The notes under the pieces are model-generated. The model was not told where the DNA came from, did not search any database, and saw nothing but the letters and a program-made list of their open reading frames with translations. A DNA stretch of 64,000 bases from Candidatus Edwardsbacteria bacterium (GTDB taxonomy: Bacteria; Edwardsbacteria; AC1; EtOH8), in assembly GCA_020053305.1 (NCBI GenBank), contig JAGVNJ010000050.1, positions 368 through 64,367 on the forward strand, read 5' to 3'. The first letter of the stretch is position 1, and each line of letters starts with the position of its first letter. A program made the translations under genes and the position numbers. Shown here piece after piece: positions 1-64,000 of this stretch.

Positions 1-1811
<1,811 letters not shown>

Positions 1812-1838
1812 TTTAAACAATCATTTTGGAGTATTATA

Positions 1839-2294
1839 ATGATCGAAGGCGTCAAGGCAAAAAAACTGAAGGTTATCCCCGACGAGCGCGGCCGGCTGAT
1901 GGAGATATTGCGCTGCGACGAGGAGGTCTTTGATAAGTTCGGACAGGTCTACCTGAGCACCACCTATCCCGGAGTGGTCAAGGGCTGGCATTATCACAAG
2001 GTCCAGACCGACAATATCGTTTGCGTAAAAGGGATGCTGAAGCTGGTGCTGTTCGACAACCGGGAAGGCTCGGCCACCAACGGAGAGGTCAACGAATTTT
2101 TTATCGGCGAGCATAACCCCTTGCTGGTGCAGGTTCCCAAGGGCGTCTACCACGGATGGAAATGCGTCTCCGGCGAGGAGGCTATGGTGATAAATTGTCC
2201 CTCCGAGGCCTACAATTATTCCCAGCCCGACGAATACCGGCTGGACCCCCACCAGAACGATATTCCATATAAATGGGAACGCAAGGACGGGTAA
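1839..2294 (+). CDS. dTDP-4-dehydrorhamnose 3,5-epimerase-like cupin (short RmlC-type sugar epimerase)
   Basis: About 150-aa cupin with the RmlC-like pattern (ERGRLMEI, GWHYHK, VYHGW). Sits between two dehydratase genes. Confidence 0.6.
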   Translation: MIEGVKAKKLKVIPDERGRLMEILRCDEEVFDKFGQVYLSTTYPGVVKGWHYHKVQTDNIVCVKGMLKLVLFDNREGSATNGEVNEFFIGEHNPLLVQVPKGVYHGWKCVSGEEAMVINCPSEAYNYSQPDEYRLDPHQNDIPYKWERKDG

Positions 2295-2372
2295 CTTTAA
2301 GGGGTCTGATCACAGGGAACAGATATTTGGGACCAAAAAACACTGAACCGTAAACATCTAGATGTATCAATC

Positions 2373-3383
2373 ATGGCCAAAACAATTTTAATTACCGGCG
2401 GGGCGGGGTTCATCGGCAGCAATTTCGTCCGCTTGATGCTTGGTAAATATCCCGATTATAATATAATCAATTTGGACAAGCTGACCTATGCCGGGAACTT
2501 AGAGAACCTAAAGGATATTCAATCCCATAAGAATTACCGGTTCGTCCAGGGCGATATCTGCGATGCCCAGCTAATCGACGGCCTGATGCAGGATGTTGAC
2601 TGGGTGGTCAATTTTGCCGCCGAGACCCATGTGGATCGCTCGGTGGACGATCCCTTCGTCTTCACCCTGACCAACGTCATCGGCACCCATACCCTGCTGG
2701 AATATGCCCGTCGCCACCGGGTCAAGGGGTTCATCCAGATCGGGACCGACGAGGTCTACGGCAGCGTGGAGACGGGCTCTTCCGTTGAGACCGATATTCT
2801 CGATCCCCGCAGCCCCTACTCGTCGTCCAAGGCGGCCGGGGATCTGCTGGCTCTTTCCTATCACACCACCTTCGGGATGGATGTCCGGGTAACCCGCTGC
2901 ACCAACAACTACGGGCCCTATCAATTCCCGGAGAAGCTGATCCCCTTCTTCGTCACCAACGCCCTGGAGGACCGGGAACTTCCCATCTACGGCGACGGCC
3001 GGAACGTCCGGGACTGGCTGTATGTGGAGGATCATTGCGATGCCATTGATTTTATCCTGCACCACGGGAGGGCCGGGGATATCTACAACATCGGGGGCGG
3101 GCAGGAGATGGAGAATATCCAGATTACCGATATCATACTTAAAGAGTTGAAAAAGCCCGAAACTCTAAAAAAATATGTCAAAGATAGGCCGGGACACGAC
3201 CGGCGGTATTCACTGGATATCTCCAAGATGCTTAAACTGGGCTGGAAGCCCCGGCATACTTTTGATGCAGCCATCAAGGAGACCATTCAATGGTACATCG
3301 TTAACGAGCAATGGTGGCGCAACATCAAGGATGGTAAACGGGAATTCAAGGATTTCAAGGATCGCTGGTACAAGGAAAGATAA
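2373..3383 (+). CDS. rfbB: dTDP-glucose 4,6-dehydratase
   Basis: Classic RmlB N-terminus ILITGGAGFIGSNFVR, followed by the YNIINLDKLTYAGNLENL motif, then the catalytic YSSSK. Confidence 0.85.
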   Translation: MAKTILITGGAGFIGSNFVRLMLGKYPDYNIINLDKLTYAGNLENLKDIQSHKNYRFVQGDICDAQLIDGLMQDVDWVVNFAAETHVDRSVDDPFVFTLTNVIGTHTLLEYARRHRVKGFIQIGTDEVYGSVETGSSVETDILDPRSPYSSSKAAGDLLALSYHTTFGMDVRVTRCTNNYGPYQFPEKLIPFFVTNALEDRELPIYGDGRNVRDWLYVEDHCDAIDFILHHGRAGDIYNIGGGQEMENIQITDIILKELKKPETLKKYVKDRPGHDRRYSLDISKMLKLGWKPRHTFDAAIKETIQWYIVNEQWWRNIKDGKREFKDFKDRWYKER

Positions 3384-3395
3384 CAATAAATTTAA

Positions 3396-4724
3396 ATGTA
3401 TATCAAGGTGTTTCCCATGGAACTTAAGCAAAAAATAGAGACCCGCCGCGCCAGAATAGCAGTAATAGGCCTGGGCTATGTTGGTTTGCCCCTGGCGGTG
3501 GAGTTTGCCAGGGCCGGCTTCGAGGTGCTGGGCATTGACCTGGACCAAAAAAAGGTTGCCAACATCAACAAGGGTAAGAATTACATCATCGATGTCAATG
3601 ATAAACACCTGAAGGATGTGGTCTCCCATGGCAAACTTAAGGCCACCACCGATTACGGCGTTCTCAAGAAATGCGATGCCGTCCACATCTGCGTCCCCAC
3701 GCCGTTCACCGCCACCAAGGATCCCGATATCAGCTATATAATCAATTCAGCCCAGGGCATTGCCAAACATCTTCACAAGGGGATGCTGGTGATCCTGAAA
3801 AGCACCACCTATCCGGAGACCACCACCAAGGTGGTCAAACCAATATTGGAGAAGACCGGCCTGGTGGCCGGCAAGGATTTTTACCTGGCCTTCTCCCCGG
3901 AGCGGATAGATCCCGGCAACCAGAAATTCACCACCGCCACCACCCCCACCGTGGTGGGGGGCTACACCCCGGCCTGCGGCCAGATGGCCAAACTGATGTA
4001 TAATCAGATCATCGAGAAGATAGTGATGGTCTCCTCGCCGTCCACCGCCGAGATGACCAAATTGCTGGAGAATATCTTTCGCAGCGTCAACATCGCCCTG
4101 GTCAACGAACTGGCCTGTCTGTGCGAAAGAATGGACCGGGTGGACATGTGGGAGGTGGTGGATGCCGCCGCCACCAAGCCCTACGGCTTCATGCCGTTCT
4201 ATCCCGGCCCCGGCCTGGGCGGACACTGCATTCCCATCGATCCCTACTATCTGGCCTGGAAGGCCAAGGAGTACGATTTTCACACCGATTTCATCGAGCT
4301 GGCGGCCGAGACCAATGAAAACATGCCCTATCATGTGGTCAACAAGGTGATCGCCGCCTTAAGCGACAAGGGAATGGCCGCCTCCAGGTCCAAGGTGCTG
4401 GTGCTGGGGGTGGCTTTCAAGCGGGACATTGACGATGTTCGCAGTTCCCCGGCCATCAAGATCATCGAGCTTTTGGCCCCCAAGGTGAAATCCCTGATCT
4501 ACAACGACCCGTTCGTACCGGAGCTGGAAACCGGATGGAAAAAAATGAGATCCACCAAGCTGACGCAACAACTGATCAAATCGGTCGATTGTATTCTGAT
4601 CACTACCGATCATACTTGTTATGATTTTAACATGATTGTCAAGAATGCCAAGCTGGTGGTGGACACCCGGAATGCCACCAAGAAGATAAAAAGCGGCAAG
4701 GTGGTCAAGATCGGCCGCAAATAA
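3396..4724 (+). CDS. Nucleotide-sugar dehydrogenase (UDP-N-acetyl-D-mannosamine/glucosamine dehydrogenase family)
   Basis: NAD-binding IAVIGLGYVGLP motif and catalytic GGHCIPID cysteine motif of the UDP-glucose/GDP-mannose dehydrogenase family. An alternative start at 3417 is possible. Confidence 0.8.
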   Translation: MYIKVFPMELKQKIETRRARIAVIGLGYVGLPLAVEFARAGFEVLGIDLDQKKVANINKGKNYIIDVNDKHLKDVVSHGKLKATTDYGVLKKCDAVHICVPTPFTATKDPDISYIINSAQGIAKHLHKGMLVILKSTTYPETTTKVVKPILEKTGLVAGKDFYLAFSPERIDPGNQKFTTATTPTVVGGYTPACGQMAKLMYNQIIEKIVMVSSPSTAEMTKLLENIFRSVNIALVNELACLCERMDRVDMWEVVDAAATKPYGFMPFYPGPGLGGHCIPIDPYYLAWKAKEYDFHTDFIELAAETNENMPYHVVNKVIAALSDKGMAASRSKVLVLGVAFKRDIDDVRSSPAIKIIELLAPKVKSLIYNDPFVPELETGWKKMRSTKLTQQLIKSVDCILITTDHTCYDFNMIVKNAKLVVDTRNATKKIKSGKVVKIGRK

Positions 4725-4739
4725 GCGCTTTGAGCCAAG

Positions 4740-4767
4740 GCATCCCGGATATCCGGGATGCCTTTTT
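4740..4767 (+). terminator. Rho-independent terminator after the sugar-nucleotide operon
   Basis: Perfect hairpin GCATCCCGGA-TA-TCCGGGATGC followed by TTTTTGTT, immediately 3' of the dehydrogenase stop codon. Confidence 0.8.
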
Positions 4768-4781
4768 GTTGAATAATTTAC

Positions 4782-4810
4782 TTGACAAAAAACGGTTTTT
4801 GGGATACAAT
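4782..4810 (+). promoter_or_regulatory. Consensus sigma-70-type promoter (TTGACA-N17-TACAAT) for the wza-wzz operon
   Basis: Exact -35 TTGACA and -10 TACAAT hexamers with a 17-nt spacer. Lies about 225 nt upstream of the wza ATG and right after the terminator. Confidence 0.7.
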
Positions 4811-5033
4811 CAGGTAAAGTTTAACAGTATGAGGGGAAACAAGTTGCTGTATTAAAGTTTGTGGTCCGGTCAATCAATTATAGTCGTGCTTTTCTGTTGT
4901 TCTATTTGATTGCTCTTTGCCGCAAGTTTTAATATGGCGCCCATAGAGTATTCCCAAATTAGTAATTAATTTGGCCGGGCGTCTATAGAAGCGTTCCGGC
5001 CATTTTATTATGCATTAACATAACGGAGGCAGA

Positions 5034-5951
5034 ATGTTATACAAGACAAAATTTATCATGGCTGTATTTCTGGCCGTGTTTGCCGGGGTGTCGGTTGCTC
5101 AGCAGAGGACCGATGGCAGGGATCTATATCAGCTGCGAAGCCAGCCGATGATGAAGATCCAGGTCCTGGGCCAGGTCCGCAATCCGGGCATACATTCACT
5201 GCCGGTGATGGATCGGGCCTCTTCGGCCCTGTCCGCGGCCGGCGGCACCAATGAACAGGGATCTCCCCGCAGTATCCAGCTTATCCGGCAGGGCCGGGTG
5301 GTGGACACCCTGGACATGTACCATTACCTCTATCAGAATCAGCAGTCCGAGAACCCGATTCTGGAGGACGGTGATGTACTGTTCGTTCCGGTGAACAGTA
5401 ACAACGTCAAAGTGGCGGGGCAGGTGTTCCGCCCCGGGATATTCGAGATAAAACCGGGCGAAAGGCTTTTGGACATCATCGAAATGGCCGGAGGCATCAC
5501 CCCGGTGGCCACCAAGGAGGAGATCAAGATCGAGAACGTGGCCACGCCGGACGTGGTGCAGAGCATCAGCTACCGGAGGCTGTTCATAGACGGCGACCAG
5601 AACCTGAATATCCTGTTAAAAGAAGGCGACGTGGTGACAGTGCCCACCGCACCCACCTCGGTGACGGTGGTGGGCCAGGTCCAGAAGGGCGGCACCTTTG
5701 TTTTCGAACCGGGCACGGTTTTAAGCTACTATCTGGGGATGGCCGGCGGCTACGGCGAGCGGGCCAGCACCGGCAACATCAAGATCAACCGCTGGGGCGG
5801 AAAAAGCCTGAAGGCCAGGGAGGATACCCCCATCGAACCCGGCGACGTGGTCATCGTGGGGGAGATGCAGATAAAGGGCTGGCGGGATTACATATCCATC
5901 ACCGGACAGTTGATGACCATGTTCTATATCGTCTGGACGGTTGCCAATTGA
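5034..5951 (+). CDS. wza: Polysaccharide export protein (Wza/KpsD-like, Poly_export + SLBB domains)
   Basis: Signal peptide (MAVFLAVFAGVSVAQQ). Poly_export-like NPGIHSLP region. Repeated SLBB-like GDVLFVP / GDVVTVP / GDVVIVG blocks. Confidence 0.8.
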   Translation: MLYKTKFIMAVFLAVFAGVSVAQQRTDGRDLYQLRSQPMMKIQVLGQVRNPGIHSLPVMDRASSALSAAGGTNEQGSPRSIQLIRQGRVVDTLDMYHYLYQNQQSENPILEDGDVLFVPVNSNNVKVAGQVFRPGIFEIKPGERLLDIIEMAGGITPVATKEEIKIENVATPDVVQSISYRRLFIDGDQNLNILLKEGDVVTVPTAPTSVTVVGQVQKGGTFVFEPGTVLSYYLGMAGGYGERASTGNIKINRWGGKSLKAREDTPIEPGDVVIVGEMQIKGWRDYISITGQLMTMFYIVWTVAN

Positions 5952-6013
5952 GCCTTGCCACAGAGTCACGGAGACACAGAGGGAAAACAAAATTTTACGG
6001 AGTTCGATAGAAT

Positions 6014-7198
6014 ATGATCAATAGCTTTTATGACCTGCTTTATATCCTGGTCAAGAACCGCAAGACCATATTTTGGATCACTTTCGGCTTCACGGTGTTT
6101 GCATTGGTCTTAAGCCTGCTGATCCCCAAGAAATATAAAGCCACCGCCACATTGATGCCCCCGGCCAGCCAGAGCATGAGCCTGATGAGCCTGGCCTTCA
6201 AGGCCGGCATGCCGTCAGATCCCGAAGTGGGCGGGGTGGGCTTTATGCCGGGAATGGTAACGCCGTCGGACATCTTTGCCTTTATGCTTAAGAACGGCGC
6301 CATTACCGGCCGGGTGATAGATCAGTGCGGCCTGGTTAATCATTATAAAAAGGAAAGGCAATGGACCAAGGATCCCAGAAAAGCATTATATGATGTGAAT
6401 AAAAAATTAGATAAGGCCACTGCCATAAAAGTAACCGAGGAACGTTTTATAACGGTCACCATTGAGGACAAAAGCCCGGACAAGGCCGCAGAGATCGCCA
6501 ATTGCTATGGGGACGTGCTGAACAGCATCTACAGCCAACTCAATATGTCGCAAGGGCAGAGAGCTAGGGAGTTCATCGAGAACCGGGTGGCCCAGGAGGA
6601 GGTTTTGTTAAGGGAGATGGAGGACTCCCTGAGGGTGTTCCAGAAACGCTTCCGGACGGTATCCATCACCGAGGAGATGAAGGCCCTGATAGAGATGTCG
6701 GCCAAAATTGAGGCGGATATCATGACCAAAAGAATAGAGCTGGAGGCACTTAAGTCCTACAACACCAAGGATAATTCCCAGATAAAAGTATTAACCACCG
6801 AGATAGACAAGGCTGAACAGCAGTTGAACAACCTGATGGTGGGGGGGAAAGACAAAACGCTGTTCATCCCCTTTGCCAAGGCCCCGGATATAGGCACCGA
6901 GTTGACCCGCCGGATGCGCGCAGTGAGGATACACCAGGAGGTATATGCCCTGTTGGTGGAACAGCTGGAGCATGCCAAGATATTAGAGGCCAAGGATACT
7001 CCCAAGATCCAGTTTCTGGAGAGGGCCGCGCCGCCGTGGAAAAAGAGTTGGCCGAAGAGGAGCTTGATAACATTGATAGGATTGTTTTTAGGTTTTGCTG
7101 TAGGTGTTATTTTGATTTTATTTAAAGAATGGATTTTTAATCTAAAACAAAGCGAAGAATATTTAATAAAATACAAGCTTATTTCAAAATTGTTATAA
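6014..7198 (+). CDS. wzz: Polysaccharide chain-length determinant (Wzz/PCP family, no kinase domain)
   Basis: N-terminal TM plus LLIPKKYKATATL motif. Long coiled-coil periplasmic region. C-terminal TM. The last ~120 nt of the ORF are AT-rich island DNA. Confidence 0.7.
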   Translation: MINSFYDLLYILVKNRKTIFWITFGFTVFALVLSLLIPKKYKATATLMPPASQSMSLMSLAFKAGMPSDPEVGGVGFMPGMVTPSDIFAFMLKNGAITGRVIDQCGLVNHYKKERQWTKDPRKALYDVNKKLDKATAIKVTEERFITVTIEDKSPDKAAEIANCYGDVLNSIYSQLNMSQGQRAREFIENRVAQEEVLLREMEDSLRVFQKRFRTVSITEEMKALIEMSAKIEADIMTKRIELEALKSYNTKDNSQIKVLTTEIDKAEQQLNNLMVGGKDKTLFIPFAKAPDIGTELTRRMRAVRIHQEVYALLVEQLEHAKILEAKDTPKIQFLERAAPPWKKSWPKRSLITLIGLFLGFAVGVILILFKEWIFNLKQSEEYLIKYKLISKLL

Positions 7199-7221
7199 AC
7201 CAAACAGCGAAGAATATTATA

Positions 7222-8601
7222 ATGTTCAATAATACTTTAGATTTGAATATTTCACAGCTAAATAATTATATACTGAAAAACAAATTATATTTTGTTTTAT
7301 CTTTTATTATTGTTTTACTTGGGATAGCTATTCTGGTTTTTGTAGCCTTTGAGAAATGGATAAATTTAATAATTTGTTTAAGTGTATTGTTGATAATGCC
7401 AATAATTTGGCTGTGTTTAAAAGCGCCAGATTTCATTATTTTTTTTGGTCTTGTAATTCATTTTACTCCGATTGAGGTACATTCTGGTCACTATTTGATT
7501 TTGTTCTTAATGTTAATTATGTTCATAAAAAACATATTATTAGATAGAAAGATATTTAAGTTTGATATTATAGTGACGTTGTGGTTTTTATTAATTGTAT
7601 TATCACTCATGACTTTTCCAAAATGGAATTCAATTTACAACGGATTCCGGGGATCATTATATTTGTACGTTTTGCCGTTGTCCATATATATATTATTTAA
7701 CAATAATTATATATCAAAAAATGGGTGCATTAGGTTTTTAAAATTTTATTATCCTTTGTTATTGGTTTATATTATTTTACAGATTACATATGTTTATTTA
7801 GTTGGTGAAGCTTCGCAATCAAACTACGTTATGTCTTACCATAGCGGTTTTAATCTTGTTTGGGGGCGTTCAAACTATACAGCTGCGGTACTAGCCTATT
7901 TGTCGATTATAGTATTTTCAACCAGGCGTTATTGGGTATCTTCATATGTAAACAAAATAATTATTTTCAGTTCATTATTTATTGCTTTAATAGGAATAAT
8001 TGCAATTATATCCAGGGGTACAATATTAGCACTATTTGCTGGCCTCATATCAATTTTAATAATTTATAGAAAACACATTATCAAATCTTGGTACTGGATA
8101 ATCGGAATTTCAACAATTAGCTTAATCGGGGGCTGGCTCGTGGTTGATTTTATAATCAAGACAATAGAACGTTTCAAATATATGAAGTTTGATTTATCTT
8201 TCTTAACCAGACTATATATGTATAAAGATTTATTAACTGTTTTGAAAAATAATATATTTATTGGTGTTGGGCCTGAACAATATAGATATACAGATTTTTA
8301 TTCTTATCAAAACGATCCGCATAATATATTTTTAAGCTATGGTATACCTTTTGGGATAGGCGGAATTATATTAATTTCACTGATATTAATAATGCCTTTT
8401 GCTAAATTATATAAAACCCGTAAAAGTCAAGCCCAAAACCTTCCGATTCTATTTTTTTTACCAGCGTTTATGACTGCAGTTGTACATAGCCTAGTTGAAC
8501 CAACTATAACGGCTTTTGGATACGGCATGCTTTTTTGGACTATGTATGCCTTAATGTTTAGGTACATAAAAGTACCAAATGAGCTGATTGGTTTGGCGTA
8601 A
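7222..8601 (+). CDS. O-antigen polymerase / O-antigen-ligase-family polytopic membrane protein (Wzy-like)
   Basis: About 11 predicted TM segments. Low-complexity hydrophobic protein with a larger loop near the C-terminal third. AT-rich codon usage. Confidence 0.55.
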   Translation: MFNNTLDLNISQLNNYILKNKLYFVLSFIIVLLGIAILVFVAFEKWINLIICLSVLLIMPIIWLCLKAPDFIIFFGLVIHFTPIEVHSGHYLILFLMLIMFIKNILLDRKIFKFDIIVTLWFLLIVLSLMTFPKWNSIYNGFRGSLYLYVLPLSIYILFNNNYISKNGCIRFLKFYYPLLLVYIILQITYVYLVGEASQSNYVMSYHSGFNLVWGRSNYTAAVLAYLSIIVFSTRRYWVSSYVNKIIIFSSLFIALIGIIAIISRGTILALFAGLISILIIYRKHIIKSWYWIIGISTISLIGGWLVVDFIIKTIERFKYMKFDLSFLTRLYMYKDLLTVLKNNIFIGVGPEQYRYTDFYSYQNDPHNIFLSYGIPFGIGGIILISLILIMPFAKLYKTRKSQAQNLPILFFLPAFMTAVVHSLVEPTITAFGYGMLFWTMYALMFRYIKVPNELIGLA

Positions 8602-8646
8602 TACATGCATTACGCCAAAATATAGTAGCAGAATAAAGCTTATAGA

Positions 8647-9906
8647 ATGTCTCACAAAAAAATTATAATCGAAAACTTGGCTTCTTTATTGGTTTTGCAA
8701 GGTGTAAATTATTTATTACCTTTAATTACTTTACCGTATCTTGTAAGAATTCTGGGAGCAGAAAAATATGGCCTGCTTTCTTTTGCCTTTGCCTTTGTAC
8801 AATACTTTGTGGTTTTTGTAGATTATGGATTTAATCTTTCAGCCACTCGACAGATATCGATATATCGAGATGACTCTCGAAAAGTATCAGAAATATTTTC
8901 TTCAGTAATGGTTATAAAAACCATATTGACAGCTATTAGCTGTCTGCTGTTTTGTTTATTAATAGCGGTTATCCCTAAATTCAGAAATGATTGGCTGATA
9001 TACTTGGCAAGTTTTATAGCTGTAATTGGGAATTTATTGTACCCGGTATGGTTCTATCAGGGTATGGAAAAAATGAAATATATTGCCGTAGTGAACTCTG
9101 TTGCTAAAATACTAATTACGTTAACAATATTTATTTTTGTAAAAAAACAATCGGATTTAATAGTGGCTGTTTTAATACAAAGTGCTGGAACGGTTTTTGC
9201 GGGTATTTTAGGAATATTGTTTGTAAAAGAAATATGCAGTTTGATCTATATTAAACCAACCCTAAAATCATTGAAAATTACATTGGATGAGGGGTGGCCC
9301 ATTTTTGTATCTTTAATGTCTGTTAACTTGTTTACTAATACAAATATATTTATTCTCGGAATATTTACCAATAACCAAACAGTAGGATATTTTTCGATAG
9401 GTTATAAAATTGTTTCAGTTATACACAATCTGGTTAATCCAATATCCAGCGCAATATTTCCAAGAGTAAGTACTCTTTTTCAGGAATCTAAAGAGGAAGC
9501 TCTAAGATTTTTAAGGAAAATCATGATACTGGGCAGCATTGTATTTGTTCTATTATCATTACTATTGTTTTTTGGGGCTGATATCGCAGTAAGAGTAATA
9601 ACGGGGCAATATATTAGTAAAATTAGTATATTAATACGGATTATGTCCTTGCTGCCAATTTTAACTTTTATTGATAATATTTATGGTACGCAAATAATGT
9701 TAAACAACAATATGAGTAAAATATTTATGCGCGCGTTAGTTATAGGTGGCATTTTTTCGATTGTTTCGGCGTTGTTATTAGTCCCCATAATGGATTCGTA
9801 TGGTGCCGCAATTGTATTGTTGCTTTCTGAAATAGTCGTTCTCTCGTTAATGTATTTCCCTGTAAAAAGAAAAAATATTATGCTGTTTTCCTTAAAATAT
9901 GAATAA
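8647..9906 (+). CDS. wzx: Oligosaccharide flippase (Wzx, MOP superfamily), AT-rich copy
   Basis: 12-TM pattern. N-terminal block LQGVNYLLPLITLPYLVRILGAEKYG...DYGFNLSATRQIS is typical of polysaccharide-biosynthesis flippases and is paralogous to the ORF at 17123. Confidence 0.8.
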   Translation: MSHKKIIIENLASLLVLQGVNYLLPLITLPYLVRILGAEKYGLLSFAFAFVQYFVVFVDYGFNLSATRQISIYRDDSRKVSEIFSSVMVIKTILTAISCLLFCLLIAVIPKFRNDWLIYLASFIAVIGNLLYPVWFYQGMEKMKYIAVVNSVAKILITLTIFIFVKKQSDLIVAVLIQSAGTVFAGILGILFVKEICSLIYIKPTLKSLKITLDEGWPIFVSLMSVNLFTNTNIFILGIFTNNQTVGYFSIGYKIVSVIHNLVNPISSAIFPRVSTLFQESKEEALRFLRKIMILGSIVFVLLSLLLFFGADIAVRVITGQYISKISILIRIMSLLPILTFIDNIYGTQIMLNNNMSKIFMRALVIGGIFSIVSALLLVPIMDSYGAAIVLLLSEIVVLSLMYFPVKRKNIMLFSLKYE

Positions 9907-10909
9907 GGTAATTATAATTATAATTAATTATAATAGAAGTAAAATAACAATAGAATGCCTTGAAAGTTTATTTCTTTTGACTTATAAACACTATCAAATA
10001 GTAGTGGTCGATAATAATTCACAAGATGCCTCTGTAAAAGAATTGAATGCTTGGTTGTATAATAAATATGATGAAAGTGAAAGGCGCAACGATAATCATG
10101 ATTATGGAATTAAGAATATACGATTGTATTATAATATAATTAAAGGAAAGAAAATATATAACAAGTCGGTTACGTTAATAGTGAACAAGAATAACTTTGG
10201 CTTTGCGGCAGGAAACAACATCGGGATTAGATATTATGCAAATAAATATGATTACGTTTGGCTTTTAAACAACGATACGATTGCAGAAAAGGATTCCTTG
10301 CTGCGGCTTTTAAATAAAATGCGTGAAGCACCTTATTTGGGAATATGTGGCTCAAAAATAATTAATTATTATACTGGCAAAATACAATCCATTGGTACAA
10401 AATTAAATAAATATACGGGCTTACTTGAAATCATTAATGACGAGAATAAAGTTAATAAGATTGATAGCATACAGGGCGCATCCTATTTCATTAGTAAAGA
10501 GTGTATTCAAAGCATGGGGCTTTTACCGGAGGAATATTTTTTATATTTCGAAGAATCCGACTACTGTTTAAATGCATTACAAAATGGTTTTTCTACAGGT
10601 GTGGCACTTGATTCAATAATATACCATAAAGAAGGAATTACCACAGGGGGGAGTACCAATTATAGAAAAAGAAATCTATTTATTGATGTATTGTGCCTGA
10701 GAAATCGTTTAATATTTGCAGACAAATATTTAAAAATAAAAATTTTTATGTATTCTGGCATGATTTGCTCTGCAATTATCCGTTTGCTAAGAGGTCAGCC
10801 AAAAGTATTTTTGATAATAATTAAATTTGTTTTTGTTGCTGGAAAAGGTATCGACCAGCTAAAGCAATCTTTTCCTATAGAAAAAATTAAAAATATGGTA
10901 AATAGTTAA
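9899..10909 (+). CDS. Glycosyltransferase family 2
   Basis: GT2 N-terminus IIIINYNRS...VVVDNNSQD and a DxD region. AT-rich. Confidence 0.8.
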   Translation: MNKVIIIIINYNRSKITIECLESLFLLTYKHYQIVVVDNNSQDASVKELNAWLYNKYDESERRNDNHDYGIKNIRLYYNIIKGKKIYNKSVTLIVNKNNFGFAAGNNIGIRYYANKYDYVWLLNNDTIAEKDSLLRLLNKMREAPYLGICGSKIINYYTGKIQSIGTKLNKYTGLLEIINDENKVNKIDSIQGASYFISKECIQSMGLLPEEYFLYFEESDYCLNALQNGFSTGVALDSIIYHKEGITTGGSTNYRKRNLFIDVLCLRNRLIFADKYLKIKIFMYSGMICSAIIRLLRGQPKVFLIIIKFVFVAGKGIDQLKQSFPIEKIKNMVNS

Positions 10910-10922
10910 AATACAGCCACCT

Positions 10923-12050
10923 ATGGGAAAAAATATTATTGCCTTAAATGGTACAATAATTAGCCCGCAAAGAAGTGATGGCTTTGGCAGGGTCACATAT
11001 GAAATTATCAAAATGGTTAAGTCTAAATATAGTGATGCACTGGTTTATACAAATAAGCAAAATGCACCATTATTTAAATTAAATAATGGTGTTGATATAA
11101 TTAATACAAAAATAAAATATTCGGAAAGCAATTTTACCGGGCATGTCTCTCGTTTTTTATGGCACCAGACAGTGTTGCCGATATCTTTAATAAATAATAA
11201 TATTAATTTATATTTTTCGCCGATCCCGGATGGAATGTTATTCCCCCCTTGTAAACAAATTATTACAATCTATGATTTGTTGCCAATACTATATCCACAA
11301 TCAAGTCCTAGAATTAAATATTATTATAAATATATCCTTCCTAAAATTATAAATTCTTCTTCGGCATTGATCACGGGTTCCGAATCAACAAAAGCGGATG
11401 TGTTAAGCTATTATAAAGATATTCCTTGCCCGATCTATGTTGTTTACCCGGGATATAAAAACGATATGTTTTTTAGGAGATCGCAACAGGAAATTAATAA
11501 TGTTAATGATAAATATAAACTGGATAAATATATAATAACTGTTGGGGAAATTAGACCCTACAAAAACATTAGACGTTTAGTGTCTGCTTTCACAAATATA
11601 AATAACAATCAACATGACCTTGTTATAGTTGGCAAGAAAAGCAGGTTGGAAAAAGATATTGAACAAATGCCAATAGATTTACATGTTAAAAAAAGAATTA
11701 AATATTTAGGCTATGTTTCGGATGTCGAATTGGCTTCTCTTTATTCTGGCGCGCAGATGATGGTTCATCCGTCACTATATGAAGGCTTTGGTTTACCTCC
11801 GTTGGAGGCTATGGCATGTGGATGCCCCGTAATAGTATCTAATTCTTCTTCTATACCAGAGGTGTGTGGAGATGCTGGATGTTATTTTGACCCTTATGAT
11901 GTAGATAACATAATTGATGCCATAAATGAGGTTTTAGGAAATAAATCGCTTCAAAAGGACTTGGCTCTAAAAGGTGTGGAGCGTGCAAAATATTTTAGTT
12001 ATGATAAGATGGTTGCCCAGTTAGTAAATATTTTTAATAGACTATCATAA
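10923..12050 (+). CDS. Glycosyltransferase family 4 (GT-B)
   Basis: C-terminal [21 protein letters not shown] signature of GT4 retaining glycosyltransferases. AT-rich. Confidence 0.85.
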
Positions 12051-12395
12051 AAATTAGAATCCGATTGCCGGGCGCTAAGCCAATTTACTGTCCTTACGGA
12101 GTAGAATTATATTTGGCCGAAAATACGCAAAATCCATGGCTTGGCTTGTATACCGGCCTTCTGGTTTCTGTGATTTTACGGATCAAACGGGGGCAAATTC
12201 AGAGAGCAGTCAAGTTTCTGGACATCATGACGAAATCCATTTTTAAACCGGATGACTTTATAAAAATCAACGGAATTGATTAGTTTCTGGGCAATTCACT
12301 GAATTCATGTCGATAGTTGAAATTCATTGTGGTTTTAATATTCTATAAACATAGATAGATATAAAACGGACGCGCCTATTTCATTTTTAAGGTCT

Positions 12396-13484
12396 ATGCC
12401 ACAACCTCCTGCTCACAATATCATCTTTGATGCCCGGATGTACCATCATTCCGGGATCGGCTCATATATCCGCAACCTGGTAGGGCAGTACGTCCAACAG
12501 GGCATTAGCCGTGATATGGTTCTCCTGGGAGACAGGGATATCCCCGACCACGGCCTGAAAACCAGGCATTGTCACTACAAAATCTACGGCTTGGCCGAGC
12601 AGACAATTTTGCCCTTTTCCGTCAGGGCAGCCAGCCTGTTCCATGCCCCGCATTACAACGCTCCGGTGCTTTTCCCGGGGAAATTAGTGGTCACCATCCA
12701 TGATCTGATTCATCTTAACTTTTACAACCAGTTGCCTACGATGCTTCACAAATTGTACGCCAAGATCATGATGGGTATAGTGGTCAACCGGGCTGATGCC
12801 ATTATGACCGACTCGGACTGGACCAGAAACGATATTTTGCGGAGATGGCCCCAGGCGGAATCGAAGATAAAAACGGTTTACTGTGGCGTGTCCGAACCAA
12901 TAGAGCATCCCAGCCCTAAAACTGTGCTGGACAGATACGGTGTTAACAAGCCGTATATCCTTTATCTGGGATTATTGAAAAGGCATAAGAATATAATTCG
13001 GTTGGTAAAATCATTTGAGACTGCCCAAAGATCTTTAAAAGGGAAATATCAACTGGTCATTGCCGGGGATGCCAAAAGCGATGATACGGGTTTGAAGCAG
13101 TATGTTGATGGCTGTGCCGCCAAACATTTGATCCGCCTGACAGGTTTCGTCCCCGGTGCCGATCTGCCGGCCTTGTACGGCCAGGCGGCAGTATTTGCTT
13201 TTCCTTCGACAGCCGAGGGTTTTGGTCTTCCACCGTTAGAAGCCATGTCCTACGGTGTTCCTGTGATATCCAGTAATGCCACCTGTCTGCCTGAGATCTT
13301 GAAGGATGCCCCGCTGTATTTCGATCCGTTCAATACCGATGATATGGCAGCCTGCCTGGAAAGGGCGGTCCGGAACGAAAGCTGGCGGCGCCAGGCCGTT
13401 GAAAAGGGAAGATCGGTGGCGGCCGGCTACCGATGGGAAAATACCGCCCGGGAGTGTCTTGACGTTTACCGGTCGCTTATCTGA
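12396..13484 (+). CDS. Glycosyltransferase family 4
   Basis: [22 protein letters not shown]4 signature. High-GC codon usage resumes here. Confidence 0.85.
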   Translation: MPQPPAHNIIFDARMYHHSGIGSYIRNLVGQYVQQGISRDMVLLGDRDIPDHGLKTRHCHYKIYGLAEQTILPFSVRAASLFHAPHYNAPVLFPGKLVVTIHDLIHLNFYNQLPTMLHKLYAKIMMGIVVNRADAIMTDSDWTRNDILRRWPQAESKIKTVYCGVSEPIEHPSPKTVLDRYGVNKPYILYLGLLKRHKNIIRLVKSFETAQRSLKGKYQLVIAGDAKSDDTGLKQYVDGCAAKHLIRLTGFVPGADLPALYGQAAVFAFPSTAEGFGLPPLEAMSYGVPVISSNATCLPEILKDAPLYFDPFNTDDMAACLERAVRNESWRRQAVEKGRSVAAGYRWENTARECLDVYRSLI

Positions 13485-13547
13485 GGAATCGTTTGGTGGG
13501 GGCTTGTTATTCTGACCAGCAAACATGGATGGAGAAAAGGAACGAAC

Positions 13548-14654
13548 GTGATGCCCGAAAAGCAACATAAGGTCGCCATTATACACGACTGGCTGACAGG
13601 GATGCGGGGCGGGGAGAAAGTGTTGGAATCGCTGTTGGATATTTATCCCGATTCAGATATCTTCACCTTGATTTGGTTAAAGGGAAGCGTCTCTGACAAG
13701 ATAGAGAAACAGAGGATCACCACATCCTTTTTGCATAAGGCACCTTTTATAAGGAACAATTACCGCAATTATCTACCATTATTCCCGATGGCGATAGAAA
13801 GCTTTGATCTTGCCGGCTACGACCTGATCATTTCCTCCAGCCATTGTGTGGCCAAAGGAGTTATTCCCCAGCCGGGAGCACGGCATATCTGCTATTGTTA
13901 TACGCCAATGCGTTATATCTGGGATATGTACTTTCAGTATTTTGGTAAACCTCGAAATCGGCTGGCCGGATTCATATACGGATCAGTTGCCAATTACCTG
14001 CGCATGTGGGATGTCACTGCCAGCAGCCGGGTGGATGAATTTATCGCCATCAGCAACCATGTGTCCCAGCGGATCAGGAGATATTACGGCAGGGCATCAA
14101 CGGTCATCTTCCCTCCGGTTGATAACGAATTTTACAGGCCTGTTTCCGATAAGCCTTTGGCTGAGCCTTATTATTTAGTTGTTTCCGGTCTGGTGCCGTA
14201 TAAAAGAATCGACCTGGCAATCGAGGCCTTTAATCAAACTGGAAAAAAATTGATCATAATAGGGGAAGGACCAGAAAAAAACAGGCTGATAAAAATGGCT
14301 AAAGGCAACATTTCATTTTTGGGCTGGGCCAGCAACCAGGACCTGCGGAAATGGTACAGCCATTGCGAAGCGCTGATCTTTCCCGGTGAGGAGGATTTTG
14401 GTATTGTGCCGGTGGAGGCTCAGGCCTGCGGCCGTCCGGTCGTTGCCTTTGGAAGAGGCGGAGCACTTGATACGATTATTCATGGAAGCACCGGCATTAT
14501 CTTTCCTGAACAAACTGCGGCCAGCTTGATTGAAGCTTTAGATACTCATGAAGCAACCAAATATAATACTAATACAATAATAGAAAATAGCCATCGGTTT
14601 TCCAAGAACGTTTTTATCGGTAAAATCCGCCAATATATTATGCAAAATTGCTAA
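13548..14654 (+). CDS. Glycosyltransferase family 4
   Basis: EDFGIVPVEAQACGRPVVAFGRGG GT4 signature. Confidence 0.85.
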   Translation: MMPEKQHKVAIIHDWLTGMRGGEKVLESLLDIYPDSDIFTLIWLKGSVSDKIEKQRITTSFLHKAPFIRNNYRNYLPLFPMAIESFDLAGYDLIISSSHCVAKGVIPQPGARHICYCYTPMRYIWDMYFQYFGKPRNRLAGFIYGSVANYLRMWDVTASSRVDEFIAISNHVSQRIRRYYGRASTVIFPPVDNEFYRPVSDKPLAEPYYLVVSGLVPYKRIDLAIEAFNQTGKKLIIIGEGPEKNRLIKMAKGNISFLGWASNQDLRKWYSHCEALIFPGEEDFGIVPVEAQACGRPVVAFGRGGALDTIIHGSTGIIFPEQTAASLIEALDTHEATKYNTNTIIENSHRFSKNVFIGKIRQYIMQNC

Positions 14655-14717
14655 ATATTAGATGAATTTCATTCATAATTATACCGGAATCAACCGTATG
14701 GAGCATAGGATTATAAA

Positions 14718-16133
14718 ATGAACCGCAGATGGCAGCTGACATATTCCGGGATAATCATGGCGGCCGATGTATTGGTCATCGCGCTGGCATTTATACTTTC
14801 ATTCTGGCTGCGGTTTGATTCCCATCTGTTGCCCATTCCCCTGGGCCGTCCGCCATTCCAGCCTTATTTGGTAGGCTCCTTGGTGGTGGCCTTTTTATGG
14901 GTCAGCATCTTCTGGCTGCTGGGCCTGTACGAAAACCGCAGCCGGTTCGCTCCCGACGAGGAGATCTACCGGGTGGCCAAGGGCACCTTTGTGGGTATTG
15001 TGGCCATCATGGCCTTTTCCTTTTTCTACCGGGAGGTGGTCTGGTCCCGGCTGGTGCTGGCCATGGCTTCGGTGTTATCATTCTTCCTGCTTTCGGCCCA
15101 GCGGATCGTGGCGGTGAGCCTTTTTAAGAGGATAGTAGCCAAGCATGGCGTCGGGCTAAGAAGGACCGCCATCATCGGCAGCGGGGATATCGCCCTGAAG
15201 ATCATCGAGCAATTGAAATTCAATCCCGAGTACGGCTATGGGATAGAATGCCTGATCTCGGCCAACGGCGTAGATGAACCGGCCTTCAGCGAGACATCCG
15301 TCAAAAAACTGGAGATCAAAAAGTACAGCGAGATCTCCCGGCTGATAGATGAATACCGGCTGGATGCCCTGTTCATAGTCCTGCCCCACGACATGCAGTC
15401 CGCTGTCATCGAGATCGTCAACTCCACCGAACACCGCCCGGTGGAATTGAAATTCGTTCCCGATCTGATGGATATGATCGGCCGGGACACCAGCATCTCC
15501 CAGCTGGGCAATATCCCGGTCATAGGCCTGCGGGAGCTGCCCCTGACCGAGTGGGACCTGATCAACAAAAGGATCTTCGACCTGACCGCCTCCACCCTGG
15601 GCCTGATCGTCCTTTCGCCGCTGTACCTGCTGCTGGCTGGGCTTATTAAATTCACTTCGCCGGGGCCGGTATTCTATGCCCAGGAGCGGGTGGGGTATGA
15701 CGGAGAGCCGTTCAATATGCTGAAATTCCGCTCCATGCGGATGGGGGCCGAGGAGAAGACCGGGCCGGTGTGGACCAAACAGAACGATGACCGCCGGACC
15801 CCGCTGGGCACTTTCCTGCGCAAATACAGCCTGGACGAGCTTCCCCAGCTTTTCAATGTCATTAGAGGGGATATGAGCCTGGTGGGGCCCCGGCCGGAAC
15901 GGCCGTTCTTTGTGGAAAAATTCAAGGACCAGATCCCCCGCTATGCCTCCCGGCACAGGATGAAATCCGGCGTCACCGGCTGGGCCCAGGTCAACGGCTG
16001 GAGGGGGGATACCTCGATCGTGGAGCGCACCAAATGCGATATCTTCTATATCGAGAACTGGTCGCTGTTCCTGGACATCAAGATACTGATCCGGACCGTG
16101 CTGCAGGTGATATTCCCCCGGAATGCCTATTGA
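14718..16133 (+). CDS. Undecaprenyl-phosphate sugar phosphotransferase, large polytopic (WbaP/exopolysaccharide priming PGT)
   Basis: Four to five N-terminal TM segments, followed by a CoA-binding-like region. C-terminal bacterial sugar-transferase core (KFRSM, DELPQLFNVIRGDMSLVGPRPE). Confidence 0.85.
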   Translation: MNRRWQLTYSGIIMAADVLVIALAFILSFWLRFDSHLLPIPLGRPPFQPYLVGSLVVAFLWVSIFWLLGLYENRSRFAPDEEIYRVAKGTFVGIVAIMAFSFFYREVVWSRLVLAMASVLSFFLLSAQRIVAVSLFKRIVAKHGVGLRRTAIIGSGDIALKIIEQLKFNPEYGYGIECLISANGVDEPAFSETSVKKLEIKKYSEISRLIDEYRLDALFIVLPHDMQSAVIEIVNSTEHRPVELKFVPDLMDMIGRDTSISQLGNIPVIGLRELPLTEWDLINKRIFDLTASTLGLIVLSPLYLLLAGLIKFTSPGPVFYAQERVGYDGEPFNMLKFRSMRMGAEEKTGPVWTKQNDDRRTPLGTFLRKYSLDELPQLFNVIRGDMSLVGPRPERPFFVEKFKDQIPRYASRHRMKSGVTGWAQVNGWRGDTSIVERTKCDIFYIENWSLFLDIKILIRTVLQVIFPRNAY

Positions 16134-16260
16134 AATCTGCTGAAGGGTATGGTACTGCCGTATGATTGCCTATAAAAGATTAAGGTTGATAACCCTGATT
16201 GGTGCTATTGAAACTATAAAGTGGAAGCGTTTTTGACCATTTAAGAAAGGAATTGATACC

Positions 16261-17079
16261 ATGTCCGAACAAGATAACGAAATGGCAACATTGTGGCGAA
16301 TTATTAAACCGCACTGGCTGTTAATCATCACATGCGGGATCATTCTATCAGCTATCGGCTTGTTCAGTCAGATGGCTTCACCCAAGGTTTTCCAAGGTGA
16401 AGTCCTGATTGCGCTACCCAAAGTTCCGGGAGCCAACCCGGACAACGAGGACACTACGTTTGTCAGCGTTCCCGAAACCAGGGCGGTAATCACCCAGCTT
16501 CAGAACCGGCTCCGACAAGGCGATGAGACTGACTTGAAATCGGATTCCCTTTTAAAGAAGCTTCATCTTGTCAGAATCGATGATATCCGAGGCTCAGGCA
16601 ACTACTTCAAGATGACAATCCGATCGCAAAGCGAACCACAGGCGGTCTTGGCCACTCTGGATCGCTTGGTAAGCTATTTGAATAATAGCCAGTTTCTAAT
16701 GAGTGGGTACGAACTTAAAAGAAGTGAAATGGAGGCCGGGTTCCAGGATGTTGCCCTGGCCATGGAAAGGGCCACCAAGCTTAAGGAGGTGGGTGATAGG
16801 TTGGTCAGGCAAAGGGCCAATGTGGGGTTCAATCCGGTAGAATTGGAAACCAAAATGAACGAATTGCAGGGAAGGTACCTCCGCCTTAAGACACAGTTAT
16901 CGCTGGTTCACAACTATCGGTATGTTGATCCCCCCTATGTTCGGAATAGTCCGATAAGCCCAAGGCCTTGGAGGACCTTTTTCCTTTACGGGTTCTTGGG
17001 CCTGATTCTAGGGCTAATGTTGACGATGCTTGCCCATTTTATCAGGACGGCTGTCTTGGGGCGGCAGGGTGAAAAATAA
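16261..17079 (+). CDS. Membrane protein with Wzz-like topology (second chain-length-determinant-like protein)
   Basis: TM near each terminus with a coiled-coil-rich central region. No catalytic motifs. Confidence 0.35.
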   Translation: MSEQDNEMATLWRIIKPHWLLIITCGIILSAIGLFSQMASPKVFQGEVLIALPKVPGANPDNEDTTFVSVPETRAVITQLQNRLRQGDETDLKSDSLLKKLHLVRIDDIRGSGNYFKMTIRSQSEPQAVLATLDRLVSYLNNSQFLMSGYELKRSEMEAGFQDVALAMERATKLKEVGDRLVRQRANVGFNPVELETKMNELQGRYLRLKTQLSLVHNYRYVDPPYVRNSPISPRPWRTFFLYGFLGLILGLMLTMLAHFIRTAVLGRQGEK

Positions 17080-17122
17080 ACCCCGGAAACTTGGGGCTGA
17101 AAATAAGCTGATGAGTGTCTGA

Positions 17123-18418
17123 ATGTATAGATTTAATATTAATCATTTATCCGCAAATTCTAAAAGGCTGGCTAGTAATTTCTTGTCTTTGTCCGTGCTG
17201 CAGGGAATGAATTATTTATTTCCGATAATAACTGCACCATATTTGATCAGGGTCATCGGCATCCAGAAATACGGGCTGTGGGCCACGGCCTCGGTGCTGC
17301 TGACCTATTTCCAGATGCTGACCGACTACGGCTTCAACCTCTCGGCCACCAAGGAAATATCCGTAAACCGCCACGACCTCAAAAAGACCTCGGAGATATT
17401 CAGCTCAGTGATGACTATCAAGAGCGGCTTATTCCTGGCCAGCATCATCCTGATGCTGGCTCTGACCTACAGCGTGCCCCTGTTTAAGGCTGATCACGTC
17501 TTCTATTTGGTGACCTTTTCCGGCCTGCTGGGCCACGTCCTGTTCCCCATCTGGTATTTTCAGGGTATAGAGCGGATGAAGTACATCACCTACCTCAACC
17601 TGGCCTCCCGGACGGCGGTGTTCATCCTGCTCTTCATCGTCATCCGGCAGGAGGGCGACTACCTAAAGTATGCGGCCCTCAACTCCGGCGCGTTGATCCT
17701 GACCGGGGCGTTAAGCCTTTGGGTCGTCCTCAATGACTTCGGGGTCAGGTACGTTATTCCCAGGGCCTCAAGCCTGAGGGCGAGCCTGGCAGAGGGCTGG
17801 CATATTTTCGTCTCCACCTTCAGCGTCAACCTCTACATGAACACCAACGTCCTGATTTTGCGGTTTTTCGCCAGCGAGGCGGCGGTGGGATATTATTATG
17901 TGGCCGACCGTTGCATTACGGCCTTAAGAAGTCTGGCCAGCATCATATTTCAGGCGATCTACCCCCATGTTTGCGCCCGGGCCGGGGAATCAAAGGAGCA
18001 GTTCAACCGGTTCTTCCGGAGGGCCTCGCTGCCCATCTTCGGGCTGTTCCTCATCGCCTGCACGGGCCTGTTTCTGCTGGCTGGTCCGGTGGTTTTCTTT
18101 TTCACCGGAAAACAGGCGGCGGAGGCTGTTACGGCCTTAAGGGTCCTGGGCTTCGTGCCGTTGGTGGTGGCGCTGAACATCCCGGCCTATCAGACCCTGC
18201 TGGCCTACGGCCTGAAGAAAAGCTACACCGCTGTCTTGGTATCGGGCTCGGCGCTCAATCTCGGCCTGAATTTCCTGCTGGCCCCCAAATATTACGGCGC
18301 CGGCACGGCCCTGGCGGTGCTGTTGACCGAGGCCTACATAACCCTGGGGCTTTACCTGATGATAGAGCTGAAGCATAAGGAACATTCACTATTGAGAACG
18401 GCGGAAGACAAGCCATGA
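17123..18418 (+). CDS. wzx: Oligosaccharide flippase (Wzx), GC-rich resident copy
   Basis: Same N-terminal signature block as 8647..9906 (LQGMNYLFPIITAPYLIRVIGIQKYG...DYGFNLSATKEIS). Multi-TM. Confidence 0.8.
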   Translation: MYRFNINHLSANSKRLASNFLSLSVLQGMNYLFPIITAPYLIRVIGIQKYGLWATASVLLTYFQMLTDYGFNLSATKEISVNRHDLKKTSEIFSSVMTIKSGLFLASIILMLALTYSVPLFKADHVFYLVTFSGLLGHVLFPIWYFQGIERMKYITYLNLASRTAVFILLFIVIRQEGDYLKYAALNSGALILTGALSLWVVLNDFGVRYVIPRASSLRASLAEGWHIFVSTFSVNLYMNTNVLILRFFASEAAVGYYYVADRCITALRSLASIIFQAIYPHVCARAGESKEQFNRFFRRASLPIFGLFLIACTGLFLLAGPVVFFFTGKQAAEAVTALRVLGFVPLVVALNIPAYQTLLAYGLKKSYTAVLVSGSALNLGLNFLLAPKYYGAGTALAVLLTEAYITLGLYLMIELKHKEHSLLRTAEDKP

Positions 18419-19116
18419 ACGACCGTACACAAAAATTCTACAACGCCAAGGACCGGGCCTATTACGCCCACGCCCGGACCGACATCACGGCAATGGTACA
18501 GGGGCGGGACTTAAAGGTGCTGGATGTCGGCTGCGGCCAGGGCGCCACCCTGCTTGAGTTGAAAAGATCGGGACAGGCCGCGGTGGTGGTGGGGGTGGAG
18601 ATCAATCCCGAGGCCGCCAGGGAGGCCGGGTACCTTTTGGACTGGGTGATCGTCGGGGACATAGAGAACCTGGATCTGAACTATCCCAACGGCTATTTCG
18701 ACCTGATAATCCTGTCGGACGTGCTAGAGCACCTGGTGGACCCTTGGAGTACTTTGAAGAAACTGAAAAAATATCTGGCCCATGAAGGCAGGGTGATCGC
18801 CAGCCTTCCCAACCTCAGGGAATTCGGGACAATTCGCCGGCTACTATTCCAAGGGGACTTCAAATATTCCCAGGCCGGGATAATGGATAAAACCCATCTG
18901 AGATTTTTCTGCAAAAAGAACATGGTGGAGCTTTTTCAGGACGGCTTCGAGATCACCGAGATCAAAACAGTCCCGGAGCTTTTAAGGGGCGAGGTGGCCC
19001 TGTTCAACCGGTTGACCTTCAGGATATTCGAGGAGTTTCTGGTCATCCAGTACATCATTGAAGCCCGGAACAAGATCATCCCCGGACAAGCGCCCGAAGG
19101 GGGCAGGAATGGCTGA
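18415..19116 (+). CDS. Class I SAM-dependent methyltransferase
   Basis: Motif I VLDVGCGQG and downstream acidic motif II (LIILSDVLEHL). Confidence 0.8.
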   Translation: MNDRTQKFYNAKDRAYYAHARTDITAMVQGRDLKVLDVGCGQGATLLELKRSGQAAVVVGVEINPEAAREAGYLLDWVIVGDIENLDLNYPNGYFDLIILSDVLEHLVDPWSTLKKLKKYLAHEGRVIASLPNLREFGTIRRLLFQGDFKYSQAGIMDKTHLRFFCKKNMVELFQDGFEITEIKTVPELLRGEVALFNRLTFRIFEEFLVIQYIIEARNKIIPGQAPEGGRNG

Positions 19117-19996
19117 CCGTCCGCTGGTCTACATCATCGTCCTGAACTACAACGGATGCCGGGACACCGAGGAATGCCTGGAGAGCCTGGAAGGGGTTTC
19201 CTACGGCAACTTCCGGGTGGTTGTGGTCGACAATTGCTCGGACGACGGCTCGGAAGCGGAGATCAAAGCCAAATATCCCGGGCATACTTTCATCCAGACC
19301 GGAAAGAACCTGGGATACGCCGGAGGTAACAATAAGGGGATTGGGTTGGCCCTGGAGAACCAGGCCGACTATATCTGTCTGCTGAATAACGACACCACCG
19401 TGATCCCGGATTTTTTGGAGCCTTTGGTAAATTTACTGGAGCAGGATAAGGCCGTCGGCATCGCCGGCCCCAAGGTCTGCGACTATTACGACCAGGAAAT
19501 CATCCAGGCCACCGGATCCAAGGCCGACCTGTTCCTGGGAAAATTCTACCAGCTCAACCGAGGCAAGAAAAAAGACCAGGTCCAGGGTGTGCTGGAGGTG
19601 GACTATGTGGCCGGGGCCTGCCTGCTGATCCGGAGCGGACTGATATCAAAGATCGGGCTGGTCCCGGAGGAATATTTCCTGTTCTTTGAGGAGACCGAGT
19701 GGTGTTTGAAGGCCAAACGGGCCGGGCAGAGGGTGGTCTGCGTCTGCGAAAGCCTGATCCACCACAAGGGGTCCAAGTCCACCGAGAAGGTCAGCGGGAT
19801 CCAGGAATATTACATGACTCGGAACCAGATCATTTTCGAAATTAGAAACGCCAGCGAAATCCAGTGGGTGGTTTTCTATTTATACCGGTTGTTCCAGATA
19901 GCCTTAAGCCTGGCCAAGGGCATTTTCACAGGTCGTTTTAACCGCGACATGCTGAAGGGATTCAGGGACGGCATGAGGTACCGCAGGGATGGATGA
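19109..19996 (+). CDS. Glycosyltransferase family 2
   Basis: YIIVLNYNG...VVVDNCSDDGS GT2 motifs. Start placed at the internal ATG that overlaps the methyltransferase stop. Confidence 0.8.
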   Translation: MADRPLVYIIVLNYNGCRDTEECLESLEGVSYGNFRVVVVDNCSDDGSEAEIKAKYPGHTFIQTGKNLGYAGGNNKGIGLALENQADYICLLNNDTTVIPDFLEPLVNLLEQDKAVGIAGPKVCDYYDQEIIQATGSKADLFLGKFYQLNRGKKKDQVQGVLEVDYVAGACLLIRSGLISKIGLVPEEYFLFFEETEWCLKAKRAGQRVVCVCESLIHHKGSKSTEKVSGIQEYYMTRNQIIFEIRNASEIQWVVFYLYRLFQIALSLAKGIFTGRFNRDMLKGFRDGMRYRRDG

Positions 19997-20906
19997 TAGG
20001 ATCAAAAATGCCAGGGAAGCGGCCAAGCCGGGGACCGGCCTTCCGGAAGGGACCGTCAGGGGACTGGTCAGTATCATAATCCCCACCCATAATTCAGAGG
20101 ACTACGTCTGCCAGGCGGTGGATTCCTGCCTCAGCCAGACCTACCGCCTGGTAGAGATAATAGTGGTGGACGACGGCTCCACCGACGGCACCAGGCAAAG
20201 GTTGAAAAGTTACGCCGACCGGGGGGAGATAATATACATATATCAGGAGAACGGGGAGCGCTCCCGGGCCCGTAACCGGGGGCTGAACCAGGCCCGGGGA
20301 GAGTTCATCCAGTTTCTGGACGATGACGACCTGCTGGAAAAGGAAAAACTGGAGAAGCAGGCCGCTTTCCTGAAAGAGAATCCCGGCTGCTTCGGGGTCT
20401 ATTGCGCCGCCTCCCATTTCGGGGAGGTGGAGGAAAAATTCCGGAGATATCCCCGGCCCCATGCCGGGGTGATCACCAGGGACATCATCCGGGGCAATTT
20501 CATCCTGATCAACACCATGCTGACCCGGAGGGCGGAGGTCAGATTCGACGAAAACTTTCGCACCCTGGAGGACTGGTACTATTGGTTCCAGATCAGCCTG
20601 GGGAGGAGGAAATTCGGATACATTGCTGAAAAGCTTTGCCGGGTCCGGAGGCATGTCGGGAACACATCGAAGGATGGGCTGGCCATGCTCCGGGGGGAGC
20701 TGGCGGTCCTGGACAAAATGGAGTCTGCCGGTGTTTTTTCAAGCGAGGTCAGGTATTACCGCTTCGAGCGGATGTACCTTTTGGGGATGAAAGGAAGCTG
20801 GCGGACAATGGGTAAGGCGGCAGCCATGGACGGCAGAAAGATATTTGCCTGCCTGGGGTTCCTGACCAAGACGGCCGCCAGAAAGATTTTAATCCGGAAA
20901 CAGTGA
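19989..20906 (+). CDS. Glycosyltransferase family 2
   Basis: SIIIPTHNSEDYV...VVDDGSTDGT GT2 motifs, followed by a DDDD region. Confidence 0.8.
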   Translation: MDDRIKNAREAAKPGTGLPEGTVRGLVSIIIPTHNSEDYVCQAVDSCLSQTYRLVEIIVVDDGSTDGTRQRLKSYADRGEIIYIYQENGERSRARNRGLNQARGEFIQFLDDDDLLEKEKLEKQAAFLKENPGCFGVYCAASHFGEVEEKFRRYPRPHAGVITRDIIRGNFILINTMLTRRAEVRFDENFRTLEDWYYWFQISLGRRKFGYIAEKLCRVRRHVGNTSKDGLAMLRGELAVLDKMESAGVFSSEVRYYRFERMYLLGMKGSWRTMGKAAAMDGRKIFACLGFLTKTAARKILIRKQ

Positions 20907-21011
20907 CTGCCAGATCCATGGCTGGCTGACACCCAAAATATCGGGAAGGCAAGCCGGCATGAAAAAACAATTGACGGGGAGAGGGATATTGTCGGAAACA
21001 AGGGGCAGGGG

Positions 21012-21875
21012 ATGAACATCACCGCGGTAGTGGTCCTGTACCAACTCCGGCCGGATCAGTCGCCCACCATCGCCACCCTAGCCCGCTCCTATCAGCGCAT
21101 AAGGGGAAGCGGGGCGGGAGTGTATCTGATCATTTTCGACAACAGCCCAAAACCGCAACAGGTGGACATCCCGCTGCCGTTCGAGCACCGGTATGTCCAT
21201 GACGCCACAAACGGTGGCCTGGCCCAAGCCTACAACTTCGCTCTGGACTCGGACCCCGGCAGCGCCAGCCAATGGCTGCTGCTTTTGGATCAGGACTCAA
21301 CGCTCCCCGATGATTTCCTGGAAGAGGTTTTTAAGGCCCTGGCCCTGATCGGGCAGGATGACTTGGTGGCGGCGGCGGTCCCCAAGGTCCTCCAGCACGG
21401 CCGTCCGATATCGCCGGCCCTGGTCAAAGGCGGCCGGATCAGACCGATCCCAAAACCCATCACGGGAGTCTGCCCGTTCCCGGTCACGGCCATAAATGCA
21501 GGCACCTTGATACGGAAAAATTTCCTGTACGCGATCGGAGGTTTCAACCGACAATTTAAACTGGATTACCTAGATCACTGGCTTTTCGCTGAGATCAAGC
21601 GGCGAGGGAAAAAAGTGTATATCACAGGGGCTGTCAGCAACCACGATCTATCGATAGGAAACACTAATCACCCGGTGTCAGCCGAACGCTATTTATCCAT
21701 CCTTAAGGCTGAGACCCTTTTCTACATGGCCTACAGTGATGGCGGCAATTATTTATGCCACCTATTCAACTTGGCTTTTAGGGCTGGACGACAATACTTG
21801 CTAGGGCAAGCGGAGTTTTCCCGATTGACCGTAAGGCATTTTCTCGGCACAATAAATAACCGATGGAATTCATGA
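21012..21875 (+). CDS. Glycosyltransferase family 2-like (rhamnosyltransferase-type)
   Basis: N-terminal AVVVLYQ...IFDNSP and LLLDQDS (DxDD-like) resemble GT2. Weaker match than the neighbours. Confidence 0.5.
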   Translation: MNITAVVVLYQLRPDQSPTIATLARSYQRIRGSGAGVYLIIFDNSPKPQQVDIPLPFEHRYVHDATNGGLAQAYNFALDSDPGSASQWLLLLDQDSTLPDDFLEEVFKALALIGQDDLVAAAVPKVLQHGRPISPALVKGGRIRPIPKPITGVCPFPVTAINAGTLIRKNFLYAIGGFNRQFKLDYLDHWLFAEIKRRGKKVYITGAVSNHDLSIGNTNHPVSAERYLSILKAETLFYMAYSDGGNYLCHLFNLAFRAGRQYLLGQAEFSRLTVRHFLGTINNRWNS

Positions 21876-23110
21876 ATAAATCGATGGTAATAATAGTTAC
21901 TATCTGTCTTTGGATCTATTGTTTTATAGCATATTTCGATCCTTCGGACCTTGTCTTGGGGGCTAAGCTGCCACTGTTTGCTTTGATCCTGCTGACCTTC
22001 CTGATAATTCGGCTTAAGAGCGGCGGAGCCCTGCCTCGAGATCTGCTAGTGAGGGTTTCTTTGATCGCCTTGATTATCCCAGCTTTCTACCTGGGTATCT
22101 TTCTGGTGCGGCACCCTGGGCAAAGCTTAGTTGACGGCCTGTCCCTGGCCAAAGGGCTTTTGGCTATTATGCTTGTACTGCCGGTTGTCACCTTGAGGAT
22201 TGACCTGAAAAAACCGGTGCTGCTCTGCAGCGGCCTTATGATTCTTTTCATTATTAGCCTTCAGGTTTGTTCCTCTTTGAATCCGTGGCTCTTTCAAAAA
22301 ATATCTGTCTTTCTAACAGGCAATTATGTGGCGCTGATTGGCTCCCGCAGTTTCGGGGAACTTAATTTTGCCATGATATTTTTTATCACTACTCCGCTTT
22401 TGGTCATTCCGGTGCCATTCCTGGTCGGGGCGGCCTTCGCTGTAAAAGGCGGCTGGTGGCGGAGATCCGGCGCCATTTCTTTTTTGCTCCTGATACTGCT
22501 AGCTTCCTTCTTCTCGGCATCAAGGGCGGTCTTCCTCGTGCTGCTGACGGAATGTCTGGCTTGTTTTTTGATTGCCGCCAGACACCGACCCGGGCTTTTT
22601 GCGGGGGGGGTGATGCTGTCTGTCACCTTCTCCTTGTTGGCTCTGCTGGTTCTTCATAGGTCATCGTTGTTTTCAGCGGAGGAACAGTCGAACATGATCA
22701 AAATAGCGCATTTTGAATCTTTTTTGGACCATATTGATGAAAAGCCCGTAATTCTGTTAACCGGAGATGGTCTGGGGGCCAGCTATAACAGCCGTGCCCC
22801 GGGGGTCAACCGTGAGGTATACCAGACTGAACTAACTTATCTTGATATTATCAGGTATTCAGGTTTAGCAGGATTTCTGATTTTCTTGCTGCTGCTAATA
22901 GTTCCTTTTTGCACCACGAAATTCGACTTTTTAAACCTTACTGGTTTTTTTGCTTACCTGCTGGTGGCCGGAAGCAACCCGCTTCTGTTCAACTCCACCG
23001 GGATGCTGGCGGTCACCTATTTTTGGTCTCAGCAATATTCTTTGGGACGAATGAAATGTCAGGGTAATCCTTCATGTACCTCAGTTGCCCCATATGGTGC
23101 TGTCCTATGA
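21863..23110 (+). CDS. Polytopic membrane protein, candidate O-antigen polymerase (Wzy-like)
   Basis: About 10 TM segments with a large loop in the C-terminal half. Sits between glycosyltransferases. No diagnostic motif. Confidence 0.45.
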   Translation: MEFMNKSMVIIVTICLWIYCFIAYFDPSDLVLGAKLPLFALILLTFLIIRLKSGGALPRDLLVRVSLIALIIPAFYLGIFLVRHPGQSLVDGLSLAKGLLAIMLVLPVVTLRIDLKKPVLLCSGLMILFIISLQVCSSLNPWLFQKISVFLTGNYVALIGSRSFGELNFAMIFFITTPLLVIPVPFLVGAAFAVKGGWWRRSGAISFLLLILLASFFSASRAVFLVLLTECLACFLIAARHRPGLFAGGVMLSVTFSLLALLVLHRSSLFSAEEQSNMIKIAHFESFLDHIDEKPVILLTGDGLGASYNSRAPGVNREVYQTELTYLDIIRYSGLAGFLIFLLLLIVPFCTTKFDFLNLTGFFAYLLVAGSNPLLFNSTGMLAVTYFWSQQYSLGRMKCQGNPSCTSVAPYGAVL

Positions 23111-24117
23111 GAACGGAACTGGCCGATCCGCGTATCAGCGTCATTATAGTAAACTGGAACGGTCTGTCCCTGCTTGAAGAATGCCTGCGATCTCTGGAAG
23201 GGCAGACATTTCGGGATTTCGAAATCATTCTGGTGGATAACGGCTCCAGCGATGGTTCGGCGGAATGGGTGCGCCGTAATTACCCTGAGGTGAGGTTGCT
23301 GGAACTGGAATCCAATACTGGCTTCAGCGCAGGGAACAACGCCGGGCTCAAGATAGCCAAAGGGGAATTCATCGCTTTGCTCAACAATGACACCAAGACC
23401 GACCCCGGCTGGCTGGAAGCCCTGGATAGCTGCATCCGATCCGATCCGAACATCGCCGCCTGTGATTCGATGATCCTCTATTACGACCAGCCACATTTAA
23501 TCTGGAGTTCCGGCGGCAGCTATACTGTGGCGGGGTCCGTTTTTGCCCGGTTAAACCGTGAACCGAATATGGGTAGTGAAAGAACACCGGTAGATGTTTT
23601 CATTGCAGTGGCCTGTGCCGCGCTTTACCGAAAAAAGGTAATTGATGAAATCGGTTTTTTTGATGAGGATTTTTTCAACGGATACGAGGACGTGGATTGG
23701 TCCTTCCGGGCCCACTTATTCGGCTATCGGATAGTCAACGAGCCCCGGGCCCGGGTCTATCACAAGGTTTCCTCCACTCAGGTGCATAACAGTCCGGAGT
23801 TCGTCTATAACGGACAACGCAATGTCAGCGCAGTTTTCATCAAGAATATGCCTCCCCCATTGCATTTTAAATATGGGCCCTTTCATTTGGCCTATACCCT
23901 GGGGAGCTGTCTCTATTTCGCCCGGACCGGCCAACTGCGGGCATTTTTGAGGGCCAAGAAGGATCTGGTCAGGATGCTTCCCGTCCTCTGGCAGAAAAGA
24001 AAAAGTATTCAGTCTAAGCGCCTCCTTGGGTCAAGGGAAGTTGACCGGTTGCTGGGAAAAAGGTGGCTGGGTGTGAAAGCCCGGAAATTCGGCAATAAAG
24101 ACCACGAGCTAAGCTAA
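23107..24117 (+). CDS. Glycosyltransferase family 2
   Basis: SVIIVNWNG...ILVDNGSSDGS GT2 motifs. ATGA start/stop overlap with the upstream gene. Confidence 0.8.
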   Translation: MRTELADPRISVIIVNWNGLSLLEECLRSLEGQTFRDFEIILVDNGSSDGSAEWVRRNYPEVRLLELESNTGFSAGNNAGLKIAKGEFIALLNNDTKTDPGWLEALDSCIRSDPNIAACDSMILYYDQPHLIWSSGGSYTVAGSVFARLNREPNMGSERTPVDVFIAVACAALYRKKVIDEIGFFDEDFFNGYEDVDWSFRAHLFGYRIVNEPRARVYHKVSSTQVHNSPEFVYNGQRNVSAVFIKNMPPPLHFKYGPFHLAYTLGSCLYFARTGQLRAFLRAKKDLVRMLPVLWQKRKSIQSKRLLGSREVDRLLGKRWLGVKARKFGNKDHELS

Positions 24118-24139
24118 AACCATTAATTAATGGATTTTA

Positions 24140-25381
24140 ATGAGACCGATCAGGGCAGTTTTCATTTGCCAGTACTATCCGCCGGAGCAGGCTCCCATCG
24201 GGGTGATGATCCGTGAACTGGCCGGGGATATGGTGAAAAACGGCCACCAGGTGACCGTGGTGACAGGTTTTCCCAACCATCCGGCAGGGATAATCTTTCC
24301 CGGTTACAGCCGAAGACTGGTCAGCGTATCTTGGGATGGCGGGGTCAAACTGATCCGGTGCTTTCTTCATATCTCGCCCCGCAAAACCATCTTCGGACGG
24401 CTGTTGAACTTCGCCAGCTTCGGGATCACCTCCTTTCTGGCGGTGCTGTTCTTGGAAAAACCTGACCTGATGCTGGTTGTGTCCCCCCCGTTGTCCAACG
24501 GCCTTACGGCCATGATGCTCAAGGGCCTTAAAGGGTGCCGCTATATATTCAACGTCCAGGACATCTATCCCGACGCCGCCGTGAGTGGGGGGGTGGTCAA
24601 GCACCGGGGACTGATTGGCCTTTTAACAAAGCTGGAGATGGCGATCTACCAAAGATCCCATAAGGTGACGGTCATCTCCGAGGGGTTCAAGGAAAATCTG
24701 ATCCTAAAGGGGATCGACCCAGCCAAGATAGACATAATCTACAACTGGATAGACGCCTCCGAGATCGGGCCCCAGCCCCGGGAAAATGATTTTTCCCTGA
24801 AGCAGGGACTGGCCGGAAAATTCGTGGTGCTGTACTCGGGGACCATCGGGGTGATATCAGGGGCGGAGATAATTATTGAGTGCGCCCTAAGGCTCAACCA
24901 CCATCCGGATATTTTATTTCTGCTGGTAGGGGAGGGCGTAGTCAAGGAGAGGATACGAAAGGCCGCCAGCCAGAAGGGCCTTAATAACATTCAATTTCTG
25001 CCTTTCCAGCCCCGGGAAATATTATCGGAGGTGCTTTCCAGCGCCGATATCACCATGGTTACCCTGGGGAAAAACAAGGGAAAAAGTTCGGTGCCCAGTA
25101 AAATACTGGGATATATGGCTGCGGCTAAGCCGGTGTTGGCCAGCCTCGATCTGGACAGCGATACCGCCAGGTTAATCGATAGGGCCCAATGCGGCATCTG
25201 TGTCTCAGCTGAAGATGCGGACAGCTTGTCCGCAGCGATCTCATCCATGTACGACGACCCGGTCCGGATCGGCAAGCTGGGGCAAAATGGGAGAGAATAC
25301 TTGCTGAAATACTGCGAACGAAAATCAGCCACCGCCCAGTACCGAAAACTGATGGAAGAATGTGTCAATCGGAAAACATGA
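24140..25381 (+). CDS. Glycosyltransferase family 4 (WcaI-like)
   Basis: N-terminus FICQYYPPEQAPIGVMIRELAGDMVKNGHQVTVVTGFPNHP is typical of the WcaI/GT4 subgroup. Confidence 0.75.
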   Translation: MRPIRAVFICQYYPPEQAPIGVMIRELAGDMVKNGHQVTVVTGFPNHPAGIIFPGYSRRLVSVSWDGGVKLIRCFLHISPRKTIFGRLLNFASFGITSFLAVLFLEKPDLMLVVSPPLSNGLTAMMLKGLKGCRYIFNVQDIYPDAAVSGGVVKHRGLIGLLTKLEMAIYQRSHKVTVISEGFKENLILKGIDPAKIDIIYNWIDASEIGPQPRENDFSLKQGLAGKFVVLYSGTIGVISGAEIIIECALRLNHHPDILFLLVGEGVVKERIRKAASQKGLNNIQFLPFQPREILSEVLSSADITMVTLGKNKGKSSVPSKILGYMAAAKPVLASLDLDSDTARLIDRAQCGICVSAEDADSLSAAISSMYDDPVRIGKLGQNGREYLLKYCERKSATAQYRKLMEECVNRKT

Positions 25382-25971
25382 TACGAAAAATGTCATTAAG
25401 GGATATTGACCCGGTGGTGCAGGCGCATCTTTTGAGTTTCCCGAAATTCTTTTTAAGCATTTTGGGCCCCAGGTTTTTGTCCCTGTACTATACGTTCCTG
25501 TGTTCGGATCCTGACGGTATCGCCCTGGTGGGACTTAACCAGACTGGTCGGATAACAGGGTTCGTGGCCGGGACCACCAACCCTAGGGGCTTTTATACCC
25601 GACTACTGAAAAAACAGTGGCTGAAATTCGCTGCAGCATCCTTTACGGCCGTGTTAAAAAAACCGTCGCTCATTCCACGACTGCTGGGAGCCTTGAACTA
25701 CCCAAAAGAAAATCCGGCTGGCCTGGATGTGGCCGGCCTATACTCGATAGGAATATTGCCCAGTGATCAGCAGCAGGGAATGGGGAGGCAGCTGGTGGCG
25801 GAGTTCCTTAAAGAAGCCCGGAATCTGGGGTGTCGGCAGGTATTTTTGACCACCGACCGGGACGATAACCAGAGAGTGAATAACTTTTATCAAAAAAATG
25901 GATTTACTGTCAAACGCCAATTTATTACACCCCAGGGGCGCCGGATGAACGAATATCGGACAGATCTATGA
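25360..25971 (+). CDS. GNAT family N-acetyltransferase
   Basis: Acetyl-CoA-binding motif QQQGMGRQLV and C-terminal NNFYQKNGF. Confidence 0.7.
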   Translation: MCQSENMIRKMSLRDIDPVVQAHLLSFPKFFLSILGPRFLSLYYTFLCSDPDGIALVGLNQTGRITGFVAGTTNPRGFYTRLLKKQWLKFAAASFTAVLKKPSLIPRLLGALNYPKENPAGLDVAGLYSIGILPSDQQQGMGRQLVAEFLKEARNLGCRQVFLTTDRDDNQRVNNFYQKNGFTVKRQFITPQGRRMNEYRTDL

Positions 25972-27176
25972 TGAACAAAGACAAGGCGGTAAATTTTCTG
26001 GATCAGACAACCCAACTGGCCATGGTGGGGTTCGTGGCCTCGCTTCCGGTGTCCATCGCCTTCACCCAAAGCTCGCTGTTCGTGGGCTGGGTGGCCTGGC
26101 TCTTGAAATGCCTGGTGGAAAAAAAATGGAATGGTTTCAAAACCCCGCTGGACCTAGCCGTTGGCCTGTTTTTGGTCTCGGCCCTGCTTTCGACAGCCTT
26201 TTCATTGTCCCCCGGGGAAAGTTTCATAAGTTTAAAAAAATTCTATCTGCTTTCGGCTGTTTATTTTATAGGGTTCAACGTCAAGAGCCCTGCCAGGCTG
26301 TTGGAATTGATAAAACTATTTTTGCTGATGACCGTATTAACGGGAGTATACGGCTTGGTGATGTTTGGATCCGGATACCAACCCCGGCTGCTGGCTGCCC
26401 AGGGAATGGCCATGACTTCCGGCGGGATATTCATGATGGCTGGATTGCTGGCTGTTGCATGGTGCCAATATTCATTTACATCGGTTGACAAACCAAACAG
26501 GATTTTATCTCTAATCTTCTCTGGTATGCTGTTTGTCTCCCTTATCCTAACACGAACGGTCAGTTCTTGGTTTGGGTTTATAGCCGGTGTTTCTGCATCA
26601 TTAAAAACTTGGAGAAAGCGGGCCGTCGTTTTGGGACTCGCCTTAGTAATGCTGGCTAGTGTAGTGATTGGCGTAAAAAATCTAAGATGGTCATTTATGC
26701 TATTTTACGGCAATAAATCTACTTCTTGGGATATGCGGCTGAGCATGTGGAGAATGGGGGGGGACCTAATCAAAGAGCATCCAGTATTGGGTACCGGCAT
26801 GGTGGATTTGGGCCTCCTGTTAAAAGCTAAAATGACGCCTGCCGATGAACTTGTTTGGCAAAATATTCCCATAGGCGGGCACTTGCATAACAATTTCATC
26901 CATATCGCCGTAACTAGGGGGCTTTTAGGTCTAACCGCTTTTATTTTTATATGGGTTTCTATTTTTGCAATGTTGATTAAGCTTATAAGATCAAAATCCC
27001 ATATTACAGTAATATTTGCAAGGGGGATTTTTTCAGTGGTAATCGGCTTTTTGATCAACGGGCTGGCCGAGTGGAATTTTGGTGATTCCGAAGTGGTAAC
27101 AATATTGTGGTTTGTTGCGGGGCTATCCCTGTCAATAGGGCATCTGGAGAAAATAAATGAGAATCATACTAAGTAA
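25968..27176 (+). CDS. O-antigen ligase family protein (Wzy_C domain; WaaL-like or PglL-like O-oligosaccharyltransferase)
   Basis: About 10 TM segments with a periplasmic loop containing the Wzy_C-like block (NNFIHIAVTRGLLGL). Lies immediately upstream of the PglC-PglF-PglE-PglD-like cassette. Confidence 0.6.
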   Translation: MMNKDKAVNFLDQTTQLAMVGFVASLPVSIAFTQSSLFVGWVAWLLKCLVEKKWNGFKTPLDLAVGLFLVSALLSTAFSLSPGESFISLKKFYLLSAVYFIGFNVKSPARLLELIKLFLLMTVLTGVYGLVMFGSGYQPRLLAAQGMAMTSGGIFMMAGLLAVAWCQYSFTSVDKPNRILSLIFSGMLFVSLILTRTVSSWFGFIAGVSASLKTWRKRAVVLGLALVMLASVVIGVKNLRWSFMLFYGNKSTSWDMRLSMWRMGGDLIKEHPVLGTGMVDLGLLLKAKMTPADELVWQNIPIGGHLHNNFIHIAVTRGLLGLTAFIFIWVSIFAMLIKLIRSKSHITVIFARGIFSVVIGFLINGLAEWNFGDSEVVTILWFVAGLSLSIGHLEKINENHTK

Positions 27177-27215
27177 GTGTAAATCATTGACTTTGCAGTC
27201 AACAATAGGTGGACA

Positions 27216-27770
27216 ATGAAAAGGATATTTGATATAATAACGTCGATAACATTGATTATCCTATTAACGCCATTTGCGATAGTAATCGCCCTTATAATTG
27301 CGTTGGAGTCACGGGGCGGTGTGTTTTTTACCCAGGATAGGGGTGGGATCAACGGTAGGGCATTTAAGATATTCAAATTCAGGACAATGATTCCAGGAGC
27401 CGAAAACAAGGGCCCTTTGCTGACGGTTAGAAATGACCCCAGAGTAACGAAAGTGGGCAGCTTTTTACGGAGGTGGAGCCTGGACGAACTGCCCCAGCTT
27501 TTTAATATTATCAAAGGGGATATGAGCTTAGTGGGACCGCGGCCGGAGATACTTCCAATAGTTAAAAATTACACCGAATGGCAAAGATTGGTTTTTCTTG
27601 TAAAACCCGGCTTGTCCGGGTTCTCACAGGTGATGGGCCGTGATGATCTGTCGATTGAAACCAAGCTGAGGCTGGATATATATTATATCCGGCATCATAG
27701 TTTCTGTTTTGATATGTGGATAATCTGGAAAACCGTGGTCATTGTCCTAACCGGGAAAGGCGCTTTTTAA
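27216..27770 (+). CDS. Small monotopic phosphoglycosyltransferase (PglC/WecP-like bacterial sugar transferase)
   Basis: Single N-terminal re-entrant helix followed by KIFKFRTM...DELPQLFNIIKGDMSLVGPRPE, the catalytic core of small PGTs. Confidence 0.8.
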   Translation: MKRIFDIITSITLIILLTPFAIVIALIIALESRGGVFFTQDRGGINGRAFKIFKFRTMIPGAENKGPLLTVRNDPRVTKVGSFLRRWSLDELPQLFNIIKGDMSLVGPRPEILPIVKNYTEWQRLVFLVKPGLSGFSQVMGRDDLSIETKLRLDIYYIRHHSFCFDMWIIWKTVVIVLTGKGAF

Positions 27771-27782
27771 TAATGAATCTGG

Positions 27783-29614
27783 TGGAGAGAAATCGTTGGT
27801 GGCTGGTTCTGGTTGACGCAATATTGATAAATATTGCGTTGTGGGGGGCATTGGCCCTACGGTTTGATTTCGCCATACCCTACAAAAGCAACTATTGGGA
27901 TATCGCCCTGTACATCACGGCCGTCCGGCTGGCCTTTCTGACATTTGCCGGTGCCTATAAAGGGGTCTGGCGTTACATCGGAATCAGCGATCTGATTGCC
28001 ATTTTCAAGGCGGTGACTTTGGGTTCGCTGGTGGTAGCGGCCACCTCGCTATTTTTGGCCCGGGAGTTGAGCTATCCCCGCAGCGTGATCATCATCGAGT
28101 GGCTGGGAGATATTATATTGATAGGGGGCTTAAGGTTCCTTGTGAGGATAGTCCATCAGCATAGCAAAATCTCCAAAACCAAAGGAGTTCCCCAGAAAAA
28201 GGTGTTGATAATCGGCGCCGGCGATGCCGGGGAGATGGTGGTCCGCCAGATGATGGCCCATCCGGAGTACGGGTATCAACCGATTGGTTTCATCGACGAC
28301 GACCCAAAGAAAAAGGGTAGAGAGATTCACCGGTTTCCGATCCTGGGCGGGAGGGCAGACATCGACCGCCTGGCGGAGGAAAATAAGATTCAGGAGATAA
28401 TAATCGCCATTCCTTCGGCGACCGGCTCGGTGGTCAGGGAGGTGATCGAGCAGTGCCATTCGGCCAGGCTGAAGTTCAAGATCGTCCCGGGGATAAAAGA
28501 GATAATCGAAGGCGGGGTCAGCATCAACCAGATCCGTGACATCGAACTTGAGGATCTCTTGCGGAGACCGTCGGTGAATATCGCGCTTGAAGAGATAGCA
28601 GGTTATCTGGCAAATAAAACCGTTATGGTCACCGGGGCCGGGGGCTCGATCGGCTCGGAGCTCTGCAGGCAGATCGTTTCCTTCAGCCCCGGGTCGCTGA
28701 TTCTGCTGGGCAAGGGCGAGAACAGCCTGTATGACATCTCCACTGAACTTTCCCGCAGCCATCCGGGACAAAAAACCGAGACCCTGATCTGCGACGTGGC
28801 TGACATCAAAAGGGTTGATCACATATTCGCCAAACATATACCCCAGGTGGTTTTTCACGCCGCGGCCCACAAACATGTTCCCATGATGGAGCATAACCCC
28901 GGCGAGGCGGTCAAGAATAACATCTTCGGCACCAAGGCGGTGGCCGAGGCGGCCCTGAAACACCGGGCTGAAAGATTCGTCATGATCTCCACCGACAAGG
29001 CGGTCAATCCCACCAGCGTGATGGGGGCCACCAAGCGCATCTCGGAAAAGGTGATAATGGCCCTGGTGGGCCGGGGCCGGACCAAATTCATGGCGGTGCG
29101 TTTCGGCAATGTTCTGGGGAGCCGCGGCAGTGTGGTCCCGCTGTTCAAAAAGCAGATTGCCGCCGGAGGGCCGGTCACGGTCACCCACCCGGATATGGAG
29201 CGTTATTTTATGACCATCCCCGAAGCAGTCCAATTGGTGATCCAGGCCGGGGCCATGGGACAGGGCGGGGAGGTGTTCGTGCTGGACATGGGCAAGCCGG
29301 TCAAGATAGTGGATCTGGCCCGGGACATGATCAAACTTTCGGGGTTCGATCCCGATTCGGAGATCAAGATCGAATTCACCGGGCTGCGGCCGGGTGAGAA
29401 GCTTTACGAAGAACTTCTGACCGCCGAGGAGGGGGTGGGAGCCACCAGGCATGCCCAGATATTCATGGTTAAGGGGAAACATGCCAGGCTAAAGGAACTG
29501 CCCCGGCTGCTGTCGCCCCTGCAGAGGACCGCAATATCCGGCGAGCCGGATGCGGTGGTGGAGGCCATCAAAAAAATATTGCCCAGCTTCAGGAATGATG
29601 AAAATGCCGGATGA
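27783..29614 (+). CDS. UDP-N-acetylglucosamine 4,6-dehydratase (PglF/CapD/WbpM-like polysaccharide biosynthesis protein)
   Basis: Four N-terminal TM segments, a Rossmann VLIIGAGDAGE and a second Rossmann VMVTGAGGSIGSEL. Typical WbpM/CapD architecture. Confidence 0.85.
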
Positions 29615-29645
29615 CAGATATTCCAACCGGTCCCGGAGGGAAAGT

Positions 29646-30794
29646 ATGCTGCCATTCTCCCCGCCCGATATCGGACAGGAGGAGATAGATGAGGTGGTCG
29701 ATTCCCTGCGTTCCGGCTGGATAACCACCGGTCCCAAGACCGCCAGATTTGAACAGGCGCTGAGAGAATATCTGGGTTGCGAAAATGTCATAGCTTTGAA
29801 TTCCGCCACCGCCGGACTGTTTCTGTGCCTTAAGGCTCTGGGCATCGGCCCGGGCGATGAGGTGATCACCACTCCCTACACTTTTGCCGCCACGGTCAAT
29901 ATCATTCTGCATGCCGGCGCGGTCCCGGTGCTGGTGGATGTCCGCCGTGAGGATTTCAACCTTGACCCGATCCGGGTCAAAGAGGCTGTGACCAAAAGAA
30001 CCAGGGCGGTGATCCCGGTGCATTTCGCCGGCCGAAGCTGCGATATGGACGCCATCGGTGCCATTGCCAAAAGGCATGATCTGGCTGTCATCGAGGACGC
30101 CGCCCACGCCATCGGCTCGGAATACCGGGGCCGGAAGATAGGCTCCATCAGCCGCTTCACCGTTTTCAGTTTCCATGCAGTAAAGAATCTGACCACCGGG
30201 GAGGGCGGTGCCGTAACCACCAACGACGGCGGCATGGCCGACCGGCTCCGGGCCATGGCCCTGCACGGGATGGACAAGGATGCTTGGAAAAGATTCGCCC
30301 CCGGCGGCCGGTGGCAGTATGATATCGTCACCCCGGGCTATAAATATAACATGATGGACTTACAGGCGGCCCTGGGCATCCACCAGCTGCGCAAATTGGA
30401 TGGCAATTTGATCAAGCGGAAAAATATTGTCGACCAATACCGCAATGGGCTGTCCGGAATTCCGCAGATCGCGCTGCCCGGGGATCCCGCCGACGGCCGC
30501 CATTGCTGGCACCTTTTCCCGTTGCTGATAGATTTCGCCAAACTGAAGATCGACCGGGATCGTTTCATCGAGCTGCTACAGCAGGAGAATATCAGCAGCA
30601 ATGTGCATTACCTGCCGGTGCATTTGTTCTCCTACTACCGCGAAACCCTGGGGTTCAAGCCCGGCGATCTCCCGGTGGCGGAGGATCTGTCGGCCAGGGA
30701 GATCACCCTGCCGCTGTATACCCGAATGACGCCGGGCGATGTGGGCGATGTTATTTGTGCGGTAAGAAAAATACTTTTCAATAATATAAAGTAA
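29646..30794 (+). CDS. DegT/DnrJ/EryC1/StrS-family PLP aminotransferase (PglE-like sugar 4-aminotransferase)
   Basis: Family hallmarks: FEQALREYLGCENVIALNSATAGL and the FSFHAVKNLTTGEGG lysine region. Confidence 0.85.
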   Translation: MLPFSPPDIGQEEIDEVVDSLRSGWITTGPKTARFEQALREYLGCENVIALNSATAGLFLCLKALGIGPGDEVITTPYTFAATVNIILHAGAVPVLVDVRREDFNLDPIRVKEAVTKRTRAVIPVHFAGRSCDMDAIGAIAKRHDLAVIEDAAHAIGSEYRGRKIGSISRFTVFSFHAVKNLTTGEGGAVTTNDGGMADRLRAMALHGMDKDAWKRFAPGGRWQYDIVTPGYKYNMMDLQAALGIHQLRKLDGNLIKRKNIVDQYRNGLSGIPQIALPGDPADGRHCWHLFPLLIDFAKLKIDRDRFIELLQQENISSNVHYLPVHLFSYYRETLGFKPGDLPVAEDLSAREITLPLYTRMTPGDVGDVICAVRKILFNNIK

Positions 30795-30805
30795 AAGGCG
30801 CTTAA

Positions 30806-31381
30806 ATGAGCGACTATTTTGTGCACGAAAGCGCATACGTAGATCAGCCGGCCGAGATCGGCAGCGGAACCAAGATCTGGCATTTTTGCCATGTGTCGAA
30901 AGGGGCCAAGATTGGTCGGGATTGTTCTCTGGGCCAGAATGTTTATGTGGGCAGTCGAGTAGAAATAGGCAATAACTGCAAGATACAGAACAATGTCTCG
31001 ATCTACGACCTGGTGACCCTGGAGGATAATGTATTCTGCGGGCCCTCCATGGTCTTTACCAATGACATGAACCCCCGGGCGGCTTTTCCCAAGGGCGGCA
31101 AATGGATTCCCACCCTGGTCAAGACCGGGGCCAGCCTGGGCGCCAACTGCACCATCGTCTGCGGCTACACCATAGGAAAACATGCCTTTGTGGCGGCCGG
31201 CTCGGTGGCCCGCTTCGATGTTCCCGATTATGCCATAGTGGCCGGGGTGCCGGCCAAAATAATCGGCTGGATGTGCGAATGCGGCGGACGGCTGGATTTC
31301 GGCAAAGCAACCGAGTGCGCCTGTGGGTCCTGCCAGAGAAAGTATCAGAAAAAAAGCGATAATTTGGTGGAAAAACTGTAA
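30806..31381 (+). CDS. Hexapeptide-repeat N-acetyltransferase (PglD/WbpD-like)
   Basis: Left-handed beta-helix hexapeptide repeats throughout ([27 protein letters not shown]). Immediately downstream of the aminotransferase. Confidence 0.75.
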
Positions 31382-32454
31382 TGATCGATCTGGATAATAT
31401 TGACTCCCAGTTGCTGGCCAGGCTGGATCCCTATGGCATGGGAAAGATAATCGCGGATTTTCCTTCGCAATGCCGCCGGGCCGTCGAGATCGCCCGGAAT
31501 GCTGATATCAAACTGCCCCGGACCGCCTATCGTAATATCGTGATCTGCGGGATGGGCGGCTCGGCCATCGCCGGGGACATCCTGGCTTCCTGCCTGGCAG
31601 AGGTGATGCCATCGGCGATCTTTGTCCAGCGCAACTACGGCCTGCCTGGGTGGGTGGGAAAGGACGACCTGGTGATAGCCAGCAGCTATTCCGGGGAGAC
31701 CGAGGAGACTTTGTCTGATTTTGAGGAGGCCCTGAAAAGGAAATCCACCGTGGCGGCCATAACCTCCGGCGGGAAATTAAAGGAAAGGTGCCTGTCTCTG
31801 GGCCTCCCGTTCATAACCATACCCGGGGGATTGCCGCCCCGGGGCGCTTTGGGCTACTCTTTTTTCACCCTGTTGGGATTGTTCAAATCAAGCGGCCTGA
31901 TATCCGATCAGGCAGAGGCCCTGGATGAGACATTGGCTATCCTGGGAAAAATGTCCGGCGACTATTCGGCTGACAAACCCGGCAGGGAGAATAAAGCCAA
32001 GCAGATCGCCACGGATATTTACGGATATATGCCGGTGGTCTATGCCTCTGCTGACCTGCTGACTCCGGCGGCCAGGCGCTGGGCCAACCAATTGAACGAG
32101 AACGCCAAAATACTTTCCTACTGGGCGGCCATGCCGGAATTGTGCCATAACGAGATCGTGGGCTGGGAAAAGCTGCCTGATGTCGGGTCGAAGGCTAAGA
32201 TTATTTTTCTGCAGGATTCCGGCGATCATCCCAGGAACAACTTGCGTTTTGATGTATTGCAGGGTATAATTAATTCCGAATCGGCCGGAATAATTAAAAT
32301 TCAAAGCCAAGGCAGATCAAAGTTGGCCCGGATGTTCTCTTTATTGTATCTGGCTGATTACATAAGTTATTATCTGGCGCTTTTAAACGAGGTGGATCCC
32401 ATGCCGGTAAAGAGGATCGACCGGCTGAAATCGGTGCTTAAGGAAAGAAGATGA
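31381..32454 (+). CDS. Bifunctional phosphoglucose/phosphomannose isomerase (SIS-domain, archaeal-type PGI/PMI)
   Basis: Two SIS-like halves with the characteristic GMGGSAIAGD motif and about 350-aa length. Confidence 0.65.
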   Translation: MIDLDNIDSQLLARLDPYGMGKIIADFPSQCRRAVEIARNADIKLPRTAYRNIVICGMGGSAIAGDILASCLAEVMPSAIFVQRNYGLPGWVGKDDLVIASSYSGETEETLSDFEEALKRKSTVAAITSGGKLKERCLSLGLPFITIPGGLPPRGALGYSFFTLLGLFKSSGLISDQAEALDETLAILGKMSGDYSADKPGRENKAKQIATDIYGYMPVVYASADLLTPAARRWANQLNENAKILSYWAAMPELCHNEIVGWEKLPDVGSKAKIIFLQDSGDHPRNNLRFDVLQGIINSESAGIIKIQSQGRSKLARMFSLLYLADYISYYLALLNEVDPMPVKRIDRLKSVLKERR

Positions 32455-33428
32455 AGGTAATAATTCCGGTGGCCGGGGCCGGGACCCGCTTGCGGCCCCA
32501 CACCCATACCACCCCCAAGGTCCTGATCTCGGTGGCGGGAAAGCCGATGATCGGCCACATACTGGACCAGTTGATCGGCCTGCCGATAGACCAGATCGTG
32601 ATGGTGGTGGGGCAGATGGGCGATCAGATAAAAGAATATGTGAGCGGCAACTATAAGTTCAAAGTAAGATACATCATCCAGCAGGAGGCCAAGGGTCTGG
32701 CCGATGCCATCTACCTTACCAGGGAGGCGGTCAAAAAGGACGACGCCCTGGTAATTCTGGGCGACACCATATTCAGCACCGATTTTAAAAAACTGCTGTC
32801 CAAAAAAAACAGCCAGATTGGGGTCAAGGAGGTCAGCGACCCCCGGCGTTTCGGGGTGGTGGAGCATCATCACGGCAAGATCACCAAACTGGTGGAGAAA
32901 CCGGAACATCCCCAGAGCAATCTGGCCATCGTCGGCATCTACCTGATGAAAGATATGCCGAGGCTGTATAGGGCCATCGGCACCCTGATGGAAAAGAACA
33001 TCAGGACCAAGGGCGAATACCAGCTGACCGACGCCCTGCAACTGCTGATAGACCGGGGGCAGACCATGGAGACCTTCGCCGTCGACGGCTGGTACGACTG
33101 CGGCAAGCCGGAGACCCTGCTGGATACCAACCGGCAGCTGCTGGACCTTTATCCCCAAAAATCCGCTAAAATAAAAGGGGCGGTGATCAACAGCCCGGTT
33201 TCCATAGACTCCTGCGCCCGGATCGAAAATTCGGTGATCGGGCCCTATGTGTCGGTGGCCGCCGGGAGCCGAATAAAGAACGCCATAATCAGCGATACCA
33301 TCATCGGCAAGAATGCATGCCTGGAATCGATCATGCTTCAAAAATCCATCATAGGCGACAACGCCGTGGTCAAGGGGAAACAGCGGAAACTGAGCGTGGG
33401 AGACGGCTCCGAAGTGGATATTTCATAA
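32451..33428 (+). CDS. Sugar-phosphate nucleotidyltransferase with C-terminal hexapeptide domain
   Basis: N-terminal IIPVAGAGTRLRPHT signature of the RmlA/GlmU/ManC NTP-transferase fold. C-terminal LbH repeats. Substrate (G1P vs M1P) not resolvable by eye. Confidence 0.7.
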   Translation: MKVIIPVAGAGTRLRPHTHTTPKVLISVAGKPMIGHILDQLIGLPIDQIVMVVGQMGDQIKEYVSGNYKFKVRYIIQQEAKGLADAIYLTREAVKKDDALVILGDTIFSTDFKKLLSKKNSQIGVKEVSDPRRFGVVEHHHGKITKLVEKPEHPQSNLAIVGIYLMKDMPRLYRAIGTLMEKNIRTKGEYQLTDALQLLIDRGQTMETFAVDGWYDCGKPETLLDTNRQLLDLYPQKSAKIKGAVINSPVSIDSCARIENSVIGPYVSVAAGSRIKNAIISDTIIGKNACLESIMLQKSIIGDNAVVKGKQRKLSVGDGSEVDIS

Positions 33429-33468
33429 ACAAGAACAAATATAAACCATAAAATCCAAGGAGTGTAAA

Positions 33469-34614
33469 ATGGCGGAGAGACACCTTTTGACTTCCGAGTC
33501 GGTGACCGAAGGACATCCCGATAAGATGTGCGACCAGGTATCGGATGCGATACTGGACGCCATCCTGGACCAGGATATAAACGGCCGGGTGGCCTGCGAG
33601 ACCCTGGTGACCACCGGGATGGTGCTGGTGGCCGGGGAGATTTCGACCAACTGCTACATCGACATCCCGCGGCTGGTCCGGGAGACCATCAAGGATATCG
33701 GCTATACCGACGCCAAGAGCGGGTTCGATTACGAAACCTGCGCGGTGGTGACCTCCATCCAGGAGCAGTCCTGCGACATTGCCATGGGGGTGGATACCGG
33801 CGGGGCCGGCGACCAGGGGATGATGTTCGGCTATGCCTGCAACGAGACCCCGGAGCTGATGCCGATGCCCATCAGCCTGGCCCACAAACTCTGCAAGAGG
33901 CTGTCCGAGGTCCGCAAAAAGGGCACCATGGATTACCTGCGCCCCGACGGCAAGTCCCAGGTGACCATCGAATACGTCAACGGCCTGCCCAAGAGGGTTG
34001 ACACCATCGTGGTCTCCACCCAGCATGATGCCAATGTCTCCGAGGACAAGGTCAAGCGGGATATCGTCAAGCATGTCATCAACCGGGTGGTGGACGGCAA
34101 GATGATGGACGACCGGACCAAGATCATGGTCAATCCCACCGGACGGTTCGTGATCGGCGGGCCCCAGGGCGACACCGGACTGACCGGGCGTAAGATCATC
34201 GTCGACACCTACGGAGGCATCGGACGCCACGGCGGCGGCTGCTTCTCGGGCAAGGATCCCACCAAGGTGGACCGCAGCGCGGCCTATGCCGCCAGGTATA
34301 TCGCCAAGAACATCGTGGCCGCCGGCCTGGCCCAGCGCTGCGAGATCCAACTGGCCTACGCCATCGGGGTGGCCGAGCCGGTGTCCATCATGGTGGACAC
34401 CTACGGCACCGGCAAGGTGGAGGATGCCAAGCTGACCAAGCTGATCCGGCAGTACTTCGACCTGACCCCCCACGGGATCATCACCATGCTCAAACTGCGC
34501 CAGCCCATATACCGCAAAACCGCCGCCTACGGCCATTTCGGCCGGGAGGAGGAGGGCTTCCCCTGGGAGAAGACCGACGTATCCGACAAACTGAAATCCG
34601 CAGCCAAGAAATAA
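33469..34614 (+). CDS. metK: S-adenosylmethionine synthetase
   Basis: Near-invariant MetK motifs: [25 protein letters not shown] and GGGAFSGKD (seen here as GGGCFSGKD). Confidence 0.95.
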
Positions 34615-34627
34615 TTAGGAGAAATAA

Positions 34628-35884
<1,257 letters not shown>

Positions 35885-35902
35885 AAAATATTTATCAAGC
35901 AG

Positions 35903-35934
35903 AATGCCTGACGGGTGAAGCCCGTCAGGCATTC
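35903..35934. terminator. Perfect 14-bp stem hairpin between convergent ahcY and lptFG units
   Basis: GAATGCCTGACGGG-tgaa-CCCGTCAGGCATTC directly after the ahcY stop. Could terminate either unit. Confidence 0.6.
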
Positions 35935-36068
35935 CATAAAAACAAGCCGGAGTATATTTAACGACCGATCAACGTAAGCGGTAACCACCGGGAAACTTTG
36001 TTAATCTGGCCCCCCATGACAATTGATTGTCCGGGGGCGGTGGTTATTGCTGGGCAGGATCGGTCTTT

Positions 36069-37157
36069 TTATTTGGGAGCCCGGTAGAGCAGGAAGGCTC
36101 CTATGGCCCCGAATATAATGTTGGGCAGCCAGGCCGCCAGGACGGGCGAAAGCATGGCGCTGTGCCCCAGGGCTCGTCCGGTCTGCAGCAGCCCCCAAAA
36201 AACAAAGCAGGTCAACAACGATATGGCAAAGCCCGAGGCCGTGCTGCCTTTGCGCGAATTGGACAGCAGGGGAAGGCCGAACAGCAGGATGATGAAATTG
36301 GCGAAGGGGAATGATAACTTGAGATACAGGTCCACCATTGATTGCTGGACCTGGTTGCCGGACCTCTTTAACCGGTCGATGAACTGGCGCAGCTCAAAGA
36401 AACCCATCTCATCGGGCAGCAGTTCGCGCTTGGAGAAGGAGGCCGGGGCCTCCTCATAGCCGGTGAGTTTTAATTGCTGAAGGCTGTCGGAAACCTCCGT
36501 TCCGTCGGGGCGGAAATTTCGGATTATGACCTTTTCCAGCAGCCAGGCGTCTCCGGTCCAGGCGCCTCTGACCGCGTCCACCCGCTGCAATATCCGGTTC
36601 TGCTGGTCGACCTGGAAAATGGAGACCGAGTCCATCACCGCTTTTTCCACGTTGTATCTTTTAATGAAGAACTGGCGGCCCTGGCTGCCGTCGTATAACA
36701 GGTTGAATCTGGTCTGGGGCTCCTGGGATAGTTGCTTCTTTATCCGGACCCTCTCCAGGCTGCCTTTTTTCTGGTTGGTGAACGGGACGATGGTTTCGCC
36801 GGCCGCCATCACCGCCAGGCTTATCAGCAGGCCCAGTATGAACAGGGGGGCGAATATCCGATAGAGGCTCAGCCCGGCGGCTTTCATGGCCACGATCTCG
36901 TGATGGCGGGCCATCTGGCTGATGGTGGCCATGCTGGCCAGCAGCATGGCCACCGGCAGGGTCAGGATCATTATGTAGGGTATCTGATAGATGTAAAACA
37001 GGGCCACCAGATGATAGGGCACCCGGTGGTCGATGAACATATCCAGCTTTTCGAAGATATCCACCAGGACGAAGATCAGCACAAAGGCGGTCTGCGAAAA
37101 GATCAGCGATTTCAGGAATTCCCGGGAGAGGTATTTATCCAGTATTTTTATCGGCAT
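36069..37157 (-). CDS. LPS export ABC permease (LptF/LptG, YjgP/YjgQ family)
   Basis: N-terminal ILDKYLSREF, six TM segments and a periplasmic beta-jellyroll region between TM3 and TM4. Start taken at the internal Met (MPIKILDKYL). Confidence 0.75.
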   Translation of the reverse strand: MPIKILDKYLSREFLKSLIFSQTAFVLIFVLVDIFEKLDMFIDHRVPYHLVALFYIYQIPYIMILTLPVAMLLASMATISQMARHHEIVAMKAAGLSLYRIFAPLFILGLLISLAVMAAGETIVPFTNQKKGSLERVRIKKQLSQEPQTRFNLLYDGSQGRQFFIKRYNVEKAVMDSVSIFQVDQQNRILQRVDAVRGAWTGDAWLLEKVIIRNFRPDGTEVSDSLQQLKLTGYEEAPASFSKRELLPDEMGFFELRQFIDRLKRSGNQVQQSMVDLYLKLSFPFANFIILLFGLPLLSNSRKGSTASGFAISLLTCFVFWGLLQTGRALGHSAMLSPVLAAWLPNIIFGAIGAFLLYRAPK

Positions 37158-38367
37158 AACGGTTCTTTTTAAAGCTGAATTCATAATTCTTCCAGAACAG
37201 CAGGATCAGGCCGCAGATTCCCAGCACCATGTTGGCGGCCCACATGGCCAGCACCGGGGAAAGGATCTGCCGGTCGGCCAGCTCCTCGCCGCCGATCAGG
37301 GCTATATAATACAGGACAAAGAATCCCAGCGACAGCCCGAAGCTGACCCCCAGGTTGCCCTTGCGGGTGATGATGCCCAGGGGGGCCCCGATCAGGATGA
37401 ATACCAGGCAGGCCGCTGGGATGGCCATCTTCTTCTGGATCTCCACCTGATAGCGCCTGATCTCCGATACCCGGTTGTGGACCTCGGAGGAAAGCTGGCT
37501 CAAACGGGGTGGGGGGAGGCTGGAGCTGTCGGCCAGCTGGGCCTGTAGGGGCTTCAGCTCGGTCCGGATATTGGCGATCACCAGTTTCATCATGGCCGAG
37601 GACATCTCCCGGTCGCTGCGGTAGGTCCGCACCTGATGCTGGATCTGGGGGTCCATCGGCAGGTATAAAATATGTTTTTTGAAACTGATGCGGTGGTAGC
37701 GGGTCTTGTCCTCCGGGTCCAATTGGTGGATCTCCCCGTTCATCAGTTCCAGCTTCAGCGAGGCGGCTTGGGGGGTCACCATCAGCCGACCCTTGGATGC
37801 CAGGATGGTCCGGGGCTGGGAGTTGCCCTTCTGCTCGTAGATGGTTATATTGCCCAGCTCCGAGGTCTTGGGGTCGATCCGCCGGATCAGAATATTATAG
37901 TCGGGAAAGTCGGTGATGAAGATGTTCTCCTTGAGCTGCAGGGTGGGCTTGGTCTCGGAGATGTCCATCAGCAGATTTTTGACCATATGGTTGGTCTCGG
38001 GCATCAGGCGGTCGTTGAATAAATACAGCCCGGCGGTCAGGATGATCCCGGCCAGGAAGGGAGCAATGATAAGCCTGATGAAAGGGGTCCCGCTGGACCG
38101 GATGGCCGTCAGCTCGTTGTCCTGGGCCAGCCGCCCGTAATTCATGATTACCGCCACCAGCACCGCCATGGGGACGGTCATGGTCAGCATGTAGGGGAGG
38201 CTCAGAAAAAATACCTTACTGACTATCAGGATCGGCACTTTTTTCTGGATGATCATATTGATAAGCTCGAACAGCCGGTCCATCAGCAGAACGAAGGTCA
38301 GCACCGTCAGGGCCAGAAAAAACGGAAGGGCATGGCCCTTTATCAGGTAGCGGTCGATTATCTTCAT
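37135..38367 (-). CDS. LPS export ABC permease (LptF/LptG, YjgP/YjgQ family)
   Basis: MKIIDRYLIKGHALPFF N-terminus is typical of LptF/LptG. Paired with the downstream paralog. Confidence 0.75.
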   Translation of the reverse strand: MKIIDRYLIKGHALPFFLALTVLTFVLLMDRLFELINMIIQKKVPILIVSKVFFLSLPYMLTMTVPMAVLVAVIMNYGRLAQDNELTAIRSSGTPFIRLIIAPFLAGIILTAGLYLFNDRLMPETNHMVKNLLMDISETKPTLQLKENIFITDFPDYNILIRRIDPKTSELGNITIYEQKGNSQPRTILASKGRLMVTPQAASLKLELMNGEIHQLDPEDKTRYHRISFKKHILYLPMDPQIQHQVRTYRSDREMSSAMMKLVIANIRTELKPLQAQLADSSSLPPPRLSQLSSEVHNRVSEIRRYQVEIQKKMAIPAACLVFILIGAPLGIITRKGNLGVSFGLSLGFFVLYYIALIGGEELADRQILSPVLAMWAANMVLGICGLILLFWKNYEFSFKKNRYADKNTG

Positions 38368-38451
38368 AGGTCTGTAATGTTATCCGGTATTGGCATAAAA
38401 AGCAAGAATTTTTTATTGAAGTTGTAACATAAGCTGTGATAAACTAACCAT

Positions 38452-41400
38452 ATGCTCCATAGAAAATCCAAAATATATTCGTTGTCTTTGGCTCTGATCC
38501 TGACGGCGTCGGCGCTGGACATCGCCGGGAAGGCCCGGGCCCAGGAATTCGGACCATTGGAGGATATCACGGCGGATTACAATGCCGAGAGCTTCCGGAA
38601 AAACGTCAGGACCGCCAGCTACAGCATAGACCACCGGCTGGGGCTGATGATAGAGCAGGAGCTGGTTTCCCAGCTGAGCTTTGGGGTCAGGTATTACAGC
38701 CTGCCCGCCTTTTTGGAAAAACTGCGAATCGAGGGTACGGACAGCGCCTGGGCGAGGAACAATCATGCCTTCTTGTCAAAGCCGCCTCAGGAGAGGACCG
38801 GGGAGGGGCTGATCCCCGACATCCAGATACCCATCCCGGGGCTGGGCAGGGCCTTCGGCTCCGGGGCCCAGATAAAGGTCAGCGGCAACCAGAAGATAAC
38901 CGCCGGATACGACCGGACCACCTACAACCAGATCGGCCGGGACCTGGACGCCAATGCCACAACCGATGACGACCGGATAAACATCAAGCAGGCGCAACGA
39001 GTGAATCTGGAGGGGGTGATCGGCGACCGGGTGCATGTGCTGATAGATTACGACAGCGAGGCCGATCCTGACAAACGTAGCAAGGTCCGCCTGCGATATG
39101 AAGGCCAGGAGGACGAGATCCTGCAGAGCCTGGAGGCTGGGGACACCGAATTTTCCCTAAGCGGCTCCTCTCTGGTGGGCGGGCTGACCACGGTCCACAA
39201 GGGCCTGTTCGGGCTTAAGGGGGTGGCCCGGCTGGGGGGCTTCGAGCTGACGGCCATCGCCAGCAAGGACGAGGGCCAGAGCCAGACCAGCTCGTTCGAC
39301 GGCTCGAATGTAACCTCCTCCGTCACCCACCTGGACAATGAATTCATGCAGTATACGGTATACGAGATCATCCCCGGCGGGCTATTGGGCGATACCATCG
39401 AGGCCATAAAGGTCTATATCAAGAATGATCATGTCACCCCCAATGCCGCCGCCCATTACCTGAAGGACCGGAGCTGGCGGGATTTCAGGGGAATTCCCCG
39501 GGATACGATTTACGGCCCGGTTAGAATGGATGTCAAGACCGAGATCACCGATTTCATCCTGGACGATGCCGTAACCGGCCGGATAATTCTGGCCGCCGGC
39601 ATCTACGATCAATCGGTGCTGGGGGTGGCCTATAAGACCAAAAAAGGCGGCTATTATCCCAGCAAATATAATTTCGACAACTCGGATACCCTGATGCTGG
39701 TGAAGCCGGCCAACTGCCAGCCCGCCGATACCATAAACGGCTATTGCTGGAATTATGAAAAAAGAAATTATTATTCCTTGAACGGCCGGGGCATTGATTT
39801 CTCCACCCTGACCATAAAGCTGCAATACCGCAAAGAGAATGAATGGGTGGATAATGATTCGGCCAGCCAGAAGACCTTCCTGGAACTGCTGGGCCTGGAG
39901 AATGCCGGGGCCCTGTATGATAATTATATCAACCAGGAGGAGGGCTATTATTTCTTCCCCCAGGCTCAGCCGTTCCTGTCCCCGGCTCTGCCTGACAGCT
40001 GTCCTGACATCTACCGGGTGAAGAATCTGACCAATTATTCCGCCAAATACCGCTTTATCATCACCTACAAATCCACCGTGGCGATGTATCCCCTGAACGC
40101 CCCGGGGCGCCTGCTGGAGGGCACGGTCAGCGTCACCCTGGACGGATCACCGGTCTCGTCCGGCGAATATACGGTGGATTACGAGATGGGGACGGTCACC
40201 TTCAACGACCGGATCAAAAACATACTGCAGAGCAATGCCGCCCTTAAGATAGATTATCAATACCTGCCAGCGTTCGCTTTGGGGTCCAAGACCCTGGCCG
40301 GCCTGAGGGGCATCTATAAATTCGGGGAGAGCGGCCAGCTGGGCGGCACCTGGCTGTACCGCAGCGAGCAGACCCCGGACGAAAAGCCCCGGCTGGGCGA
40401 GGAACCCCGCCGGATAATCGTGGCCGGGCTGGACGGGAGCTACCAGGCCGCCCCCGATTTTCTCACCAGCTGGACCAATGCCCTGCCGCTGGTGGAGACC
40501 GAGGCCCCGTCCAACTTCAAGCTGACCGGCGAGGTGGCCGGAAATTTCCCCAACCCCAATACCAAGGGCCAGGTGTACATAGACGATATGGACGGCAGCA
40601 AGGTGTCCGACGAGTTCAACCTGAGCCGCTCGGCCTGGGTGCGCTCCAGCGTCCCTCCGGGCAAGACCGATACCCTGCTGGCCAAAACATTTTATTGGTA
40701 CAACCCCACCACCCAGGTCACCATGAAAGAGATCAATCCCGCCATCACCGATGAGACCCAGAAGAACGAAACCATCAGAACATTATTTTTTAAGTATGAA
40801 TCCGGACATCAGGACTCCTTGAACTCCTGGGCCGGGGTCACCCAGCTGATAAGCAAGACCGGGCTTGATTTAAGCCAGAGCAAACTGCTTAACCTCTGGA
40901 TAAGGGGCACTAAAGGGATCGTCCACATAGATATCGGGCGGAATATTGACGAGGATCAGGTATGGTGGACCAAGAAGGGTCTGCACCCGCAAAATAAAAA
41001 AGTGGACTGCGAGCCCTTGAACCTCAACCGGGAGCCGGTCTATACCGATAACACCGACATCGGCCTGGACCGGGTAAGGGGGAATGACAGCACTTATTCA
41101 TCCGCGTCAAGCGAAGACGGGACCGACGATTATGTTGTTGACGTAAATAAACCCGACTACAGTAAAATAAACGGAACCGAGCGCAACGGCTATTACGACA
41201 CCGAGGACCTTAAGATGAACGGCCTGGATTCGATGGATGTGCCCCAGCTGGGCAATAATTATTACACCTTCCGTTTCGATCTCTCCCAAAGCCCGGCCAA
41301 TCAATACGGCTGGCGCCAGCTGTCGGCTTTGCTGGATACCGCCCAGCCGGTGGGGCCCCAGCTGGGCTGGAGCTCCATTCAGTATGCCCGGATCTGGGTG

Positions 41401-44091
41401 GACAGCTGTCCGGTCAACAGCACCGCTTTTGAGATTGCCATGATAGAGGTCAGCGGCAACCGCTGGCAGGAGGAGGGGGTGTTTTCCAACGACACCCTCG
41501 ATGCCGCCGATCCCTCCGAAAAGTTCACCATAGAGGTGAAAAACAACCGGGATAATTCCGATTATACCCTGCCCCCCAATACCGAACAGAAGGACGATCA
41601 GGGAAGGGTGGAGTTCGAGCAGAGCCTGGTTTTCAATATCGACAGCCTGCGCTCCGGGCATTACGTCAAAGCCGGAAAGATACTGCGGGGCAGGGAGAAT
41701 AATTATACCGGGTACGAAACACTGAAGATCTGGGCCCACAGCAACGACAGCACCAATGTCAAGAAATCATTCGCCCTGCGGCTGATCGGCAACGATCCCA
41801 ACAGCTACTACCAGTACAAACAAGCCCTGTATTCCGGCTGGCAGGAGATGACCATGGATATACTTAAGTTCAGCGACCTGAAAAAACTGCCCTTTCCCTC
41901 CGACACCACCGACAAGATCAGAGCCAGCGGCAACTACTCCCTGAAGGGGAATCCCAGCCTGAAGGAGCTTAACGGAATCGCTTTGTGCGTTTTCAACGAC
42001 GACACCGGCCGGATATTCAGCGACGAGGTCTGGTTCGACGAACTGCGGCTGGACGATGTCCGCCGGGACCGGGGCACCGCCATCGCCTCCAGCGCCTCGA
42101 TTAACTTTGCCGATCTGCTATCGCTCAATGCTTCATACAATAAGATCGGAAGCCACTGGTACGGGATCAATACCGACGGCACCGGCTCCGGGGTCAAGAG
42201 TATTAGCTATAACTTCAGCGGCAGTTTCAACGCCCACAAACTTTACCTGGAACGGCTGGGTTTAACCCTTCCCATCGGCTTCCGATACGGCGAATCACAA
42301 CAGTTCAGCGAATACGGGGCCGACGATATCAGGCTTACCGAGGAGGAGAGCCGGGCCCAGATGGCCCTCTCCCAGAATGCCGGGTTTGACGTCTCCTTCT
42401 CCAAGAGTATGACCCAATGGTGGCTGACCAACCTTACCATAGACCGAATATCCCCCCGGTTCACCTGGAGCCGCAGCGTCACCGACAGCCGGACGACGGC
42501 TGACAGCAGCACCAGAACCGATCTGAGTTTGGGTTACGGCTGGAGCGCCGGAGGAAAAAGATCCTTCAAGACCTGGCCGGGATTGCAATTTTATTATCTG
42601 CCCAGTTCCTTCGGCCTGGGCTGGTCCCGCCAGCAGGAAAAAAGATGGTATTGGGACAAGCTCACCGGGGTGGAGAACAACAACGGCAGCAGGGATACCC
42701 GAAGCGGCCAGGGACAGCTCTCATGGCAGCTGATGAACTCCCTGAGTTACTCCTTCAACACTGCCAGAAATCTGAAGGACCGGTTCTTCCAGGGAGACTG
42801 GGCCAGAAGGTTCGACCTGGGGTCCGAGACCTCCCGTTCCCAGAGGGTGAACTACAGCACCACCCTTGACTGGCTGAAGGTCATCAAGCCCAGCCTGGCG
42901 TTCTCCACCCAGTACAGCGAGGGCCACAGCCTGGCCGCCAAGCCCAGCATCGTGGACACCTTCCACCTGCTGAATGTCAGCAATTCCAACAGCCTGTCCC
43001 TGAACAGCAGCCTGGCTGTGGGCAAATGGCTGGCCAAAGTAACCGGCTTGCGCAACAAGGCCAAGGACGATTCGTCCGAGGTGGGAACCCCCCGCTGGCT
43101 GGTGACAAAGCTTGACTACCTGTTCAACAAGCTGGGTGGGGTGCAGGCTTCTTACAGCCGCGATAACTCCAGCCAGGCCTCGAACCTGCTGATGAGGCGC
43201 CCCGATATGTTGTATCAGTTCGGCCTGAAGCAGCAGGCCACGGATATCCCCCGGTATTTCCAGGCCAGCCCCGACCGCAATACCATCCGCAATTCATATT
43301 CCCTGGGCACCAGCCTGGAGTTGATGAGGCTGTCGCTGAACCTTTCCTTCCGCCGCAGCGACGACACCACCATCGTGGGCGAGGCCCGGAACTCCAGCCG
43401 CAGCGTCACCTGGCCGGAGCTGAGGGCCACCCTGGCCGGCCTGGAGAGATGGGGCCTGTGGAAAAAGTCCCTGACCAGCGCCAGCCTGACCTCCTCCTAC
43501 AGCCGGACCATCGACAAGACCTGGGAGAACCAGAAGGCGCTGGTCAGGATCGCCACCAAGAATAATTTCACCCCGATACTTTCGATGTCCGGACGATGGA
43601 AGAAAAACATCAGCACCAGCCTGAATTTCGATTACAGCAGCCAGAAGAGCGACGATGTTATCGGTCAGGGGCGTGACACCTACAACCAGAACTTTAAAAC
43701 CAGCAGCTCCGTTTCCTATTCCTTCAGCGCCCCCAAGGGATTCAAGCTCAATCTGTGGAAGCTGGGCAAAAAGCGGATAAAATTCAACAGCGAGCTCAGC
43801 TTGACCTCACTGTTCAGCTATTCCATCATCGGCGCCAGGAATGCCATTCCGGAGGGGGAGGTTGCCGCCATGTGGGAGCTGGTCACCGAGACCGATTATG
43901 AAAAGATAACCGATCTGGGCTATACTTCGCTGGTCCACGAATTTGCCATGTCGCCCAGCGCAAAATACAATTTCACCCGGAGCATCACCGGGTCGGCCTC
44001 GGTTGACTACAGCTTCACCCACGACAAGATTGCCAAGAGCAACAACCGCAACCGAACGGCCTTCAACGCCTCGGTGGAGATCAAGTTTTAA
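38452..44091 (+). CDS. Giant (1,879 aa) secreted outer-membrane beta-barrel-like protein; SprA-like candidate
   Basis: Cleavable signal peptide (LALILTASALDIAGKARAQE). C-terminal residue Phe preceded by an alternating hydrophobic beta-strand (ASVEIKF). The C-terminal about 900 aa are rich in S/T/N/Y/W/G/R with alternating hydrophobicity. No internal repeats. Confidence 0.55.
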   Translation: MLHRKSKIYSLSLALILTASALDIAGKARAQEFGPLEDITADYNAESFRKNVRTASYSIDHRLGLMIEQELVSQLSFGVRYYSLPAFLEKLRIEGTDSAWARNNHAFLSKPPQERTGEGLIPDIQIPIPGLGRAFGSGAQIKVSGNQKITAGYDRTTYNQIGRDLDANATTDDDRINIKQAQRVNLEGVIGDRVHVLIDYDSEADPDKRSKVRLRYEGQEDEILQSLEAGDTEFSLSGSSLVGGLTTVHKGLFGLKGVARLGGFELTAIASKDEGQSQTSSFDGSNVTSSVTHLDNEFMQYTVYEIIPGGLLGDTIEAIKVYIKNDHVTPNAAAHYLKDRSWRDFRGIPRDTIYGPVRMDVKTEITDFILDDAVTGRIILAAGIYDQSVLGVAYKTKKGGYYPSKYNFDNSDTLMLVKPANCQPADTINGYCWNYEKRNYYSLNGRGIDFSTLTIKLQYRKENEWVDNDSASQKTFLELLGLENAGALYDNYINQEEGYYFFPQAQPFLSPALPDSCPDIYRVKNLTNYSAKYRFIITYKSTVAMYPLNAPGRLLEGTVSVTLDGSPVSSGEYTVDYEMGTVTFNDRIKNILQSNAALKIDYQYLPAFALGSKTLAGLRGIYKFGESGQLGGTWLYRSEQTPDEKPRLGEEPRRIIVAGLDGSYQAAPDFLTSWTNALPLVETEAPSNFKLTGEVAGNFPNPNTKGQVYIDDMDGSKVSDEFNLSRSAWVRSSVPPGKTDTLLAKTFYWYNPTTQVTMKEINPAITDETQKNETIRTLFFKYESGHQDSLNSWAGVTQLISKTGLDLSQSKLLNLWIRGTKGIVHIDIGRNIDEDQVWWTKKGLHPQNKKVDCEPLNLNREPVYTDNTDIGLDRVRGNDSTYSSASSEDGTDDYVVDVNKPDYSKINGTERNGYYDTEDLKMNGLDSMDVPQLGNNYYTFRFDLSQSPANQYGWRQLSALLDTAQPVGPQLGWSSIQYARIWVDSCPVNSTAFEIAMIEVSGNRWQEEGVFSNDTLDAADPSEKFTIEVKNNRDNSDYTLPPNTEQKDDQGRVEFEQSLVFNIDSLRSGHYVKAGKILRGRENNYTGYETLKIWAHSNDSTNVKKSFALRLIGNDPNSYYQYKQALYSGWQEMTMDILKFSDLKKLPFPSDTTDKIRASGNYSLKGNPSLKELNGIALCVFNDDTGRIFSDEVWFDELRLDDVRRDRGTAIASSASINFADLLSLNASYNKIGSHWYGINTDGTGSGVKSISYNFSGSFNAHKLYLERLGLTLPIGFRYGESQQFSEYGADDIRLTEEESRAQMALSQNAGFDVSFSKSMTQWWLTNLTIDRISPRFTWSRSVTDSRTTADSSTRTDLSLGYGWSAGGKRSFKTWPGLQFYYLPSSFGLGWSRQQEKRWYWDKLTGVENNNGSRDTRSGQGQLSWQLMNSLSYSFNTARNLKDRFFQGDWARRFDLGSETSRSQRVNYSTTLDWLKVIKPSLAFSTQYSEGHSLAAKPSIVDTFHLLNVSNSNSLSLNSSLAVGKWLAKVTGLRNKAKDDSSEVGTPRWLVTKLDYLFNKLGGVQASYSRDNSSQASNLLMRRPDMLYQFGLKQQATDIPRYFQASPDRNTIRNSYSLGTSLELMRLSLNLSFRRSDDTTIVGEARNSSRSVTWPELRATLAGLERWGLWKKSLTSASLTSSYSRTIDKTWENQKALVRIATKNNFTPILSMSGRWKKNISTSLNFDYSSQKSDDVIGQGRDTYNQNFKTSSSVSYSFSAPKGFKLNLWKLGKKRIKFNSELSLTSLFSYSIIGARNAIPEGEVAAMWELVTETDYEKITDLGYTSLVHEFAMSPSAKYNFTRSITGSASVDYSFTHDKIAKSNNRNRTAFNASVEIKF

Positions 44092-44099
44092 CGCTTGAA

Positions 44100-44534
44100 T
44101 TGGCGGGAGAGATGTTTGGGTTGACCCCGGACGAAAAAAAAGTCATAATATTTTTTATTGCGGCCCTGGCGCTGGGCAATGCCGTACTGCTCTACAAGAA
44201 AATGCATCCGGACTCTGCCCCGGAGCTTAAATACGGCGGGCCGGAATTGCCCCGGGCCATCGAGCAGCCGGGGTCATTTCCGGCCGGCCCGGAAGCTGCG
44301 GCAAAAAATCAATGGCCGGTCAAAAAGCTCCCGGCCGGAAAGATAGACCTCAATCGGGCCGGCCCCCGGGACCTGCAGAGGCTGCCGGCCATCGGCCCGG
44401 CCATGGCCAAAAAAATAATTGATTTCAGGAAGGAATCAGGCGATTTCAAAAAAGTCGAGGACCTGATGAAGGTCAAGGGCATCGGCCATAAAAAATTCAA
44501 CCGGCTCCGGGAGCATGTCTTTGTAGACCATTAA
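44100..44534 (+). CDS. comEA: ComEA-like helix-hairpin-helix DNA-binding protein (competence DNA receptor)
   Basis: N-terminal TM (VIIFFIAALALGNAVLLY), Pro-rich linker and a C-terminal tandem HhH (IDLNRAGPRDLQRLPAIGPAMAKKIIDFRKESGDFKKVEDLMKVKGIGHKKF). Start is TTG at 44100 or ATG at 44112. Confidence 0.8.
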   Translation: MAGEMFGLTPDEKKVIIFFIAALALGNAVLLYKKMHPDSAPELKYGGPELPRAIEQPGSFPAGPEAAAKNQWPVKKLPAGKIDLNRAGPRDLQRLPAIGPAMAKKIIDFRKESGDFKKVEDLMKVKGIGHKKFNRLREHVFVDH

Positions 44535-44561
44535 GCGACATCATGTTAAAAGACAAATTGC

Positions 44562-44591
44562 TTGACATTTGCAACTTGCATATGCTATAGT
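44562..44591 (+). promoter_or_regulatory. Sigma-70-like promoter (TTGACA-N18-TATAGT) upstream of pilB1
   Basis: Exact -35 hexamer and near-consensus -10. GAGGGA ribosome-binding site before the ATG at 44614. Confidence 0.55.
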
Positions 44592-44613
44592 ATTTCAAAT
44601 TGAGGGAGACGCT

Positions 44614-46308
44614 ATGGGTTTGAAATTAGGCGATATGTTGGTGCAGTCCGGGCTGATAACCAAAGATCAGCTGGACAAGGCCCTGGCCGAGCAGAAAAGC
44701 TCCGGCGCCAAGCTGGGCTCCAGCATTATAAAGCTGGGATTTATGACCGAGGACGCCATCACCCAATTCCTGGGCAAGCAGCTCAACCTTCCCACGGTGA
44801 ATCTTTCCACCGCCGAACTGGATCCCCAGGTTTTAAAACTTATTCCCCCCGAGATAGCCCAGAAATTTCAGGTGATGCCGATCAAAAAAACCGGACGGAT
44901 CCTGTTTCTGGCCATGTCCAACGCCGCCGATGTGTTCATCATGGAGCAAATCTCTTTTCTCACCGGGATGGAGGTCAAGCCGGTGGTATGCGCCGAGACA
45001 TCGCTGGAGAAGGCTTTGGACAAATATTACGGCAGCACCACCCGGGCCGCGGCCCTGAAATCGGTGGAGCAGGAGATCGCCGCCGAGGACATGGAGCTGG
45101 TGGACAAGGATATTGAGGAGGTGGCCAGCCAGGCCGATATCGAATCCACCCCGGTGGTGAAATTAGTAAACAGCATAGTCATCGACGCCATCAAGCGCGG
45201 GGCCTCGGACATCCATATAGAGCCCTACGAAAAAATCCTCCGGGTGCGCTACCGGATAGACGGGGTGCTGCAGGAGACCATGTCGCCTCCCCGCCGGATC
45301 GCGGCGGCCCTGGCCTCGCGCATCAAGGTGCTTTCCAAATTGAACCTCACCGAACGGCGCCTGCCTCAGGACGGAAGGTTCTCCATCAAACTTATCGACC
45401 GGACGGTGGACCTGCGGGTGTCCACCATGCCCATCAAATACGGCGAGAAGATCGTCATCCGGGTGCTGGAGCAGACCAGCCTGGGCGGCGACCTGACCCA
45501 GCTGGGCATCGAGGGCAAGGCCCTGGATGATTTCCTGAAGGCCCTGGCCCGGCCCACCGGCATGATACTGGTCACCGGGCCCACCGGCTCGGGAAAGACC
45601 CGCACCCTTTATTCCGGCATCTCCCGCCTGAACAAGCCCGGGGTCAACATCGTCACCGCCGAGGATCCGGTGGAATACGACATCGTGGGGATCAACCAGG
45701 TCAACGTCCGCCCGGAGATCGGCTATACCTTTGCCAAGGCCCTCAAGGCCTTTTTGCGGCAGGATCCCAACATCGTGCTGGTGGGGGAGATTCGGGACCG
45801 GGAGACCGGCGAGATCGCCATGACCGCGGCCATGACCGGCCACCTGGTGCTGTCCACCCTGCACACCAATGACGCCCCCAGCTCGCTGAACCGGCTGCTG
45901 GATATGGAGATCCCGCCCTTCCTGATAGCCGCCACGGTGAACCTGATCGAAGCCCAGCGCTTAGTCCGGCGCATTTGTTCAAAGTGCAAGGAGCCGGAAA
46001 AAATATCGTCCGAGGAGATGATCAAGATGGGGGTGGATCCAGCCAGTTTCCAAGGGGTGGAGTTTTTCAAGGGCAAGGGATGCCTGGAGTGCAACAATAC
46101 CGGGTACAAGGGCCGGGTGGGCGTGTTTGAGATACTGCCGGTGAGTCCGGAGATAAGAAAACTGATAGTAACCCGGGCCTCCACCGATGAGATCCGGGAG
46201 ATGGCGGTCAAACTGGGGATGAAGACCCTGCGGGAGGATGCCCTGGATAAGGTCAGAAAAGGCATCACCACCATGGAGGCGGCCATCGTGGAGACGGCCT
46301 CGGATTGA
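44614..46308 (+). CDS. pilB: Type IV pilus/T2SS extension ATPase, PilB/GspE family, paralog 1 (N-terminal MshEN-type domain)
   Basis: N-terminal tandem motif KLGDMLVQSGLITKDQLDKALAEQ...KLGSSIIKLGFMTEDAITQFLGKQ. Walker A GPTGSGKTRT. Asp box AEDPVEY. Walker B VLVGEIRD. His box GHLVLSTLHTN. CxxC...CxxC zinc motif. Confidence 0.85.
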   Translation: MGLKLGDMLVQSGLITKDQLDKALAEQKSSGAKLGSSIIKLGFMTEDAITQFLGKQLNLPTVNLSTAELDPQVLKLIPPEIAQKFQVMPIKKTGRILFLAMSNAADVFIMEQISFLTGMEVKPVVCAETSLEKALDKYYGSTTRAAALKSVEQEIAAEDMELVDKDIEEVASQADIESTPVVKLVNSIVIDAIKRGASDIHIEPYEKILRVRYRIDGVLQETMSPPRRIAAALASRIKVLSKLNLTERRLPQDGRFSIKLIDRTVDLRVSTMPIKYGEKIVIRVLEQTSLGGDLTQLGIEGKALDDFLKALARPTGMILVTGPTGSGKTRTLYSGISRLNKPGVNIVTAEDPVEYDIVGINQVNVRPEIGYTFAKALKAFLRQDPNIVLVGEIRDRETGEIAMTAAMTGHLVLSTLHTNDAPSSLNRLLDMEIPPFLIAATVNLIEAQRLVRRICSKCKEPEKISSEEMIKMGVDPASFQGVEFFKGKGCLECNNTGYKGRVGVFEILPVSPEIRKLIVTRASTDEIREMAVKLGMKTLREDALDKVRKGITTMEAAIVETASD

Positions 46309-46343
46309 TAATCACCACATCAAAACTTTAAATAAGACATGAC

Positions 46344-48071
46344 ATGGCTTTAAAAGTCGGCGATATGCTGCTCAAGGCCGGGATGATCAGTCCGGAGCAG
46401 TTGGAACAGGCCCTCAAGGAGCAGCAGAGTTCGGGCCAGAGGCTGGGCTCCCTGCTGGTCAAGATGGGCTTTGTCACCGAGGACGAGGTGGTGGCCTTTC
46501 TCAGCAAGCAGTTCAACGTCCCCTCGGTCAACCTGAACGATTACAAGATCGACGAGCCCATCCTCAAACTGATACCGGCCCATATAGCCCAGAAGTACGG
46601 GCTGATCCCCCTGTCACGCCTGGGCCGGAGCGTGACCGTGGCCATGGTCAACCCCAACGATGTGCTGGCCATGGAGGACATAAAATTCTCCACCGGATTT
46701 GAGGTTCGCCCGGTGATAGCCTCCGAGGCCGCCATCTGGTCGGCCATCGACAAGCAATACGGGTCGGCCGGGATGCTGGAGGATGTGATGAAGGCCATGG
46801 ACCAGGCCGAGGGTGACGTCGAGGCCGGGGACCTGGAGATCCTGGAGGAGCAGCAGGAGGAAGGCGGAGATTCCGCCTCGGAGATGGCCGCGGCCATCGA
46901 GAGCAGCCCGGCGGCCAAATTGGTCAACGGCCTGATCGCCGAGGCGGTCAAGCGCAATGCCACCGACATCCACATCGAGCCCTATGAGAAGGAGATCCGG
47001 GTCCGGATGTCGGTCTACGGCGTGCTGCACGAAGTGATGTCGCCGCCCCTGCGGATGAAGAGCTCCATCGCGGCCCGGATAAAGATCATCGCCAAATTAA
47101 AGATCGAGGAAAAACGCTTTCCCCAGGACGGCCGCCTGCGGATGAACATCCAGGGCAAGCCCATAGACATCCGGGTGTCCATCATCCCCACCGCCTTCGG
47201 GGAGAAGGTGGCCCTGCGCATCCTGGACCGCAGCGCAGTGTCATTCGACCTGCCCACTCTGGGGTTTGAGCCTGAGCCGCTGAAGCACCTGTTGAAGGCG
47301 GTTCAGACGCCCTTCGGAATAGTGCTGGTCACCGGGCCCACCGGCTCCGGCAAGACCACCACCATGTACGCCTGCCTGGAGTCCATCAACCATCCGGACA
47401 CCAATATCATGACCGCCGAGGAGCCGGTGGAGTACAGCCTGATGGGAGTCAATCAGGTGGCGGTGCGCGAGGAAGGCGGCACCACTTTCGGCGCCGCCCT
47501 CAAGGCCTTTTTGCGGCAGGATCCCAACATCATCATGGTGGGAGAGATCCGCGACCGGCAGACCGCCGAGATCGCCATCCGGTCCTCGCTCACCGGCCAT
47601 CTGGTGCTGTCCACCGTCCATACCAACAGCGCCTCGCTGACCATCACCCGGCTGGTGGACATGGGGGTGGAGCCCTTCATGATCGCTTCCTCGTTGCTGC
47701 TGGTGGAGTCCCAGAGGCTGGTCCGCAAGATATGCTCCTACTGCAAGGAGCAGTACAGGCCGGAGGAAAAAATGCTGCGCGAATTCCTGGGGGGCCGGGC
47801 CGACATCACCGGCTTTACCGCCTTCCGGGGCAAGGGCTGCTCGGAATGCCGCAACACCGGATACAAGGGCCGGATCGGCCTGGCCGAGGTGCTGCCCGTC
47901 AGCCCGGGCATCCGGGACCTGATATTGGAGCGAGCCCCCACCTTCAAGATAGAGGCCAAGGCCGTGGAGGAAGGGATGGCCACCCTGCGGATGGACGGGA
48001 TCCACAAGGCCCGCAGCGGGGTGACCACCATCGAAGAGGTCATCAAGGAGACCGTGGCCGCCGCCGACTAA
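46344..48071 (+). CDS. PilB/GspE-family extension ATPase, paralog 2
   Basis: Same domain order and the same Asp/Walker B/His boxes. Walker A GPTGSGKTTT. Acidic linker EGDVEAGDLEILEEQQEEGGDS between the N-domain and the ATPase. Confidence 0.85.
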   Translation: MALKVGDMLLKAGMISPEQLEQALKEQQSSGQRLGSLLVKMGFVTEDEVVAFLSKQFNVPSVNLNDYKIDEPILKLIPAHIAQKYGLIPLSRLGRSVTVAMVNPNDVLAMEDIKFSTGFEVRPVIASEAAIWSAIDKQYGSAGMLEDVMKAMDQAEGDVEAGDLEILEEQQEEGGDSASEMAAAIESSPAAKLVNGLIAEAVKRNATDIHIEPYEKEIRVRMSVYGVLHEVMSPPLRMKSSIAARIKIIAKLKIEEKRFPQDGRLRMNIQGKPIDIRVSIIPTAFGEKVALRILDRSAVSFDLPTLGFEPEPLKHLLKAVQTPFGIVLVTGPTGSGKTTTMYACLESINHPDTNIMTAEEPVEYSLMGVNQVAVREEGGTTFGAALKAFLRQDPNIIMVGEIRDRQTAEIAIRSSLTGHLVLSTVHTNSASLTITRLVDMGVEPFMIASSLLLVESQRLVRKICSYCKEQYRPEEKMLREFLGGRADITGFTAFRGKGCSECRNTGYKGRIGLAEVLPVSPGIRDLILERAPTFKIEAKAVEEGMATLRMDGIHKARSGVTTIEEVIKETVAAAD

Positions 48072-48298
48072 ATATAATACTCGCCTTGGCAATAAACCAA
48101 AGACGAGCAAATCCTAAATCCGAAATCCCAAACAAATGTTAATGACCAAAGCCGTATAATATGGGCATTTTCGGATTTCTGGAATTTTAAAACTTGAGAT
48201 TTGTTTGGTATTTCGGTATTCGAATTTCGGATTTGCCAAAGTGGCAAATACACTCATGAAGAAGGCTCGTTTAAAAATTTAATTAAGCCATAAAACTT

Positions 48299-50065
48299 AT
48301 GCCGCAAAATATTGCCGACATGCTTTTGAAGATGGGACTCCTGACCAAGTCCCAGTACGATCAGGCCTCTCTGGAGCAGAAGAGCAGCAACGAGCCGCTG
48401 GCCGCCACCTTGGTCCGGATGGGGATGGTCACCGAGAACGTGGCCATGCAGTTCATGTCCCGGCAGTTCAATGTCCCGGCCATGGACCTGAGCAACTTCC
48501 AGGTGGAGCCGGCGGTGATAAAGCTGATCCGGCCGGACATCGCCAACAAATTCATGGTGATCCCGTTAAAGCGCCTGGGCCGGGCCCTGACCCTGGCCAT
48601 GATCGATCCCTCGGATTTCTTCGCCCTGGAGGATATCAAATTTCTCACCGGCCTGGACGTCAAGCCGGTGGTGGCCGGCTATTCGGCCGTCAAGAAACTG
48701 CTGGAGCAGCACTATCCGCTGGGCAAGGATGTTCAGGTGATCGCCTCCGGCGGCCAGCTGAGCCAGCTTAAGGACGAGGCCATCGAGAGCCTGCCCGATG
48801 ATGACTCGGCCCTGGAGGGGCTGGGGGGCGACATCGAGATGGAGATGGTGGACGATGTCGAGGAGGACATGGACCTGGCCGACGCCCAGCAGGCCGGCTC
48901 CTCCACCCCGGTGGTCAAAATGGTCAACTACATCATGACCGAGGCGGTGCGCCGCGGAGCCTCGGACATCCATGTGGAGCCCTATGAGAAGATCTTCCGG
49001 ATCCGATTGAGGCAGGACGGCGTGCTGCAGACCCTGATGGAGCCGCCCATGCGGATGAAGGCCCCGCTGGTCTCCCGCATAAAGATCATGTCCAAACTGG
49101 ACGTCACCGAGCGCCGCAAGCCGCAGGACGGCCGGATCGCCATCAAGGTGCTCAACAAGAAGATCGACCTCCGGGTGTCCACCCTGCCGGTGCTGTTCGG
49201 GGAGAAGGTGGTGATGCGTATTTTGGACGCCGGGTCGCTGACCCTGGATCTGGCCAATTTCGGCTTCACCGAACTGGCCCTGAAGAATTTCATGAAGGCC
49301 ATCCACGCCCCCTACGGCATAGTCCTGATCACCGGCCCCACCGGGTCGGGAAAGACCACCACCCTGTATTCCGCCCTCTCCCAGCTGAACACGCCGGACC
49401 GGCATATCCTGACCGTGGAGGATCCCATCGAATACAATCTGAAGGGGGTCAACCAGGTCCAGGCCGAGTTGGGGATAGGTTTCACCTTTGACGTGGCCCT
49501 CAGGGCCATGCTGCGGCAGGCTCCCAACATCATCATGCTGGGCGAGATCCGGGACGGCCCCACCGCCGCCATCGCGGTCAAGGCCGCCCTGACCGGGCAT
49601 CTGGTGTTGTCCACCCTGCATACCAACGACGCTCCGTCGTCGGTCAGCCGTCTGATCGACATGGGGATCGAGCCGTTCCTGGTGGCCTCCTCGACCGTGC
49701 TGATCCAGGCCCAGCGCCTGGTCCGCCGGATATGCAAGGCCTGCAAGGAGCCGTTCCATGTCAATCCCCAGTCCCTGATCGACATGGGCTTCAAAGCCGA
49801 GGAGGTGGCCGGGGTCACCTATTACAAGGGCAAGGGCTGCCCCATCTGCAGCAATACCGGATACAAGGGCCGGGTGGGTCTCTACGAGGTGATGCCCATC
49901 ACTCCCGAGATCCGGGACCTGATACTGAACCGGGAGGCGGTGACCTCCATCAGGGCCAAGGCGGTGGAACAGGGGATGCTGACCCTGCGGATGGACGCCT
50001 GGGGCAAGGTCAAGCAGGGCATGACCACGGTGGAGGAGATGTTCCGCGAAACCGCCGAGGGATAG
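48299..50065 (+). CDS. PilB/GspE-family extension ATPase, paralog 3
   Basis: Same architecture. Walker A GPTGSGKTTT. Acidic linker DDDSALEGLGGDIEMEMVDDVEEDMD. Tetracysteine motif CKACKEP...CPICSNTG. Confidence 0.85.
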   Translation: MPQNIADMLLKMGLLTKSQYDQASLEQKSSNEPLAATLVRMGMVTENVAMQFMSRQFNVPAMDLSNFQVEPAVIKLIRPDIANKFMVIPLKRLGRALTLAMIDPSDFFALEDIKFLTGLDVKPVVAGYSAVKKLLEQHYPLGKDVQVIASGGQLSQLKDEAIESLPDDDSALEGLGGDIEMEMVDDVEEDMDLADAQQAGSSTPVVKMVNYIMTEAVRRGASDIHVEPYEKIFRIRLRQDGVLQTLMEPPMRMKAPLVSRIKIMSKLDVTERRKPQDGRIAIKVLNKKIDLRVSTLPVLFGEKVVMRILDAGSLTLDLANFGFTELALKNFMKAIHAPYGIVLITGPTGSGKTTTLYSALSQLNTPDRHILTVEDPIEYNLKGVNQVQAELGIGFTFDVALRAMLRQAPNIIMLGEIRDGPTAAIAVKAALTGHLVLSTLHTNDAPSSVSRLIDMGIEPFLVASSTVLIQAQRLVRRICKACKEPFHVNPQSLIDMGFKAEEVAGVTYYKGKGCPICSNTGYKGRVGLYEVMPITPEIRDLILNREAVTSIRAKAVEQGMLTLRMDAWGKVKQGMTTVEEMFRETAEG

Positions 50066-50165
50066 AACGAATATCAAAAATAAAATATAAAAAACTCAAA
50101 GGGTTAATCCTGGGTGTTTTTCTGTCCCGGTGGTAAAATGAATATAAAATAAGGATGGGCAAAGC

Positions 50166-51236
50166 ATGTTGACTCTTACCCAACTCTTGGAGGAGATGAT
50201 CCAGAAGAAGGGGACCGACCTGCACCTGACGGTGGGGATCCCGCCGGTGATCCGGGTGGACGGCGAGCTGATGCAGACCTCCCACGAGACGCTGACCCCC
50301 CAGATGACCGAACAGCTGGCCTACAGCATACTGAAGGACACCCAGAAGAAGCGCTTTGAGACCGAACGGGAGCTGGACCTGTCCATCGGCATTCAGGGGC
50401 TCTCCCGCTTCCGGGGCAACATCTTTCTGCAGCGGGGCTGCGTGGCCATGGCCATGCGGGTGATCCCCTGGGAGATCCGCTCCTTCCAGGCCCTGGGCCT
50501 ACCGCCCATCGCCGCTGCCCTGGCCGACAAACCCAAGGGACTGGTGCTGGTCACCGGGCCCACCGGCTCGGGCAAATCCACCACCCTGGCCACCATGATC
50601 GACAAGATCAACAGCGAGCGGCGGGGTCACATCATCACCGTCGAGGACCCCATCGAGTACATCCATCATCACAAGAAATGCATCATCAACCAGCGGGAGC
50701 TGGAGTCGGACACCAAGAGCTTCAAGAACGCCCTGAAATACGCCCTGCGGCAGGACCCCGACGTGGTGCTGGTGGGCGAGATGCGGGACCTGGAGACCGT
50801 GGAGTCGGCCCTGCACATCTCCGAGACCGGCCACCTGACCCTGGCCACCCTGCACACCAACTCGGCGGCCGAATCCATCCACCGCATCATCGACGTCTTT
50901 CCGCCCTATCAGCAGCCCCAGGTGCGGGCCCAGCTGGCCTTCGTGCTGGAGGGGGTGATGACCCAGCAGCTGATACCCATGACCCGGGGCGGCCGGGCCC
51001 TGTGCCTGGAGATCATGGTCTGCACCCCGGCCATCAAGGCCCTGATCCGGGACGACAAGGTCCACCAGATATATTCCTCGATGCAGGCCGGGCAGAAGTA
51101 CGGCATGCAGACCATGAACCAGTCGCTGGCCAATCTTTTCTTCGAGAAGAAGGTCTCGCTGGACACCGCCTTCGACCACACCTCCAACGTGGAGGAGCTG
51201 GACCAGATGATCAAGAAACGCCAGGCCGTGGTGTGA
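50166..51236 (+). CDS. pilT: Twitching-motility retraction ATPase
   Basis: PilT length (356 aa). Walker A GPTGSGKSTT. AIRNLIRE-like motif (AIKALIRDDK). No MshEN N-domain. Confidence 0.9.
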   Translation: MLTLTQLLEEMIQKKGTDLHLTVGIPPVIRVDGELMQTSHETLTPQMTEQLAYSILKDTQKKRFETERELDLSIGIQGLSRFRGNIFLQRGCVAMAMRVIPWEIRSFQALGLPPIAAALADKPKGLVLVTGPTGSGKSTTLATMIDKINSERRGHIITVEDPIEYIHHHKKCIINQRELESDTKSFKNALKYALRQDPDVVLVGEMRDLETVESALHISETGHLTLATLHTNSAAESIHRIIDVFPPYQQPQVRAQLAFVLEGVMTQQLIPMTRGGRALCLEIMVCTPAIKALIRDDKVHQIYSSMQAGQKYGMQTMNQSLANLFFEKKVSLDTAFDHTSNVEELDQMIKKRQAVV

Positions 51237-51534
51237 TAATATTGGGAACTTTGCACACAGATGAACACAGATTAGTACAGATTTTCTCGGATTTAATTTT
51301 ATGATTTTGGGTTAACAAGTAACGTCCGTGCAAATCCGGTCCAATCAGTGAAATCCGTGTGCCATAAGCCCCCCGTCCGATTCCCGATCTCAATTCCACT
51401 CAGGGCAGGCTTATCGTCTTCCCCGCCACCGTCCGCCTCCGGCGGAGCGGTGATTGAATTCCAATGACTACAATTAATCGCTCGGATTAATAATTCCTTA
51501 GAAAAGAATAAATATTTTACAAGGAGCAATAAAG

Positions 51535-52746
51535 ATGCCACTATATCTCTGGAAAGGGCGCGATTCCAAAGCCGGTTTGGTCTCCGGAGAGCTGACCGCC
51601 GAAAGCGAAGGCGCGGTCATCGAGGCGTTGCGCAAGAAAAATATAATAGTGTCCTCGGTGCGGGTCAAGCCCAAGGAGATCACCCTCAGCTTTATGCAAC
51701 CCAAGGTGAGCAACAAGGACCTGTCGATCTTCACCCGGCAGTTCGCCACCATGATCAACGCCGGCCTGCCGCTGGTTTCCTGCCTGGAGATCCAGGCCCA
51801 GCAGCAGGAGAACCCCACCTTCAAGAAGGTGCTGGAGACCATCAAGTCCGATGTGGAGGGCGGCTCCACTTTGGCCGAGGCCCTGAAGCGGCAGAAACAG
51901 GTGTTCAGCGAACTGTATATCAACATGGCGGCGGCCGGCGAGGCCGGCGGTATCTTAGACAACATTTTGATGCGCCTGGCGGTATATCTGGAAAAGGCCG
52001 AGGCCCTGGTATCCAAGGTCAAAAGGGCCATGATCATGCCGGTGATTTTGACCACCGTAGCGGTGGGAGCGGCGGCGGTGTTGCTGATATTCGTGATCCC
52101 CATCTTCGAGAAGATGTTCGCCGGTATGGGGGCCAAGCTGCCGGGCCCCACCCTGTTCGTGGTGGGGCTCTCCAAGTTCCTGCAGAAATTCATCATCCCC
52201 ATCATCATCGTGGCCGCGGCCGCCATATTTGCCATTCAGCGGTGGTACAAGACCGACAAGGGAGAGCTGTACCTGGACTCCCTGATGCTTAAAATACCCA
52301 TCCTGGGCAATCTCCAGCAGAAATCGGCCGTGGCCCGTTTCGCCCGGACCCTGGGCACTCTTCTGGCCAGCGGCGTGGCCATCCTGGACGCCCTGGAGAT
52401 CACCGCCAAGACCGCCGGCAACCGGGTGGTGCAGGACGCCATCATGTCGGCCCGCAAGTCCATCGGAGGCGGCGAGACCATCTCGGCCCCCTTAAAGACC
52501 ATGAAGATATTTCCGCCCATGGTGGTGCAGATGATCTCGGTGGGCGAGGCCACCGGCGGTCTGGACGAGATGCTCAATAAGATCGCCGACTTCTACGACG
52601 AGGAGGTGGACGGAGCGGTGGAGGGACTGACCGCGGCCATGGAGCCGATCATCATGGTGGTGCTGGGGCTGGGCATCGGCGGCATGGTGGTAGCCATGTA
52701 TCTGCCGATATTCACCATGACCTCGGCCCTGATGGGCGGTCACTAA
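51535..52746 (+). CDS. pilC: Type IV pilus inner-membrane platform protein (PilC/GspF family)
   Basis: Duplicated GspF domain. Three TM segments. Typical N-terminus MPLYLWKGRDSKAG. 403 aa. Confidence 0.9.
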   Translation: MPLYLWKGRDSKAGLVSGELTAESEGAVIEALRKKNIIVSSVRVKPKEITLSFMQPKVSNKDLSIFTRQFATMINAGLPLVSCLEIQAQQQENPTFKKVLETIKSDVEGGSTLAEALKRQKQVFSELYINMAAAGEAGGILDNILMRLAVYLEKAEALVSKVKRAMIMPVILTTVAVGAAAVLLIFVIPIFEKMFAGMGAKLPGPTLFVVGLSKFLQKFIIPIIIVAAAAIFAIQRWYKTDKGELYLDSLMLKIPILGNLQQKSAVARFARTLGTLLASGVAILDALEITAKTAGNRVVQDAIMSARKSIGGGETISAPLKTMKIFPPMVVQMISVGEATGGLDEMLNKIADFYDEEVDGAVEGLTAAMEPIIMVVLGLGIGGMVVAMYLPIFTMTSALMGGH

Positions 52747-52766
52747 TCCCTACCGATTGAAACATA

Positions 52767-54941
52767 ATGAGATCAACTTTCCTGAAGGATAACCCGGTGA
52801 TGTTTTGGGGCCGGGTGGTAATCGTGGCATTGATGACGGGAAGCGCTGCGGTGTTAAAAACACTGGGGGCGCTTCCCCTGTCTTTTCCGGGCATCATCCT
52901 CCTGTCTATCATCTTCCTGCTGCTGACGGCCTTTGCTAAGTATCTTAATCATCGGCGGCCGGGCTGGCGGTGGGATTATGCCCAAATGGTGCTGGACATC
53001 GGCTGGATCGCCGCCTTCATCCATATGACCGGCGGGGCGGAGAACCCCTTTACCCTGCTGTTCTTCATAGCCATTATTGCCGCCGCCAATGTCCGCTTTG
53101 CTAAGGGAGCAATTTTCACCGCCACCTTATCCAGCCTGACCCTGGCCGCTTTGATATATTTGGATTACCGCAGTTTAAGGACCGGACTGTTGCTGGGCCG
53201 GGACCAGGATTTCGTGACTGCTTTCACTACCGAGTTTGTTTTCCGGGGATACCTCTATGCCATCTGCTTCTATCTGGTGGCGGCCTTCTCCGGCTACCTG
53301 GCCGAAAGGCTCAGGCTGAAGGGGAGGCAGCTGGAGGACACCGCCCGGGCCCTGGAGGAGTTCAAGCTGTCCACCGGCGATATCCTGGAGAAGATGGGCA
53401 GCGGCCTGCTGACCATCAATGAAAAAGGGCAGATCGTATACTGCAACCTTTCCGGCCTGCAGATACTGGGCCTGGAAAAAAGCGAGATCATCGGCCGCAA
53501 TGTCTCCCAGGTAGCCGTCGAGGGCCGGGAATCCCTGGGGAGCATTCTGGCCCCGGATAATGCCCCAAGGGAAGGCCGCTCCCAGCGGATGGAGATAAAA
53601 ATATCGCGGGGCCGGGAGGAGGGCATTCCGGTGGGGGTCAGCACCACCTCGGTCTATGGCAGCCAGGGGAAACTGGAGGGCATCATCGCCATCTTCCAGG
53701 ACCTGAGCGCGGTCAAAACGCTGGAGAACCGGATGATCGAGATGGAACAGCTGGAGACCTCCAAGGAGCTGACCAAATCCCTGCTGAAGCTTCTGCATCC
53801 CTACCTTTCCGAGATAAATGCCACCATCTCCGAACTGATGAGGGAGAATGAGGTGGACCCGGTCATCATCGCCAAGATCTCCCGGGTTAAGGAGAAGACC
53901 GAGTATATCCGCAAGACCATCGATGACTTTGCCAGGTTCGCCCATATCGAAATCCCGGGAGCCGATATGGTCCAGCAGGCCGGCCGGGAATATGACAGCC
54001 GGATAATTGGCCGGTCGCCGAATTTCGTCGAGATCATGAACATGGTCCAGCAGGTGGCCCCCACCGACAGCACGGTGCTGGTCTGCGGGGAGTCCGGCAC
54101 CGGCAAGGAACTGCTGGCCCGGGAGCTGCACCGCCTGAGCGGTCGGGGCAAAGGACCATTCGTCAGCATCAACTGCGCCGCCCTGCCCGAGACCCTGCTG
54201 GAATCGGAGCTGTTCGGCCATGTCAAGGGATCGTTCACCGGGGCGATGCGCGACAAGGACGGCCTGTTCCGGGTGGCCTCCGGCGGCACCTTTTTCTTAG
54301 ACGAGGTGTCCGAGACCTCTCCGGCCATTCAGGTTAAGCTGCTGCGGGTGCTGCAGGAACGGGAGATCGTGCCGGTGGGAGGCACCCGTCCCATCAAGGT
54401 GGATGTCAGGGTGATCTCGGCCACCAACAGCGATCTGGCAAAGGCGGTGGAGATGAATAAATTCAGGATGGATCTGTTCTACCGCCTTAACGTCATCCAG
54501 ATCACCATCCCTCCGCTGAGGGACCGCAAAGACGACGTGCTGCTGCTGGCCGATGAGATCATCGCCAATTATTGCCGGAAGCAGAATCTCCCGGTTAAGC
54601 TGATGTCTTCCGGGGCCAGGGATTTTTTGATGCAATACAATTGGCCCGGCAACGTCAGGGAATTGGAGAATGTCTTGGAGCGGGCCATCATCCTGGAGAC
54701 CGGACCGGTGATAGAAAAAAACAGCCTGCCGGACGAGGTATTGAAGTTCGGGTCCGACATTAAAAAGGCGCCGTTACCGGAAACGGCCAACGGGGGGAAT
54801 TTAAAGGACAAGGAAAAGCAGACCATTCTTAAGGTATTGACCGAATGCCATAACAATAAGGCCTTGGCGGCCAAAAAGCTGGGTATTCACTACGCCACTT
54901 TGTACCGGAAATTGAAAAGCTATAATATTACGGATGAATAA
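52767..54941 (+). CDS. Membrane-anchored sigma-54-dependent transcriptional activator (polytopic TM sensor - PAS - AAA+ - Fis HTH; no receiver domain)
   Basis: Four to six N-terminal TM helices containing a PilS/AlgZ-like HMTGGAENPF segment. PAS-like region. Sigma-54 interaction domain (VLVCGESGTGKELLAREL, GSFTGA variant of GAFTGA, RVISATN). C-terminal HTH (ALAAKKLGIHYATLYRKL). Confidence 0.8.
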   Translation: MRSTFLKDNPVMFWGRVVIVALMTGSAAVLKTLGALPLSFPGIILLSIIFLLLTAFAKYLNHRRPGWRWDYAQMVLDIGWIAAFIHMTGGAENPFTLLFFIAIIAAANVRFAKGAIFTATLSSLTLAALIYLDYRSLRTGLLLGRDQDFVTAFTTEFVFRGYLYAICFYLVAAFSGYLAERLRLKGRQLEDTARALEEFKLSTGDILEKMGSGLLTINEKGQIVYCNLSGLQILGLEKSEIIGRNVSQVAVEGRESLGSILAPDNAPREGRSQRMEIKISRGREEGIPVGVSTTSVYGSQGKLEGIIAIFQDLSAVKTLENRMIEMEQLETSKELTKSLLKLLHPYLSEINATISELMRENEVDPVIIAKISRVKEKTEYIRKTIDDFARFAHIEIPGADMVQQAGREYDSRIIGRSPNFVEIMNMVQQVAPTDSTVLVCGESGTGKELLARELHRLSGRGKGPFVSINCAALPETLLESELFGHVKGSFTGAMRDKDGLFRVASGGTFFLDEVSETSPAIQVKLLRVLQEREIVPVGGTRPIKVDVRVISATNSDLAKAVEMNKFRMDLFYRLNVIQITIPPLRDRKDDVLLLADEIIANYCRKQNLPVKLMSSGARDFLMQYNWPGNVRELENVLERAIILETGPVIEKNSLPDEVLKFGSDIKKAPLPETANGGNLKDKEKQTILKVLTECHNNKALAAKKLGIHYATLYRKLKSYNITDE

Positions 54942-54959
54942 GAAACAGGGTAGTCGGTA

Positions 54960-55150
54960 TGGCAATAATAGTCATCCTGAGATTCTTCGGCTTGCCGGGC
55001 AGGATGCAGGACTCAGAATGACGAAATGGTTTGCTGTCACGTCATCCTGAAAGCGACAACAGTTTTCACAATGTCATTCCCTCGAAAGAGGGTATCTATG
55101 TTTTTGCTGGATTCCCGCCTATGCGGGAATGACACAGAATTGAAGGATCT
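54960..55150. repeat. Hairpin-rich intergenic repeat cluster (GTCATCCTGA x2; TGTCATTCCC...GGGAATGACA 10-bp inverted repeat)
   Basis: Direct and inverted copies of a GTCATYCC / GGAATGAC core. Small perfect hairpins (CCCTC-gaaa-GAGGG, TCCCGC-ctat-GCGGGA). Related copy at 60927-61035. Confidence 0.6.
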
Positions 55151-55201
55151 GCGCCTATAGGAGGTGTTCAGGAGGCTATCTTGGGCTATCCTCCTGACTT
55201 T

Positions 55202-55217
55202 AGGCACGATAATTGCT
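55202..55217 (+). promoter_or_regulatory. Sigma-54 (-24/-12) promoter upstream of the HAMP-pilin gene
   Basis: AGGCACGATAATTGCT matches TGGCACG-N4-TTGCW with correct GG/GC spacing. About 36 nt upstream of the ATG at 55253. Confidence 0.65.
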
Positions 55218-55252
55218 TATATTATCTGCATAACAGACATTAAGGAATTGAT

Positions 55253-56338
55253 ATGGCTCAAAATCGAAGACGAAAAATACTGGCCCACAAGGATATGCAG
55301 ATCAGGATCGTCATTCAGATCTTGGCAATGGTGGCCGGCGGAATGCTGCTGGTGGGCGGGGCGATATATCTGATCATCTGGCAGGGCATCACCAGCCCGG
55401 CCTTTGCTTCGGGTCAAACATCAATAATCAGCATCTTTGACCAGGTGCATAAATTGCTTTTTATAGTTATTCCGGTTCTTATCTTGATAATGGGCTGGAT
55501 CGCAATAATTATCTCACATCGTATAGCCGGACCTTTGGTAAACCTGAACAAGGGCATGAGAGACCTGGAGAGCGGCCAGTGGCCGGAGCGGCCCATGAAA
55601 TTCCGCAAAGGGGATGAGGGCCATCACCTGGCAGAGCAGTTCAACAGCATGGTGGAGAAAGTAAAATTGCAGATGGAACACGAAAGAAACAGGATGGACT
55701 CCATGCTGACTGAAGTGGAATCCGTTTCAGCCAAGTTAAAGCAGGAGAAAAAGACCGAACAGGAAATCATAAAGGAATTGGATTCATTGCAGGAAAAAAT
55801 CAAAAAATCCGCTCAGCAGGGCTTCACCCTGATAGAATTGATGATCGTGGTGGTGATAATAGGCATACTGGCCGCCATAGCCGTGCCCAATTACATGAGT
55901 ATGCGCAGCCGGGCTATGGAAGCCTCTACCAAATCAAATATGCATACTCTGCAATTAGTGATTGAAGATTTTGCGGTGAGGGTTGACGGCTTTTACCCCG
56001 ATAACTTGGATACAAAATTATCGGATATTAACGCATCATTATCTGCCGTTTCGATTGCCGAAGGCGTGCGTATCCCGCCATTCCCGGCCGCTGCCTTGAT
56101 ATGTCCGCACTTGGGTTATGTCAATCCGTTTAATCCTGCGGCCAACGCTTTGGACGATCTCCCGGGCGGCCCGCCAGCACCGGCGGCGGGCCCCAGCGGA
56201 GATGTTTTTTATACCAGTTATGATGTTGACGGCAACCTGAACGGAGGCACCAATCCAGCCGCTAGGGGGTATAGAATATGTGCATATGGTAAAACTGACC
56301 CCGTGATCCTGATTTTAACTGGAGGCACGGGAAATTAG
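55253..56338 (+). CDS. 2TM-HAMP-coiled-coil protein fused in-frame to a type IV prepilin (or two unresolved genes with the pilin starting at an internal TTG)
   Basis: Residues 1-90: two TM helices with a short loop. Residues 90-140: HAMP-like (HRIAGPLVNLNKGMRDLESGQW...DEGHHLAEQFNSMVEKV). Then about 50 aa of coiled coil. Then the canonical prepilin motif KKSAQQG|FTLIELMIVVVIIGILAAIAVPNY and a pilin globular domain paralogous to 56518..57018. No stop codon separates the two parts. Confidence 0.55.
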   Translation: MAQNRRRKILAHKDMQIRIVIQILAMVAGGMLLVGGAIYLIIWQGITSPAFASGQTSIISIFDQVHKLLFIVIPVLILIMGWIAIIISHRIAGPLVNLNKGMRDLESGQWPERPMKFRKGDEGHHLAEQFNSMVEKVKLQMEHERNRMDSMLTEVESVSAKLKQEKKTEQEIIKELDSLQEKIKKSAQQGFTLIELMIVVVIIGILAAIAVPNYMSMRSRAMEASTKSNMHTLQLVIEDFAVRVDGFYPDNLDTKLSDINASLSAVSIAEGVRIPPFPAAALICPHLGYVNPFNPAANALDDLPGGPPAPAAGPSGDVFYTSYDVDGNLNGGTNPAARGYRICAYGKTDPVILILTGGTGN

Positions 56339-56437
56339 TCGTCTATTGCAATAATATCGCATAATGCAAAGTAAATAAATTTGAACTATCATTGCGTAAC
56401 CGTTTATATACAATAAACTTGTCAACGCATTTATTTT

Positions 56438-56453
56438 TGGCATGATTTATGCT
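56438..56453 (+). promoter_or_regulatory. Sigma-54 (-24/-12) promoter upstream of pilA
   Basis: TGGCATGATTTATGCT fits TGGCAC-N5-TTGCW in spacing. About 65 nt upstream of the pilA ATG. Confidence 0.65.
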
Positions 56454-56517
56454 GCCATATTTAAGTCATAAGACTACAAAAAAAATCAATCCAACTAAAT
56501 TTTAAAAGGAGACCAAA

Positions 56518-57018
56518 ATGAACAACAAAGGCTTTACCCTGATCGAGTTGATGATCGTGGTGGTCATCATCGGTATCCTGGCGGCCATCGCCATTCCCAA
56601 CTTTATGTCCATGCAGGACCGGGCCAAGGAAGGTTCCGTCAAGGCTAATATGCATACCCTGCAGTTGGCGTCCGAGGATTTCTCTACCCAAGCTGATGGG
56701 ATTTATGCAGGAAACCTCGCTAGCACAATTGCTGATGCTAACGCCCTGTCTGCCAGCGTGTCTACTATTCCATTGTTATTGCCGGGCAATTTTAAGAACC
56801 CGTTTTTAGGTACAACGGGCGTAGGGGGTGGTTTGGCACTTAACGACGGCGGCGCGGAGCCGGCAGTATTTGCGGTTGCTGATAGAGGCATAGTATATTA
56901 TAACGGCTTGGATGTGGCTGGCGCATATGTTGGGGCAGTGGGTCCGGCAGTATCCTACGCAATCTATGGCGCAGGCAAAACTGACATTATTATCCTTAGG
57001 CTTACTTCGGGCCAGTAG
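56518..57018 (+). CDS. pilA: Type IV major pilin (PilA-like)
   Basis: MNNKG|FTLIELMIVVVIIGILAAIAIPNF prepilin leader and N-terminal helix. 166 aa. Confidence 0.85.
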   Translation: MNNKGFTLIELMIVVVIIGILAAIAIPNFMSMQDRAKEGSVKANMHTLQLASEDFSTQADGIYAGNLASTIADANALSASVSTIPLLLPGNFKNPFLGTTGVGGGLALNDGGAEPAVFAVADRGIVYYNGLDVAGAYVGAVGPAVSYAIYGAGKTDIIILRLTSGQ

Positions 57019-57035
57019 CGCTAATTGTTAAAAAA

Positions 57036-57067
57036 GGTAGGCTGTGCAATACGGCCTGCCTTTTTTT
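57036..57067 (+). terminator. Rho-independent terminator after pilA
   Basis: A-run, GGTAGGC-(11 nt loop)-GCCTGCC stem, then TTTTTTT. Confidence 0.7.
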
Positions 57068-57128
57068 ATGAGGGGTGGAATGGTTAAATTCGCAGGGGTA
57101 AAACATTTCGTAGGGGTAGGGGCAAGTC

Positions 57129-57530
57129 ATGAATTGCCCCTACATAAGACATTTGAAAAAAAATGTAACAATAATTTTGCTGTTCCTCTTCTGCGGTTGT
57201 GCAAATACAGATAAGACCCCGGAGGCGGCGGTAAGATATTTCTGGGCGGCCATGGCCAAGGGCGACAAAGCGGAGGTGCTCAAAACCCAGATATATTATA
57301 AAACAGGCATGACCTCCGAATTCATAAATATCCCGGAAAACATCGAGTGGCTTTATTTAGACAGCATGACCACTGTTTACAAAAGCGATTCCCGGGCAGA
57401 TGTTTATTACCAGGTGGTATTCAGGAAGAATAACGGCACAAAAACTGTCCGTTATAAAACCGGGACCCTGGCCATTAAAAAGAACAATAATTGGATGATA
57501 GCAAGGGTGATAGGAGCTAAAAAAGAATGA
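57129..57530 (+). CDS. Small lipoprotein of unknown function
   Basis: Lipobox LFLFCGC after a positively charged N-terminus. ATGA overlap with the downstream ABC ATPase. Confidence 0.45.
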   Translation: MNCPYIRHLKKNVTIILLFLFCGCANTDKTPEAAVRYFWAAMAKGDKAEVLKTQIYYKTGMTSEFINIPENIEWLYLDSMTTVYKSDSRADVYYQVVFRKNNGTKTVRYKTGTLAIKKNNNWMIARVIGAKKE

Positions 57531-58456
57531 CGGCCGTCATACAGATAAAGGGGTTATATAAAACCTACCAAAAACATTTCTGGATGCCCCGGCAAACCGT
57601 GCTTAAGGGCTTGAACCTGGAGGTGGAGGCGGGACAGATATTCGGTTTCCTCGGCCCCAACGGGGCCGGCAAGACCACCACCATCAAAACATTGATGGGC
57701 ATCATCCGGCCCAGCGCCGGCCGGGCCTTGCTTTTCGGCAAAGACCCCTGGGATATCGAGCCCAAACAGAGGATCGGCTTTCTGCCGGAATCCCCATATT
57801 TCTATGATTATCTGACCGGCCTCGAGTTCCTGGTATTTTGCGGCCGACTGTTCAATATAAGCAGTGTCGTTTTAAAGAGCAGGATCCAGGAACTGCTGGC
57901 CTTAGTCAACTTGAGTTATGCCGCCGATCTGCAGATGCGCAAATACTCCAAGGGCATGCTGCAGCGGATAGGGCTGGCCCAAGCCCTGATCAACGACCCC
58001 CAGCTGGTGGTGCTGGACGAACCGCTGACCGGCTTGGACCCGCTGGGCCGCAAGGAATTCAAGGACATCATTCTGAATTTAAAGGCCCGGGGCAAGACGG
58101 TTTTTTTCAGCTCCCATATCCTGCCGGACGCCGAGATGGTCTGCGATGCCGTGGCCATAATCAACAAAGGGAAACTTCTGCAGGTGGGAAATCTGGCCGA
58201 TCTCCTTAACGCCCGGATCAAAGCGATTGAATTAAACTGCCGGAATATTCCCGAGGAAACGGCCGGCAAAATGAAAAGCCGGTCGCTTTCGTCAAATACC
58301 ATCAACGGGCAATGGCAGTTCAATTTAAAGGCCGAGGCCGACATTTCCGGGGCGATAGATCTGGTGAAGGCCGCTGGCGGGGATATTATAAGTGTCATCC
58401 CCCAAAAGGAAAGCCTGGAGGAATATTTTTCCCGGGAGGTGGCCGGCGATGCGTAA
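57527..58456 (+). CDS. ABC transporter ATP-binding protein (ABC-2 exporter type)
   Basis: Walker A GPNGAGKTTT, signature YSKGMLQR and Walker B VVLDEPLTGLD. Confidence 0.85.
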   Translation: MTAVIQIKGLYKTYQKHFWMPRQTVLKGLNLEVEAGQIFGFLGPNGAGKTTTIKTLMGIIRPSAGRALLFGKDPWDIEPKQRIGFLPESPYFYDYLTGLEFLVFCGRLFNISSVVLKSRIQELLALVNLSYAADLQMRKYSKGMLQRIGLAQALINDPQLVVLDEPLTGLDPLGRKEFKDIILNLKARGKTVFFSSHILPDAEMVCDAVAIINKGKLLQVGNLADLLNARIKAIELNCRNIPEETAGKMKSRSLSSNTINGQWQFNLKAEADISGAIDLVKAAGGDIISVIPQKESLEEYFSREVAGDA

Positions 58457-59216
58457 AATAAGAGCCATAGCCTATAATACCTTTACCGAGGGCATCAGGT
58501 CCAAAACGCTCTATGCCTTGCTGATCTATATAATGCTGATTCTGTTCAGCGTCACCGCCCTGGTGCCGTTGACTTTGGGAGAGCATTCCCGCATCCTGCG
58601 GGATTTCGGCTTGTCCGGCATAGAATTTTTAAGCGTGATGCTGGCCATCGTTATCGGGACCACATTGGTCTATAAGGAGGTTGAGAAGAGGACGATCTAT
58701 GTTATCGCCTCCAAACCGGTGGAGAGGTTCGAATTTCTGCTGGGCAAATATTTGGGAATGGAGCTGCTGTTGGGCCTGGTGATATTTTTGATGGCCGTGA
58801 TATTCACTTTGGGGGTGCTGTTCCTGGACGGCAAATTCACCTTTATCCTGCTATTGCCGGTGACCATGATCTTCGTAAAAGTGTCGGTGATCAACATCAT
58901 TGCCCTTTTCTTCTCCAGCCTGTCCTCGCCGGTCTTGGGCGCGGTCTTCACATTTTGCTTTTATCTGGCCGGAACCCTAAGCCGGGATATTTTACGCCTG
59001 GTCCAGCGCCTGTCGGAGGGGCCCCTGAAAATTATTCTCAAAATATTTTATTACCTCCTGCCCAATATGGGGAATATGGACCTTAAGAATCAGGCGGTTT
59101 ACGATACGGCTGTTTTATGGCCCCAGGTTTGGTGGGCGCTGTCCTACAGCGGGGCCTATATTCTGGCGATGCTGATGATAACCTCGCTGATCTTTGAAAA
59201 GAAGGATTTCAAGTGA
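58449..59216 (+). CDS. ABC-2 family transporter permease
   Basis: Six TM segments. Immediately follows the ATPase with overlap. Confidence 0.6.
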   Translation: MRKIRAIAYNTFTEGIRSKTLYALLIYIMLILFSVTALVPLTLGEHSRILRDFGLSGIEFLSVMLAIVIGTTLVYKEVEKRTIYVIASKPVERFEFLLGKYLGMELLLGLVIFLMAVIFTLGVLFLDGKFTFILLLPVTMIFVKVSVINIIALFFSSLSSPVLGAVFTFCFYLAGTLSRDILRLVQRLSEGPLKIILKIFYYLLPNMGNMDLKNQAVYDTAVLWPQVWWALSYSGAYILAMLMITSLIFEKKDFK

Positions 59217-60088
59217 TGAAGGCAGGGGGTTTAATAAAAGGCAGTCCGGTCCGGTATGTATTGATGCTATTGGGAGGATGCCTGGTGTTCTTCAGCCAGG
59301 TTAAGATAGACCTGATGCTGAAAACCGAACGGCAGGGCGAATTGATGTATTTCCCCAATGCGGCGGTGACCAAGGCCGCCGCATTCGGATACGACAACCT
59401 GGCCGGCGACTGGATTTGGCTGCAGACCATCCAATATTACGGCCAGCATACTTTAACCGACCGGCAGTACCAATATTTGGGCCATATGTTCGATGTTTTA
59501 AGCGTTCTGTCCCCAAATTTCAGGGTGGCCTATAACTTCGGGGCCCTGCTGCTGGCCCATGACGCCGCCGATGTCCCGGCCGCCGACCGGCTGATGAAAA
59601 AGGGAATGGAGAACAATCCGGAAGACTGGTCCATCCCCTTTTTCCGGGGCTTCGTTCACTTCGTATTTGCCCGTAATTACCGGGAAGCCGGCCGGTGGTT
59701 CACCATCTCCTCCCGCCGGCCCGGGGCTCCGGAAATGCCGGGCCGTTTTGCCGCCTTTGCCCTGCAGAAAGGCAAGGACCCGGAAACTTCCCGGGCCTTG
59801 TGGGTGGAACTAATGAATAAGACCGAAAACAAAACGGAAAAATCCATAGCCCAGTATTATATCAGTAAAATCGACCGGGAAATAATACTGGGGCAGCTTC
59901 GGGAAGCTGCGGGTAATTTCCAAAAGGAAAATAACCGGACGATAATTTCGCTAAAAGACCTGATACTATGGGGCTATATTAAACAGATTCCCGACGATCC
60001 ATTGGGCGGGTATTTTTACTGGGACCCTGATAAAAAAACAGTGATGACAGAAGGCGGGCAAAGCATAAGCAAAAAAGCGGGTTTATAA
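59213..60088 (+). CDS. Hypothetical membrane-anchored protein
   Basis: N-terminal TM (VLMLLGGCLVFFS). No recognisable motif. Confidence 0.35.
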   Translation: MMKAGGLIKGSPVRYVLMLLGGCLVFFSQVKIDLMLKTERQGELMYFPNAAVTKAAAFGYDNLAGDWIWLQTIQYYGQHTLTDRQYQYLGHMFDVLSVLSPNFRVAYNFGALLLAHDAADVPAADRLMKKGMENNPEDWSIPFFRGFVHFVFARNYREAGRWFTISSRRPGAPEMPGRFAAFALQKGKDPETSRALWVELMNKTENKTEKSIAQYYISKIDREIILGQLREAAGNFQKENNRTIISLKDLILWGYIKQIPDDPLGGYFYWDPDKKTVMTEGGQSISKKAGL

Positions 60089-60101
60089 GAACCCGCTTTT
60101 T
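60075..60101 (+). terminator. Rho-independent terminator
   Basis: AAGCGGGTT-tataag-AACCCGCTT perfect 9-bp stem plus TTTT. The stop codon lies in the loop. Confidence 0.7.
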
Positions 60102-60180
60102 GCTTGGTGTCGCAGTGAATTCTTTGATTGACTTAACTTCTTTAATGTTATATTATTATGTCTCGTTTTAACTGAACTGG

Positions 60181-60640
60181 AACAATCCGCAGATTACGCA
60201 GATGATCACAGATAAAGCTAAAAGCAAGGGTACTGATAAAAGGGATTTAGAGACCTATGCAATCATCGGTGCGGCTATGGCGGTACATAAAGAGCTGGGG
60301 AATGGTTTCTTAGAGCCGGTTTATCAGGAAGCTTTAGCAATCGAAATGAAAAAGCTTGATATTCCGTACCAGAGAGAAGCCAGCCTGCCTGTATTTTATC
60401 AGGGGAAACAGTTGAATGTATCGTATCGGGCTGATTTTATTTGCTTTGGCACTATAATTCTAGAATTAAAAGCATTGTCAAATATGAGCGGCACGGAAGA
60501 ATCTCAAGTGATAAATTATCTAAAAGCTACCGGACTTAAGAAAGCTTTATTGCTTAATTTCGGTAAACCAAGTTTAGACTATAAACGTTTTGTCTTAAGT
60601 TAGTGAATCTGTGGCAATCTGTGTAATCTGCGGATTAATA
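60181..60640 (+). mobile_element. Inverted-repeat-bracketed mini-element carrying a GxxExxY gene
   Basis: Left arm AATCCGCAGATTACGCAGATGATCACAGAT (60183-60212). Reverse complement of the right arm AATCCGCAGATTACACAGATTGCCACAGATTC (60607-60638). About 27 of 30 positions match. Confidence 0.5.
60202..60603 (+). CDS. GxxExxY family protein (PD-(D/E)xK nuclease-like)
   Basis: Literal family signature G-F-L-E-P-V-Y in ...HKELGNGFLEPVYQEALAIEM..., plus the downstream ADFICFGTIILELK core. 133 aa, typical size. Confidence 0.8.
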   Translation: MITDKAKSKGTDKRDLETYAIIGAAMAVHKELGNGFLEPVYQEALAIEMKKLDIPYQREASLPVFYQGKQLNVSYRADFICFGTIILELKALSNMSGTEESQVINYLKATGLKKALLLNFGKPSLDYKRFVLS

Positions 60641-60653
60641 TTAAAGGAAAGAG

Positions 60654-60926
60654 ATGAACTGGAAGATATTCGGGATGGCCTTCCTGACCCTGTTCCTGGC
60701 CGAGCTGGGCGACAAGACCCAGCTGGCGGTCATCACCATGAGCGCCGAGTCCAAAAGCTGGCTGTCGGTGTTTCTGGGCGGCAGCCTGGCTCTGATCTGC
60801 GTGACCCTGATCGGGGCGCTGTTCGGCCAGGCCATCATCAAGGTGATCCCCCAGAACATTATGCACTACATCGCCGGGGGGCTGTTCATCGTGATGGGCG
60901 TCCTGGCCATACTGGGGAAACTATAA
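60654..60926 (+). CDS. UPF0016 (GDT1/TMEM165/MneA-like) half-size cation transporter
   Basis: E-x-G-D-K-T signature (AELGDKTQLAV), three TM segments, 90 aa. Single-domain bacterial form. Confidence 0.7.
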   Translation: MNWKIFGMAFLTLFLAELGDKTQLAVITMSAESKSWLSVFLGGSLALICVTLIGALFGQAIIKVIPQNIMHYIAGGLFIVMGVLAILGKL

Positions 60927-61035
60927 ATCCGGTGTCATGCCTGCGGAGGCAGGCATCCATGGATCAGCGTCAGTGTTTTTCCTGGAGTCCAGCCTACGCT
61001 GGAATGACCACAAGGCCGGGGAATGACAGTCATTA
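60927..61035. repeat. Second copy of the GGAATGAC-core hairpin repeat
   Basis: GTCATGCCTGC-ggag-GCAGGCATCC perfect hairpin, then GGAATGACCACAAGGCCGGGGAATGACAGTCATT. Shares the GGGAATGACA/GTCAT core with 54960-55150. Confidence 0.55.
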
Positions 61036-61055
61036 TTATTTTGAAAGGATAGAGG

Positions 61056-62225
61056 ATGAAGTTTGCAGCCAAGATGGAGAAACTGAAGGTCGAGACCGCC
61101 TTCGAGATGATGGCCAAGGCCAAGAAACTGGAGGCCGATGGCAAGAAGATCATCCACCTGGAGATCGGCGAGCCGGATTTTGACACCCCCAAGAACATCA
61201 AAGAGGCCGCCAAGAAGGCCCTGGATGCCGGCCAGACCCACTACGGGCCCTCGGCCGGCCTGCCCGAGCACCGCAAGGCCATCGCCGAGTATTATTCCCA
61301 GCAGATCGGCGTCCCCTACGGGCCGGAGAACGTGGTGGTGACCCCGGGCGCCAAGCCCATCATGTCCTTCGCCATCACCGCCCTGTTGGAGGAGGGCGAC
61401 GAATGCCTGGTGCCGGATCCCGGCTTTCCCATCTACCAGTCCATGGTCAAGTTCAACGGCGGGGTGCCGGTTCCGCTGCCGCTCCGGGAGGAGAACGATT
61501 TCCGGCTGGACGTCAATGAGCTGAAATCCAAGATCACCAAGAAGACCAAGCTGATCATCATCAACTCGCCCCATAATCCCACCGGGGGTATTTTGACCAA
61601 GGAAGATCTGAAGGCGGTGGCCGATATATCCGTCAACCATGACATCCCGGTGCTGTCCGATGAGATCTACGACCGGATGATCTACGATGGCAAATTCGAG
61701 AGCATCGCCCAGTTTCCCGGCATGAAGGAGCGGACCATCATCCTGAACGGCTACTCCAAGACCTACGCCATGACCGGCTGGCGGGTGGGCTACGGACTGA
61801 TGCCGGTGGAGCTGGTGGAGCACATGGCCCAGCTGATGACCAACATCAACTCCTGCACCGCCACCTTCAGCCAGATCGCCTGCATCGAAGCCCTGAAGGG
61901 GCCGCAGGACGAGGTGGACGCCATGCTGGCCGAGTTCAAGAAGCGGCGCAATTTCATAGTCAAGGGCCTCAACCAGATACCGGGCCTTTCCTGCCGGATG
62001 CCGGCCGGGGCCTTTTACGCCTTCGTCAACATCAAAAAGACCGGGATGACCTCCAAGCAGATGACCGAGTTCCTGCTGACCGAGGCCGGGGTCTGCGCCC
62101 TGGGCGGGTCCAACTTCGGGGCGGCCGGGGAGGGGTATATCCGCTTTTCCTACGCCAACTCCATAGAGAACATCGGGCAGGCGCTGGAGCAGATAGCCAA
62201 GGCTTTGGCGTCCAGAAAACAATAA
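61056..62225 (+). CDS. Pyridoxal-phosphate-dependent aminotransferase, class I/II (aspartate/aromatic aminotransferase-like)
   Basis: Conserved NSPHNPTGG block and the YSKTYAMTGWRVGY PLP-lysine region. Confidence 0.85.
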   Translation: MKFAAKMEKLKVETAFEMMAKAKKLEADGKKIIHLEIGEPDFDTPKNIKEAAKKALDAGQTHYGPSAGLPEHRKAIAEYYSQQIGVPYGPENVVVTPGAKPIMSFAITALLEEGDECLVPDPGFPIYQSMVKFNGGVPVPLPLREENDFRLDVNELKSKITKKTKLIIINSPHNPTGGILTKEDLKAVADISVNHDIPVLSDEIYDRMIYDGKFESIAQFPGMKERTIILNGYSKTYAMTGWRVGYGLMPVELVEHMAQLMTNINSCTATFSQIACIEALKGPQDEVDAMLAEFKKRRNFIVKGLNQIPGLSCRMPAGAFYAFVNIKKTGMTSKQMTEFLLTEAGVCALGGSNFGAAGEGYIRFSYANSIENIGQALEQIAKALASRKQ

Positions 62226-62242
62226 AAGCTGTTCTTTAACAT

Positions 62243-63364
62243 ATGGAAACCAACTATCTGGCTTGGTTCAAGGCCATCGACATCGCCCTGCAGACACGTA
62301 AGGATTGCTTTCAGTTGCTGTCCAGCAATGTCTACGAGCCCTTGGATATTCTGGAGCGACATATCAAACAGAATTGGGACGAGCTTCGTCGGCTCCAGTC
62401 ATACAACAATGACTGGGGTCATCCGGTTCTTAAACAGAGGATAGCGGCCAGGCATGGGGTCAAGACCGCGGAGATACTGCTGACCAATGGCTGCACCAAC
62501 GCCACCTATCTTTCCATAATCTCCCAGGTCAAGCCGGGCGATGCCGTCATCTGCGAGACCCCGGCCTACCAGCCGATGTGGCAGACCGCCAGACTGTTGG
62601 GAGCAAAGATCAAATGGCTGAAGCGCCGGCCCCCGCACTACCGCGCCGATCCCGATGAACTGGCTGGTCTGGTCGACAAGAAGACCAGCCTGGTGATCCT
62701 GACCAATCTGCACAACCCCAGCGGGGCGCATCTATGCAAAAAGGAATTGGCGGATATTGCCCGGGCGGTGCGGAGGAAGAACAAAAAGACCCGGATCCTG
62801 ATGGACGAAGTGTTCCGCGATTTCGCGCCGGATAAACCGGCCAGCACGGTGGATCCGATATACATCTCCACCGGCAGCCTGTCCAAGGTCTACGGGCTGA
62901 GCCACCTGAAATGTGGTTGGATCCTGGCCGATAAAAAGACCATTGACCGTATCTCTCCGTACTTCGTCCTGTCCGACGGCAACGGCTCGCGTTATCTGGA
63001 GGCCATGTCAGCGGTGGTCTTTGATCATCTCGACCGGTACCTGTCCCGGTCCCAGGATATCGTGGCCCGCAACCGCAAGGAGCTGGTCAAGGCCGCCGGG
63101 CCGCTGATGAAAGAAGGCCTGATCTCGGGGGACATTCCGGACCAAGGCTGCATCTGGTTCCCAAAAGTGGCCGGGTTCAGGAATGCCGATAAACTGTCTG
63201 AGCTGCTGGCCAAGAGACATAAGGTCTATGTGGTGCCGGGCAGATTCTTTGGCGACGCCGGCAGGATAAGGATCGGCTTCGGGGGAGAGTCTGTAACGGT
63301 TTCCCGGAACCTGGAAAAATTCACCAGCGCTTTGCGGTCCGAAGAAAATCATAAAACGAGGTGA
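62243..63364 (+). CDS. Class I/II PLP-dependent aminotransferase, divergent
   Basis: NLHNPSG and SLSKVYGLSHLKCGW (PLP lysine) motifs. Confidence 0.65.
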   Translation: METNYLAWFKAIDIALQTRKDCFQLLSSNVYEPLDILERHIKQNWDELRRLQSYNNDWGHPVLKQRIAARHGVKTAEILLTNGCTNATYLSIISQVKPGDAVICETPAYQPMWQTARLLGAKIKWLKRRPPHYRADPDELAGLVDKKTSLVILTNLHNPSGAHLCKKELADIARAVRRKNKKTRILMDEVFRDFAPDKPASTVDPIYISTGSLSKVYGLSHLKCGWILADKKTIDRISPYFVLSDGNGSRYLEAMSAVVFDHLDRYLSRSQDIVARNRKELVKAAGPLMKEGLISGDIPDQGCIWFPKVAGFRNADKLSELLAKRHKVYVVPGRFFGDAGRIRIGFGGESVTVSRNLEKFTSALRSEENHKTR

Positions 63365-63367
63365 GCC

Positions 63368-63913
63368 ATGCCTAAGACCAAGGGAACCGGAATCGTCTGG
63401 CTGCGCGAACTGATAGAGTATAAAGGGGCTGAGGCCGAACAGCAAATGGCCCAAACGCTCTCGCCTGAGGATTTCAAAAATTACCGGATCGCCATGCCCA
63501 TCAACTGGATCTCCGAGGAATCGGCCACCAACATCTACCGGGCAGCAGGGACCATCCTTTTTGCCGACAAGCCCAATGTGATAGAGGAGGTGGGCCGGGG
63601 GATGGCCAAGAACAACATGACCGGAATCTACAGCATCTTCCTCAAATTCGTCACCATTCCCTTCATGCTCAAGCAGGCCTCCCGGCTGTGGAAGACCTAC
63701 CATGACACCGGAAAAACATCGCTCGAGGAGGCGCCGGGTGAGAACCGGATCACCTTCAAAGTGTCAGAATTTCCCGAACTGCCCAGGGATATGAGGCAGG
63801 TTCTGAGGGGTTATATCCTTGGTCTGTCGGATCTGGTGAAGGCCCAGAACACCCGGGTCGAGCTTGACGAATCAGATCCCCAGGGATGGAAATGGCTCAT
63901 CACCTGGCAGTGA
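63368..63913 (+). CDS. Hypothetical protein
   Basis: 181-aa ORF with coding-like GC3 pattern. No motif recognised. Confidence 0.4.
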   Translation: MPKTKGTGIVWLRELIEYKGAEAEQQMAQTLSPEDFKNYRIAMPINWISEESATNIYRAAGTILFADKPNVIEEVGRGMAKNNMTGIYSIFLKFVTIPFMLKQASRLWKTYHDTGKTSLEEAPGENRITFKVSEFPELPRDMRQVLRGYILGLSDLVKAQNTRVELDESDPQGWKWLITWQ

Positions 63914-64000
63914 AGTCATCTTCAGCCATATAAAATATATTGATAATTGGCCATAAGTTTGATATCATTATCTCTTGGTTGTCAGGTTTTGGTTATTGGA

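Follow-up and report, generated by a model that had tools for sequence, protein, structure and literature searches.

The window analysed here, a 64,000-nucleotide stretch of DNA from a Candidatus Edwardsbacteria genome, contains a pilB-pilT-pilC-regulator-pilA cluster, and inside this cluster lies a single open reading frame (55253..56338, + strand) that starts with ATG and runs without an internal stop through 361 codons to its stop codon. Its predicted product combines, in this order, a cytoplasmic N-terminus, a first transmembrane helix (TM1), a short loop, a second transmembrane helix (TM2), a HAMP domain, heptad-periodic helices, a prepilin signal and a pilin. Upstream, a regulator gene (52767..54941, +) that holds this position in all ortholog loci encodes a PilS-like 6TM domain followed by PAS, sigma-54 AAA+ and HTH_8 domains (Pfam matches 6TM_PilS at residues 16-184 with 40.6 bits, PAS_9 at 213-314, Sigma54_activat at 413-579 and HTH_8 at 680-719), and Pfam found no HisKA, HATPase or Response_reg domain in it. 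Downstream, pilA (56518..57018, +) encodes a canonical but hypervariable prepilin with a leader of 5 amino acids (MNNKG/F), presumed to be the major pilin. Neither the window nor the ortholog loci that were fetched contained a prepilin peptidase gene recognisable by the A24 motif.

Both pilin genes are preceded by sigma-54 type -24/-12 elements. The element of the fused ORF, GGCACGATAATTGCT (55203..55217, +), is the only exact match to the pattern GGCAYG-N4-TTGCW in the window, and under the strict pattern 8 of the 12 orthologs have a matching element 46-51 nt ahead of their start codon, most others having near-matches. The second, GGCATGATTTATGCT (56439..56453, +), lies upstream of pilA, and similar elements occur in the intergenic region between the fusion and pilA of several orthologs. 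The upstream regulator probably activates both promoters; activator sites shared by the two upstream regions were also sought, and the only candidate, a 9-mer, was unconvincing.

The pilin half of the ORF is introduced by the basic, leader-proximal stretch KKSAQQG (residues 184-190; 55802..55822, +), ending in the glycine at position -1, and continues as the predicted mature pilin (residues 191-361; 55823..56335, +). Pfam N_methyl (PF07963) matched residues 186-210 with 37.3 bits (cut-off 21.2) and TIGR02532 matched with 35.7 bits (cut-off 16.3). The signal reads SAQQG190/F191TLIE195LMIVVVIIGILAAIAVP, with a leader ending in Gly, a hydrophobic stretch and a Glu at +5 (E195), and the predicted cleavage site falls between G190 and F191 (nt 55820-55825). 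BLASTP aligned the pilin part with the downstream PilA over its full length at 47% identity (E 8e-34), which bears out the preliminary description of a complete class III signal and a PilA-related pilin within one ORF. The predicted layout is that of an alpha1 helix carrying TM3 (191 to ~215) followed by a beta-rich globular domain, and the AF2 model placed a helix at 193-243 plus three strands in this part, with pLDDT values of 63-83; its low confidence at residues 180-192 suggests that the junction region is flexible. In the globular part the fused pilin shows 47% identity against 26% for the hypervariable PilA, and on this comparison it is a conserved paralog of PilA. What sets the signal apart is its location: the motif begins at residue 184 of 361, and the preceding 183 residues hold two TM helices and a folded HAMP domain. 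A 190-residue leader of this kind lies outside the class III signal as defined in PMC10191384, being neither N-terminal nor hydrophilic.

The N-terminal half begins with a basic cytoplasmic segment (residues 1-18; 55253..55306, +) bearing the family motif N-R-R...Q-x-R, of which N4, R5, R6 and Q16 are invariant among the fusion orthologs, R6 and Q16 also being conserved in at least 90% of a family of stand-alone homologs described below. A hydrophobicity scan revealed hydrophobic stretches at ~15-46 and 57-96. The first contains TM1 (residues 19-43; 55307..55381, +), modelled within a helix spanning 13-46 when the module was folded alone (pLDDT 89.5) and carrying the residues G35, G36, Y39 and W43 conserved in orthologs. 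TM1 is followed by a short periplasmic loop free of Lys and Arg (residues 44-66; 55382..55450, +), with T47, G54 and F62 invariant in orthologs, and by TM2 (residues 67-89; 55451..55519, +), which hydrophobicity, model and orthologs all support and which ends in an invariant S88-H89 pair.

Directly after TM2, residues 90-138 (55520..55666, +) show the order expected of a HAMP domain, with AS1 (RIAGPLV) bearing its Pro, a connector with its Gly (G108, followed by W110) and AS2 (D121-E...LAEQFNSM) carrying the DE...L...FN.M pattern. In the fusion protein itself the Pfam HAMP match (PF00672, residues 87-137) scored 20.8-22.1 bits, just below the cut-off of 25; 83 of 98 family members matched HAMP on their own at E<=1e-3, with a best E of 6e-13, and the stand-alone relative L089 reached 46.5 bits. 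Six positions do not vary among the orthologs (P94, D121, A127, F130, N131 and M133), and two more, G108 and W110, are conserved in at least 90%; the wider family keeps G93 and D121 without exception, and P94 and G108 in at least 90% of its members. Profile comparison matched the HAMP regions of Tsr (E 8e-4), NarQ (E 2.5e-3) and Af1503 (E 0.03). The module-only model (pLDDT 89.5) consists, after TM1, of a helix at 58-106, a loop at 107-123 and a helix at 124-164, and Foldseek placed it closest to WalK (probability 0.98, rmsd 3.4 A) and VicK (0.96, 2.7 A), with weak E-values; the full-length model was much poorer, with a confidence of 66 and only weak matches in the fold search.

Between HAMP and prepilin signal, residues 139-183 (55667..55801, +) are rich in Lys and Glu and form heptad-periodic helices (to 164, and 169-188). 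The hydrophobic residues of 124-186 recur with a period of 3.5 residues, and none of 5000 shuffles was as strong. The preliminary description of two TM helices, a HAMP-like linker and a coiled coil is thus supported by hydrophobicity, by the HAMP matches among relatives and by this periodicity. With three hydrophobic segments and an N-in topology, read from the sequence, the HAMP and coiled-coil regions and the G190/F191 site would be cytoplasmic and the pilin head periplasmic, and the geometry around the cleavage site would therefore be that of a normal prepilin.

A genome-collection scan with the single protein as query gave no matches. In a second scan, with an alignment, the generic GFTLIELM motif dominated and brought up ordinary pilins, L008 being the sole useful match; exact-protein look-ups and a module-only alignment recovered orthologs instead. 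There are 23 full-length ortholog clusters, 49-78% identical, from NCBI, JGI, ENA and Logan assemblies. Those records that bear names are Candidatus Edwardsbacteria MAGs. Searching related genomes for HAMP-pilin fusions, as the preliminary description had advised, therefore yielded a fusion kept in 23 clusters and 12 DNA loci, far above chance expectation. The frame is retained in all 12 loci despite linker indels of 5 and 25 codons: P0022 has a linker 5 aa shorter, and in P0024 the linker is replaced by a Pro/Thr/Gly-rich one 25 aa shorter. Purifying selection acts on every segment, with dN/dS values, rough because dS is saturated, of ~0.19 for the module, 0.16 for the pilin part and 0.44 both for residues 139-183, the most variable part of the protein, and for positions -2 to -7 before the cleavage site. 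In contrast to these drifting positions, G190, F191 and E195 are invariant in the 23 orthologs, and G190 is encoded by four different Gly codons. A linker so variable in length and composition would serve as a tether, not as a stiff conductor of signals, and residues 139-183 are best described, from their sequence, as a spacer or tether. Pilins with long annotated leaders (P0044-P0117) were considered as parallels and set aside; these are over-extended ORF calls with non-coding-looking leaders, no TM in the leaders checked and, in many, a Met 5-8 residues before the Gly.

From these data the ORF is almost certainly a single translated fusion gene conserved in Candidatus Edwardsbacteria, the reading that the preliminary description had given as a genuine fusion. 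The idea of an artefact, in which separate HAMP and pilin genes were merged through faulty sequencing or assembly or through pseudogene formation, has nothing in its favour beyond the odd architecture, and the comparative data refute it, since the same fusion recurs in 23 clusters from independent assemblies and pipelines under purifying selection throughout; its probability is negligible. The other proposal of the preliminary description, two genes with the pilin starting at an internal TTG, required closer attention. Translation is predicted to begin at M1, behind its own sigma-54 promoter, with the Shine-Dalgarno-like AAGGA at 55242..55246 (+) lying 6 nt before the M1 ATG and SD-like purine runs ahead of M1 in the orthologs too. 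In-frame TTG codons and an AAGGA do exist inside the ORF, but not at the position 55781 first given: the codons (+) are those of L176 (55778-55780) and L179 (55787-55789), and the internal AAGGA (55772-55776) is 1 nt from TTG176 and 10 nt from TTG179. One could thus imagine two products from one frame, with the prepilin made mainly by initiation at TTG179, with a 12-aa leader, and the long form as a by-product. AAGGA/AGGAG lies 9-10 nt upstream of TTG179 in the window, L087 and L088, 7 of the 12 sequences have ATG or TTG as codon 179, and a GTG168 behind a GGAGG-like run occurs in four loci, of which three are identical in sequence. Against this, residue 179 is ATC or ATT in 3 of the 12, and in the two most divergent orthologs it falls in a rearranged linker without a start codon within 28 codons of G-1, L082 and L159 lacking ATG, GTG and TTG over that distance. 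No internal start or internal SD is conserved across the 12 DNA sequences: candidate positions 179, 168, 157 and 135 and their SD-like runs, which arise in the linker because of its Lys and Glu codons, come and go, and the internal AAGGA is restricted to one sub-clade. A search for an internal promoter or terminator between the module and pilin halves gave nothing above background, and independent expression would not be expected to hold one stop-free frame through 3n indels in every ortholog. The internal start is therefore unsupported as a general mechanism and improbable as the main source of the prepilin, although here and in the nearest relatives of this genome a certain amount of separate pilin could arise from TTG179 with its AAGGA.

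The N-terminal module also exists by itself. We found a family of stand-alone, output-less 2TM-HAMP proteins with 843 representatives at E<=1e-10, of 140-220 aa, which end after a short coiled coil. Some sources label them methyl-accepting chemotaxis proteins, a label that lacks support, there being no MCPsignal match in 98 members, and no output domain of any kind was found in these 98. One further sequence, P0219, joins the module to an internal Sec-like signal peptide and an HExxH domain; it was considered as a parallel architecture and stays a hint, being a single sequence whose C-terminal part has no family match. In lineages other than Edwardsbacteria, a gene for a prepilin (pilin or pseudopilin) adjoins the module gene in 13 of 36 evaluable loci, where ~1.4% (~0.014 per locus) would be expected, and a transmembrane HAMP sensor is often next in line after these pilin-linked modules, forming cassettes of pilin, module and sensor with kinase, GAF-HD or hybrid-kinase outputs. 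The one split version closer to the fusion is L164, where a separate module gene (E 8e-22) begins 15 nt after the gene for an ortholog of the fused pilin, whose globular domain is 42.5% identical (E 4e-21). Its order, pilin then module, is the reverse of that in the fusion, which indicates that the fusion did not arise by simple loss of a stop codon. The stand-alone relatives closest in sequence (the L089, L090 group) are not pilin-adjacent, and the link to pilins is thus not universal in the family. L089 and L164 have as neighbours orthologs of two proteins from the window, the ABC-2 permease (35% identity) and a 291-aa protein (39% identity), and many members lie in cell-envelope contexts, beside a PDZ/TPR protein, MurJ or a class A PBP. 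Taken together, these sequence comparisons point to a family of HAMP proteins associated with pilins that is large and wrongly annotated.

On balance, we consider it somewhat more probable than the contrary that the gene is a Rosetta-stone fusion of a membrane HAMP protein and a PilA paralog, most likely split by prepilin peptidase and, tentatively, engaged in signalling. The fusion would join two proteins that other lineages encode as separate adjacent genes, namely a small output-less membrane HAMP protein and a PilA paralog with a complete class III signal. Prepilin peptidase would cut after G190 and release a 190-aa 2TM-HAMP protein and a 171-aa mature pilin in a 1:1 ratio, regenerating the ancestral pair. 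Cleavage at G190/F191 by PilD is likely, because G-1, F+1 and E+5 are invariant next to drifting positions -2 to -7, because split versions exist elsewhere and because the topology is suitable: the leader must be cytoplasmic, and the peptidase acts at the cytoplasmic face of the membrane. Moreover, prepilin peptidase is described in PMC10191384 as requiring no other protein. Once processed, the HAMP module would bind the membrane-embedded pilin and relay its status to a partner sensor, which here would be the upstream PilS-6TM/PAS/sigma-54 activator that would drive both the fusion gene and pilA, and the fusion would guarantee co-insertion and stoichiometry of module and pilin. A feedback role in sensing the pilin inventory, suggested in the preliminary description, is conceivable but falls short of being probable; it has circumstantial support because split cassettes combine pilin, module and sensor and because a PilS-type 6TM sensor-activator lies upstream, and the stronger conservation of the fused pilin in comparison with PilA also speaks for a signalling role.

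The most serious objection is that the protein may be made and never cut, persisting as a three-TM protein in which the HAMP module stays permanently attached to alpha1 and to the periplasmic pilin head. By mimicking a pilin, such a form could serve the PilS-like activator as a sensor or decoy, or it could dock at the pilus base as a subunit that cannot be extracted. The leader would be of unprecedented size and carries two TM helices, which the peptidase may refuse; the much stronger conservation of the fused pilin relative to PilA is what a non-structural, non-exposed role would predict, and G-1 and E+5 could have been kept for helix-breaking and intramembrane contacts. Nevertheless, we judge this unlikely: the determinants of cleavage are all invariant while adjoining residues drift, the variable, flexible and partly disordered linker would be a poor transmitter of HAMP motions, and in L164 and other split cassettes the partners are separate polypeptides, the pilins having ordinary leaders, so that cleavage offers a change-free way to tolerate the fusion. 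A different objection accepts fusion and cleavage and concerns the module, which might be an assembly or quality-control factor for its own pilin instead of a signalling adaptor, be it a membrane holdase, a chaperone or a partner of a PilG/H/I-like ABC system. The ABC-2 permease and 291-aa protein orthologs beside the closest stand-alone homologs, L089 and L164, would agree with this, as would the cell-envelope contexts of many members and a module without an output domain. HAMP, however, is a signal-conversion domain of receptors and kinases, the transmembrane HAMP sensors that consistently follow the pilin-linked split versions have kinase or HD outputs, and the neighbour here is a PilS-type sensor-activator; an assembly factor is thus rather improbable, a little more so than an uncleaved protein.

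Returning to a fusion that is cleaved and signals, it can be extended to a bolder proposal, which we regard as unlikely though worth stating, that 2TM-HAMP proteins are widespread unrecognised intramembrane pilin receptors, encoded in Edwardsbacteria with their ligand as one precursor, the peptidase arming the receptor. The state of the pilin pool would then be relayed to the PilS-like activator here and to histidine kinases or HD-type phosphodiesterases in other phyla, and prepilin peptidase would act as a signalling protease through an internal cut in a polytopic membrane protein. If the fusion is processed at all, prepilin peptidases are able to cleave a three-TM protein internally, behind a folded leader of 190 residues, which would broaden the substrates known for them and mark them as candidates for regulated proteolysis. 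As a Rosetta stone, the fusion ties an output-less HAMP family to pilins, pseudopilins and adjacent sensors and provides a concrete, testable candidate for the reading of the membrane pilin pool, so far studied mainly for PilS in Pseudomonas and PilA signalling in Caulobacter. The locus also exposes a one-component version of PilS-PilR, with 6TM sensor and sigma-54 activator in one chain. In the literature searched, which did not extend to subscription journals, nothing relevant was found on HAMP-prepilin fusions, long prepilin leaders or stand-alone HAMP proteins, nor a description of the arrangement of a HAMP module with a prepilin.

Compared with known systems, the module shares with the TM-HAMP units of Tsr, NarQ, WalK/VicK and Af1503 a TM2 that runs into a Pro-bearing AS1, a Gly connector and an AS2 with DE...L...FN.M, and differs in having a 23-aa loop instead of a periplasmic sensor domain and, in the 98 members, no output domain. 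With type IVa prepilins of the P. aeruginosa or M. xanthus PilA type, the fused pilin has in common G(-1)/F(+1), E(+5), a hydrophobic alpha1N of 20-25 residues, a predicted alpha1 helix with a beta-sheet head, a sigma-54 promoter and the pilB-pilT-pilC-regulator-pilA cluster. Unlike them, it has an internal signal behind a 190-residue leader with two TM helices, HAMP and coiled coil, and a conserved head beside a hypervariable PilA. Modular pilins carry an extracellular, adhesive graft on the C-terminal side of the mature protein and keep it in the assembled subunit. The PilB and PilC of S. sanguinis, as presented in PMC8179133 and PMC10191384, resemble our fusion in combining a pilin module with a domain that is not pilus-specific, whereas here the added module is N-terminal to the cleavage site, cytoplasmic or membrane-bound, of a signalling class, and removed if the protein is processed. 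The membrane pilin pool is a signal in PilS-PilA autoregulation in P. aeruginosa (PMC6058289, citing Kilmury and Burrows 2016) and in PilA-dependent signalling in Caulobacter (PMC7196804). Our locus, which may work in a similar way, shares with PilS-PilR autoregulation a 6TM PilS-type domain beside sigma-54-dependent pilin genes. It departs from it in that the PilS TM domain is fused to a sigma-54 AAA+ activator, with neither kinase nor receiver, and in that an extra output-less HAMP protein is fused to a dedicated pilin paralog.

The open reading frame at 55253..56338 on the forward strand starts with ATG and encodes 361 residues without internal stops. Residues 186-210 form a prepilin N-methylation motif that exceeds the curated cut-offs of both PF07963 (37.3 bits, cut-off 21.2) and TIGR02532 (35.7, cut-off 16.3), with a predicted prepilin site at ...KKSAQQG190↓F191TLIE195LM..., as expected from the class III signal that the preliminary description had placed inside this frame. 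The proposed paralogy with the downstream pilA (56518..57018), a canonical prepilin with the leader MNNKG↓F, also holds, the two pilins being 47% identical over their full length (E 8e-34). The two transmembrane (TM) helices, HAMP-like linker and coiled coil described ahead of the pilin, with no stop between, were likewise recovered: a basic N-terminus is followed by two hydrophobic segments (~15-46 and ~57-96), a HAMP-like stretch at 87-137 that falls slightly under the Pfam cut-off (20.8 against 25 bits) and a K/E-rich helical region whose hydrophobic residues show a 3.5-residue periodicity reached by none of 5000 shuffles.

This architecture could reflect either a genuine fusion or two genes, the second starting at an internal TTG. 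Orthologous HAMP-pilin fusions, sought in a 5.8-billion-protein collection, amounted to 23 full-length clusters (332-362 aa, 49-78% identity, 95-100% query coverage) from NCBI, JGI, ENA and Logan assemblies, the named records being Candidatus Edwardsbacteria MAGs; all 23 are built identically, and their prepilin Gly falls between positions 165 and 194. When 12 loci were compared at the DNA level, the two halves shared one frame in every one, even in the most divergent pair of orthologs, which have linkers shorter by 5 and 25 codons. Nei-Gojobori dN/dS values, which are rough given saturated dS, were ~0.19 for residues 1-183, 0.16 for the pilin part and 0.44 for the variable linker. M1 is preceded by an SD-like AAGGA and, further upstream, by a sigma-54 element (55203-55217) that is the sole exact match to GGCAYG-N4-TTGCW in the window and that most orthologs retain, 46-51 nt ahead of the start. 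The preliminary description was right that an in-frame TTG with an AAGGA exists within the frame and wrong in placing it at ~55781: TTG codons lie at 55778 and 55787, 1 and 10 nt from the AAGGA at 55772-55776. As a conserved pilin start it does not stand, since codon 179 is TTG or ATG in 7 of the 12 sequences and ATC or ATT in 3, and in two orthologs (L082 and L159) none of the codons within 28 of the Gly is start-capable. The AAGGA near TTG179 is restricted to the sub-clade of the window, SD-like runs elsewhere in the orthologs are by-products of Lys/Glu codons, and a scan of the frame showed no promoter-like signal standing out. Because the frame is kept through indels, dN/dS is purifying, M1 carries initiation signals and the internal start is not conserved, the fusion is almost certainly real and made as one polypeptide. 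Additional initiation at TTG179 may occur in this particular genome, where TTG and AAGGA coincide; that the pilin arises mainly in this way is very unlikely given codon 179 of the orthologs, and an artefact can practically be discounted with 23 clusters from several assembly sources.

The surrounding gene order is conserved in ortholog loci: three PilB-like ATPases, PilT, PilC, a regulator, the fusion, pilA, a small gene, an ABC ATPase, an ABC-2 permease and a 291-aa protein. pilA has its own sigma-54-type -24/-12 element (56439-56453). The regulator (52767..54941, +) combines a PilS-type 6TM region, PAS, sigma-54 AAA+ and HTH_8, lacks histidine kinase and receiver domains and thus unites PilS and PilR in a one-component hybrid. 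All Edwardsbacteria ortholog loci retain it; L163-L165, which are more distantly related, encode a classical PilR of the REC type instead. Neither pilD nor rpoN is present in the window or the ortholog loci. The three consecutive ATPase genes before pilT and pilC (44569-50065, +; 579, 575 and 588 aa) each encode MshEN and T2SSE, and ortholog loci likewise hold two or more PilB-like copies. Further upstream, a 1879-aa frame without Pfam match at E<=1e-3 (38452-44091, +) directly precedes a ComEA-like HHH_3 gene (44100-44534). The ABC ATPase, ABC-2 permease and Pfam-less 291-aa protein after pilA (57527-60088, +) have a layout resembling M. xanthus pilH/pilI/pilG. In the intergenic region before the fusion promoter (54942-55140), the repeats CCCTCGAAAGAGGG (55079-55092) and ATTCCCGCCTATGCGGGAAT (55111-55130) can form hairpins and may terminate transcription of the regulator gene, represent REP-like elements or bind an activator; nothing comparable was found upstream of pilA.

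Comparison of ten genomes separates the two pilins. Free PilA has a 5-aa leader in every genome and a hypervariable globular part (median 26% identity, 132-186 aa), while that of the fused pilin is conserved (47% identity, 166-172 aa); the fused pilin is therefore a distinct, constrained paralog rather than a second major subunit. Other unusual pilin frames also came to light. Over-extended frames upstream of some related pilin genes (P0114, P0085, P0117) hold repeated NKFLTGFTPL(K/E), a degenerate version of the 5' end of the pilin gene, leader and GFTLIE included, that may be left over from 5' duplications or serve as recombination substrates. In another organism, a sigma-54 activator (AAA+ and HTH_8) runs straight into a prepilin within a 598-aa frame (P0079) with a Met 6 residues before the prepilin Gly; this is probably two merged gene calls or pilR reading through into pilA.

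When residues 1-189 were used as a profile, TM2 and HAMP aligned to Tsr (E 8e-4), NarQ (E 2.5e-3) and Af1503 (E 0.03). Searched exhaustively with an HMM of this module, 1.84 billion representatives yielded 11,982 proteins at E<=1e-3, 843 at E<=1e-10 and only one, the fused family itself, at E<=1e-30. Prepilin motifs are absent from the best 149 other matches, whose median length is 195 aa; Pfam HAMP recognises 83 of 98 aligned members independently (best E 6e-13), with no other recurrent domain, and one relative (L089) reaches 46.5 bits. The module therefore belongs to a large output-less family of 2TM-HAMP-coiled-coil proteins, several of which bear the source label 'methyl-accepting chemotaxis protein', yet the MCP domain is absent from the family. 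A model from a deeper alignment (pLDDT 89.5, pTM 0.74) has helices at 13-46, 58-106, 124-164 and 169-188 and a connector at 107-123, its best structural matches being the TM-HAMP regions of WalK and VicK (probability 0.96-0.98, with weak E-values). A basic N-terminal motif (R6, Q16), H89, G93, P94, G108, R118 and D121 are conserved family-wide. Two modules occur in tandem within P0153 and P0179, and in P0219 one module precedes an apparent internal Sec-type signal peptide (LCAPAVQA↓NV) and a HExxH domain without Pfam match.

Stand-alone modules are often found beside pilins. Among 70 distant metagenomic homologs, 36 had enough flank on both sides, and 13 of these had a prepilin gene within ~1 kb, against ~0.014 expected per locus from a background of one prepilin motif in 160 kb; the loci, which two peptide patterns had retrieved, are partly related to one another, and the 13 contain near-duplicates and are hence not independent events. 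In a high-GC clade the pilin stop abuts the module start, and in a Nitrospira-like clade the module precedes the pilin by 29-52 nt, including a locus with two tandem modules (L008). In both orders a transmembrane sensor directly follows, with a common N-terminal region of ~290 aa plus HAMP and histidine kinase, GAF with HD_5, or hybrid kinase outputs. This cassette of GspG-like pseudopilin, module and sensor recurs in both lineages (L008 7180-13532; L100, L121, L125, L135; L119/L122, L138); its hybrid kinases carry REC and Hpt, and in the high-GC clade a 710-aa membrane protein without Pfam match precedes it. Most telling is L164, where the second of two pilins is an ortholog of the fused pilin, with which it shares the signature GVRIPPFP...PH.G..NPFNP (globular domains 42.5% identical, E 4e-21, against E 3e-10 to the window's PilA). 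A gene of its own for a 146-aa module (E 8e-22 to that of the fusion) starts 15 nt past the stop of this pilin, followed on the opposite strand by a homolog of the 291-aa gene. Orthologs of the permease (35% identity) and 291-aa protein (39%) flank the closest stand-alone modules (L089 6913-9162, -, the closest of all; L164 6967-7770, -). The association is frequent and not universal, because other module clades have no nearby pilin, their neighbours being a PDZ/TPR protein and MurJ, or a class A PBP. In one such clade (L090, L097, L103, L108, L140, L147) the module always lies between a ~320-aa secreted TPR + PDZ protein and MurJ, with a UvrC-like gene (judged from its N-terminal sequence) also downstream and CBM30-like protein genes upstream, an envelope context.

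The charge distribution of the fusion, in which six Lys/Arg precede TM1, the 23-aa loop holds none and basic residues follow TM2, reads directly as a predicted N-in topology and therefore puts the G190↓F191 site, together with HAMP and the helical stretch, on the cytoplasmic side. The pilin alpha1N likewise reads as a third TM helix, in-to-out, with a periplasmic head, and this predicted topology is the geometry that a prepilin requires. Prepilin peptidase, described in PMC10191384 as acting at the cytoplasmic membrane face with no other protein required, would cut after G190, so that a pilin of 171 aa is set free and a 2TM-HAMP protein of 190 aa stays behind. Such cleavage is probable, since G-1, F+1 and E+5 are invariant among orthologs, the Gly through four different codons, amid drifting positions -2 to -7, and since the modelled junction is flexible; it would regenerate the ancestral state, because the same partners are separate polypeptides in other lineages. 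The spacer is variable and, in P0024, Pro/Thr/Gly-rich, suggesting a tether rather than a rigid signal wire; that the whole protein persists as an uncleaved, tethered pilin-domain protein is unlikely in view of the invariant site. The module may bind membrane pilin and modulate a partner sensor, here the PilS-like activator, the presumed driver of both sigma-54 promoters. This role is possible, more tentatively so than cleavage, and has established precedents: PilS senses pilin, and signalling in Caulobacter depends on pilin (PMC6058289, PMC7196804). A chaperone or assembly role instead of signalling, which the pilin-free envelope clades favour and the sensors that follow pilin-module pairs speak against, appears distinctly unlikely.

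Each half of this protein, module and pilin, belongs to a known kind, and their fusion lends itself to direct, inexpensive tests. Searches of full-text literature mostly outside subscription journals turned up neither a HAMP-prepilin fusion nor prepilins whose leaders span the membrane, nor stand-alone HAMP proteins with a link to pilins. The grafts of modular pilins sit on the mature side. In the fusion the additional module instead lies ahead of the site, as part of the leader. The domains grafted onto modular pilins are described as adhesive (PMC8179133, PMC10191384). The class III signal is by definition N-terminal with a hydrophilic leader, according to PMC10191384, and the fusion lacks this one defining feature.
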